A stretch of DNA of 57,591 nt from the NCBI GenBank assembly GCA_004431415.1, contig QPMI01000487.1, positions 1 to 57,591 of the forward strand, given 5' to 3'. The notes beneath the pieces were generated by a model, which worked only from the letters and a program-made list of their open reading frames with translations, did not search any database and had not been told where the DNA came from. Below are positions 1 to 57,591 of this stretch, piece by piece. This stretch comes from Cyanophora paradoxa CCMP329 (taxonomy: Eukaryota > Plantae > Glaucophyta). The position numbers and the translations under genes are program-made. How positions within the stretch are numbered: the stretch's first letter is position 1; the number at the start of each line of letters is the position of its first letter.

Positions 1-184
1 TCAGGTTGTATGCATTCCGCCATGTAGGATAGGTCATATTGTCCCGTTTCTTTGAGTTATTGATGCGCTCAATAATTTCATCATCGGTTAACTCAACCAA
101 ATTAGACGTATTGCGAGAACCAGTCAGACATTTCAGAAAGGTGCCCTTGACATTAGAGAATGCGAATTTCGTGATAGCGTCCAT
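1..184 (-). CDS. Hypothetical protein, N-terminal part (runs off window start)
   Basis: ATG at 184, open to position 1 (MDAITKFAFSNVKGTFLKCLTG...). Preceded by AAAATATTTTCTCCGCTTA, the same motif that precedes ORF 328-621. Confidence 0.55.
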   Translation of the reverse strand, partial: MDAITKFAFSNVKGTFLKCLTGSRNTSNLVELTDDEIIERINNSKKRDNMTYPTWRNAYNL

Positions 185-327
185 CTTCTCTGTTTTACTC
201 TAAGCGGAGAAAATATTTTTCAGGTTGTTCATTTTTTGCGCATTATCCTTAAATCCCTTACAGTTTTTCCCGATGATAAAATCGATTAGCATCGGGCAAT
301 CGATAGTATGGTAAGGAGCTTCCCGAT

Positions 328-621
328 TTACATCGGAAAGCCGCACGAAAAATAAGGAATGCGCTCAGCGGCAATCGAGAGTTTGCGTTTTCTAATACTT
401 ACGGGGGCGCCCCCGCTTTCCCATATGGCTTCCCTCCTCGGCTTTGCGACGATAATACGATTCCAAAGCCATCTTCTCTTGAATTCGCGATATTCGGGAT
501 CCTCGTTATACCGATTCCGCATTTTGATGATTTCACGGATCCGATAATTAAGTCCGTCGCCTTTCTTCATGTCCTCAGTGACAAGCTTTGCCTCAATATT
601 TACAGCAGCGATGGTGGTCAT
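328..621 (-). CDS. Small basic hypothetical protein
   Basis: 97-aa ORF with the shared upstream AAAATATTTTCTCCGCTTA motif. Confidence 0.55.
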   Translation of the reverse strand: MTTIAAVNIEAKLVTEDMKKGDGLNYRIREIIKMRNRYNEDPEYREFKRRWLWNRIIVAKPRREAIWESGGAPVSIRKRKLSIAAERIPYFSCGFPM

Positions 622-870
622 CTTTTCGTTCCTTACTATAAGCGGAGAAAATATTTTATCAGTCGTATTTCCTATTTCTTCTTTAAATCATTTTCTGAGC
701 TGTCATTTTTGTGATCGAAGCGAGTTCTTCTCTACGTTTTTTAATAGCGACTTCCAATGCGTATTGCGCGCGTTTCCTGTATAGGATCGCGTAGAGATCG
801 GGGTCGGGCATTCGATACTATTTAACGCGAAAATAGTTTCAGCGATCGTATTCGCCCAAATAAAGCGGAT

Positions 871-1320
871 TTATTGGCGGATACGGGAATCAACGCGAAA
901 ATGACCTTCCACGGAATTAGGGCACGAGCGGCGTCTTATATAGGATACTTGCACGTCTTCTATTGCTGTCTGTGGGACTATATTGGAGTTCGCAGGCACA
1001 GGCGAGGGCGATCGAGATCGGGGACGATCGTGATTATCGCTGTGGTTGGAATATACAGATGATCGCCTACCTCCATTATCCTCGTCCGAAATGTCAAACT
1101 CTACGGTTGTGTCGCAGCATCCGGACTTACAGTGAGATATGAAATGCAGGTGAAACATCTCAATGCATTGTGTGATGAAATTCATCGACCCTAATATTGC
1201 ACAACGTATTAAATATTGGAGAAAAGAAAAGGGAATGAGGGTGTTACTTGCTCGCCTGTTCCCATACGAATTAGTCGACCTTATAATGGTGTTTGTGGAG
1301 CCGACCTGTCCCTTTTGCAA
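871..1320 (-). CDS. Hypothetical protein (Ser/Arg-rich; start uncertain)
   Basis: 149-aa ORF, co-oriented with neighbours; no recognisable domain. Confidence 0.35.
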   Translation of the reverse strand: MQKGQVGSTNTIIRSTNSYGNRRASNTLIPFSFLQYLIRCAILGSMNFITQCIEMFHLHFISHCKSGCCDTTVEFDISDEDNGGRRSSVYSNHSDNHDRPRSRSPSPVPANSNIVPQTAIEDVQVSYIRRRSCPNSVEGHFRVDSRIRQ

Positions 1321-1487
1321 GGGAATTCATATTAAGACCCGCTCTAAATACGGGCGGATTCATTTATGTTTGAACGACTTGCACATTAGAAGCGACGACG
1401 CCCACCGAACATAGATGACAGATTGGCACCCGGCTGTGCATGCACACCGATGGGTTAACGAAACCGCCGGCTTTGGTGCATTTTCAG

Positions 1488-2052
1488 CTATGACTGTCTC
1501 TTTTCTTTCGACTGTCTGAACATCGGGAACAGTTGCCGCTTCTTTTCCATCTCCACTCGAACAGCTTGCTTAATTAATTTGCGCTGTTTATAGTCCTTAG
1601 TGAAATCATCAAAGGCTCTCACAGTAGTGTCGTAGGTAGCTAAACGCGCTTCCAGAGCCTAAACTTCTCCTCTAATTCCTGACCGACTTTCTCGCCCTTG
1701 GTCACATAGACAGATGCCCGCTTTTTAGGGCTTCCATCGATGCAGGTAAAGCGGCTGTTGCTTCGGCTTTTACCACCTTATTATCGGTTAGCTTTTCGCC
1801 TGTGAGCTGTGATTCGGCGAGGGATTGATCCGCCAGCTTTCTATCAGTGGAATCGACCGGCTCCCGCTTAGCATCCACCTTTTGAGCACGCTCTGAAACC
1901 TTTGTATTCGGGTCAATCAGATCGAAATCTATTTGGTCAGAAGCGGCAGCACCGCCAGTGCGACCGGCATCCTCCGCAGGATTAATCTTGCCAGCGACAA
2001 CAGCGCTTTGATCTTCCATTTGGATAGCTTTCCGCGAGTTCTTGGGTGGCAT
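1488..2052 (-). CDS. Hypothetical charged/coiled-coil protein, frameshifted
   Basis: ORF 1702-2052 continues plausibly in shifted frames (GSPKKRASVYVTKGEKVGQELEEKF, then LEARLATYDTTVRAFDDFTKDYKQRKLIKQAVRVEMEKKRQ). Upstream AATAAATTTCTC motif. Confidence 0.5.
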
Positions 2053-2221
2053 TTATCATTATGCGAGAAATTTATTCAAAATTTACCCAATTTCTTTGCA
2101 AATTTTGGGCGGCGCTTTTCTTGGTATGCCAGCAATAGATTGGGGTCTTTAAGTAGGTCGGCTTCGATTATTCTTTTGGTGGATCGCTTTAAGGTGGCGA
2201 CGTTTCCACTCACAGGTTTCG

Positions 2222-2997
2222 TTATATCGGTGGTTTGGGTTGGTCGCCATTTACCTCTGTGGAGCTCTGTTTTACCGGCTGTTTACCAGCGGGCTTTATC
2301 TCTTCCACCGCTTTTTTAAAGAACCGCTTGAATTTATATTCGTCAGGCACCGGATCAGCCTTGCCCACAGAGAATTCCAGGCTATATTTCGAGTTGTCAA
2401 TGCAGATAACCTGATAGCTGTGACTGTATTCGTTCATCACCTTCTCAAACCAATGCTTTTCGTATGGATTAAACTCGTCCTCAGCACTCTCCATCTCTTT
2501 TCTGTTGGGCAGCGAGAATAGAAAGATATATTCGGAGTTAACCCTAAGTGTCGGCGAAATCTTAGTGAGTTTTTGTGACAGAATCCACACAGATATGAAT
2601 AAATGGCGCCCCGACGTGAATAGCTGATTTAATATAGGTTCACCTCTTCCTGACATCGAAAGACTTGGATTGTCAATGAAATCATCGAGTATGATTAACA
2701 GGTTACCGACTTTCTCCTTTTTCTTGATTCGCTCCTTGCGTTTCTGTATTATATTGTCGATCAGCTTATGATCGAAATCCTCATACAAATACGATGTGAC
2801 ATTGTCATATTGATGGTTCCAGATCGTGGAAGCGAATATCATCACCGAATCTATCTTGTCCTCGTTGTGGTAAAGCAGGTATTTTAAGAATACTGACTTA
2901 CCTACTCCCGTTTTTCCGACAGCAAGTAAACGGCAAGGGAATGAAAGACTTGCCGGTCGAATTCCGCAAGATCTTCTATACTCACGTTTCCAGTCAT
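2222..2997 (-). CDS. A32/FtsK-HerA-type virion packaging ATPase
   Basis: Walker A GKTGVGKS, Walker B LLIILDD, and GRH..ISVWILSQ...ISPTLRVN typical of PLV/NCLDV packaging ATPases. One extra C gives N-terminus MTGNVSIEDLAEFDPASLSFP from ATG 2997. Confidence 0.93.
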
Positions 2998-3066
2998 ATT
3001 TGCTTTCCCTTATAAGAAACAAAATAAAAATAAGATCTTTGTATTTAGAACGACATTAAGAATTTT

Positions 3067-3993
3067 TTAATAGCCCATTAACATCTTTTCGGTGTATGCA
3101 ATTCGCAGCAGGGCAATACCATTTGTTGCACAGTATCTACTTTTGATACTATCGCGCAGTTTTGTCAATTGTAGGTGCTCTTCCCCTCCAAAGAATGGAA
3201 CGGCTTTGAAATGCTGAATTCCGTCATATTCGATTGCAATTTTAAGGCTTGGGATATAGAAGTCAAATCTAAGACAGTTTTGCAGTTTACAGTCTTCGAA
3301 TGTGTGTTGTGTTTCAAAATCTAGACCAATATCTTCGAGGACGTTTTGAATAATCATCTCTCCCTTCGATAAGTTGCAAGATGGACACCCAGCCCCTTCC
3401 AAATGTGAGTTTGGAGTTTGATCGAATTCTTTACCACATGAGCATATTATAGTTACTTTTGTTGCAGAAGTTTCATATGTAACCTTTCTATAATCATATC
3501 TATTTCCATGGATTGCATTTGCTCGCTCAATAAACTCATCAGTAGTTAAACGAAGAGCTTCTGAACTTTGTTTTCGTCCACAGTCAGGACATCCATTTTT
3601 TATATGGATGTGGTTTCGAGGAGAGACATCGAATAACAGCCCACATCCGTTACATTTGAGCTTGACCTTGTCTTTCATTGTTTCAAACTCCACAAGGCTG
3701 TAATCATATTTATCTCCATGTATTTCTTTGGATCGTTCAATAAAGCCTTCCTTAGTAACACGGTGTGCTTGCTTGGATACCCCATCTTTCCGATTGCACG
3801 AATTGCATCCCTGACCATAGATATGTTTTGCAGGCGCTTGCAAGAACTCGCAATTACATTTCTTACAGATAATTGTGATTTTCGTGTAACAGCCTGAGTA
3901 ATTCGCTTTGGAATAATCGTAACGCCCTTCTCCATGAACTTCATTGGCTTTCTGAATGAATGTCTCCTGAGTGTAAGGTTTTCCCATCGGCAT
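3067..3993 (-). CDS. Zn-ribbon-repeat + PD-(D/E)xK (Vsr/DUF559-like) endonuclease, homing-endonuclease-like
   Basis: Three repeats of FI..A...HG..YDYS...Y......I.C..C...F...P..H..G.GC..C, then LRFDFYIPSLKIAIEYDGIQHF...RDSIKSRYC...GIALLRI. Confidence 0.85.
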   Translation of the reverse strand: MPMGKPYTQETFIQKANEVHGEGRYDYSKANYSGCYTKITIICKKCNCEFLQAPAKHIYGQGCNSCNRKDGVSKQAHRVTKEGFIERSKEIHGDKYDYSLVEFETMKDKVKLKCNGCGLLFDVSPRNHIHIKNGCPDCGRKQSSEALRLTTDEFIERANAIHGNRYDYRKVTYETSATKVTIICSCGKEFDQTPNSHLEGAGCPSCNLSKGEMIIQNVLEDIGLDFETQHTFEDCKLQNCLRFDFYIPSLKIAIEYDGIQHFKAVPFFGGEEHLQLTKLRDSIKSRYCATNGIALLRIAYTEKMLMGY

Positions 3994-4098
3994 TTTTGAT
4001 CTTTCCTTCCCTTTACTCTATGTATTTGCCTTTTCTTTAAGTAGTTTTCCTATGGAAAACGTCAGAAAAATGACATCAAATTTTGCCCGCGAGATTCC

Positions 4099-5546
4099 TC
4101 ATGCCGATATTCTACTGAGACCGTTGGCATTCATTACAAGAATATTGTGGCAGTAAGCCGAGATCTGAACACCGACCTTTGTCCAGGTGGCGAGGGTGTG
4201 CCATTGGGTGTGAGGATTAGGAAGCTCGACGCTGATTGTGTTAGATCGACGTAGCCAGTCGCCTTCTCACCTTTGAGCGCCGCTTTACCATCGAGAGCAA
4301 AGCAGAAGCCAGTGTAAATGGGGCGCTTGTTGCTATCGATCCAGTTGGTCATCTTGAATTTATCGGCGAGCTCCATAGCCGCGGATTGCAGCGGGACACC
4401 AGTGTTAGAATATAGGTAATTGTTGTTATTTAGAACTTGCATCACGACATTATCATCGAAGGCAAGGGTGCGGACAGTAGAGTGCCCTCCTTTATTATCG
4501 CCCAGTGTGTTTTCGTCGCGAACCTTGACAACAAGTGCGTAAACGAGTCCCGAAATTTGAGATAGTGACAGGCGCAGACCAGAGCCGAGAGCAAGACCGG
4601 TATAATCCGCAAACTGAATATCAGTGTAGGGGATGGCGATGCCAGAGGTCTTAACACGAGTAATGATTTCGCCCATCGTTTCCTCATCGATGTTAACAGC
4701 ATCCATAATAATACGAGGGGTCGTCATTTCCAGATTCGCAAGAGCAGGTGTAGGTGTGAGAGCCGCACTATCGAAAATCGCAGTGGCATTAGGGTGAGCT
4801 AAGGTCTTAATATTTCCGAAAGCAGCCGCAACAGCAAGCGTCGTCTCGCCATCGGTCGAATTGGCAGCAGTAATTGCAGTCGTGTTATTCTGAGCGTAAA
4901 CGCCAGGAACCGCCGCAGTTTCGAGCAGCGCAGGGGTTTGGAAATATACTTCGACCGCGATTTCGGATGGGAGCGCACCGATGGGCACGCCAGCATCGAG
5001 GAAGCTCGGAATTCGCATGGTAAAAATGCCACCGGCTTGGTTGCCGCCCTCCACCTTCGGTCCGAGATGCAGCCCATGCTTGCGCTTCTTTTGGTCGAAT
5101 TCAGCCGGAGTGTTAGCCAGGAAAGCGTAATCTACCAGTCGCTCAGCGGGAATAATTTGCTCATACGACCCGTATTTAATGCTGACTCGCTGAACAAACG
5201 AGCCAGGAAGCCCGCGGACGAATCCAGTATTGAATAGATCAGCCGAGCAGTCAGCCGAGGTCTTGGCGATGGCAGTCAGCGCCTTCGCCGATGGAATGGT
5301 AACTTGGAGGCTAATACCATTGCACCAATTGTAGCGAGGGAGATAGAAGACCACACGAGTGGTAGCACCAGTAGAGGAGAACAGATTGCCGGGATCCGCA
5401 ATTGGGAGCACCTCAACACGAGAAGGCTTGAATTGTTTATCAACGCCCACAATAAATCCGCGATCCAAAAGCATGCTCTTGTAATCCTCCGGGGTTTCCA
5501 GGACGGATTTGAGCGTGAGGCGGCTAAGCGAGGTCGTGGGATCCAT
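4099..5546 (-). CDS. Major capsid protein (double jelly-roll type, PLV-like); one frameshift near C-terminus
   Basis: ~480 aa, beta-rich, located between ATPase and pentons. A shift at ~4195 restores the typical MCP end VGVQISAYCHNILVMNANGLSRISA* (stop 4099-4101). Confidence 0.8.
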
Positions 5547-5599
5547 ATTTCGTTTTTATCTTCCGCTGAGAAATTTATTTTAGAAGAACGGATTATTTT

Positions 5600-6863
5600 T
5601 TACAGCCACCCGCTCAACGCATTCGTTAAATTGCCGCAATGCGGGTAGTCCTCATATAGCATTTTCGCGAATCCCTTATTAACAATGCGCTGTAAATCGT
5701 CGTCGGGCTCATCCACTCCCATAGTAATTTCCAAAATGAATGTGTGCTCACAGCTTCCGAGGAAATACCTATAACCGCTCTCCGTGAGAATTTGAACGGT
5801 TAAACTATCAAACGAAAGGCGGGTGTTAAAGTATTTCGTGAAAGCATCCGCCCATAATTAATTAGCTCAGCATCCGCATAGGCTGTGCCTTTCGAAATCG
5901 GGATCTTAGCGAGGAATCCATTAGTAGCCTCGGTGCATGTCGTAAAAAGCGAGCAGTCCGGCTCTGTGATCTTTAAAACTATTGCATTATCCGGTGTATA
6001 ATCAGGGGCAGTGCCTCCGGCTATGCCTAAGACCAGAGCCGTCGAATTATAATTGCGGAATGCATCACCAGCTGAGTAAACGACACCGCTCCCAGCGAAG
6101 GCTGTGTAGCCCGATCCGTTGTATTGATCTATCATTATGTTCTCTCTGATCGATGTAAACCGAGAAGAGTCATCGTGCGATAGGCGAGCACCTTTCTTTC
6201 ATTCGCAGTAGACGAAGTGGCATTACTCGGACCATATTTAGTGAAAGCTATGTAGACATAATCACTCGAATAAAAGCATATGGCATTTAATGTGCTCTCA
6301 AAACGGCATCTCACCACCGGGTAAAAGGTTCCCCCTGTCGATGCGTAGCTTGGATTAATTTTTGTGTCGATCATATCCTTGATGTAGTTGCCAGTTCCAT
6401 TTTTCGTTAAGATGTTATCGATTGCAGTGGCAAGGTCGGTTCCAGTCGAGTATGTGCCAGGAGGGATCGTAATTGCTACGTCTCTGTATCGGGTATATCT
6501 TCTGAAAGTGTTTAGGTAATCAGGCGGTATATAGTTGCCTTGGTCGCCGAAATCTATCGCTTTGTATGCTTCGTATATTGCAGTTGCCTGTGTTTCTCTT
6601 ATTTCCGCAGTGGCACCATTGAGCTGACCGCTCGAAAATCGGTAAGGAAATGATATGAAAATTGTATTAGCATCATCGGCTTTCGTCTCCCCGATTTCAG
6701 TATAGAATTGAGGGCTTGGAACCGTCGGAATCGTGTTGGAAAATTCGATCTGTCGCACAGCGATGCTCTTCACATTGTGGTATTGCTTTGGAAGGGTCAC
6801 CTTATAGGAATGAGCCGAGCCCTCTGATCGATCACGGCTACTGATGCTGAGATACTCGCGCAT
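5600..6863 (-). CDS. Minor capsid / penton-like protein 1 (two frameshifts, ~6140 and ~5845)
   Basis: Starts MREYLSISSRDR..HSYKVTLPKQYHNVKSI, has a middle FLAKIPI, and ends DSLTVQILTESG...EHTFILEIT. Same N/C motifs as penton 2 and NCLDV/PLV minor capsid proteins. Confidence 0.8.
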
Positions 6864-6890
6864 TTTATTCTTTATTAATAGGAAATAAAA
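6864..6890. promoter_or_regulatory. 27-bp AT-rich, quasi-palindromic bidirectional intergenic region between the two penton genes
   Basis: CAT-TTTATTCTTTATTAATAGGAAATAAAA-ATG lies between divergent start codons. Confidence 0.5.
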
Positions 6891-7865
6891 ATGATTCGGA
6901 AGCCAGTTAACGATTTCTATAATGGCAAGTTTACGAGGGTCAATGTTAATATCGATTCTATTGAGCGCAGTGCAGGGCACCCGGGAGAATATACAGTAAA
7001 GCTTTCTCAGCGACTTCTGAACGTAAAAGGGGTGCGCATTGCGAGCGCCGAGCTCCCAAACACGATTTATGCTGTCACCGATAATTCCAGAGGCGTGACC
7101 ATACAGGGAATGACGAACAGCATCACCTTTTCCCCTTTCCCTGATATAGGAAACTACACCCCCGCGATTTGGGGATATGGTAATAAGAACTTAGGCTATT
7201 CGGGCAGCTTTGTAGATGTGGATCCTCTCACAAGCGAAAGCGTCACAGTCTACTACAAGTGGCTCTATAATCCAGCGACTATGAAAATTACGTTTTATTC
7301 GAGCATTCCCCTCGCACTGAGCTGTGCACATGACGACTTTGCAAGGTTCCATGGAATGATCAAAGGGCAGATCTACCAAACAGCAGTCGCAGAAAAAGGA
7401 AGCCCTCATTATCAGGTCTCGTATGCTGATGTGACCCCATTCCACTTGCAGTATTCATTCTTGCAAGCATTCGAGGGTCGCTCAATATTCCCGCCTAATT
7501 TACCAATATCCGAGAAATTCCTATACAATGCAGTGACCTTCCCGAATGCGATTAATCTAAATCCGACCCCCTATGTTTACCTACAAATTAAAGAGTTTAC
7601 TCCCTTTTACGACAGGTATATGGTGGCAGCAAAGACAGATGAGGGCGGAAATGCAAACCTCGCTAAGATCCCACTAACCAGCCCCTTGGGATCGTTTGTT
7701 TACTACCTGACATTCCGCAGAATCGATACTGTGGAGTTCTTTAATTCCCACGATCAGGCTTATGACATAGACACCCTCACAATTAAATGGCTCGACGCCT
7801 ACAATAATGTAGTCAACTTTAATGGCGTTAATCACAGCTTTATATTAGAGGTGCTATCGGGTTAA
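6891..7865 (+). CDS. Minor capsid / penton-like protein 2
   Basis: NIDSIER...EYTVKLSQRLLNVKGVRIASAELPNT; PYVYLQIKE; LAKIPL; IDTLTIKWLDAYNNVVNFNGVNHSFILEV. Confidence 0.88.
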   Translation: MIRKPVNDFYNGKFTRVNVNIDSIERSAGHPGEYTVKLSQRLLNVKGVRIASAELPNTIYAVTDNSRGVTIQGMTNSITFSPFPDIGNYTPAIWGYGNKNLGYSGSFVDVDPLTSESVTVYYKWLYNPATMKITFYSSIPLALSCAHDDFARFHGMIKGQIYQTAVAEKGSPHYQVSYADVTPFHLQYSFLQAFEGRSIFPPNLPISEKFLYNAVTFPNAINLNPTPYVYLQIKEFTPFYDRYMVAAKTDEGGNANLAKIPLTSPLGSFVYYLTFRRIDTVEFFNSHDQAYDIDTLTIKWLDAYNNVVNFNGVNHSFILEVLSG

Positions 7866-7883
7866 AATAATCTTATATTACAA

Positions 7884-10800
7884 ATGAGTATCACGAATCT
7901 CCCCTTTATCACTCGGGAAACCTTGTATTTGGATGACGGTTTCGAGCTCAGCAGTAACATTACCGCTTCCAATGTGACCATATCTTCGAACCTTGTGGTA
8001 AAAGACTTTCTATTAAATCAGAGCAACCTTCAATATATTGATATCACCAGCAATCTCCCTTTTACCTATGGCACTGATAACTCAGCCCTCGTTATCTATC
8101 ATGGGGGCTCGCCTGTTGCATTCTTTGGCAGCAATTTCCCCACAGTGCGAACCTTTCAGCACGAAATCAATAAAGCCCGCCCCATCCCACTGACAGCTGT
8201 CGTCGAATGGGATCCTGTTAAATATTCGCAGAGCATCACAAGCAATATCACACTCACTCGACCACATTTAATTGAGGTCATGGGGGTCGACCTTGTAAAG
8301 GAGTTTTATAGTGAGCGATTCACAAGAAACGAGCGAGATGTAGCCCAGGATCTCGAAATCTCGGGTTTATCAATTGCTACCGCAGCAAACACGGCAGGGC
8401 TCGCTGTTTTAACAGGTGCAATCACCATCACTGATGCGATCATGTATTTATCCCGCGATTTGGTGCCTTTGCTCGATCATCAGTTTAATCTCGGGCAGTC
8501 TAACACTGATGCTGTTAAGAAATGGCTGAATGTGTATGCCTATGATGGGTGGTTTGATGACTTGCACACGACTAACCTTTATAGCACGACCTCAAAAACA
8601 AGTAACATAATCTTGCCTTTCAATCACTCAGTCCGACCCAGTGATTTACCCACTGATGAGAGAGCTCTGATCAGCTATAACGACTTTAACAGCAATCTTT
8701 CCCGCTCAGTTTCGCGGACTGAGACCTACACTGTCGAGGGATACCCTCAGCAGCTCGCAAATGGGGTCTATGTCGCTTATGTAGGCAAACCTACATATAC
8801 ATTCACTTGGGATCAGTTGGGTGTCACAGGTTTGGAGAGTATACCCACTGTTTCATTGGTGGATCACACAACTTATTATAATCCTATCACTAACAATAAT
8901 GAATCTAATAAAGCGTTTATCCAAAATGTCACCTCCACAGGGTTTCAGGTCTCGTTTGTCATTAACGAGACATACAATTTACTTATCATCCGAAACAACT
9001 CATTGAGTTCCGAAGCTACTATTAGTTTCACTCTCACCATCAATTACATTAGCCCTGTATTCGATAGCAAACCCAGAGTAAAGGTTTACCGAGATTTACA
9101 AGGTAGCAATATCGTGCCCTTCTCACAGAATTTCGATCTTGGGCGAATTCTTTAAGGTGGAACACAGTTTATACTTTGAGTGCAAACACCTGTAATATTG
9201 TGGTCGCAGGATCATCGGCTACTATTGGAGAATTGACCGCCCCTTTTAGAAAGGAGTTTCTCAAAGAACTGTATATAACGAAGTCTGATTTACCAGATGC
9301 TATTTCGTTGGTGCTCTCCCCAACTCCCAGTATATCCTATCACAATGTGAAAGACACCAGTAATGTAGTGCAGAGGGGAAGCAAAGTATTCCAGGCATCC
9401 GAGATATCAGCAACAACATATAGATACCTTGCAGCGGTTCCAGCGAATTTTAATTTCACATTTGAGACACCATTTGTTTCCCCTCCTACTATTGAAATAA
9501 CTGACACGAATTTGTATGTGGTAAATGATGGGTCAGCTACATCACTTCAAAATGCACCAGCCGGCTACTCTCCATTTGTCGCAACAAATATAACAACAAC
9601 CGGCTTTACACTTGTCGGAAATGCAACAGTGACATATGCTCTGACAGCATATCCTGTTGGGTTGTATTTTGCGAAATTTAATCTTTCAGCGATCCCACCT
9701 GTGTCCCTTTCTCCTCCCTTTACTATAAGTTGGAAGGCAACAGGAACTATTCCGCGATTCGACCCCGAAGACCGCTTGAAAATTAGGTATCCTCTCGATG
9801 TGACCGACCTTCATACTACGAGAATCAATGGGCAGAATTTCGTATTTAATGGAACCAATGCAACTCTGATCGATAATCGAGTAACGAATAATTACTTTTT
9901 CGATTCTCGATATATTAATACTTGCAATATTGTCATACAGAACACGTTTGAGAATCGAAGTAAGACCTTATCAGTCACCTTGCCCACTCACTCGAATGTC
10001 TCAGATGGATTTCACTATTATCTTTTCAATCGCAATTACACCTCATATATTCCATACCCTTCTGAGACTGTCAACATGAGCTATCCCAGAGTCACCCTTA
10101 CATCGACCAATGCTGACTTCTTTGGATCCACGGACTTTATGACCTTCTTTGCTTTCACATCCTCTACTGATGGGCTCTTAGTTTATTACACTTTCAAATC
10201 TGATACTGTTGCTACCCAGATTGAAAGCCACCCAAACACTGATATTATCACAGTAGGCGATAAGAAATATATAAAAACCGCTTCCCCATGGGTTTGCACT
10301 GTCCGGCTCGATGACAGATACACTCCTAACCTAAATAGCATTGGAATGCACTCGACATGCAATATTTATGTGCAAGGTGCAATTTCAGCTTCAAAGTACT
10401 TTGAGGGTGGGAACTGTGATGCAGCCCATAGGTTGCTATCGAGAAATGGACTCTTTGAGTCATTTAGTGGGACAGCTCTACCGCCATTCATCAGGGACAC
10501 AGTCTATGATACAACATGCAATATTTGGGTGTGCCGATCTGTGAGCAATCCACCTGTAACACAGGAATTATACAGTTACCTCGCGAATAAGTATGGGGCA
10601 ATCACAGGGTCTTCAACAGGAAATCCAGCAACAGCTCCTATCGTGTTTGCAAATGCATACACAGCGCCAACCTCATTGGCAGGGTCGACAGAACCGCCAC
10701 CAAACGATCCCAATCCGAACCAGCCTAACCCAGATCCCGATTCAAAAGATCCCCCTACAACTGATCCAGATCCAAACACGACACCTAATAATCCCACTAA

Positions 10801-11125
10801 TCCTACAAATCCAGTCGGAGCACCCGGAATGGATCCAGGAACGTTAGTGCTTCTCATTCTCTTGCCGATTCTCGGTGCTCTTGGACTTGTGCTTGCATAC
10901 AAATTCCGAGCTTTATGTTGTGCTTGCATAGACAGAACCATTGCAGGTGCAGGTAATAAATACTCGGTGCCAGAAATGAATGTGACCCAAACAGCCGAAG
11001 GAGATGTGGGGTTAGAGGTGAGGTCAGCCGAGGGGCATGGTCTTAGTGTTGTGAGAACTGATCAACCACCAGCAAGTAGGGCAGCACCCAAAAATCGCGA
11101 GCAGAACGAATGGCTGAATCAATAA
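7884..11125 (+). CDS. Large fibre/adhesin-like protein with C-terminal TM anchor (ORFs 7884-9155 and 9176-11125 joined by one frameshift)
   Basis: One extra G at ~9141 gives FDLGANSLRWNTVY, echoing the earlier FNLGQSN....KWLNVY motif. Also lectin-like beta modules (FETPFVSPPTI...NITTTGF...ISWKATG), a PNPNQPNPDP linker and hydrophobic GTLVLLILLPILGALGLVLAY. Confidence 0.7.
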
Positions 11126-11234
11126 TAAAAGATAATGCAGACTTTATGGCGGAAATTGCACAACGAGAGGGCAGAACATACGAGCTTCTCCCAATGCGAC
11201 CCTAATTTTTGTAGTATGCCTTAATAGAGAAATA

Positions 11235-12698
11235 ATGACGGAACCCATAGTAGAAACGACAGTAAAGAATGCTGTATTGGATAATCAATTTTATATAACC
11301 CATGGCAATATACCCAGTGAATCCAATGACCTAATTGTTAATCTAAAAGGCTATGTGATGGGAGCTATGGCTTCTAACCTATGGAATGACCTTTTCGGTT
11401 ACGAGTTTGGTCACATCTATGACATTGCAAATGGGATCGGCTATGTGGATGCAATGGCAGGCACAGCCTTTCGCAATTTAAATTGCAACTGTGTGGGTGG
11501 GTGGATGTTTCAGATCTGTTCAAATGTCGATCCTACTATTGATCCCGCCACTGTGACCTTTGATTGCAATCTGTATGCCCCCAAAACCATTTTTTCTATC
11601 ACTTGCAATCTCGTTAATTCGGATGTGCCCATAGTAGCACCTGTAATAGGTGCATCAAATATGTATATCCAAAGAAATCCGGTCGTGCATACAGGCGCCG
11701 AATTTATATTAGGCGACAACACCCCAATTAGTCGACTCGAATTGCCCACGAATTTCACCTTTAATCTCGTGGATGAGTTCCCTAACAGTCAAAGTCTCAT
11801 GTATTTCACCTCTGAAAATCGCCTTTCGGGTGCATTCTCGCCCATCGAGCTCTCTATACCGAAGCAAAAGGTGAGCTATAAAGAGCTTACAGATGTGCCG
11901 GCGGGTTTTAGTGGGAAGTGGAGTGATATCATTCAGAAGCCGACTTGGAGTAGTGTAGCATACACAGGAAATTACTATGATTTAGTAGGAACTCCCGATT
12001 TCACAAGCTATATACCTCGTTGGATCGATCAAGGTGTAATTATATCAGAATCTACACTCCCTTTCAATGGGACATGGGATAGGTTATTTACTAAGCCGAA
12101 TTTGCATGCTGTTGCCACAAGTGGTGACTACAACGATTTAACTAACACCCCCAATGCACCGACCTTGCATGCTGTGGCTACAAGTGGGAGCTATACAGAT
12201 TTAGTTAATACACCTAACCTCCACGCTGTGGCTACAAGTGGAAATTATGATGATCTGATTAACACACCTACTTCGCCACCCACTCACAATCACAGCATAG
12301 AGTTGCTCACGAATTTCGGTAGTTATGTGAATCCAAATGCATATGTGCAACAAGGGACAGCGAATGTAGTTTTGGAAAATAGAATATACAATGCAGGAGA
12401 GACCTTTCAGTTATCGGGAACGGTCGTATTCTCTACCCCATTTTATAGTGATGCAGTGATTACTACCTCTATCGAGAATAGCTACAACTCTGTAAATTGG
12501 GAAATGACCAACTGTGTGTATATCGGACCTGAGTATGTTAATAATGAGAGAGTAGGACTAAAAACTAAGTTTACATGGATCGTTAGATTCACAGCTTTCG
12601 CATCGACTAATTTCACAAATGTCACAGCAGCAAATCGCACCCTTAAACTCCATTGGATTGCTGTCGGACCTCTCCAAAACAATAATATTCTCACATAA
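11235..12698 (+). CDS. Fibre protein with LHAVATSGxYxDLxNTP repeats
   Basis: Three near-identical shaft repeats at ~12100-12270 plus a degenerate copy. C-terminal VVFSTPF...LHWIAVGP resembles tail-fibre tip modules. Confidence 0.8.
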   Translation: MTEPIVETTVKNAVLDNQFYITHGNIPSESNDLIVNLKGYVMGAMASNLWNDLFGYEFGHIYDIANGIGYVDAMAGTAFRNLNCNCVGGWMFQICSNVDPTIDPATVTFDCNLYAPKTIFSITCNLVNSDVPIVAPVIGASNMYIQRNPVVHTGAEFILGDNTPISRLELPTNFTFNLVDEFPNSQSLMYFTSENRLSGAFSPIELSIPKQKVSYKELTDVPAGFSGKWSDIIQKPTWSSVAYTGNYYDLVGTPDFTSYIPRWIDQGVIISESTLPFNGTWDRLFTKPNLHAVATSGDYNDLTNTPNAPTLHAVATSGSYTDLVNTPNLHAVATSGNYDDLINTPTSPPTHNHSIELLTNFGSYVNPNAYVQQGTANVVLENRIYNAGETFQLSGTVVFSTPFYSDAVITTSIENSYNSVNWEMTNCVYIGPEYVNNERVGLKTKFTWIVRFTAFASTNFTNVTAANRTLKLHWIAVGPLQNNNILT

Positions 12699-12719
12699 TA
12701 AGTAAAGAACAATCAAAAG

Positions 12720-13721
12720 ATGTCGACTGTATTCACACCTGTGTTTTCCTTATCAGCCAGTGCTGTCCATAATGTGCAACACACAGTCTATGATTTATCT
12801 CCGAGCCACCCTTCGACTGAGACAGCGAAAACCGATTCTTTTAATGACCAAAGCATACTCAGAGTCAAAGAACTCAGAGCTGACAAGATTGATGGACTCG
12901 TTAAAGCTACTCAAATGATCGTATCGAATCGACCCGCAATCTCTTCGGGGCTGGTCACCAAAGAAAATCTATATGAAGGTCAACAGGATTCCAAAACGGC
13001 TTTTAATCCGGCTGATAGGAATTCGGCGGCTTTCCAAGTTTACAGTGGCGGGGCATGGATTGGGACTGGATTGGGAGTGAATGGGAATGCGACAATTACA
13101 GGAAGCCTTACAGCTGGATCATTTGAAACAGTTAAAACGACGACTATTGATTCTGGGGCGAACACAGAATTAGTAATTAAGCGAAACAATGAGAATATCG
13201 CTTCCACATTTGTAAACAGCTTCACCAATTCAACAAGTGGGGCAGTTGCTGGAACTTACAGCTGGAAAGGTCTTACAGTCAATGGGACAAACTCTTATCT
13301 TGGGACTCCAAACCATCCTCGATTTTGCTATGGATTAAATACAACAGTAACATCAGCTGCAATTATCAACGCATGGGGGCATATCATTTTAGGATCAACA
13401 TCATTTTCGAATGGAGTATTCACAGCACCCATAGGAGGACATTACAGGTTCGTTTTCACAGCAATGACATCAAGATATGATACAGGAAACACACATGTTA
13501 TTTTACAAGTAAATGGTGCAGATACAGCAGTGAATGCATTAGTAGGTGTTGTAACTAATGCAGATGAATATAGAAGATATCGCTGTCTCGGTTTCAACAC
13601 TATTCAATCACTTAGTGCAGGTGATAGTGTGCGACTCAGATTAGCATTGGGTAGTCAGCTTTATGGTGATGCAAGCACTGCATTTTGTCAATGGTCAGGT
13701 GAATTAATTTCGGCAATATAA
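12720..13721 (+). CDS. Fibre protein with C-terminal C1q/TNF-like head
   Basis: FSNGVFTAPIGGHYRFVF...LQVNG...SLSAGDSVRLRL...CQWSGELI matches the C1q consensus. Confidence 0.8.
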   Translation: MSTVFTPVFSLSASAVHNVQHTVYDLSPSHPSTETAKTDSFNDQSILRVKELRADKIDGLVKATQMIVSNRPAISSGLVTKENLYEGQQDSKTAFNPADRNSAAFQVYSGGAWIGTGLGVNGNATITGSLTAGSFETVKTTTIDSGANTELVIKRNNENIASTFVNSFTNSTSGAVAGTYSWKGLTVNGTNSYLGTPNHPRFCYGLNTTVTSAAIINAWGHIILGSTSFSNGVFTAPIGGHYRFVFTAMTSRYDTGNTHVILQVNGADTAVNALVGVVTNADEYRRYRCLGFNTIQSLSAGDSVRLRLALGSQLYGDASTAFCQWSGELISAI

Positions 13722-13729
13722 GTAAAAGA

Positions 13730-13993
13730 ATGTCGAACATCTACCAAGTGGTTCTAACTGATACTGAAAAACTCGGAATGGAATACTGTGCCTACTCTGT
13801 TCAGGATTGGATCGATAATGCTGCTCATAATAGGGCGAGAATCGCGATTGATGAGATTGTGGACAAAGAAGTTAAATCGTGTATTGCTGCTGGAATTCCG
13901 ATTCCACTCACAAAGGAAGCGATTGTAGAGCAAGCGTTTAATCGGGGGACTGTTCGAAAGGCAAGCGAAATTCCTGTGAGTGCTCCTATGTAA
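13730..13993 (+). CDS. Small hypothetical protein (possible fibre-associated chaperone)
   Basis: 87 aa, 8 bp after the C1q gene; VQDWIDNAAHNRARIAIDEIV. Confidence 0.7.
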   Translation: MSNIYQVVLTDTEKLGMEYCAYSVQDWIDNAAHNRARIAIDEIVDKEVKSCIAAGIPIPLTKEAIVEQAFNRGTVRKASEIPVSAPM

Positions 13994-14157
13994 AGAGAGA
14001 TGGGTTTATTGTTATTTTTCATAGATCATGCATAAGAAAGGCATGTATCTTGCATAGTGGGCGGGGCGCACTTATCCCCTTCGTATCCACTTCGTATCCA
14101 CTTCATATCCACTTTGTGTTCACTAAATTATATCGCACTGATTCAGTTTGCATTTTG

Positions 14158-15180
14158 CCCCCACCCTACACCCCACCCTATACTACAATCTCGTTATTTC
14201 TATACATATTTACTATCTAATTTAATAGAGTTTATACATTGAAATAAGTGAGGTGTATCGATAAGTAATACAGGGTGGGGAGGGTGGGGTTGGGTGGGGT
14301 CTTTTTTGCCCAAAAATATTTGACCCCCAAAAATTTAAGGGATTCAAAAAAATGCCCCACCTCACCCCACTTACCCCACCCTATCGAAGTCCGCACGATA
14401 TCATAGTAGGCTACATCGGGATTGCGATCATATCACAGTGTATACAGTGAGGGTGGTGCCCCACTTTCTCACCCCACCCTATCGATTCGCGATTCAGGGA
14501 TCGCGAAATATACAGCACATGATACTTGTTTTTCTTAGTGATCGCGCCGTTCTAATACGATCTGAATATATCATATCTCGTCGGTATCACGTCGGTTCAA
14601 TATCGTAATTATTAAATGGTTGGCTGATACCACTTTCACACCCCACCCTCACACCCCACCCGGTATTAATTTAACATACATAATCTCTATACTTTATACA
14701 TTAATTACATTGAAATCAATCATAAATATAATAAAAGATACAGGGTGGGGTAAGTGGGGTTGGGTGGGGTCTTTTTTGACCAAGAATTTTTGAGGGGGAA
14801 TTATTTTAGGGAATTCAAAAAAATGCCCCACCTCACCCCACCCGCCCCACCCTATCGAAGTTATCGAAGTCCGATAAGTATCAAACCGGAAGTAAAAATA
14901 ACACATCATGATTTTATGTGTGCCATCTTAGATTGGACTACCATACCGATACCACTCACACCCCACCCTCACACCCCACCCAGTATTAATTTAACATACT
15001 CAATCATACATATTTATATTTAAATTACATTGAAATCAATCATAGATAAAGAGAATAATACAGGGTGGGGTAAGTGGGGTTGGGTGGGGTCTTTTTTGAC
15101 CAAGAATGTTTGGGAGTGAAACATTTTAGGGAATTCAAAAAAATGCCCCACCTCACCCCACCCGCCCCACCCTATCGAAG
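14158..15180. repeat. Three ~120-bp G-run/C-run palindromic units plus CCCCACCC iterons (subterminal/TIR or origin-like region)
   Basis: Units at ~14271, 14741 and 15061: GGGTGGGG..GTGGGGTTGGGTGGGGTCTTTTTTG...CAAAAAAATGCCCCACCTCACCCCAC..CCCCACCC. Period is 320 bp between copies 2 and 3. Confidence 0.9.
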
Positions 15181-15500
15181 CTACGTAGGTGATACACATG
15201 ACTATATGAGGCGCGTCCCAAGCAGCACATTGTAGTTGTTTTAGATACACATCGCGCATCGTAAACACATATCGGCTATATCGCGATTACATATTATATA
15301 TACATATTTTACAAAGATTCCACGATACTTATATTATTTTTATTGATTCATTTACGAACTACCGATAGAATACATATCACATATCGATATACACTATGAT
15401 AAAAATGCTAATATCTTTATATAACTTATAGTAACACACATATAAAAACAAATATTATTATCCTGAGCGGAACGCGAGGGATAATAATATTTGTTTTTAT

Positions 15501-16018
15501 ATGTGTGAGGAAGAGGCAAGAAAGACCAAGGTAGAGACAGAGTACCAAGCATTGAAACGGGAGGCCAATCAACTGTTAAAAAGGAGGGGAAGGGCCTACG
15601 CCGACGAGGGCGCGGGCGTGGGCTCGGCCAGCCCGGACGACATCACCCTCGCGGAAAGGGACGACGTTTCCGTAGAGGAAATGCGCCCGGGCACAGCTCG
15701 CCTGCCCTCCGAGGGCGTATTCCAGACGCTCGACAGGCGCGTGATGGGCGACTCGGACGTTATTTTGCGCAACGCCCTCATGCCCTACGGCGACTGGAAC
15801 CGCGCCACCGCCGACGCCCTCGCCGATTTCGACCTCGAGCGATTTACCACCAAAGAGCAGCGCGACGCCTTCCTGGCGCGCCCGAGGGCAAGGCGACCCG
15901 GCGTGGCAAAGGAGGCCTTCAGCACCGAGACCCTCTTCTCCGCGATGGGTACGGCGAACAACGATGGCATGTCTTTCGGGGCAGCCGATTTATTTCAGGG
16001 GGCGGGCATCGACTTGGT
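15501..16018 (+). pseudogene. 5' half of a GC-rich gene disrupted by the retrotransposon
   Basis: Reads ...DLFQGAGIDLV up to the left TSD; the same frame resumes GIDLVGAGLGG at the right TSD. True start uncertain: the first ~95 bp differ in composition. Confidence 0.8.
16003..16018 (+). repeat. Left target-site duplication CGGGCATCGACTTGGT
   Basis: Identical 16-mer at 31601-31616. Confidence 0.95.
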
Positions 16019-16497
16019 TTTTTTTTTTTTTTTTTTTTGGAAAGCCTGTTGCATTCGTACACACTTGACAACAGTCCCCCGCTCCTCGCCTACCGGATAC
16101 TGGGATGCTGACTGCAGGAGGAGATAGATGACAAGAGTGCTACAGCTAGTAGTCGTGTCGAGCTGGTGCTTGAGCTGTAGTCTACCGAGTCGCCTCCAGA
16201 ACATAATATGCGCCGGTCCTCTAGCAGTGAGCGCGGCATTATGAGCTGCACGGTCCTAGATGCCCGCTTGCTGTCTCGTAGAACTTGGCCGTGGTGCGCT
16301 GTGTCCTATCTAATAATGGGGGAGATGCGGTAGGGGAAGAGGGTCCGCGGTGTCGTCGCGCCCGTCGTCGTCGCCGCCGTTCGAAGTCCAGCTCCGACCA
16401 GTAGGACGAGGCGCCGCGCTCCGAGACCTGCGCCACCCCCCCCCCCTCCCCCTCCCCCCCCCACCCTTCCCTCCCCCCCTCCCCCCGGACCTCCTCG

Positions 16498-19400
16498 CTA
16501 GCCCCTGTATTTCAGGATGTCGTGCCCCGAGGGGTCGACATGAAGGAAGTGATATGTAGCTGACAGGCGCAGTGATGAGCTGAGTAGTTGGCGGGCGTGT
16601 CTGGAGGGGCAGAGCAGATGTGGGAGACGGGCCGGGCCTGTGGGGGTGATCGCGCCATGGTGGATGCGGCGGCAGCCGCACGTTGCGCACATGTCTGGGA
16701 GGTATTGGAGTATGCTGCCGGGCTTTCGAGGTCTGCGCGGCTTCGGGGAAGGCGTCGGCAGTGGCGTCGGCGGCAGCGGCGGCGGCCGGGGCAGCGGGGG
16801 CAGCTCTTCCAGTCGGGCTGGCTGTCGGCGTCGGAGTTTTTTCCGGGGTTCCGAGGTTGCCTGGCCCGCGGGGGCGCGCACGCTAGGCGGCCGCACCGTA
16901 GCTTCTGCCATCGGTTTCCATTCGCCTGGGGCAAAGAATTTAAAGATGGAGCCCTCAGGGAGCCCTGGAATGGGGTCCGGTGGAGAGGCTGAGGCGTCAC
17001 GCTTGCCGCGTTTCTGTCCTGGAGGCTTCCGAGGGGCCGGGGCGTGTTTGCGTTTGCTGCTCAGCGGCTCTGATGGTGTTATCTCTGGGCGACGCTTGGC
17101 GCTGGGGGCCGGGGCTGCATCGTCATCCTCCACCGTACGTTTGGAGCCAACGGGTGGGGGCTTACTGGTGGGCGGTGGCGGGTGCTGCGGGGCCCCGTGC
17201 TCGTCTCTGAAGCGTTTAGCTGATGTCGGGGGTGCTGCGGGCGTGGCCGCAGGCCGTTTCACTACGCGGGCGGGGGGCTGCGGGGGGTATAGAAGGGGTA
17301 ATTCCAAGTCGTTCGTCGAGGACGTGGGCTGGGAGGGGCTAGGATTGCGGACTAGGTGGAATCCGACTCCCGCTGCGCTGTCGATGCAGAGACCTGTAGC
17401 GAGGTGGCGGAGGCACAGGCGGGCGGAGGCAAAGCTTGCCCCGCAGGTGTCGCAGCGAGGGCGTCGCGCTTCGAGTTCGCGGAGGCGGGCGCTACGTCGG
17501 GGGGGCTGGCTGTCCTGATGCTGAGCTGGGTGCTGACCGGGTTCCTCTTCCAGCTTCTTCCAGGTGAACGCCGCCAGCTCGGCCGCCAGGGCAGGAGCTG
17601 CCCCGCCGAGGTACTCCGTGATCGTGACTTGTTGGCGTTCGAGCGAGGGGCACCGGGTAGTCGGGGTAAGAGGAATTGGAGCCGGGGCTGGAGTAGGGAC
17701 CTGAGCCATCATCGAGGCCTTGGTCCGCTTGGTGCGTTTTTTTCCCGGCGTGATGCCGTGTTCCTGTTCCCAGGCTATGACTGCGTCGCAGCGGGTTTTC
17801 CAGATGCTCCGTGCATGCTCGTCCGCTAGTTGCACCAAGCCGTTCACTGCTTGCTTCGAGGTCGTGGCTAGAGCTCGAACTCCGAATGCTCGGAGTAGGA
17901 CGTGAATTCCTTGCGGGGCGACTAGCTGGAAGAGAGCTCGAAATTCGAATTGGTGAAGGAGGTCAGCTGCTTCGAGAATAGCTAGTTTTTGGCCCAGTGG
18001 GCAATCCGGAGCGAATTCGAGCGGAGGGCTGGACATGCCGGGGTCTAGTAGGAAGGGGAACAGCGCGTCCCAGGAGCTGCGAAGTCCCGTCGGCTTGTGT
18101 TTCATCACATGTTTAAGGACGTGCTCGCGGGCGGCTAGGCGGAAGACGTTGACGGCAGTAGCGGCAGCAGGGCATACCCAGATGTGATCGAAGTCTTCCT
18201 CTGCGAGGCGGCAGCGGGGGCAAATTGGTCCCTCGGGGCAGATTGCCGCATAGATGTCCGGGCGCGTGCGAGCACGGACTCGCAGCGTGGCCAAAGATGC
18301 AGTCAGCAGTTTTGAGCGCGTCGCGCGAAGCTGAACCCCGGCTTGGGTCTTGCGGCGTCCATCTTTGCGGTGTGCAGACATGAGGGAGAGAGCGGCGTCG
18401 AGTTGGCCGCCAGTGAAGCGCAGGAGTCTACCAGCTTCGAGTTGACAGCTCCACTGAATGAAGTCCACGAGCTGGGCTTCCTCGTCCATGTGTTTGCGCG
18501 GGTCTCCGTTCACGCGGTACGCCAAGAGGTGGCCGGCGTATCTCTCTGTGCCGGTCGGCAGCTCCGCAGAGCCAGACTTAAGCTTGGTGCCATAGCGGAT
18601 AAGCGGGGTAGTAGACCCGCATCCTGCGGGAAGGTATAGGAGGGCAGGGCAGGGCCCATCATTGCAGCTTTTCGCGAGGCGATCGGCCTGGTCGTTGTAG
18701 CAGTCGTACGCTGGATTGGGTACCAGTTCCGCTCCCGGCGCCCGGCGGGCTCGTGCACGGTTTTTCTTGGTCGGGTCAGGGGCAGGGGCCGGTGGGGGCG
18801 GTTTTGAGTTCTCTTCGGCGAGGGTAGCAACCTCAGCGGCACGGAGCGATGTCGGGCGGGTAAGGTTAGAGAGAATTTCGGCGCGAGGCAGATGCAGCCT
18901 CCGTTCTCTTTGTAGTTTTCCTACAACCTGGGCGAAGGCAGCTTCGTCTGATTTTGGCGGGGGTCTGCTGCCGGGTCTGGTAATGTGATGAGCGTTGGCG
19001 AGGGAGGGCGGGAGTGAGCCGCGAGGGAGTCATCTTCGCTGTCGCTCGCCTGCGATTTGCCCTCAGGTGTGAAGCAGGTCTCGCCGTCGTCACCGATTTC
19101 AGAGTCAGGTGGCGTCGGCAGCGTGCCACCGCGGTGCGAGGTTCGCCGGCGCCGACTGCCGAGCGTTGGAACAGAGGCTGTTTTTGGAGTCGCAAACGCG
19201 AGCTGATCCGAGGGAAAGGGTTCGGGGCCTATTTCAGTGGTGCCGAGGTAAAGGGCAAGTACAATGAAATGGGTGTAGGTCCGTAGTCGTTCCGGGAAGT
19301 CCCGAATGAGTGTGCTGAGGCGCTGCGTCGACGGGTCTCCAGAGAGGACGTAGGCTGTCATGAGAAGAAGGATCCCGCAGGAGGAGCGGTCGATCTGAAT

Positions 19401-22400
19401 GGGTCCGTCGCAGGCATCTGTCGAGAAGGATGTCCATAGAGGCGGGGCGAAGGGTTCGTCATCCCGTCGAAGCCAGATTCGGACAAGGTCAAGGCCTAGG
19501 GCAGTCCGGTCGGGTCGGCTCCGGTTCCCGCCGTCGTAGATTCGGATCGAGCGTTGTCTGGGGGCGATGAGAAGGAGGACCCAGTGGTCGGCTGGGTCGC
19601 CTTCCCGGTGCGGGAGGCGGGACGGGACCAGAGCGGGGAAGAAAACCATGCGATACGACCGTAGTGGTCGTGGTGGCAGATAGTGCAGTGTTTGTGCTGG
19701 GTTAAGAGTATGGGGTTGGGCGCCGACACCAGCTGTGGAGATTGCAGTGGGGAGGAAGCAGACGTCGCCCCCGCGGCACGCCGGTCGGGCTGCCAGGACG
19801 TCGAGGAAGGCATCGACCACCCGATCCGGGACTCCACGGGGAAGAGCGTTAGCGATAGTCCTATAGCTAGTTCGCCCGCCGCTCGGTGCAGGGGGTAGGT
19901 CTGTGTATAGGCAGGCAAGGTCTGCAACGTAGAGCGCCGGGGCAGGCGAGCGGGATGGTCGGCTCTCCGGCGTAGTGTGAGCTCGCGGGTATCCAATGAC
20001 GGCGTGTTCCGCTGCGTGGTCACCTCGGTTGAGGGCTGGGCCCCAACTGATGCGGATTTGGGGAAGCAGGGCTTTCTCGGCCTGCGAGAGAGCTCGAGGG
20101 AGGGGCGGCACACGGGTGGTAGCTGAGGGCTCGTCGCCAATGTTTGCACAGATGACACCGGTGGCAGCGTGGGAGGAGGCATTGAGTCCGCTGCGGGCTC
20201 TGGTGAGGACGTGTCGGCGAGCTTGGGTGCCGATGCAGGGCTAGGTGCGGGTGGCGACGGGAGCTCCGGTTGTAACGTCGTCACAGTTGGCGGGTCCACG
20301 GCAGAGTGGTGGTCATGAGTGGGCCCGGACCAGTCAGCGGGAAAGGAGGGCTTCGTTGGCTTGTAGCCTTGTCCAGTGAGGCTGAGATCTGAGAGGTAGA
20401 GAGCAGCGGCGTACCGGAGCCGGATTGCCGGGAGAATTGTGCGCGATAATTTGCCGGGGGCAGTCCCAGTCATGCGTGAGATGTAGCCCGATGCAATGTA
20501 GTCCGCGGCCGCCAATACTAACAGGGCGTCTTCACCGTGTTCTGCACCGGGCCAGCTCGGCGAGTTGAGGGTGCTAGCATCGCAGAACCAGCGAGGGCAT
20601 TGCGGGGCTGGGCCCCCGGCTTGCTCCTGCCATGCATCTGCCCAGGCTTGAAGCTCGGGGAGGACATCGGAGCAGGGCGTGTGGGAGCCGTCAATAACCC
20701 TTATAACTCGGGTGCGTGGAGAGATAAGCGCCAGGCGCCAGTGGCGAAGGAGTGCTCGACCATCAGGCCCAGGGATGGGCGGGAGGGGGAGCAGGAGGTA
20801 GTCAACGTCGTTTGGGCGGAGGGTCGCTTTGTTTGAGCAAATGAACTCTGGAGGGCAGTCGGGGTCCAGGAGGGCCCGTCTGGCTGCACGGGGAGAGACG
20901 AAAATGCAGCTGGGGAGGCCCGGCGTCCGTGCCCGTTCCTGCGCAGCTCGGCGGGCGACAAGGCGGAGGAACGCAATTACGTGCTGCTCGTGAAGGGGCA
21001 TTTCTTGTAAGAGGAGCGCAGATGCGGCTTCATGGTCGGAGAGCGTGAGGGGGTTACGCATAGATGCCGCCTGCACTTGCTGGCGTAGAGTTGGCGGTAG
21101 CGGCGCGGCGCGGAAATTTGGGTATGCGGCTGAGACCCCCACGGTGGGCGGTGGCGGATGGTATGCACGGATTGCGTCTGCTTCTGTGAATTTGCCATGC
21201 GAAGGCCGTTCGGGCAGAATTGGGCTGGGAGTGTTGGGCAGAACTGACGGGTGGCATAAAGTGCAGAGGGGGGCTGGGCCCGCTCGCCAATCCTGAAGTA
21301 CAAAATCAAGGGAAGTGCACGGGCGGTCCGGGTCGCAGCGGTGATACGCTGCAGTGGGGTCGTTGGGGGACAGGGGCAGGTCCTCGTCCCAGTGCCAAGC
21401 GGGGTGCTCAGCCGGGAATGAGCCATTTTCAGCCATCTGCCATCGAGACGGCGAGGCGAGCCAGGTAGTCTGGTCGCGCCGGGCCCCAGTCGAGGACGGA
21501 GGGCCAGTGAGGGGGTAATCCCGGCGTGCATTCGCGCGGACTGCGAGTGCATCCCAGTACTCCGTGCGTGACGGGCCCGTTGTGGGGAGAGACACATCGA
21601 CTTCTGGCCAGAATATTGGGTTAATGGGGGAAGTGCAGTGGAGACTGATACGAGTACGATACCGAATCGGAAGGGCGGCAAGCCAGGGTGCGTAGCGGCG
21701 TAGGAAGTCAGCTGGAGCTGTAATCACGAGAGACTTATCAGGCAGCATTCGTGTGTGGGCCCTCGGGATGCGGATAGCAGTTTCCCAGATTATGCATTGC
21801 TCGGCAGGGTGTGCTGCCAGATCGGGGGCAGCTGCAGCAAGGTCAAGTAGGAGGTGGTGCGGCGTTCCAAATTGCGCAAGTTCTATGATTTCAGGGTTCG
21901 CCAAGTATTGTTCGTATTCGCCAAGCGTTTGGGGGGCAATATAAACGTGGGCACGCCCCTCGTCATCTGGGGGCCCATCATGGAGGTAGGCAATGGGAAT
22001 ATTTAGTCCTCCATAGACACTGCGATATTCCCGGGCTGCAGCCTCCGATGGAGAGGGCTGGCTGCGTGGAGGCGGGGCGGGGCCAGGGCGCGCGACATAG
22101 GGGCGGGTGGCGTCGAAAGGCATACGTGGCGGGGCAGCTGCAGCCCTTGAGGGCTGGCGGGTTAGTGCCGGGTGGGTTAGTCGGGTCTCGAGCTCTGTTA
22201 TAGGGATGGTTTTCGGCTCGTGGGCTGGGGTCCAGGTTAGAGTCGGGAGGGGGGCGTAGCCAGCGCGTTCGCGGGCTGCAACAATTGCACGTATTGCAAG
22301 AATTGTGTCGCAGTATGGGCTGCGGAGAATTTTCCGAAGGAGAAGAGGGCATCCCGTGAGGCAAAAGCGCAGCAGAATCGAGATTGTGCCTTTGCTGTCT

Positions 22401-25400
22401 AGGGTGAGGGTGCCTCCCTCCTTGCCGAGGTACGTGAGCGCGAGCATGACAGCCTCGAGCTCGCCGAGGCCGATGTTATATTGGACTCCACTGACACGAG
22501 CTGAGAAAGTAACTGTGGAGAGCAGCTGAGGGTTACGGGCTGCAGGGATGACAACTCCAAACGTCGTTCTGACTGTGGATTTCCCTGCGTGTCTAGTGCT
22601 CCCGTCTGTCCAGATTGAGGTCGCGAGGGCATCGGATGCTGGCGCGTGTGTAGCCTCGATCACCCGAGCTAGTGCCGCCGGCGGGTTCGTTGTGTTCCGG
22701 TGGGCCGATGGAATAAGACATGGATTTAGGTCTTCACGTCGCGCGGAGGGGAGGGGCTTTGCTTCAGCCACGTCGAGCTGCACTGCTTCGTCCTGGAATT
22801 CTTCCCACCAGGGGGCCAGCTCGAGCCAGATGGAGCGGGCGGCCCCCTCGGGTACTTCGTAGTAAATCGAGCGGGGCTGTGCGTGTACCTCGGCGCCCTC
22901 TAGATCTGAATCCGAGTCGTGCACCGGCCGCGGGGGCAGGGATCGGATTCGGCGTGGGCGGGGGCCGGAGGCTAAGCGGAAGTCTTGGCGGTTCGTCGGA
23001 AGCCCGACAAAGGCTAGCTTTTTGTTTAGCCTTGCGAGCCGTTTCTGTGCCGCAGTCGAGAGTCTTTGGGTCGACGTCGGGTTTGCAGGTGGGAGAGCTT
23101 CAGAGGCGGGCTTGTTTCGTTTGTTGAGCGCCCGTGGGGGGACAAACGGCCCGTCGGCTGCACGACGAGAGCGCTTGGAGGGATGCCCCGGCGGTCCTGC
23201 ATCAGCGATGCGGGCCACTCGTACATGGGTGGCCCATTCGTGCCATTCGCACACATCAGTAGCCAGGCCGAGGTGCTTGTGCAGGCCAGCGCTGCCGCAG
23301 TATGATGGCGCTGGACAGGGGACGAAGCAGGCCTTTTCGTCATCGGTCCCTGCGATAATTTCATTGCGTTCGCGGAGCTCAGAGTCGTCGAGCCGCCAGT
23401 GGCGCAGGTGAACCATGTAGACCTTTTCAGTCTCCGCTGTTGCCTCTGGATCAAGGTTCGCAGCCTCCGGGTCTGCTATCAGGGGCGTGGATACGACCTC
23501 GGCTAGGTAGCCCGCTGAAGTCCAGACCAGTGTGCCGGGGGTGAGCTTGGCGATGAGGGGGCTAGCGCGGACTGCTTGGCGAATATCAAGGGGACGGGAG
23601 AGGAGGGGCATGCAAAATTCTGCGCGGATCGGGCGGGGCCAGGTGGGGCCCTCCGCTTCGTCAAAATGTGCGCGTTCAGACAGTTCTTCACGTAGCCAAT
23701 CCCACCATTCCGGCTGTTTGCGTTTTGTGTAGGGGACGCGGCAAAGCTGCCAGAGCTCTGACCAGGTTGGGATGCAGACTTCGCCATGAATCTGAACTGT
23801 GATGTGGGCCATCGTGAAGAGGCCACATTCCATGAGAAAAACGCCAGCCTTGGCTAGAAGGGCGGGAGAAAGTTGGGAAGCCAAGATGAACCGACGGTCA
23901 AGTTTAGCTTCTGTCCCTGAGAGGCCTAGCACCCATCCGTTCGCTGCAAACGTCGTCCAGTTGGCGAAGGCATGATCAGACGCGGCTAGAGCCCGTGTAA
24001 TGGACAGGCACAAATGTGTGTCCTCTTGCCGGGAATTTGGTGTGAAGTTCGAGTATTCGTAGGGGAGCAGGCAGAGCCCGTGTCGGGCTTGGGTATCCAG
24101 TATGCGTTGGCGGTGGAGCTGTCCAATGAGGGAGTCCGGGAGAAAATAAGCTGTCTCGAGCCGGAGCCGCTCGTCGAGTGTCTGAGACTGGAGCAGGAGC
24201 GTGGAGACATGGCGCAGCTGGTAAAGAAGGTAGAGTGCTGGTGTACTGGTTGACTTAGCGTGGCCTGCGGCGTGTCTAAACACTTCGGACCAAACTCGCT
24301 CCAGCTGTGCACAGCGGGCTGCACTGAGCGTCATGATTCGCATCGGGTAGGCCAGTTTAGGATAGATAACGCGGTGTAAAACAGTGCGAAATTCGTCAAC
24401 GGAGAGATATTTTGGGCCGAGGAGGTGCATTGCGGTGCGTGCATGTGAGAGGAGGAGGCGAAATTGGTGCCCCCAGTCAAGCGATGCTGTGAAAAATACT
24501 CCAAGGATTCGGAAGGCATCATTTGGTTGATGGATGGTGCCGATGGGCTCGGCTTGGGGTCCCAAGCCCACTTTGATCGGTGCAAGTGTAATCGGGCGCG
24601 ATGGCCGCCAGTCCGGTCGCCAGAAAGCTACCTCGCTCTTCTTTGCATTCAGGCGGATGTTATGAATGTGTAGGAATTCTGAGAGCCACTGGAAGAAGCG
24701 CTGGAGGGTGTGTGGGGAGTCTGCAAACATCGTTGTATCGTCCGCGTAGGCCAGGATCGATAGGAACGAGCGGGGCCCAGCTGGAACTTTATAGGTCTCC
24801 CCGGGTCGCGCGGCGCCTGTGGTGCCTGGGACAAAATCACGGAGCTTCCCGGAGGAAGTACCTGGGAGGGGGCCCATGCGGTACCCAATATTGGCTGCCC
24901 GTGCTTCTTCATCGATTGCTGTGAGCACCGTGTCATAGAAGATGCGCCAGTGGAGGGGGGCTTCAATCCCTCCCTGCGGCAGGCCGCAGCGAACTTGGAA
25001 CCATTCTGTGCGGCCATGGGGCGTAAGGATGGCGGCCGTGCGGTGTCGAGCTGCGTAGGCGTGGAGTTGGATGTATGCGCGGCCAGCCGGATGCTCGTGC
25101 ATGCGTAGCCGGCGGAAGCTGGCTTCCATGCTTTCCCAGGAGACGCTGTCGTACGCGCTAGCTATGTCACCGAGGCCAATGTATATTGGTTTGCGGTGGT
25201 CATGGGCGTCCTCAAGGGCTGCGCGGACCGCGTACAGGACTGGGTCGGTAGATTCGTGTCGACGGAAGCCGTAGTTGGGTCCTCGCAGGATCTGGTGGTC
25301 TTCCAGACGGGAATCGAGCCTGTCGGTGAGGATGCCCGTGACTAGCTTCCAGAGAACTTCCTGTAGCGTGATTGGGCGGAGGGATCCTAGATCAGTAGCG

Positions 25401-28400
25401 TTGTCGCGTTTGGGGATGGTAAAGACCTGTCCGCGGAGAAGATGGTCGCATATATGGCCTTCAAGCGTGGCTTTGACGATCGCCTTTATGACCTCGCGGG
25501 AAGTGGTCCAGAAGTCGGTACTGGCCCATGCATCAACTTCGGCGTGGCTGTGCTTAAGGGTGAGAAGCTGACGATCAGCTTTTGAGAGGTGCGGGGGGAA
25601 GAATATCATTTTAAGCATGCCATTAGTGAGACCCGACGGGCCGCCGGCTCCGTCTGATGTGGCTGCAAGGCGGGCTGAGAGTTCGCGATCTTCTGGCATG
25701 TCCGTCATGCCGTCGAATGCAGCAAGCTGAACGTGTGGGAGGGGTGCATATTGGCGGATCCAGTGTTCCGCGCGTTCGGGGTGCAAGGCCAGGCGAGCAC
25801 GGATGCGCTCTGGTGTGACGGCGGCATCACGTGGGTACCAGAATCTCTCGTCGAAAAATTCTTTATATTCGGTCAGCACCGCTTGCGGCGCCGTTATGAC
25901 GTGCACGATGCCGTCCACCAGTTTTGTGAGGTACGGCTTGACAGTGCTTCTGAATTTGTCGAACAGAATCTGGATCGCTTGCCCCATCGAGGACGAGCGG
26001 GAGAGCATGTGACGTCGGGCATCGATGTCGCGGGATAGTTTGTCGGTCTGGAAGCCCCGGCGGTGTGCATCAAGAGCTGCCATATTTCGGTTTGTCCAGG
26101 AGGTTAAAGCTGCGAAGTAGCGCGACCAGCATTCTTCAGGAGTCGCACGGTCGGAGGCGCCTGGGAAAATTGGGGCAGCTTCTAGGGGGACGGGGTAGTA
26201 ATGGAATTCCGTCTCTGGGCGCTGGGCTACTTCAAAATTATGGAATTCAATCGTCTGTTCGAGCTGTGTAAGGTAGTGTAGTGGGGAGGATCTGGAGCCG
26301 TCGGCACTGTCAGGAGCTAGTGCCGGTGGGGGGCCGGACGTGTCGGCGTGGCGTGCCCAAGCTGAGAGGCATCCCTGGACCTGAAGCAGGATGCCGGAGT
26401 CCTGGTCCTTCGCTCCTGGGGTGAATATGCTGGGGGTCCGGTCGCGGCGCTGGCGGTATTGGAGGAGCTGGGCCTCACTGAGGTCGGGCGACTCGGCCGC
26501 GTATTTAACCGCTTCCACGAGGGCGTGCATGAGCGTGCGGACTGCCCGCTTGACCCGCCTAGGGTAATTTGGATGCGTCCGCTGTTGTTCCGTGGGGCGG
26601 AGGATGAGGTTGACTTGGTGCGAGGATCGGGCCAGCCAGGTCTGGACGTGCATCTTTGCCCTGACGCGCGTCTCGGCCGGTTGCGCCAGGTAGGTGAAAG
26701 CTGGGGGAAGGGGCTGGGTTTGAGGGCGTACGCTGGGGCGGACCGCGTTCCCTTCGTTGTCTAGCGAGGGGAGAAGGCCCTCGATGTTGAACGAGGTGAT
26801 CACGGGGAAGTGGTCAGAGCGGATTGCAGTCAGGACTCGGGCAGTGTAGAGTGTGCGAGTAGCCTGCATGCGCGCTGCCAGAGCTTCGGATGCAAGGATC
26901 CCGTCCAGTCGCGCAGCCGTGTGGAGGCGCTGCGGGGCTGGGGTGTCTGGGCCTTCGTTCTGGGGCCGAGCAGCTTTAACCCAGGTTATATCGCCTGGAG
27001 TACCGAGGTCGATCAGCCGCCAGTCGTGGAGCAGCGTTGTCCAGAAATCCCGCTCAGGGGCTGATTTGCGGGCTCGGGCCGTGGAGATGCGGTCGCGGCG
27101 AGGGTCATGGACCGCATTGAAGTCACCCATTAGCACCAGTTCGGTATGTTTGAAATCCTTGTGTCGCCAGTCATTCAGGACAGTTGTCGTTAAATATTCC
27201 ATGACGTCGTCTAGTTCGCTCTGGGGAAGTGAGCGATGAGGCATGTACACGTTCAAGACAAGGAGCCGCTCGGCTGGAGATTTCTGATAGAGAACGCCAG
27301 TTAGACGGCCGGGGACCGCATACGTTTTGACAATGTCGTGTTTGAATCGGTTGTGCACCCAAAGGGCCACGCCTTTGCCTCGTCCGGCCTCGTCGGCGTT
27401 GGTGGGGCCTGAAACGTAGAGAGTGCCCTCGGGGCGGATGCGGTGTATGGTGCGTACAAGTCCTTGCATTCGTGCGCCTGGCAGGCTGAGTTCTTGGAAA
27501 GCTACGAAGTCCGCGGCCCAGGTCCCCACGGTTTCGTTGAGGGCCGCTAGGAGGCGGTCTGCCGGGTCACGTAAGGTCTCGAGCAGTCCCTGGACATTCC
27601 AAGTGACGCAGCGAATCTCAGAGTTGAGCCGTGGGCAGGCCGCAGAGGGGCTGCTCGAGGTCCGGCCCCGGAGGACGAAGCGGCGCTCATCGGTCGAGCG
27701 AGGGTATATGGCGGTGTTCTGATAGAAATTAGGCGGGTACAGGTCCGCAAGCGAGAGGGGGGCTTGAGGCGGCGGCTGGTCGCTCGCAGGGGCGGGGTCG
27801 GTGCTGTCGTCGTTTATAATTAGGTCTCCGGATTCCGGGGGGTCCGCTTCGAGGTCCCCCCACGGCGCTGGTAAGGGGCCGGCGGGGGCGTCGCTGTCAG
27901 AGGAGTGAAGCGTGGCCATGTCCGAGTGCCAATCGTCGGCTGAGAGGCCTTGTTCTCCGCTTGCAGAATTGAGGAAACCGGGACGCAGCCCTGCAAAGGG
28001 GCGGCGCGCCGTTTTAGTCGGGGGCGGGTATGAGGGGCCGGCGTCGTCGGCGTCGGCCGCATTGTCTACGTCCGTGTCCGTGTCCTCGTCTTGGTCTGGC
28101 CATGGAGAGATCGAGATCTCGGGGGGTGCGCAGTCGTCGGGGTCCGAGTCGTAGGGCTCGAGATCTGCGGATCCAGACGCCCGCGGTCGGGTGTCGACTA
28201 GGTCAGGGAGTTCAGCTTCGAAATCGGCAGTGTCACGTGCGGCGAGTGCGGTGGCCATCGATGCTGCTGCCGGTATAAGCAGGGCCGCGGTCGCCGACGA
28301 CGGGCCCGCACACGTCGATTCAGGGCAAAATGCTGGGGCTGCGAGAGATGTCTCAAACAGGAGGAAGAGTATTAGCAAGGATAAGAGGCGCCTGCGAAGT

Positions 28401-31400
28401 GCGCTGTGCGTCAAGCATGCGCGGCCGACAGCGTGTGTCCGGTTTGGAGTACTACAGTGGGGCGTGATTCGGGCGGCGCTCATCGTGAAGGCTGCGGCGA
28501 GCATTGTCGCAGCATTCTGGGCATCACCAGCAATTGCTCTTGCCAGGGAGAGGCTAATGCGGAGGGGGTCCCGCAGCGGGGCCCAAGCCAGCACCGTTAT
28601 CACGTCTCCTGCTGTAAGAGGTCTCAGGGGGGGAGGGCGGCGAGGGCGTGGCGCCCGCAAGGCGGGACAGGGGCGCCGCGGGCTCCTAGGGTAGAGCAGC
28701 CTTGTGACCGCACGGGCGGCCAAGCGACGTGCGAGGAGCACGAGCGTAACGCAGGCGTAGAGGAGAAGCAAAATTGTCCAGGTTATCAGTGCACTGAGGG
28801 CGTAGGCGGGGAGCGTGAATGCTAGGAGCAGCCCGATGGCGACTGGGACGAGCAAATTCTGCGCCCTTGGCGCAAGGAGGCGTAAGCTCATCGCCGCCTG
28901 TGCAGAGGCCAGGGCGGTCGCGGACACTGCAAGGATGGCTGTGAGGCCGGCAAGAGGCAAGAGTCCGTAGAGGACTCGCGACGGGAGGCCAGCGTCCAGC
29001 TTGGAAACCGCTGAGCGTGTGCACGCGCTGGCGTGTACGGCGCCTTTCTGGAATCCGAGCGCAATGTGTCGTCGGGCAGCCGCTGCGAACAGGGAGGCGA
29101 GCTCGAGGAGAGAAGTGGCTCGGTTTAGGCGTCGGCTGAGGGCCACGGCCGCCGCATCAGTGAGTCGCCAGCGGCGGCGCCATAGCTTGGTCAGGGACCA
29201 GAGTAGGTGGTCCCAGGGTGAGGGGCACCAGTCTGCTTTGGCTTCGCGGGGCCGGGGGCCGAACCAGAGGGCGCTGCGAGGGGGGTTGAGAGTGGCTCTA
29301 ATCGTGGAGCGGATAGAGCTGCCGAGGCGCCGCAGCCTTTCAGCTCCCTCGTCGATGCCTGCCAGCGGGGCGAGAGCTACTAGAAGAAGGAGGAGACCCC
29401 CCAGGGAGAGTCCGGTCCGAAGATGGGAGGCCGCGGGCTTGCGAGGCAGGTCTCTGGGCGGGGAGAGGAGTAGCTGCGCGCGGCGAGGGGACAGCACTTG
29501 CAGGCGGAGGGTCGATCCGTGCCCGTCCTGTGCCTGCAATTGTGCATGTGAAGTCATCAAATTCATCGATATAGGTGCGTCCGCGTGGAGTAGCCCGAGC
29601 AGCCGGCTAGAGAAGGAGAGCAGGAGCTCATTTTCGAGGCTGTCCCCTACACGGGCTTGAGAGGAGAGGTACAGCAGAAGACCGTATAGGCGGAGCATCG
29701 CGGGCAAGATCTCGAGGGCGACTATATATAGAGGCGTCGAGTAAAGAGGCCGGGCAGTATCCCGGGGGCTACGGGCTTCAGGGCGGGGATGGTTGCTGTA
29801 GCTACATTCGTGAGCCGAGCAGTGAAAGTCTGGCCGAGGCCTCCGACTGGTGGTGTACTCATGCATGCGCACGTGTTTGTGCCCGCCTCGAGTTCCGGTG
29901 CCAGCGCGCACGCCATCATCCCAAAGGCCTGGCGTCGACGCCCAGGCCGGTTCTGTGAGCGTGCGTTCTAGTAAACAGGCTGTACCTAGCCCTGGCGCAC
30001 TAGAGCCAGTCTGCCTGGCATCTGGCATGTTAATGTACCGGGCTGACTGTGATTGGGGTTTGGCGAGCCAATCATGTGCGAGGGCGGACTCGGCTGGAAA
30101 TGAGTTTTTTTCTCGTCTGACCGATGCCTCCCGGTACACCCGGAACGCCGGCGAGGAGAGGGGGGGAAGAGGCGCACCCGGGGTAGGATCGAGCGGCTCG
30201 CCCGGGCGCCTGCATGTGCGCCAGCGTCGGCGGCCCTGTGCGTGTGGTGAGGCGCTCGAGCTACTTAGTAGCGCCCAAGTTAGCGTCTGGATTGCTGGGG
30301 TCCGTTCGGGCTGCTTCCGAGGCCCGTCCGCTGCAACCGCTGTCCGGGGGTCGTAGTAGCCTGCCCGGGCAGTGCATAAGTCATCTGTGCTCTCCTTGCC
30401 GAGGCTAGGCCGCACGACATGCGCATGACAGGGCTCAGTCGCAGTGTGGTGGTCATGCGCATGACAGGCGCGTTGCGACGGAGCGCACCCTCCCGCCTGC
30501 ATTGACATGTGACCAGCAGCTACGATGCGTCCGACGGGCTCTACTAGTGCCGAACGACGAGTTCCTGCCGGGGCACGCATCGCTTCGGGCGGTAGGGCCG
30601 ACCGCGCTGGAGGTTCGCAAGGTGCCGTCGAGCTCCGGACGGGCACCGTTTTCGATGCCAAGCTGAGCCGTACGCTAGCGCACTGGTCGAGGTGTGCGAC
30701 CGCCGGGGCAGGAGCGGCGGGGACCGCGGGCAGCTCCGTTGTAGGATTGAGCCGCGCGTGCGGGCGGAGGTGCGCAGCCGACGAGGCGGGAGCAGCTGGA
30801 GCACCCCGAGGGTGTCGGGCGGGCGAGGGCGACTGTTCGGGCGCTCGGCGGGGGCGCTCGGCGCTCCACGCTTCGTTCGCGATTACGGTGAGCGCCTGTA
30901 CGGTGGGCGCCGGGGCGGGGCTGACGGCTGCGCGCAGGTCCGGGCTTTCGACCGGGGGGGCGGAGCAGGCGGCGCTGGGGTTTCGGGCGGGCGCCCCGGC
31001 CGCCGCGGGCTGGGCGCGTGAGGCGGCAGGCGGAGCAGGGGTGCGGGGGCACGGCTCGGGCTTCGCTGCGGAGTCTGGGGCGGCGCTTTCCACCACCGTG
31101 AGCTCCTCGGCCTCACTGGGCGCCGAGGTTCCGCTGAGCGCAGCGCGTGGGCCCGGGGCGGGCTCCCTCGCAGTCATTGGCGGAGTGCGTGGCGTCCCCG
31201 TCGTCGCCGGGGCCTCGCTGAGCGCGACGCGCAGGTCTCTCGTCCTGGCCGGCTGGGCGGGGGCGACGGGGGCAAAGCGCGGGCCCTGGGCGGGCTCCCT
31301 CGCAGTCATTGGCTGGGTACGTGGCGTCCCCGTCGGCGCCGGGGCCTCGCTGAGCGCGACGCGCAGGTCTCTCGTCCTGGCCGGCTGGGCGGGGGCGACG

Positions 31401-31600
31401 GGGGCAAAGCGCGGGCCCTGGGCGGGCTCCCTCGCAGTCATTGGCGGGGTGCGTGGCGTCCCCGTCGGCGCCGGGGCCTCGCTGAGCGCGGCGCGCAGGT
31501 CTCGCATCGCGGCTGGCGGGGCGGGAGCGACAGGGGCAGGGCGCGGGCCCGGGGCGGGCTCCCTCGCGGTCATTGGCGGGGTACGTGGCGTCCCCGTCGC
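16498..31600 (-). CDS. ~5,000-aa retrotransposon polyprotein (ORFs 19496-31573, 18921-20111 and 16498-18525 joined by -1 shifts at ~20110-20250 and ~18960)
   Basis: The frame of 16498-18525 stays open upstream to at least 19020 (PPKSDEAAFAQ...YNDQADRLAKS...LAYRVNG). The shift at ~18960 sits in a C run. The ORF is open up to the 5' junction. Confidence 0.8.
17385..18225 (-). other. C-terminal Zn-binding region of the retrotransposon ORF (zf-RVT-like CCHC plus C2H2-like finger)
   Basis: ICPRCRLAEEDFDHIWVCP; IWKTRCDAVIAWEQEHGI; CDTCGASFASARLCLRHLATGLC. Confidence 0.8.
19340..19850 (-). other. Ulp1/SENP (C48)-like cysteine protease domain 2, catalytic residues intact
   Basis: DRVVDAFLDVL...VFFP...DHWVLLLI....SIRIYDG...PIQIDRSSCGILLL (H, D, Q, C). 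Confidence 0.82.
20500..21000 (-). other. Ulp1-like protease domain 1, apparently inactive
   Basis: HEQHVIAFLRLV...YLLLP...RHWRLALI....VIRVIDGS; the Q-x4-C motif is replaced by SWPGAEHGEDALLV (no Cys). Confidence 0.7.
22220..22620 (-). other. RNase H domain, N-terminal portion
   Basis: IWTDGS...GELEAVMLAL...LTLDS...LTWTPAH. The final N..AD.LA helix is not adjacent (candidate at 18670-18696). Confidence 0.85.
24480..25440 (-). other. Reverse transcriptase domain (non-LTR type)
   Basis: IPK...LRPITL; NYGFR; DIASAYDSV; GLPQGG; YADD (24737-24748); LNAKKS; FRILGVFF. Confidence 0.97.
26790..27615 (-). other. APE-type endonuclease domain
   Basis: TWNVQG; FQE; GVAL; NVYMP; MGDFN; RLDGIL; SDHFPV. 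Confidence 0.95.
31140..31600 (-). repeat. 132-bp (44-aa) coding tandem repeat at the truncated 5' end of the retrotransposon
   Basis: MTAREPA.GPR.APVAPA.PA..RDLR.ALSEAPA.TGTPRT.P units start at 31573, 31441, 31309 and 31177. Confidence 0.95.
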
Positions 31601-31616
31601 CGGGCATCGACTTGGT
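31601..31616 (+). repeat. Right target-site duplication CGGGCATCGACTTGGT
   Basis: Identical to 16003-16018. Confidence 0.95.
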
Positions 31617-32394
31617 GGGCGCCGGGCTGGGGGGTACGGGCTCGCGGGCCATGCGGCGGGCGGGCGCGGCGGCGGCCGGCCTTGGGCTGGCGACGGCGGG
31701 CGGCCTGCTCTCGGCCTACCAGGCGCTCTCGCAGGGCAAGATAGGGGAGGCCGAGTTCTTCGATACGTTCCGCGATCAGATGATCATGACGGTCGGCTCC
31801 TTTGGCCTGCAGACGGGCATGTCGTCCGCCCTAAGCGCCCTCACGAAAATGAGGATCGGCACGGTGGGCGGACTTGGCCTGTCCATCCTCGCGGGCGCCA
31901 TCGCGCAGGTGATCGTGGATATCATCAACGGACGCAGCGCGGAAGAAATCGTGAAGAACTTCTTCAAGTACCCCGTCGACTGGGCCGCCGACACCATCCA
32001 GTTCATCGCGCAGCTCTCGCAACAGATCTACGACTGGGGCGTCGAGACGTGGGGCGACGAGGCGAGCCAGCTGCGCAACCGAATTAATCGGCTGGAGGGC
32101 GAGCTGGGCTCCGGATTTGTGGGGGTGTACGACCCCTCGGAGGCGCGCGAAATGGCCTCTCTCTTGGCCCAGGAGCTGCGGTTAAACGAAATTAAGGAGC
32201 CGAAGGAGCTGCAGGCGTTCATTCGCGCGCTCGACAACAGCATCAACGATTACCGTACCCCCAAGGACCAGAAGACCCTGCTCGAAATCGATCGCGCGAC
32301 CGTGCTCTTCCTCTCCCAGTATATCTGCACTTTTGGAGTATTGCAATACCTTCGACAGAATCTGCGACAGAATCAGTCGATAAAATTCGACTGA
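31601..32394 (+). pseudogene. 3' half of the disrupted gene (Gly/Ala-rich hydrophobic and amphipathic helices); apparently truncated again at ~32320
   Basis: In frame with 15501-16018 across the TSD. Codon style switches to AT-rich repeat DNA after ...TVLFLSQ. Confidence 0.75.
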
Positions 32395-32702
32395 TTCGGT
32401 CGACCGATTCTGGCCCAAAATCAGTCGATCGACTGATTCTGTCGATCGACTGATTTTGTCGACCGATTCTGGCGCAGAATCAGTCGATAAAATTCGACTG
32501 ATTCGGTCGACCGATTCTGGCGCAAAATCAGTCGATCGACTGATTCTGTCGATCGACTGATTTTGTCGACCGATTCTGGCGCAGAATCAGTCGATAAAAT
32601 TCGACTGATTCGGTCGACCGATTCTGTCGCAGAATCAGTCGATCGACTGATTCTGTCGATCGACTGATTTTGTCGACCGATTCTGGCGCAGAATCAGTCG
32701 AT
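32354..32702. repeat. Three 107-bp tandem units built of TCGA palindromes
   Basis: Unit starts at 32368, 32475, 32582 (partial at 32689). Each unit contains AATCAGTCGATCGACTGATT. Confidence 0.95.
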
Positions 32703-33423
32703 CAGTTGTGTTTTATCGTATAATAATTTCACCCTTATCTGTCGATCTATTTCTTATATATATATAATATCAACTGAAATCAATTATAGCCAGTTCTGAA
32801 AAATATTGTGTTATATATAATTATACGCAGCCCTTGCTACCGCCTGCTGCATCCGTCCATATGCAGCAATCCTGGACTGGCCCAGGCGCCTTCCCGGACC
32901 CAGCGGTCCAGCATCCCAGCAGGCAGCACAAATAGCCCCCAGCAAATCCGTGTGAGGCAGCGTGGCACGGGGGGCCTAGCAAGAGTAGCCAAAGAGACTA
33001 GTACTAGTACTACGTCGGCACGTCCCCCTGCGGCCCGCGGCCAGGGCAAAGGTCTCCGGCCAAAATTGAGCGGCGCCGGCCGCGGGGCGGGCCCCGCCGT
33101 CACGGCGGGAGCTCCGAGCTCGCGGGGCCGCAGGGGGCCGCGCCCGGTGGCGGCGGCGGGGGCAGCGGGGGGCGGGCCACCTTCTCCGCGGCGCGCTCCT
33201 CCAGGAGGGCCCGCAGCGCCTCCAGCTTCACCGGCTGCGCCCCCGCCGCCCCGTCGGCCTCGGCGGGGCGGGGCCCAGCGCGAGCACCTCGAGGCGGCGG
33301 CGGGAGAGCGAAGCCCGCGAGTCGATGCGCGGGCGCGGCCTGCGCGGGCGCGCGTAAGGCGGCGCGGGCGGCGGGCGGCGGGCGGGGAAGGGCGCGGGGG
33401 CGCACGGGGGTACGCGGCCGGGC

Positions 33424-35960
33424 ATGCACCTCGGCGAGGAGAGGAGGCAGAAGATCAGCTTGCGATCGCTCCGCGTCCGCTGATGGCGAGAGCGACGCGC
33501 TCGCTGCGCTTGGAGAGTCAATCGAAAGAAAAGAAGCGTCCGCGCCGGCGAACGACCGCACCTCGGCCCGAGCGGCCGAAAGCATGATCTCCGAGGCGCC
33601 CGGCAGCCCGCGACCGCGACCGCGAGGGCGAGGGCGAGGGCGAAGAGCTCGCTGCGCTCGGATCGAAAGAGAAGAAATATGCGCGACAGCAAACGACCGC
33701 ACCTGCGCCCGAGCGGCCGCAAGCATGAACTCCGAGGCCGATCCCAGCAGCCACCGGGCCACACGTCCGGAAAGCGGCACGCGCTGCGCTGCGCACGCCG
33801 CCGGCGTTACAACAAGATCAAAGGGCGAGCAGTGGAGACAAGAGCGAGCACCTGGCCTGCGGAAGAAGGCGCCGGGCGAACTGGGCGGTGGTGTTCTGCT
33901 CGCGGGACCAGTCACGCCCGCTCCCTGGCCCGCCAGCGAAATGAGGGATTGAATCAAAGGAGAGGAAACGAAAAGCACCTTGCTTCGCCTCCGCAGCCGC
34001 CGCCTACGTTCGGCGCGTGCCTGTCAGCGGCAGAACGCCCACTGGCGACAGCCGCGGGAGGAATGGACAAAAAAGGCAACAAGGAGGTCGACAGCGATGC
34101 GTTCGCGAGCGTTCGCGGCCGCAACCGGGCGCCAGCCACCCTGAAGCAGCGCTCTGCGTTTGAAATCAGGCGGGCGACAGGCGGCGAGAGGCGCCAGAGG
34201 ATGCAAGAGAGGACCTTCGAGCATCGTTCGCGCTGGAAGCCGACGAAGTTCGCTGCGGCGGCAGCAAGTCCGTTCGACCTGGTTTGAAAAGCGGAATCAG
34301 AGACGCGGGCAGCGCTGCGAGACCCGGAGGAGCCAACGAACCGAGCCGCTGTGAGAGTGAAGCGCGTCCGCGCGGCAGCCTTCAGTCGAGGCTGCAGCTG
34401 CTGGCAGCAAGGCACATGAAGGCGCTTCAAGGCAGCAAGTTTGGGGTACACGACTGTTGGGAAAAGCCTTGTGAGGCCCACAGCGGCAGGGCCGCCGCGG
34501 CAGCCGCGCCGTAGTATAGCTTTCCGAAGCCGCCTGAAGCGATTGCCAACGGCTCGACCTGGCCCTCGGTCCGGAGCGCCTCCCGCTGCGGCACCTTCGC
34601 GCGTGCTCGCAGCACGCAGCGCGAGGCAGCTACAAGCACGTGAGCTTGTAATCATGGGTCCAGCTCCCCCGTAGCGTCGTCCCTGCGCCGCGCCGATCCA
34701 CAGCTAGATCGACGTCGACCAGCTGCAGGCCCGCAACCCCGCGCTGGGTGACTTCGCCGTGCTGGCCGGGCTCTTAAGCTTTGCGTGGCTTTCAGCTCAC
34801 TTACATCCGCAGTATCTCTACCAGACAGCCCCGCGGTCGATTTGGAGGGTTGATCATGAGGTGCACACCGGCCGGCGGAGCTCTCTCACATGTTTCGGTT
34901 CATAGCGCGTCCCTCTAAGATGCTCACGCAGTGCCTCTGACTCTGGACTGGCCGGGCGCTGCGTGAGCGCGCGGACCGACGCAACCTCCCGATCGGCGGT
35001 CGCCTCGGGTGCGCCTGCCAAGCACAGCATTTGGCCAGCGACGCGCGAGCGCGTAGCTGACGAGGCCCAGATCGCCAGGATGGGTGAGCCGCCTCGGATC
35101 GTCGCAGTTTGGGAGACATTCTTCTACACTGCCTAGGTGAGCCGGCTGGGCCCGTGCGCGTCGCTGACAGGACGCGTACGCGTCGCTGACGGGGTGCGCC
35201 GGTAACACAGGATACCGGAAAACGCCGCGTGAAGCCCAGGGGCTGGGGTGCGGCGGGTGGCGACGCCGCTCGCGGGGCGGGGCGGATCCGGAGGCGCGGC
35301 AGGCGGCCGCGTGAATTCCAGGATAGGGCGGAGGCGCTTCCTGCGGCGCTGCAGCTCGCGGAGGCGGGCGGGCGGCCGGAGGCGCGGCGCGTGGCGGCGT
35401 GGCTCGCCGGGCGGGGCAGAGGCGCGGCGGGCGGCCGCACGGCTCGCCAGGCGGGCCGGGGGCGCGGCGGGTGGCGTCGGCGGCTCGCCGGGCGCGGCAG
35501 GCGGCGGAGGCAGCTTGCCGGGCCGGGCGGAGGCGCGGCGGGCGGCCGCGAGGCTCCGCTGGGCGGGGCGGAGGCGCGGCGGGCGGCGGCGAGGCTCGCC
35601 AGGTGGGCCGGGGGCGCGGCGGGCGGCGGCGCGGCTCGCGGAGCGGGATGGATCCTCGCGGGCGGCGGCGAGGCTCGCCGGGCGGGGCAGACGCTCGGCG
35701 GGCGGCCGCGCGCCTCGCGGGCCGGGGCGGAGGCGCGGCGGGCGGCGGCGCGCCTCGCTGGGCGGGGCGGAGGCGTGGCGGGCGGCGGCGGCGGCTCGCG
35801 GGGCGGGATGGAGGCGCAGCAAGCGGCGTCGGCGGCTCGCCGGGCGGGGCGAAGGCGCGGCAGGCGGCGGAGGCAGCTCGCCGGGTCGGGCGGAGGCGCA
35901 GCGGGCGGCCGCGAGGCTCCGCTGGGCGGGGCGGAGGCGCGGCGGGCGGCGTCGGCGGCT
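33424..35960 (+). repeat. Left arm of ~2.5-kb inverted repeat
   Basis: Reverse complement of ~39835-42365; mirrored ORFs such as 33518-33796 / 41993-42271 and 34886-35440 / end of 38970-40913. Inner edge approximate. Confidence 0.92.
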
Positions 35961-36180
35961 CGCCGGGCGGGGCCGAGGCGCGGCAGGCGGCGGAGGCAGC
36001 TCGCCGGGCCGGGCGGAGGCGGGGCGGGCGGCGCGCGGCTCGCTGGGCGGCCGGAGGCGCGGCGCGCTGCGGCGCGACTCGCCGGGCGGGGCAGAGGGGC
36101 GGCGGGCGGCGGTGCGCAGGCGCGGCGGCCGGCTGCGCGGCTCGCAGGGCAGGGCGGAGGAGTGGCGCGGCGGAGGCTCG
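35380..36180. repeat. Extremely GC-rich ~30-35-bp modular satellite
   Basis: Modules such as GGCGGAGGCGCGGCGGGCGGC..GGCTCGCCGGGCGG. Confidence 0.9.
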
Positions 36181-36240
36181 TGGGGAAGCCTGCAGATGCT
36201 CGCTCTGTACCGTAGTACTCTTGCGTAGATCATCGGATAT

Positions 36241-38960
36241 GCACCCCGCCCATTTCGAGGGTGGGAAATCCGAATCTGAAGTTCTCGTCAGCTCGTCCAT
36301 TCTCATATGCTGAGCGCGGCGACTTTGCACTTCTTTGCTCATGATCATGATCATATGCATGAGTCTCTAGCTGCCATTAAAAGAATACTGGGTTCCTGGC
36401 ACATGTCTCACAGTGTAAGCACCCGGAGATGATATCAGCGCCCCACTGTGCACGTGTATCTGTAGAGTATTTGACGAGAAGCTCAGGGCTCCCGGGCATT
36501 GCGGCGGGGAAGAACGACTCCCTTATAGGGTTTCTCCCGAGATCAATTTGAGAGCCGATTCCCAGTCCGCCCGTGCCTTTCCAGCTCAGATGCCAACGGA
36601 TACGAGTCATTTGATAGCGTGTTAGATAGGGCCTCAACGTGGTTACCGGCTGCCGGGCTTCTATTCGCATTTCCTGGCGCGCGGGAAGGCCTCAAAATGC
36701 CCGCCAAAAATAATGGCGACTTGCCCTGCAAAATAATGCACGGCACGCTACGAGCTAGCTTGCGGCCTGCGCCGACCTCAAAATCAAATCCAGCACTGTC
36801 AAGAACCCCCGAAAGCGTCTCATCGCCCGGATGTAACTTGTCAGATAAGATGCTATCCTTGGTGATTTCCGAAGTTTCTGTCCTCGAGGCCTCTTCGGGG
36901 CAAGTTGACAGTCTCGGAGAGCTCGCTTGACCTGACGCCGCTCCGTCATCTTGGTCCGCGACTCAGTGACTGACTCCACATTTGCACCCCGCCCATTTCG
37001 AGGGTGGGGAATCCGAATCTGAAGTTCTCGTCAGCTCGTCCGTTCTCATATGCTCAGCGCGGCGACTTCGCACTTCTTTGCTCATGATCATGATCATGAG
37101 TCTCTAGCTGCCATTAAAAGAATACTGGGTTCCTGGCACATGTAAGCACCCGGAGATGATATCAGCGCCCCACTGTGTATCTGTAGAGTATTTGACGAGA
37201 AGCTCAGGGCTCCCGGGCATTGCGGCGGGGAAGAACGACTCCCTTATAGGGTTTCTCCCGAGATCAATTTTGAGAGCCGATTCCCAGTCCGCCCGTGCCT
37301 TTCCAGCTCAGATGCCAACGGATACGAGTCATTTGATAGCGTGTTAGATAGGGCCTCAACGTGATTACCGGCTGCCGGGCTTCTATTCGCATTTCCTGGC
37401 GCGCGGGAAGGCCTCAAAATGCCCGCCAAAAATAATGGCGACTTGCCCTGCAAAATAATGCACGGCACGCTACGAGCTAGCTTGCGGCCTGCGCCGACCT
37501 CAAAATCAAATCCAGCACTGTCAAGAACCCCCGAAAGCGTCTCATCGCCCGGATGTAACTTGTCAGATAAGATGCTATCCTTGGTGATTTCCGAAGTTTC
37601 AAGTTTCTGTCCTCGAGGCCTCTTCGGGGCAAGTTGACAGTCTCGGAGAGCTCGCTTGACCTGACGCCGCTCCGTCATCTTGGTCCGCGACTGACTCCAC
37701 ATTTGCACCCCGGGCCCCGCCCATTTCGAGGGTGGGGAATCCGAATCTGAAGTTCTCGTCAGCTCGTCCGTTCTCATATGCTCAGCGCGGCGACTTCGCA
37801 CTTCTTTGCACATGATCATGATCATGAGTCTCTAGCTGCCATTAAAAGAATACTGGGTTCCTGGCACATGTAAGCACCCGGAGATGATATCAGCGCCCCA
37901 CTGTGTATCTGTAGAGTATTTGACGAGAAGCTCAGGGCTCCCGGGCATTGCGGCGGGGAAGAACGACTCCCTTATAGGGTTTCTCCCGAGATCAATTTTG
38001 AGAGCCGATTCCCAGTCCGCCCGTGCCTTTCCAGCTCAGATGCCAACGGATACGAGTCATTTGATAGCGTGTTAGATAGGGCCTCAACGTGATTACCGGC
38101 TGCCGGGCTTCTATTCGCATTTCCTGGCGCGCGGGAAGGCCTCAAAATGCCCGCCAAAAATAATGGCGACTTGCCCTGCAAAATAATGCACGGCACGCTA
38201 CGAGCTAGCTTGCGGCCTGCGCCGACCTCAAAATCAAATCCAGCACTGTCAAGAACCCCGAAAGCGTCTCATCGCCCGGATGTAACTTGTCAGATAAGAT
38301 GCTATCCTTGGTGATTTCCGAAGTTTCTGTCCTCGAGGCCTCTTCGGGGCAAGTTGACAGTCTCGGAGAGCTCGCTTGACCTGACGCCGCTCCGTCATCT
38401 TGGTCCGCGACTGACTCCACATTCGCACCCCGCCCATTTCGAGGGTGGGGAATCCGAATCTGAAGTTCTCGTCAGCTCGTCCGTTCTCATATGCTCAGCG
38501 CGGCGACTTCGCACTTCTTTGCACATGATCATGATCATGAGTCTCTAGCTGCCATTAAAAGAATACTGGGTTCCTGGCACATGTAAGCACCCGGAGATGA
38601 TATCAGCGCCCCACTGTGTATCTGTAGAGTATTTGACGAGAAGCTCAGGGCTCCCGGGCATTGCGGCGGGGAAGAACGACTCCCTTATAGGGTTTCTCCC
38701 GAGATCAATTTTGAGAGCCGATTCCCAGTCCGCCCGTGCCTTTCCAGCTCAGATGCCAACGGATACGAGTCATTTGATAGCGTGTTAGAAAGGGCCTCAA
38801 CGTGATTACCGGCTGCCGGGCTTCTATTCGCATTTCCTGGCGCGCGGGAAGGCCTCAAAATGCCCGCCAAAAATAATGGCGACTTGCCCTGCAAAATAAT
38901 GCACGGCACGCTACTAGCTAGCTTGCGGCCTGCGCCGACCTCAAAATCAAATCCAGCACT
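36241..38960. repeat. Tandem array of ~715-740-bp units (3 full and 1 partial)
   Basis: Identical anchors at 36429, 37156, 37884 and 38597 (periods 727, 728, 713). Confidence 0.95.
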
Positions 38961-38967
38961 GAGAGCC

Positions 38968-40440
38968 TAGTGCCCGCCCGCCGCACCTCTGCCCCGCCCG
39001 GAGAGCCGCGCCTCCGCCCCGCCCGGCGAGCCGCCGACGCCGCTTGCTGCGCCCCCGGCCCGCCTTGCGAGCCGTGCGGCCGCCCGCCGCGCGTCTGCCC
39101 CGCCCGGCGAACCGCGCCGCCGCCCGCCGCGCCCCCGGCCCGCCTGGCGAGCCGCGCGGCCGCCCGCCGAGCGTCTGCCCCGGTCCGCGAGCCGCCGCCG
39201 CCGCCCGGCCGCGCCTCCGTCCCACCCCACGAGCCGCGCCACAGCCCGCCGCGCCTTCGCCCCGCCCGGCGAGCTGCCTCTGCCGCCCGCCGCGCCTCCG
39301 CCCGCACGGCGGAGCCCCGCCGCCGCCCGCCGCGCCACATTCTCGCCCGGCGAGCCGCGCCGCCGCCCGCCGCGCCCCCGGCCCGCCTGGCGAGCCGCAC
39401 GGCCGCCCGCCGCGCCTCCGTCCCGCCCCGCGAGCCGCCGCCGCCGCCCGCCGCGCCTCCGCCCCGCCCAGCCGAGCCTTGCAGCCGCCCGCCGCGCCTC
39501 CGCCCCGCCCAGCGGAGCCTCGCGGCCGCCCGCCGCGCCTCCGCCTGGCCCGGCGAGCTGCCTCCGCCTCCTGCCGCGCCTCCGTCACGCCTCGCGAGCC
39601 GCGCCGCCGCCCGCCGCGCCCCGGCCCACCTGGCGAGCCTCGCCGCCGCCCGCCGCGCCACAGTCTCGCCCGGCGAGCCGCGCCGCCGCCCGCCGCGCCC
39701 CGGCCCGCCCGGCGAGCCGCGCCGCCGCCCGCCGCGCCCCCGGCCCGCCTGGCGAGCCGCGCGGCCGCCCGCCGAGCGTCTGCCCCGGTCCGCGAGCCGC
39801 CGCCGCCGCCCGCCGCGCCTCCGTCCCGCCCCGCGAGCCGCCTCCGCCGCCCGCCGCGCCTCCGCCCCGCCCAGCGGAGCCTCGCGGCCGCCCGCCGCGC
39901 CTCCGCCCGGCCCGGCGAGCTGCCCCGCCGCCTGCCGCGCCTCCGCCCCGCCCGGCGAGCCGCCGACGCCGCTTGCTGCGCCTCCATCCCGCCCCGCGAG
40001 CCGCCGCCGCCGCCCGCCGCGCCTCCGCCCCGCCCAGCGAGGCGCGCCGCCGCCCGCCGCGCCTCCGCCCCGGCCCGCGAGGCGCGCGGCCGCCCGCCGA
40101 GCGTCTGCCCCGCCACTCGCTGCCGCCCGCGAGGATCCATCCCGCTCCGCGAGCCGCGCCGCCGCCCGCCGCGCCCCCGGCCCACCTGGCGAGCCTCGCC
40201 GCCGCCCGCCGCGCCTCCGCCACGCCCAGCGGAGCCTCGCGGCCGCCCGCCGCGCCTCCGCCCGGCCCGGCAAGCTGCCTCCGCCGCCTGCCGCGCCTCC
40301 GCCCCGCCCGGCGAGCCGCCGACGCCACCCGCCGCGCCCCCGGCCCGCCTGGCGAGCCGTGCGGCCGCCCGCCGCGCCTCTGCCCCGCCCGGCGAGCCGC
40401 GCCGCCACGCGCCGCGCCTCCGGCCGCCCGCCCGCCTCCG
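38968..40440. repeat. Same GC-rich satellite in opposite orientation, longer array
   Basis: GCCGCCCGCCGCGCCTCCGCCCCGCCCGGCGAG modules. Confidence 0.9.
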
Positions 40441-42365
40441 CGAGCTGCAGCGCCGCAGGAAGCGCCTCCGCCCTATCCTGGAATTCACGCGGCCGCCTGC
40501 CGCGCCTCCGGATCCGCCCCGCCCCGCGAGCGGCGTCGCCAACCACCGCACCCCAGCCCATGGGCTTCACGCGGCGTTTTCCGGTATCCTGTGTTACCGG
40601 CGCGCCCCGTCAGCGACGCGTACGCGTCCCGTCAGCGACGCGCACGGGCCCAGCCGGCTCACCCAGGCAGTGTAGAAGAATGTCTCCCAAACTGCGACGA
40701 TCCGAGGCGGCTCACCCATCCTGGCGATCTGGGCCTCGTCAGCTACGCGCTCGCGCGTCGCTGGCCAAATGCTGTGCTTGGCAGGCGCACCCGAGGCGAC
40801 CGCCGATCGGGAGGTTGCGTCGGTCCGCGCGCTCACGCAGCGCCCGGCCAGTCCAGAGTCAGAGGCACTGCGTGAGCATCTTAGAGGGACGCGCTATGAA
40901 CCGAAACATGTGAGAGAGCTCCGCCGGCCGGCGTGCACCTCAACCCTCCAAATCGACCGCGGGGCTGTCTGGTAGAGATACTGCGGATGTAAGTGAGCTG
41001 AAAGCCACGCAAAGAACCCGGCCAGCACGGCGAAGTCACCCAGCGCGGGGTTGCGGGCCTGCAGCTGGTCGACGTCGATCTAGCTGTGGATCGGCGCGGC
41101 GCAGGGACGACGCTACGGGGGGAGCTGGACCCATGATTACAAGCTCACGTGCTTGTAGCTGCCTCGCGCTGCGTGCTGCGAGCACGCGCGAAGGTGCCGC
41201 AGCGGGAGGCGCTCCGGACCGAGGGCCAGGTCGAGCCGTTGGCAATCGCTTCAGGCGGCTTCGGAAAGCTATACTACGGCGCGGCTGCCGCGGCGGCCCT
41301 GCCGCTGTGGGCCTCACAAGGCTTTTCCCAACAGTCGTGTACCCCAAACTTGCTGCCTTGAAGCGCCTTCATGTGCCTTGCTGCCAGCAGCTGCAGCCTC
41401 GACTGAAGGCTGCCGCGCGGACGCGCTTCACTCTCACAGCGGCTCGGTTCGTTGGCTCCTCCGGGGTCTCGCAGCGCTGCCCGCGTCTCTGATTCCGCTT
41501 TTCAAACCAGGTCGAACGGACTTGCTGCCGCCGCAGCGAACTTCGTCGGCTTCCAGCGCGAACGATGCTCGAAGGTCCTCTCTTGCATCCTCTGGCGCCT
41601 CTCGCCGCCTGTCGCCCGCCTGATTTCAAACGCAGAGCGCTGCTTCAGGGTGGCTGGCGCCCGGTTGCGGCCGCGAACGCTCGCGAACGCATCGCTGTCG
41701 ACCTCCTTGTTGCCTTTTTTGTCCATTCCTCCGCGGCTGTCGCCAGTGGGCGTTCTGCCGCTGACAGGCACGCGCCGAACGTAGGCGGCGGCTGCGGAGG
41801 CGAAGCAAGGTGCTTTTCGTTTCCTCTCCTTTGATTCAATCCCTCATTTCGCTGGCGGGCCAGGGAGCGGGCGTGACTGGTCCCCGCGAGCAGAACACCA
41901 CCGCCCAGTTCGCCCGGCGCCTTCTTCCGCAGGCCAGGTGCTCGCTCTTGTCTCCACTGCTCGCCCTTTGATCTTGTTGTAACGCCGGCGGCGTGCGCAG
42001 CGCAGCGCGTGCCGCTTTCCGGACGTGTGGCCCGGTGGCTGCTGGGATCGGCCTCGGAGTTCATGCTTGCGGCCGCTCGGGCGCAGGTGCGGTCGTTTGC
42101 TGTCGCGCATATTTCTTCTCTTTCGATCCGAGCGCAGCGAGCTCTTCGCCCTCGCCCTCGCCCTCGCGGTCGCGGTCGCGGGCTGCCGGGCGCCTCGGAG
42201 ATCATGCTTTCGGCCGCTCGGGCCGAGGTGCGGTCGTTCGCCGGCGCGGACGCTTCTTTTCTTTCGATTGACTCTCCAAGCGCAGCGAGCGCGTCGCTCT
42301 CGCCATCAGCGGACGCGGAGCGATCGCAAGCTGATCTTCTGCCTCCTCTCCTCGCCGAGGTGCAT
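39835..42365 (-). repeat. Right arm of the ~2.5-kb inverted repeat
   Basis: Identity to the left arm ends at ...CTCGCCGAGGTGCAT (42365). Confidence 0.92.
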
Positions 42366-43000
42366 AGCCGCCTGCGTGCCGGCCTTTTCCTCTTTCCATT
42401 CGATTTAAGCTCTCGCTCACCGCGATGCGCATGGCGCAGCGAGGGCGGCGAGGTGCAGAACGACCTGGTGCGGGCCGCATCGCTTCACCCGTTATCCTCC
42501 AGCTTCTGACTCGCCCTTTGTTGCAGGGTTTATACTTCTTCCGGGGCCAGGGTAGGGTTTATATTTGCAGGACTAGGCAGGGCTAGGCCAGAGTAGGGAT
42601 CATATTTGCGATGTGACATGTATGCATAGGTGTGTGCATGCAGATCATGAATTAGGCGGCCCGCACGATATGTGAAAATAGGTGGCCTGCAGATTAACTA
42701 ATTTATATAGATGCAAAAAGCCAATGCCAGATGTACATGTGTTCTGGCCCGCCTATAGCTAGTCATGGGCCGTCAGGGCCTATATATAGCTATATAGGTG
42801 GGCCTTTGTGAAGCGTTGAGCTCTCGAGCTTGCCCCTTCGCTGTCAATGCATTGTTAACCCTCGGAGGTTGCATGAGTCACGCGTCGCGGAGGTTTGGGT
42901 GTTATATTGCGATCAGGTACACGCTGCACTAACAGGGGGGCTAGCACTAACCGACGCGGGGAGTAACAGCCGGTGTACCCCTCGGGGGGCCTCCCGGCCT

Positions 43001-43781
43001 CTAACGATGCTCAGGCTCTAACTGAATGCTGTACCCCCCGCTGTTACTGCCCGAACCTTCCGAACTTGCGTAATTCGGCCTCGCCCTGTACCCAGTGGCT
43101 GGTGTCGTCCATCCATTCGCGTACCTCCCTCTGACGCTTGAGTGACTCACGCTGCTCGGGGGTAGGGGAGGGGGGCCTTCGAGGCGGGGTGGGAAGGGGG
43201 TACGGTGGCAAAATTCAGCCACTCGGGGGTATGCCGAATTCGCCGTGAACGATCCTCTGCGGTGTGAAATACCGGTCGCTGCTCACGGCCAAGTGGAAGA
43301 ACGCGCTCCTGAGCCCGGAGAGGAAGCGTGGTTGCATGAATGGCTGCTGGAGGGACTCGTCGCGCCAGGGGGCTACGAAATCAATGATACGCTGCTGTAC
43401 CTGCGCGGGCAGGGCAAGGATCTGGCTCTTGCGGTTCGCAAAGGCCGTCCACAGCGCTTGCAGGTCGGCCCAATCGCCGTTCAGATCCCTGCGTTCGCGC
43501 CTCAGGTACGATCTCGGGTTCTCTGTCATACCCATCAAGCCCGCGGCCCTGATCATCTCCCTGTCCGGGAGCTCTCGCTCGTCGTGGAATTCGTCTCTAA
43601 TCCAGCGCACAAGGTAGAGCACGCGCTCCATGAAGTTCTCCGCCGGCGAGCCGCCCCCTGAGGACGTGCGCCTCCCCTCCAGCACTGCGTTCGCATCCTC
43701 CAAGTCCACGTTCCGCTGTCGAATCTCCCCGTCCAGGTCGCCGTTGTTGTACAGCACGTCGGACTCGCGTGTTCGCGCCAT
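43001..43781 (-). CDS. Hypothetical protein, paralog of 43941-44510 (C-terminal extension 43001-43222 via probable frameshift)
   Basis: ENFMERVLYLVRW...LWTAF...LALPAQVQQRII...RD...LSGLRSA. Upstream ATAAATTCTCA motif. Confidence 0.65.
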
Positions 43782-43940
43782 GCTCGCGGCTCGGTGAGAA
43801 TTTATACCTGTACCCTACTCGCGGTCGGGGTACCTGTCGCCGGGCATCAGCCTCGCGCGCTTCCGCATCTCCGCCTCCCGGGTAGCCAGTTCTTCGGGTC
43901 GTTGCTCCACTCCTCCCATTCGCGTATGTCCCGTCTGACG

Positions 43941-44510
43941 TCACGCGGGGCGGGGGCGTTTATCGGTGGGGCGGGCGGGGCTGGCAGGGCCTGGCGCGGG
44001 GGTTGAGGCCCCTGTTCCACGAGTACTCGGGTACTCTTCCCATCCCAGGGGTACCAGATTCATCGGAATTGGCTCAACTTCGAATTGGGGCTTTTTGACG
44101 TGATAATCATAGTTTGTGACATACGCCGTCACAGCCGAGCGCAAGCGCGAGAGGTCGCGCAAATTTACGTCGTCCCATTGCGAGTCCCTTGCCTTCGCGT
44201 ACCACTCGAGGATTTGCATGCGAATGTGGTCCGGGAGGGTCGAGAGTATGCTGAGCTTGGAGCCCAGGGCGAACCAGATGCGCTTGAACTCGTCGATAAT
44301 CCTGCCCTCGTCGTGGCTCCGAACGTAAAGGGCCCCGCCAGAGTTGTAATGCGTGTCTAGCCACCCTGCCCGGGCCAGCTCTAGCACCGGCCAGGGTTGG
44401 CGCTGTCGATTCGGTCGCGAGGCCTGCTCTACCACCCAGCGTCTAAGGTCCTTGACCTGATCTATGAACTGTGCGATCACGTCCCTGGGCGCTTCCTCTG
44501 CATCCGACAT
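43941..44510 (-). CDS. Hypothetical protein, paralog of 43001-43781
   Basis: AQFIDQVKDLRRW...IWFAL...LSTLPDHIRMQIL...RD...LSRLRSA. ATG at 44510. Confidence 0.7.
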   Translation of the reverse strand: MSDAEEAPRDVIAQFIDQVKDLRRWVVEQASRPNRQRQPWPVLELARAGWLDTHYNSGGALYVRSHDEGRIIDEFKRIWFALGSKLSILSTLPDHIRMQILEWYAKARDSQWDDVNLRDLSRLRSAVTAYVTNYDYHVKKPQFEVEPIPMNLVPLGWEEYPSTRGTGASTPAPGPASPARPTDKRPRPA

Positions 44511-44560
44511 TTGCAATTGCACACATCAAGAAATTCTAAACGCTACTGCGAGGCTACGCT

Positions 44561-45216
44561 ATGCATACCGATACAAATTGCGAGACTTTGCAACAGGGAG
44601 CGCAGCGTGGCACGCGGCGCGCCGTGAAAAACTAACTGCATCTAATTTTGCGGCTGCGTGCGGCATAAACCCCTGGAAATCCAGGGCCCGCCTGTGGGCG
44701 GAGCTAAGCGGGATAGCGGAGGAAAACAACTTTGACAACCCTGCCCTAACCTATGGGCATGACTATGAGCCCCTCGCGGTCTCTCTCTACAAAACGTCGA
44801 ACAACAACGTGGACGTGCAACATACTGGATTGCACGAACATAAGGAACTGCCCTTCCTGGCGGGCAGCCCGGACGGGCTGATTGGAAGCGATCGTATACT
44901 TGAAATAAAATGCCCCTACAAACAAGAACTCTACGAAAAGGTCCCAACTTATTACATGCCCCAGCTCCAGGGCCTGCTGGACATAACGGGCCGCGAGTGG
45001 GCCGAACTTTTTTGCTTCACTCCTCTGCGCGTGCAAACGTGGTACGTCAGACGGGACGAGAGGTACATCAAGCTCATGAGGAAGTGCTTACATCTATTTT
45101 GGATGCACGTCAAGGAGGGCACGCCGCCCGAGCCCTACAGCGATCGAATGAAGTCAGAGAACCTCAGCGAGGAGCAGGCGGCGCTGCGCGAGTTTAAGTC
45201 GTACGCCCTCCTCTAG
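44561..45216 (+). CDS. YqaJ / lambda-exonuclease-like viral recombinase
   Basis: W..ARREKLTASNF; YGHDYEP; FLAGSPDGLI; LEIKCPY; YYMPQLQ. One extra G at ~44597 gives MHTDTNCETLQQGSAAW from ATG 44561. Confidence 0.93.
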
Positions 45217-45338
45217 TGTCCGGACCTTTCCAATACTCTATATGATTATTGGGAGGGTCCGGACACGTCTCTTGGTCAGACTACTTCTGTCCCAGGTCTT
45301 TGGAATCTTAATATAAATTTTCCCGGGACCCGGGACAG
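45216..45338. terminator. Two tandem hairpins with AT-rich loops immediately after the YqaJ stop
   Basis: GTGTCCGGACC...GGTCCGGACAC (45216-45266) and CTGTCCCAGGTC...GACCCGGGACAG (45287-45338). Terminator role is inferred. Confidence 0.45.
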
Positions 45339-45499
45339 GGCTTGGTCGGACTCACCGTAGCTTGGTGTAGCTCAGGCCCAGGCCGGGTAGGCGAGTCTGT
45401 AATGAATCAGACCGCGCAGGATTTGGTTGAGCTGCTCGGTGCAGGGGGCGGGAAGGCGAGGCCGCGGAGGGCCATAGAGACGTAGCGGAAGGGGTGGGG

Positions 45500-48393
45500 G
45501 AGGCGGCCCCTGTTATCCCACATGGCGTCCACTATGGCGTTGTGGACCACTTGCTCTGGGAGGGCGGGACGGGCCTGCGCGCACCGTTTCAGGGCCCTCA
45601 GCAGCCCTCGAAGATGTTGGAGTTGGCGTGCACCAGCGGGAGGGAGGGCTGGGACGGCGGCGGCGAGCCCGGGCCGAGCCCTGGGTGGCGAGGGCCTGCG
45701 AGGGCGCCGGCTCCAGCTCCATCTCGAACATACCGCCCTCGACGTCGACGGTCACGGGCGGCGAGGCCGGATCGCGCCGGCCTGCTGCGTGGCGGGGACC
45801 TGAGCCGAGAAGTTCTCGAGCCGCCACTCGCGGCAGCCCTGGCACTCACCTGGACGAAGACGGTGCGGTTGGCGACGGGCGGCGTCGGCAGGGCCTGCGC
45901 GGGGGCGTCACTCACAGAAGCCGAAGGCGCCGGCCTTGTGGGCGGGGCGTCGGGGTCGCGGGGCGTGCTATAGGCCTCCGAGCCCTCCGATTCAGAGTCA
46001 CTCACCGGGCTGAGAGGGTGGGGTGAGAAGAGGCCGAGGCGGGCCTTCTTGGCGGGCAGGAGGTGGGAGCCGTTGAGGGCGCAATCGGCGCCGTGGGCGC
46101 ACCTCTCTCCGTAGGTGGGCAGAGGGCCGGGGCGAGGGCGCCGGAGCCAAGGGCGCCGGAGCCGAGGACGCCGGGGCTGGAGGAGGCGGTGAGAGGGGCC
46201 GAGGAGGAGAGGAAGGGGAAGGGCGCGGGCACCGGCGCCGGGACGAGGCCCTCCTCCAGCAGCCGCATCTGCGCCTCCTTCGCCTTCTCGTCGATGCGGG
46301 CCTCGAACGTCGCCCAGTTGAAGCCGACGGCGTCCGCCTCCGCCAGCTCGGGGAGGCCGTGCTCGTCGAACGCCAGCGCGGGCCGCCCGCTGAAGCCGAA
46401 CGGGGCGGGGGCGAGAGCGCGTTGTCCCCGACGCCCCAGACGGCGCTGAACGCCGCATCGTCCCAGCGCGCCTCCGCCTCCGCCTGGCCCTCGTCCCTTG
46501 CCTCGTCCACCTCCTTGGCGGAGAGCGACCCGATCTTGATGATGGAGGCCTGGATCAGCACAAACTCGCGCTGGAAGAATTGGACGAGCGGGATGGTAAC
46601 TGCGGGAGAGGGGTGAGCGGGGAGAGCGCGGGGCGCAGGCCAAGGGCGGGGGCGCAGGCCAAGGGCGGGGCGGACGCACATTCGATGCCGTAGGCCACCT
46701 CCTTGATGTAGCGGCCCCGGCGGCCGATCTCCTTGGCCAGCATGCTGCACTCCTTGCGCGCCGGGTGGCCGTGGCCCCACTCCATGGCGATCATCGCCTT
46801 CGCCAGACGGACGCCCTCGATGTGCCACTCGTCCATCAGCGCCTCCAGCTTGGCGCAGATGCGCATCCAGAAGAAGACGCGCTTGAGCTTGTCGCGGTCG
46901 AATTCGGCGTCGCCGCTCTTGCTGCCCCAGTCGCGCAGGTCCGTCTCCTCCGCCTTCTTCACCTTCTCGTACCAGCACTTGATCTTCTCCGCCTGGCGCT
47001 GGAACTCGTCCGCCCGCGCCGTGAGAACGTCCGACTCCTCCTGCGCTCCGAGGGCCCGGGGTCAGGGAGGAGAGGCGGGCTAAGCGGGGCGGCGGCGGAC
47101 CGTGTGCGAGAGCTCGCCGACGATCACGGAGATGGCCGCCGAGAGGATCTCACGGGCGCGGGCCGGCCCGTTTGGGTGGCCCTCGCGCAGAACCTCCTCC
47201 AGCTTCAGCACGGCCGTCCGCGCGAGATCGCGGTGGCGCTGGCGGGTCTCGTCGCTCCGGCCCTGATCCACGAGAAGCTGGAGCTGGGGCCGCATGCCGG
47301 AGTCGCAGACGCTGGCGTACTTCAGAAGGGCCGCGCAGGAGAGCACCTTCTGCACGCTGACCAGCCAGTACGCGTAGCCCAGCGGGCTCTCCGCGCTCGG
47401 GTTCTCCCCGACCTGCGGACGCGACCTTAGCGCGCGCAGGGCAGGGGAAAGGGGAAAGGGCGGGCTCTCGCGCACGTAAATGTCATCGGCGCAGGAGAGG
47501 AACATGTGATCAACGACGTCGAAGAAGCCGCCGGACGGGAGCGTGCCGACGCCGTGGTACGCGCCTTGGATGGTCTCGCCGGCGCAGATGCCGGCCTGGA
47601 CGGTGACGGTGTACTGCGAGGCCGGCGGCCCCTCCTTCACGTAGACGAAGTTGAGGTCGTACTTCTTGGCGTACGTCGGGTTGATGCGCTTGGTGACGAT
47701 GACGTAATCGCACCGAACGCCGAGGCCGGACGGGCTGGCCTTCTCCTTCTCCGTCACCGACGCCAGGCACTGATCCCGCGCGATCAAGAGCTGCAGCGGC
47801 CCGCGCGTGAGCAAGCGCGGGCACGCGAGCGCAGGGAAGGGCCCTCACCCCGTGGGCGCCGCCGCTGCCGGATTTGAGGTCCGCGAGGAACTCCTTCTGC
47901 TCCGGAGTGCCGGAGAAGATCGCGCGCGGATGGAAATCGCGATGGAGCGCGATGCTGTTGAAGCAGCCCGCCGCCGCATTGTCGGACATCAGCAACAGCG
48001 CCACATCGCCGTGCGTGAAGCCGTACTTCGCCTTCACATGCTCCGGCAGCTCGTGAATGCTGTAAGGCACGATCTGCGCGCGGGGCACGCGAGCCGGGGC
48101 ATGTGAGCCGGGGCCGAAGCGGTGCGGGCGAAACCGCGAACCTCGTTGAACTTATTCACCGGCGTGAACTGGCCCTTGGTCTTCAAGCGCTTCGGGTGGC
48201 CGTCCGTGTTCTGGATCTTCTTCAGCCCGCCGAACGGCTCGAAGCGCGGCACGCCGGCCGAGTTGAACACGCTATCGCAGGTCATCGCGTTGAGCGCCTC
48301 CTCCGCCGACAGGCTGCCGAGATCGCGGGCTATGCTGTCCTGCTCGCCGGGCTGCTGCTGCTTCGCGCACGAGCGGAAGGTCGCCGCCTGCAT
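45500..48393 (-). CDS. Multi-exon hypothetical protein (at least 5 introns; 3' end uncertain)
   Basis: GT..CAG introns at 48074-48141, 47791-47848, 47413-47475, 47041-47100 and 46600-46679 each splice the flanking ORF pieces in frame. Confidence 0.75.
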
Positions 48394-48698
48394 CGCGAGT
48401 GTTACTGCCCGCGATGTCTCAACGGATTCCGTTCAACGTCGTACCCCCGCTGGCTTGTTCCCTCCCCAACTCGCGAAGACTCAGACTTGAAGCCCGCTTC
48501 TCCCCCCCTCAAAATCGCGTACCCCCCTTGGGCTCGAACCCCGGTCGGTTTCTCGCTTTTTTTGACTGCCCAGTCCGGCGATGCAATGCAGGCCGCTCGT
48601 TCAAATCGGCTGGGAACTTGGCGCCAGAACCTTCGCAGCGCGCGCAGCACTCCCAGCAGAGCGCGCGCAGCACCGGCGGCAGCATCGGCGGCAGCAGC

Positions 48699-50361
48699 AT
48701 GTCTCGGCTCGCGCTCCCTCCGGAGATCCCGGCTAAGCTGGCGAAGAACACGCTGTACGACGTTCTCTGCGTCGGCGACAGCTTCGGCGTCGATTGGACG
48801 GTGTTCGAGGCCGGTATCAGCGACCAGGCGAAGGAGGCGCAGGCGCGTGCGCTGGAGGATGGCATGCAGTTCAGCCCGAACAGCAAGGATGTGCTGCGCA
48901 AGACCGAGCTGGCCGAGCGCAAGCGCAAGCTGGCCGCGGCGCGGACCTTGAACCTCGAGGGCGCCCCCGGCCCGTCGGTGCAGTTCTCCATCGACTCCGT
49001 CCTGTCGCGGCTGCGGCTCGCGGAGGTGCTCGCTGCCTCTTTCTCCCTCGCGCGCCCGGCTCGCAGCGGCTGAGGCGCCGCCGCGCTCGCAGGACGCGGA
49101 CGTGCGGGCGATGCACGCGGCGCTGAACATGACGGAGGAGAACTTCGACACACCGAGCAAGCCGAAGCCCGGGCGCGATTCCGACGCCCGCCGGCTGTTC
49201 GCGGCGCAGCGCCTGCGGCTGCTCATGGGCGCCGTGCCCCGGCACATCGCCAAGGGCGAGTGGCGCACGATTGGCCTGCTGGCGGCCCGGAGGAGTTCTA
49301 CTTCAACCGCATGGCGGAGGCGGCCCCGCACCTGCTCTGGCTGCTGGTGCTCAGCTCGGACCCGGCCTACACGCCCGAGGTGCGCCCCGGCCGCCCGTGC
49401 AGCCGCGGCCGCCCCTCCCCGCCGACCCCCGCCGGCCCGCAGAGGCTGGCGAAGGGCATCATGGGCGTCGAGGCGCGCTGCATCATGCGGAACAGCCGCG
49501 CGTTCATCACGCGCCACGAGAGCTCGGCGGTCTGGGGCGAGCGGCCGGACACCGGCGTCCTCACCGACGCCTACGCCATCCGCATCGTGCTGGAGGCGGC
49601 CTGCCGGACGTGCCGGGACCGCCACGGGCGCCAGGCATCTGCGCCTTCGACCTGGTTCCTGAGTTCGAGGTGCCCGGCGTCACCATCGGCGACCGCGTGC
49701 AGGTGCGCCGTTTCTATTTGGATGCTATTTAGATGCTATTTAGACTATTTAGATGCCATTTAAACCCCTCGCAGGTCATCCGCCGGTGCTCGATGCCGGA
49801 CTCGCACGGGCGGCCCATGATCCACGGCGCCGTGAAGTACGTGGTGCCGCGGCGCACCCTCGCCCTCACCTTCTTCGTCCCCGTCTTCGACAAGGCGGCC
49901 GCCGCCGCCGCCGCCGCCGCCTCCCGCCCCCGCCCCATGCTCGCGGCCGCGGAGTCCTCGGATTCCGACTCGGATTCCGAGGCGGAGCGCGAGGCCGAGG
50001 CCGCCGCCGCGGCCCGGCGCTGGACTTCACGGAGGAGGAGCTGGAGCGGGCGCGGAGCCTGCCGCGCGCCGGCCAGGCGATGGCCGCGGCCTTCCAGGCG
50101 GCGATCGGCGAGGCGACGGCCTCCGCCTCGGGCGCCCGGGCCGGCGGCAGCATGATCACGGCGGAGGGCCTCGCGCGCGCCATGCGCGTGGCCCAGGCCC
50201 AGGCCCAGGCGAAGGCAAGGGCAAGGGCAAGGCCGCCTACATCGACCTGCGGTTCGAGGAGGAGGAGGCGGGTGCCCCGGCGGCGCGGCGCGATCTCGGC
50301 GAGGAGATGGAGGCGGCGGCCCCCAAGGCGGCCGGTGCGCCCTCCCCGCCCTAATTTCTGA
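48699..50361 (+). CDS. Multi-exon hypothetical protein (3 introns, several frameshifts)
   Basis: MSRLALPPEIP...; introns at 49026-49092, 49380-49442 and 49703-49774 join ORF pieces in frame; contains CRTC. Confidence 0.7.
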
Positions 50362-50389
50362 GCCTAGGGCGTTCCAGAGGCGCAAAGGA

Positions 50390-53300
50390 ATGACCCTGCC
50401 CACAGAGGAGGAGCTGGAGGCCGAGCGCGAGATGGAGATGGAGGCCGCGCTGGCGGCGGCGGCGGACGCGAAGGCCTCGCGCGAGCTGGAGGTGGCGGAG
50501 GAGTACGCGATGGAGCTGGAGCGCGAGCGCGAGCGCGAGGGCGAGCCCGATGCGGAGCTGGCGGCGACGGTGGAGGCGGGGGCGGGGACACCTTCGAGCC
50601 CGAGCCCCCCGTCGACGAGTTCTACCCCCTCCCGCCCTCCCCTCCCTCGACGGCGCCCCGCCGCCGCCCATCGAGGAGTTCTCGGACGACGAGCCCGGCG
50701 ACGCCGGCCCCAGGCCGCCCTCGTCTCCCCCCGCCGCCCGCCCGCCCCCGTGCCCCCGCCAGCCCCGCCGCCTCCGACGTCTCCTGGCGCCCGAGCGGCA
50801 ACCCCTCGGCCTTCAGTCCCTTCCGCCCCTCGCAGCCCTCGCAGCGCCCGCCGCCCTCCGTCCAGGGTACCCCCCTCGCCCGCCCCATCCCCTCGCCGCC
50901 GCGGGGCACGCCCGTCGCCACGCCCGCCTCCTCCCTCGGCCACATGCCCCCTCCGCCCCTCCGGCCCCCCGCGCCGGCCGCCTCTCCCGCCGGGCCCAGC
51001 AGCGGCGCGAGCGCGAGCGGCAGCTGCTGCGCGATCAGCGGGCGGAGGCGGAGGCGGACCACGACGACGGCCAGGCGTCGGAGAGCGACGGCGAGCCGCC
51101 GCGCGCCACCAGGCTGGAGCTGGCGCGGGCGGAGCTGGCGTGCAGCCGCGCGAGGCGCCCGAGATCGACATGTCCAAGTACGACGACGTGACAACGTACA
51201 GCAAGGACAACAAGTCCAAGAAGGAGGCGGCCATTCAGGATGCGCTCCGCCTCTTCGTCAAGAACAACGTGCGCCCCGCCCCCCTTAGCTGCGCGCCCCC
51301 CCCCCTTAGAGGCCGGAGGCGGCCGTGCCCAGCTGCTTAAGGCGCTGGGCCGAGCCGCCTTCGGCCGGTGCGCCCCCCTCCCCGCGTTCGAACCCCGCTA
51401 ACCCCCTTTTGCCGGCGCAGCGGATCGTGCGCCAGAGACCCTACGGCCCGAACTCCCCGCCCACCTTCTACGTCGAGCTCCCGAACCTCTTCGTGTACGA
51501 CAAGGTCAGCGCGAACAGGCACGCCGGGCGCGGGACGATGAAGGAGGTCATCCAGCTGCTGGCGATGACTTCCACAAGACCTACGAGTCCAACCCCGGCT
51601 CCTTCGAGTTCACCTTCTCGAAGGAGGTGCTCTCGGGGCGGACGCGCACGTTCGTGGAGGAGTCCCTCCAGCTCGAGGACGTCTGCCCCGAGATGCCCGT
51701 CATCCCCGGCTTCGCCTTCGCCTGCGACACGCGTGCGCCGCCCGTACCCCTGCGCCCCGCCCCGTACCCCCGCCGACGCCCCTTGCGCAGATTTCGTGGT
51801 GCGGGCGCCGCAGGACAGCACGGGCAGCGCCTGCGTCCTCGTCATGACGCACGAGGAGGCACGGGAGCGGTACGCGGGCTACATGAACACCTGCTACATC
51901 CAGGGCGCCTGCCGCGGGCATCGAGGAGGCGACCGAGACCTGCGACTGGCCCACCGTGTACGGCATGCTGCACCCTTCATGCCCAACGTCGTCAAGCACC
52001 TGGCGGACAACGGCTACGTGACGGCCGACGAGTTCGGCTACGCGGCGGCCGTCCTCTACGCCTTCAACCTCGTCGGCCGTGGAACTTCTGCGACAGCCCG
52101 TCTTCGACCGGGAGCCGCGCGCGAGATCGAGCCGCCGTCCGAGGGCGCCATGCTGCAGTACTGCGGCATCATCAAGGGCCAGTCGGGCACAGGCAAGTCG
52201 ATGGTGACGCAGATCATGACGGAGTGCCTGCCGCCGGCCGCGTCTGCGTCTACCGCCCCTCCAAGGGCTCGGCCTTCTCGGAGCACGGCGGCGAGGAGGC
52301 GATCTGCATGGTGATGGCGGAGGGCCTCGACCTAAGGCCTGCTCGGAGGAGACTCAAGATGCGCTCCGGCGACGCCTACTCCCGCAACTTCAAGACGTCC
52401 GCGGCGACGATGTGCGCACCAAGGCGACGCGCAAGTGCTTGTCATCGTCTGCAACAGCTTCCGCAGGTGCGCCCGTTCCCCTGCCCCCCTTCCCCTTCCC
52501 CGGCGCCCTTTCTCACTGCCCCGGCGCAGCTCGAGAACCGCATGCTCGAGTTCTTCGCCCGCGTCGTCCTGATCCCCCTCGACCACAAGCGGCCAAGAAG
52601 CGCACCTACCTCCACTCCGACATCCGCGAGAACGAGCTGCGGCGCTCATGGTCGCGGCCTTCACCTTCGCGTGGAAGATCATCCACGCGCTCTCCGACGG
52701 CAAGGCCTCCTGCATCCAGGCCTTCGAGCCGGCGTGGCTGCGGGCGCAGCGCCTCGGCTTCTGGCAGGAGACGGCCTCCTGTCCCCTCACCCGCTTCATC
52801 ATCGCCCACTGCGCCGTCGACCCCACCACCTACGTCGCCGCCCCGAACACGGAGGGCTACATGACGAGCGTCGCGGCATCGTCGAGTACATCGCGCGCAC
52901 GGAGGCCCCGACACCTCCGCCGCCGTCGGCGCGACATCGAGAACGGCCGGCTGGACGAGACCCTCGCCGGCTTCGGCTCCTGTGCCGCCCCTACTCCTAC
53001 AAGCTCGGCGCGTCTGGCAGACCTACATCCGCGGCATCGTCCCAAGCCCCGCTCTCCCTCGGCGAGAGCCAGCCGGCGCTGGAGGCGATCGCGATCCCCG
53101 TCGCCCAGTTCAAGGACCCGGCGCCCGACGTCGGGCCCTTCCTCGTCAAGCCCACACCAAGGGCAAGGCAAGCGCACCGCAACTCGGCGCCGGCCTTCCT
53201 CCCGCCCAGCCCCCGCCACGGCCCCCAGCAGCGCCCCGGCAGCAGCGCATCGACGAGATGCTGCCGCGCCAGGTCCGGCCCCGCGTACCCCCGCCTTCCC

Positions 53301-53850
53301 TCCCGTACCCCCCTCCCCCGCCCCCTCCTGATCCAAGGGCAGGGTACCCGACGAACGGCGCGCGGGCCCGAGCGGCTACGGAGCTCGGCCTCCTCCGCGA
53401 GCGCCGACGGCCCCAGCCCCTCCCGGCCCCGGCGCCGTCCTCACCGCGATCCAGGGCTTCGGGCCCAGCAGGAGGCCGAGCGGCGGGCGCTGGCGGCGCG
53501 CCAGCGCGCGGGCGGAGGAGCGGCGCCAGGCCCTCTGGGCCAGCGCCTGCAGGAGGCCACCGCCTTCCGCGCCGAGCTGGAGGCGGGCTTCCGCGCGGAG
53601 CGGGATGAGCGCGGCGGAGGCCGTGGAGAGCTGGCGGCGTTCGAGGACGGACCGTGGAGCTGCGAAGGGCCTCGGCTACAGCTACCGGCGGCGCCGGTGC
53701 CCACCTCGTACGCAAGGCGGGCGGCGCGCGAGCCTCCGGGCAAAGATCGACGCGGCGGAGGAGCAGGCGGCGCGCGAGGAGGCCGAGGACAACGCGCGCT
53801 TCCGGCACCTGCACCACTGGCCCGAGGCCGGTATTTTTTCTCAACCCTCC
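50390..53850 (+). CDS. Superfamily-3 (D5/primase-helicase-type) helicase with introns and a low-complexity N-terminus; multiple frameshifts, 3' end approximate
   Basis: Walker A GQSGTGKS (52177-52200), degenerate B ICMVMAE, motif C LVIVCN, FFARVVLIPLD, then CPLTRFIIAHC (winged-helix-like). Introns at 51269-51420, 51733-51790 and 52467-52529. Confidence 0.75.
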
Positions 53851-54136
53851 CTCAATTCGGTCCCGCGATGGCCTTCGAACTTATCCTGCCCACTACTCGC
53901 TAGGAGCCCTCGCCGCGACCTCACCTGGCTCCTCGGCGGCACCCCACGCCTCGCGGTCATCGGCTTGGCTTTGGCTACGCCGCCAGAGCCTCTACCCCCC
54001 GGCTGCGCCTCGCAGGCGGCGCCGGCATGCGCCCCGCCGGGCGCTAACTTTTCAAAGTTCATTCTCCCCTCCCCTTTCCGAGTTCCGAGTCCGTGGCGTT
54101 CCTTTTAAATTTCTTCATTCTGTTACACGTTCGAAG

Positions 54137-54600
54137 ATGTCGAGGCGGTAGAGAAGCTGCTGTGCACCTGTTCAAATCGGATTCGCGATGCAGCAAGATC
54201 GGCGAGGCGGCGAGGGCTAAGGTGGGGCGGCGGCGGAGGGCCCAGGGTGAGGCGGCGGATCCCGCGCCGCCGTCGCTGAAACGATCAAGGGCGGCAAGGC
54301 AGAGCGTGGGGGCGCTGCCCCTCGTGCGATCGCGCCGGGTGCAGAGAGGGCGGCGCACGCGGCGACGGCGCGCTGGCCCCGCGCGGGCGCCAGGCGGAGC
54401 CTACCCTGCTGGGCCGGGGCTGCACCGCCGGCCGCCGCCCCTACGCCGTGAGCGCCTACTTCGACGAGGCCAACCGGCCTGAGCTGCCAGGAGCTGTGCG
54501 ACAACCGCATGCGGCGCGCGTGGACGGGCACCTGCCGCTGCTGGTGGCGCTGGGCGGCTCGCTCCTGATGGTCTGGTACCTGCGCGGCCTGGTCATTTAG
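54137..54600 (+). CDS. Small protein with C-terminal TM helix (frameshifted)
   Basis: Ends LPLLVALGGSLLMVWYLRGLVI*. AAATTTCTT motif upstream of ATG 54137; frame not continuous. Confidence 0.4.
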
Positions 54601-54637
54601 ATAGTTTTTCGAAACCCCGGTTGGAAGCTAGCCAAGG

Positions 54638-54958
54638 ATGAGCTGGCTCGATGCGCTGCTCACGAAGACCTTGGCCCAGGGCCAGCGCGCCTGCAGTTCG
54701 GCGAGATCAACGCGGCGATTGGCGCCACGGTGGGAGACGAAAGAACCGAGAGAACGTCCTGCGCGGCGACGGAGGCGCGTGGGCCGACATTGCGGCGGGC
54801 GCCCTGGCTCCGCGCTCACCGCACCGGGCAAGGCGGGCCGCGCGCTGGACGGACGGGGCGAGCGCTTCTGGCACTGGCTCAAGGTGGGTTGTCATCGCCG
54901 CAGCGGTTGTGGCGGGTTCCTGGTGCTCGAGGCTCGCGCGCATTTTTCTAAACGCTAG
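54638..54958 (+). CDS. Small protein with C-terminal hydrophobic segment (frameshifted)
   Basis: MSWLDALLTKTLAQG...FWHWLK, then VVIAAAVVAG / FLVLEARAHF in shifted frames. Confidence 0.5.
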   Translation: MSWLDALLTKTLAQGQRACSSARSTRRLAPRWETKEPRERPARRRRRVGRHCGGRPGSALTAPGKAGRALDGRGERFWHWLKVGCHRRSGCGGFLVLEARAHFSKR

Positions 54959-55016
54959 GTAAATCCGAGCGAACCATTGCGCGCGGCTCTTCCGTGTTTC
55001 CTTCGCTGAGAACCCG

Positions 55017-55341
55017 GTGGCGAACGCAGTCCCCCTACCCCCTGGAGCCCGGAGTGAAGCGGAGCGTGCGAACGCAGTCTCCGTCAAGAAGGCCAAGGCG
55101 CACGCTGGCGCTGAAGTCCGGTCGCGGAGGATACGGAGAAGGTTGCATTCAACAAGCGCAAGACGTACAAGGCGATACGCGAGGGACAGCTGCTGCCCAC
55201 GGACTCGGTTCCCGGGCTGCCGGGCACCACGGCCGGCGAGCTCCTAGTGCGCAACCTGCGCCTGCAGTACGTCTCCCGCCTCCGCCGCTCCAAGGCCAAG
55301 AAGGCGCGCCTGGACTCGGGCGATAGCAGCTCTAGCTCGTA
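55017..55341 (+). CDS. Small basic protein (frameshifted)
   Basis: VSVKKAKAHAG, then KVAFNKRKTYKAIREGQLLP...RLRRSKAKKARLDSGDSSSSS*. Confidence 0.45.
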
Positions 55342-55385
55342 GGGCTCTGTACTGTTGTATTCAATGCCTTTACCAGTTCCTGTTC

Positions 55386-55653
55386 CTATCCCAGAGCACG
55401 ACTCGGGTGAAGGGCACGGTCATAGCGAACATGAACTCGGCGAACTTGGCAAAGTTCATCAGGGTTCCCAGGCGGGATCCTCCCAGTAGATCGCCTCGCG
55501 CAGCGCCTCGTAGACGCGCATGAGGGAGCGCTCGTTCTCCGTCGCGAAGGCGTCGCCGGGCTCGTCGGGGTCGGGATCCGTGAGCTCGGAGTACTCGTCC
55601 GAGCTGCCCGCGCTCTCGGCACCTGCGGCGGGGTCGGGCGAGGGGTCGGGCAT
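55386..55653 (-). CDS. Small acidic protein
   Basis: MPDPSPDP...SSDEYSELTDPDPDE...YEALREAIYWEDPAW. ATTTTCTG upstream. Confidence 0.5.
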
Positions 55654-55700
55654 TCTTGCTGGTAGAAGGGCTAGAAGAGGGACCAGAAAATCACTAGCAA

Positions 55701-56041
55701 TCACGGGCGCCGGAACTCCATCGAGTCGCCGCGCCAGTACTTGTTGCCGGAGGCGAGCAGCTTCATCGGCTCGCCCGTCGAATCGTGCTTCCAGGCCTCG
55801 CCGTCCCAGAGGGCCGTGCCGCCGTCCTCTAGCTTGAGGCGGTGCCCGGCTCGAGACGGTTGCCGTCGAGCATGCGGCCGGCCATGAGCGCCAGGTCCCA
55901 CTCGGTGAGGTTGCGCTGCTCTGCGGGGGTGAGGCCGCGCTCGACGCGCTCGGGCTGGCGCGCCTCGCGCTCCATGCGGCTGAGGCCCACCAGGAAGAAG
56001 ATGGGCAGGGCAAAGGCCATGAGATCTAGCAGGGCCTCCAT
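55701..56041 (-). CDS. Small protein with N-terminal hydrophobic segment (frameshifted)
   Basis: MEALLDLMAFALPIFFLVGL..., then HRLKLEDGGTALWDGEAWKH...*. Confidence 0.5.
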
Positions 56042-56051
56042 TGGGCAAGAC

Positions 56052-56336
56052 TTAGAAAAGGTTCCGGACCAGGCCCGAGAGCTGCGGGCCCAGGCGCCGG
56101 GCGGCGTAGTAGAGCGCGGCCGCCGCCGCAAGGATCAGCAGGCGCGGCGGGCCGCGCGCCGGCTCCTCCAGCGTCAGGTCCACGGTCTCCGGCCCGCGCG
56201 CCGGAGCCGCCAGGATCTCGGGCTCGGAGCAGAGGGACTTGGGCCCACGGCGGCGGCGCTGCTTGGGCGCCGAGGCGGCGGCGGTGAGAAGGTCCTCAGG
56301 CTCCTGCTTGATACCTGCGCAGTCAGTAAAGTCCAT
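56052..56336 (-). CDS. Small protein with C-terminal TM helix
   Basis: MDFTDCAGIKQEPE...RLLILAAAAALYYAARRLG. Confidence 0.55.
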   Translation of the reverse strand: MDFTDCAGIKQEPEDLLTAAASAPKQRRRRGPKSLCSEPEILAAPARGPETVDLTLEEPARGPPRLLILAAAAALYYAARRLGPQLSGLVRNLF

Positions 56337-56420
56337 GCTTGCTGGGTACCTTGGAAAATTGTGGGAGGCGTCCGGAGATTGCGAACGTAGGAGGGGGGAG
56401 AAATGACGCGGACGCAAAAG

Positions 56421-57107
56421 ATTCCGTCATGGGTTTTCCGTCATGGGCTGGAACTTGGACTCGGGACTCGGCCGGGAATTCTCCTGGTAAGTTCGAGACT
56501 TGAACTCGGCGGGGTACCCCCTATGTCCAAATGCCCTAGTGTCCCAGAGTCCTAGTGTCCTAGTGTCCTAGTAGTACTAAGTAGTACTAAGTAGGTGGTA
56601 TCGATATCTAGCTAGCTAGCGCTAGCGCTTGCTTAATTAATTACCTGAAAGGTTGCGGAGGTTTGCGGACGCGTCACAATTCCGTCATGGGTTTTCCGTC
56701 ATGGGCTGGAACTTGGACTCGGGACTCGGCCGGGAATTCTCCTGGTAAGTTCGAGACTTGAACAAGAACGACGTACCCTCCTATGACCGTTCTATACTAC
56801 ATTAAAGTATTCATTGATTGTGAATAACGATAATGTCATAGCAACTTCAGTATGATGTCATAGCAACTTGAAATTACCTTCAAGTCGAATAGAGGGGTAC
56901 AGAGTCGGTACGTTAGACTTGACAAAAACACGTGTATTTTTTTACGCCGAGTTTTGCGGCCGAGTCCCGAGTCCAAGTTCCAGCCCATGACGGAAAACCC
57001 ATGACGGAATTGTGACGCGTCCGCAACCTCCGCAACCTTTCAGGTAAATGTCAGGTAACTTCAGGTTAATAATTAAGCAGAGCGCTAGCAAGCACTAGCT
57101 AGATATC
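56421..57107. repeat. Direct + inverted repeat control region
   Basis: ~85-bp direct repeat at 56421-56504 and 56679-56763; inverted copy at ~56957-57107 matching ~56603-56733; CCTAGTGT and AGTAGTACTA micro-repeats. Confidence 0.9.
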
Positions 57108-57533
57108 ACAGCTCTACCTTGCCCAAGTTGATGGTATCTAGCAAGGCCTGCTCCTCCAAGTCTGCACCACCACCGCCTCCCAGCGCTAGCGCTAGCTCGA
57201 TACCGCCTCCGGCCTTGATCTCCCTTGGCTCCAGCCACCTGAGAGGCTCAGGCCACCTCCTCCTGGTGAAGCCGGTATCGTTGCTCTTGTCCAGCTTGAG
57301 GTAAGCGGTAGGGCGCGGCGCCGGCCAGTCCGGCTGTGGCCGCTTGCCTCCTTGGCTATGTCCTTGGGCCTACGCGGTCGCAGGTCCGCCTTGGCCTTCG
57401 CCCTCTGCAGGGGGCCCAGCGCCTTGAACTTCGGTGCCTTGGTCGCCGGCAGGGCCTTGGGCTGGGGCTTCTGGGGCTTCTGCATCTTCACCGCCTTGGG
57501 CTTCGGCATCCTTGGCTGCTTCGATTTCGGCAT
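57106..57533 (-). CDS. Lys/Pro/Gln-rich basic protein (possible DNA-condensing core protein); frameshifted
   Basis: MPKSKQPRMPKPKAVKMQKPQKPQPK.... A shifted frame continues to ...LLDTINLGKVEL*. CTTTTCTCA upstream. Confidence 0.55.
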
Positions 57534-57591
57534 ACTTCTTGCTCATAAATGAGAAAAGCGCCTCAAAGTCTGCCTTTATCTCCTCCTTGGA

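Follow-up and report, generated by a model that had tools for sequence, protein, structure and literature searches.

LINEs that combine an apurinic-like endonuclease (APE) with an RNase H are found in the I group, plant L1, and Proto1 (listed in PMC4640811). The LINE described here lies in a 57,591-nucleotide stretch of DNA (the window) from Cyanophora paradoxa CCMP329, contig QPMI01000487.1. With those groups it shares an APE, a reverse transcriptase (RT), the D-E-D-H-D residues of RNase H, a CCHC knuckle, a poly(A) tail and a target-site duplication. It differs from them in having one ORF of ~5,000 residues, with no separate ORF1 seen, and in that the two pieces of its RNase H lie 1,170 residues apart and C48 (Ulp1/SENP-like) protease domains are present. 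Dualen/RandI elements likewise encode APE, RT and RNase H in a single, very long ORF. Dualen has, in addition, been reported to carry a cysteine protease domain. The present element has no restriction-like nuclease after the knuckle, and its protease differs from that of Dualen in type and position. Membership in Dualen/RandI was rejected, as follows. The last 843 residues of the element protein gave no match in a Pfam search, and the two-sequence alignment with its metagenomic relative, P0001, contains no PD-(D/E)xK motif common to the two proteins.

Other known systems share the protease. NeSL and Utopia-1_TSP likewise join an Ulp1-like protease to a non-LTR RT in one ORF (PMC4640811), but they have a restriction-like endonuclease and a separate, N-terminal protease, whereas our element has an APE and a tandem of a dead and an active C48 domain within the RNase H. 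The presence of the APE and the internal position of the protease led us to reject membership here too. Ginger1 and Mutator/KAONASHI/VANDAL also carry C48 domains as conserved transposon cargo (PMC2836005, PMC13317346); these are DNA transposons, with the C48 domain terminal or in a separate gene rather than in a loop of an enzyme. Finally, pS273R of African swine fever virus (ASFV) has, like the second C48 domain of the element, a fold of the SUMO-protease family, and it offers a model for cutting a polyprotein at Gly-Gly (PMC8728581). It is a stand-alone viral protein, however, and an alignment of the element with P0001 showed no Gly-Gly sites in common. A literature search found no description of a C48 module within a LINE RNase H, in agreement with the original prediction, which knew of no described element with this architecture.

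The element is an APE-type non-LTR retrotransposon, as follows from an APE upstream of the RT, a poly(A) tail, a target-site duplication, a CCHC knuckle and the absence of terminal repeats (LTRs), which were looked for and not found. The full-length copy, ~15.6 kb in a GC-rich host genome, occupies 16019–31600 on the minus strand. Its ends are set by a 16-bp target-site duplication, with identical copies at 31601–31616 (5′) and 16003–16018 (3′), and by a tail of 21 A residues (16018–16038, minus strand) that follows a 460-nt 3′ UTR. A single ORF of 5,025 codons (16498–31573, minus strand), with two one-base gaps read through with X, contains no internal stop. The order on the protein is APE, RT, N-terminal part of RNase H, insert, last helix of RNase H and knuckle, and all of these are on the minus strand. 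Membrane segments are predicted near the N terminus. The APE (26776–27628) matches Pfam PF03372 with an E value of 4.4e-11, and the RT core (24587–25417) matches PF00078 with an E value of 1.9e-20. The closest solved structures to the RT are the R2 and LINE-1 RTs, R2 structures scoring above human L1 structures, although such scores alone do not assign a clade. Between the RT and the RNase H lies an unnamed conserved region with Cys and His residues (23176–23656), for which a Pfam search gave no match. It is 30% identical to P0001, with a C-P-x-P-x-x-C-G motif and W and H positions in common. Behind the last RNase H helix, where a zf-RVT-like region had been noted, a C-x2-C-x8-H-x3-C zinc knuckle is read directly from the sequence at 18222–18172. 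It too was without a Pfam match, and its ligands are conserved in P0001, where they flank a long insertion.

The RNase H motifs all lie where the original prediction had placed them. The N-terminal part (22220–22624, minus strand) carries TDGS (D2990 at 22606), GELEA (E3038 at 22462), LDS (D3059 at 22399) and WTPAH, whose His, H3118, is the codon 22222–22220; these four residues are invariant in P0001, to which this part is 41% identical. The last helix (18664–18699, minus strand) contains YNDQADRLAKS, with Y at 18699, N4294 at 18696 and the fourth acid, D4298, at 18684. Compared with a LINE RNase H that is not interrupted, N4294 and D4298 are shifted by 1,170 residues towards the C terminus, as had been claimed. 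No closer equivalent follows WTPAH: the pattern N-x-x-[AV]-D-x-x-A has a single occurrence in each protein, the 5,025-residue read-through and the 3,720-residue P0001, and the two occurrences align with each other. With 14 of 19 residues identical (74%), this helix is the best conserved block between the two proteins, and the order D2990, E3038, D3059, H3118, D4298 is kept in P0001 at all five positions. The Asp of the last helix belongs to a set of four metal ligands, and HIV RNase H is inactive on its loss (PMC3488238), which would explain why it is kept in both elements.

From these motifs and from language-model features, the identification as RNase H is probable; the sequence is very divergent. 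The N-terminal part scored 0.92 on ESM Atlas features, with 164 features shared, and its ten best named matches were all RNases H. Its single Pfam match was RNase_H, with an E value of 0.22, below the family threshold. The two pieces were searched separately. Neither phmmer and profile searches of the N-terminal part against the PDB nor hhalign and a local profile, built from eight algal RNase H domains of LINE type that have no interruption, gave a significant match. In ungapped motif-block scoring only two blocks ranked top, that of motif one and that of the last helix, and both in the window protein only. AlphaFold, run on alignments of two to three sequences, reached pLDDT values of 35 (RNase H) and 40, and fold searches with these models gave no informative match.

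The in-frame insert between H3118 and N4294 (18697–22219, minus strand) has 1,175 residues, 1,170 above the usual 5, and its domains, all on the minus strand, are bordered by linkers rich in Pro, Ser, Ala and Thr. The first domain (21584–21988), of α/β type, is 35% identical to P0001 and has a third homologue in the 225-residue P0003 (E 2.3e-8); ESM Atlas, PHROGs, NCBIfam and fold searches returned no family or fold match for it. Next comes a His/Cys motif, possibly a zinc finger (H-R-C ... C-x2-C-H; 21239–21343; 48% identity to P0001), in which the predicted HRC...CTLCH spans 21343–21253. Two Ulp1-like proteases had been foreseen behind it, and two C48-like domains are indeed present, but only the second has the His-Asp-Cys triad and the oxyanion Gln. 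The first (20369–21046; 38% identity to P0001) lacks the Cys and Gln, as does its counterpart in P0001, where the His and Asp are lost as well. Its profile matches the NopD C48 effector with an E value of 0.02 and the second domain with an E value of 3.2e-5 (hhalign), and by its residues it is a pseudo-protease, related by fold only. The second (19245–19907) is putatively active, with H3997, D4014, Q4060 and C4066 all invariant in P0001 and a Pfam Peptidase_C48 score of 22.2 bits against a cut-off of 20.7. Its profile matches SENP1 (E 0.0012) with the catalytic four aligned; SENP1 is the best solved match, a weak one, and SENP8 and bacterial CE-clan enzymes score alike.

P0001 is an independent metagenomic relative of 3,720 residues, 33% identical and encoded by one unbroken ORF. 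Its RNase H is split in the same way, by a 1,171-residue insert (1,166 in excess), and retains all four acids and the His. The identity of the insert domains to P0001, 33–48%, is about that of the APE (36%). Because so distant a relative has the same layout, the split is an evolved design. Among the best-supported 40 differences listed between copies, 15 of the 27 that fall in the insert are silent, against 27–34% expected (P 0.001–0.016), and the listed indels are mostly in frame. The layout is conserved and is under selection. Full sequences with the split number two, the element and P0001; searches for further insert-bearing proteins yielded P0001 and P0003 only, and neither scans of JGI metagenome contigs nor tblastn against phages gave anything useful. 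The sole further full-length match, P0002 (24% identity), has an uninterrupted RNase H, with 10 residues from His to Asp. It looks like a Dualen/RandI element, to judge from its APE, RT, RNase H, knuckle and PD..E-x-K nuclease. Of the earlier suggestion that the module was grafted, the in-frame position of a protease module in the His loop holds; the direction and donor of the transfer do not follow from our data, as no close relative without the insert was found.

The two −1 shifts that interrupt the ORF in the assembly are each one G lost from a G run, at 20113..20114 and 18958..18959. The missing G is present in short-read contigs of three DNA runs (X1, X3, and X18), at 78–89% of the depth for the first site and at full depth for the second; these contigs pool many copies, and the copy at 16019–31600 alone could be privately broken. 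For the family, true ORF breaks are ruled out by the G in the read contigs and by the intact ORF of P0001. The proposal of one frame of ~5,000 residues, rather than separate ORFs, is therefore upheld. The last-helix motif was absent from the ORF list, as the original prediction had remarked, because its stop-free frame, open from 19029, has its first start codon only at 18525, and the motif lies upstream of that codon.

It remains to ask whether the insert belongs to the working protein. If it were an intron, a chimera of the assembly or a transposon nested in this one copy, this would fit the fact that both assembly frameshifts fall in the insert, and one GT does lie near the 3′ border, by chance. 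Contigs cross the 5′ junction (21837–22684), however, and no joint skips the insert; P0001 carries it within one ORF; its GC content and codon-position GC are like those of the flanks; its domains are conserved as protein; and neither inverted repeats nor duplications border it. An intron or nested element is largely refuted by these observations, and we consider any such origin highly improbable. Equally improbable is removal of the insert by itself, intein-like or protease-driven, with the RNase H halves rejoined, as had been suggested. Inteins often sit near active sites, and the insert does adjoin one. Nevertheless, neither border in either element has the Cys/Ser/Thr start or the His-Asn end followed by Cys/Ser/Thr, there is no Hint-domain match, the borders have no Gly-Gly in common, and C48 enzymes hydrolyse without ligation; an intein identity was rejected. 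It is also doubtful that the split RNase H has ceased to cut RNA and that its halves serve as a nucleic-acid-binding or structural scaffold positioning the cassette, with host RNase H as a substitute. In most LINEs without an RNase H domain of their own, the host enzyme takes on this task. The extreme divergence of the domain, under every family threshold, and the 1,170 residues that separate the third from the fourth metal ligand agree with such a loss, but the invariance of four acids and the His at 33% overall identity is hard to explain without catalysis.

We favour, at about even confidence, a model in which the insert loops out and the RNase H closes round it, with the protease clearing SUMO-like tags off proteins of the host or the element. 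The family encodes one protein of ~5,000 residues, in which a cassette of unnamed domain, His/Cys finger, dead C48 and active C48 sits in the RNase H surface loop that joins the final strand to the final helix. The cassette would loop out via its Pro-rich linkers, and the last helix would dock on the core and supply the fourth metal ligand, so that, in target-primed reverse transcription, the RNase H could still clear away the RNA template. At the insertion site the active C48 may strip SUMO or another ubiquitin-like tag, either from the protein of the element itself or from host proteins of chromatin, repair or silencing, while the dead copy may bind tag or substrate. Transposons have taken up Ulp1 domains repeatedly, and a part in SUMO-regulated repair or in countering silencing has been proposed for them (PMC2836005, PMC13317346, PMC4640811). 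None of the RNA runs contains the stretch.

The main competing possibility, which we think unlikely, is that the second C48 domain is a polyprotein-processing protease, with cleavage of the ~5,000-residue product behind Gly-Gly or a similar site. A cut in the linker ahead of the last RNase H helix, for example, could release or rearrange the RNase H pieces, RT and knuckle parts, and could turn the RNase H on or off. ASFV pS273R, of the SUMO-protease family, matures viral polyproteins at Gly-Gly-Xaa (PMC8728581). The product is unusually long, and with its predicted N-terminal membrane segments the enzymatic part may need release. Kanaya and Kanaya in 1995 and Goedken et al. in 1997 reportedly rebuilt RNase H from a core plus the last helix supplied as its own peptide, and such reassembly would suit cleavage. 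A weak lead to a cut site is a Gly-Gly-Thr in the linker past the active protease (19122–19130, minus strand). A GGT follows the common GSRR by a few residues in both the element and P0001, but MAFFT leaves the two unaligned, and homologous linkers could show as much by chance. Over the whole insert and at both of its ends, the alignment pairs no Gly-Gly of one protein with a Gly-Gly of the other. Moreover, we know of no non-LTR element that processes its own RT protein, and the dead C48 copy is left unaccounted for. It is rather improbable that the LINE matures its own polyprotein with a SUMO-protease-type enzyme inside its RNase H, a loop cut timing or gating template removal. In the light of ideas on other transposon Ulp1 domains, deSUMOylation of host factors appears somewhat better supported than polyprotein processing.

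The His loop of RNase H, ordinarily ten residues from the His to the last metal ligand, can accommodate more than 1,100 residues of folded domains and remain under selection. Such splits escape domain scans, as Pfam misses the RNase H of this element, and other split domains may therefore have been overlooked. If the protease does cut the element's own protein, this LINE would be, to our knowledge, the first to process a polyprotein. The element, whose protease is linked to the replication complex and accompanied by a dead copy, offers a testable case of why unrelated transposons repeatedly capture Ulp1/SENP proteases.

The predicted RNase H domain of the LINE appears to be split, with its last helix far beyond the His loop, as the original prediction had claimed. 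The putative catalytic residues run in the order D2990, E3038, D3059, and H3118, followed by 1,175 residues and then by N4294 and D4298. The His-to-Asp distance is 1,180 residues, versus 10 in P0002, a LINE protein of the Dualen-like type whose RNase H is uninterrupted; in HIV RNase H, H539 to D549, it is also 10 (PMC3488238). The motif N-x-x-[AV]-D-x-x-A is found once in the whole LINE protein. No closer last-helix motif follows WTPAH. ESM Atlas features assign the N-part to RNase H at 0.92 (recognition 3498), with all ten named matches being RNase H, and the only Pfam match, not significant at E 0.22, is RNase_H. The two RNase H pieces were searched separately. For the N-part, neither searches of the PDB nor a local profile nor AlphaFold yielded a usable result, and its RNase H fold is inferred from the motifs and the ESM features.

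The same layout is found in P0001, an independent metagenomic relative encoded as a single ORF of 3,720 residues on an 11.9-kb ENA metagenome contig. P0001 aligns from the APE to the last residue with 33% identity to the window LINE protein. The four RNase H acids and the His are identical, the last-helix motif is likewise unique, and the insert is 1,171 residues long. Identities are 50% for RT, 36% for APE, 41% for the RNase H N-part, and 74% for the last helix; within the insert, they are 35% for domain 1, 48% for the His/Cys finger, 38% and 33% for the first and second C48 domains, and ~31% for the Pro-rich linkers. Of 27 listed differences between LINE copies in the insert, a selected subset, 15 are silent and 17 are at third positions (P 0.001–0.016), and the base composition of the insert is that of its flanks. 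Given the retained layout, the domain identities, the excess of silent changes, and the matching composition, the insert is an old, selected part of the LINE protein. Wider searches of public collections found no close relative without the insert, and the one further homologue covers 225 residues of insert domain 1; the family is therefore rare in these collections.

Three long minus-strand frames make up the LINE: 31573–19496, with Pfam matches to APE and RT; 20240–18921, with a match to Peptidase_C48; and 19029–16498. Read with X at two gaps, they give 5,025 codons with zero stops. In 20 public DNA runs from one organism, 84–89% of sampled words were present; four RNA-labelled runs held next to none. 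In contigs of three DNA runs from three studies, one more G follows 18958, at full contig depth, and 20113, at 78–89% of contig depth. Both sites are G runs, and a change in G-run length is a usual long-read error. Because the contigs pool many LINE copies, they prove the added G at the two −1 shifts for the family state and not for this single copy. One contig (21837–22684) spans the 5′ insert junction, and no contig joint in the three runs skips the insert. Divergent variants are present at 85–95% likeness, and the length of most listed indels is divisible by three. A minor variant lacks 20117–20306; here, where a linker joins the two C48 domains (20116–20307), 190 bases are skipped or replaced in a minority of copies (~11–22% of contig depth).

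Of the two Ulp1-like proteases originally proposed, the second stands. It scores 22.2 bits, above the Pfam C48 cut-off, and its His, Asp, Gln, and Cys are in register with SENP1 and invariant in P0001. The first domain is related to the second (hhalign E 3.2e-5) and weakly to NopD. In neither element does it have the Cys or the Gln, and in P0001 the His and Asp are missing as well. Judged by these residues, it is a conserved pseudo-protease, probably the product of a tandem duplication.

We propose, as the likeliest reading, that the cassette would loop out from a surface loop of RNase H, with the last helix docking back. The invariant ligands suggest that RNase H would work during target-primed reverse transcription. 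By analogy, the active C48 would act on proteins at the insertion site and strip them of SUMO or a related tag; the dead copy may bind the tag or substrate. For this reading as a whole, the chances seem about even. Its main rival, rather unlikely, is that the active C48 processes the polyprotein of the LINE itself, in the manner of ASFV pS273R, which cleaves at Gly-Gly-Xaa (PMC8728581). Across the insert and at its borders, the two elements have no Gly-Gly in aligned positions; in the last linker, a GGT shortly past the common GSRR offers no more than a weak lead. More doubtful again is that the split RNase H, with its invariant ligands, is a catalytically idle scaffold. Self-excision, raised in the original prediction, is very improbable, as there are no intein signatures in the insert and no aligned Gly-Gly at its borders. 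We give equally little weight to the insert being an artefact or an intron, a reading against which its presence in the single ORF of P0001 counts.

An A21 tail (16038–16018, minus strand) and a 16-bp target duplication (16003–16018 and 31601–31616) place the LINE at 16019–31600. It interrupts one plus-strand ORF (15501 to 32394; parts 15501–16017 and 31601–32394), whose phases agree across the duplication. The LINE sits at the right-hand end of a region that is richer in AT (GC 0.40–0.49 across 1–15500) and carries a Pox_A32 packaging ATPase (2225–3055); this region looks like a probable endogenous Polinton-like virus. Flanking arrays at 14160–15180 (a 171-bp family with GGGTGGGG boxes) and 32352–32702 (three 107-bp units) are probably the end region of this virus-like element. 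At 33400–42400 lies a large inverted repeat, whose arms (~33409–35500 and ~40300–42380, 99–100% complementary) enclose 40-bp GC-rich arrays and four ~720-bp tandem units at 36240–39010.

Since the 5′ end of the LINE has three 132-bp tandem units (31140–31602), with the first ATG inside them, its true start codon is uncertain; the units resemble promoter monomers of some LINEs. Upstream of the APE and in its frame, ~1,300 stop-free codons (27630–31573, minus strand) gave no family match and include five hydrophobic segments near residues 720–1080; P0001 begins at the APE and is without this stretch. Between RT and RNase H, a conserved stretch (23176–23656, minus strand) gave no match; as an impression, its beta-rich look and Cys/His residues could point to a Tudor/PWWP-like or zinc-binding module. 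An unnamed, conserved C-terminal module of ~70 residues (16498–16730, minus strand; 41% identity to P0001) with the motif C-x2-C-G-C-R-R-x-H ... I-S-A-T-Y-H-x-L-H-V-D follows a long Pro-rich tail. P0002 (JGI, 2,528 aa), which looks like a Dualen-type protein, has APE, RT, a PHD-like finger, RNase H, a knuckle, and a PD..E-x-K nuclease motif.

Several LINE clades have RNase H. NeSL and Utopia-1_TSP carry an N-terminal Ulp1 domain (PMC4640811), and such domains are also known from Ginger1 and Mutator elements (PMC2836005, PMC13317346). In contrast to the N-terminal position in NeSL and Utopia-1_TSP, the C48 pair here lies inside RNase H. The architecture was predicted to be undescribed, and the literature searched, with thin coverage of subscription papers and Repbase, describes neither a split RNase H nor an internal protease cassette in any element. 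The components are known; in that literature, their nesting is not. Repeats of C. paradoxa are CpG-methylated and silenced (PMC12344493), which fits, while proving neither, both the near-absence of the element from the RNA-labelled runs and a role against silencing.
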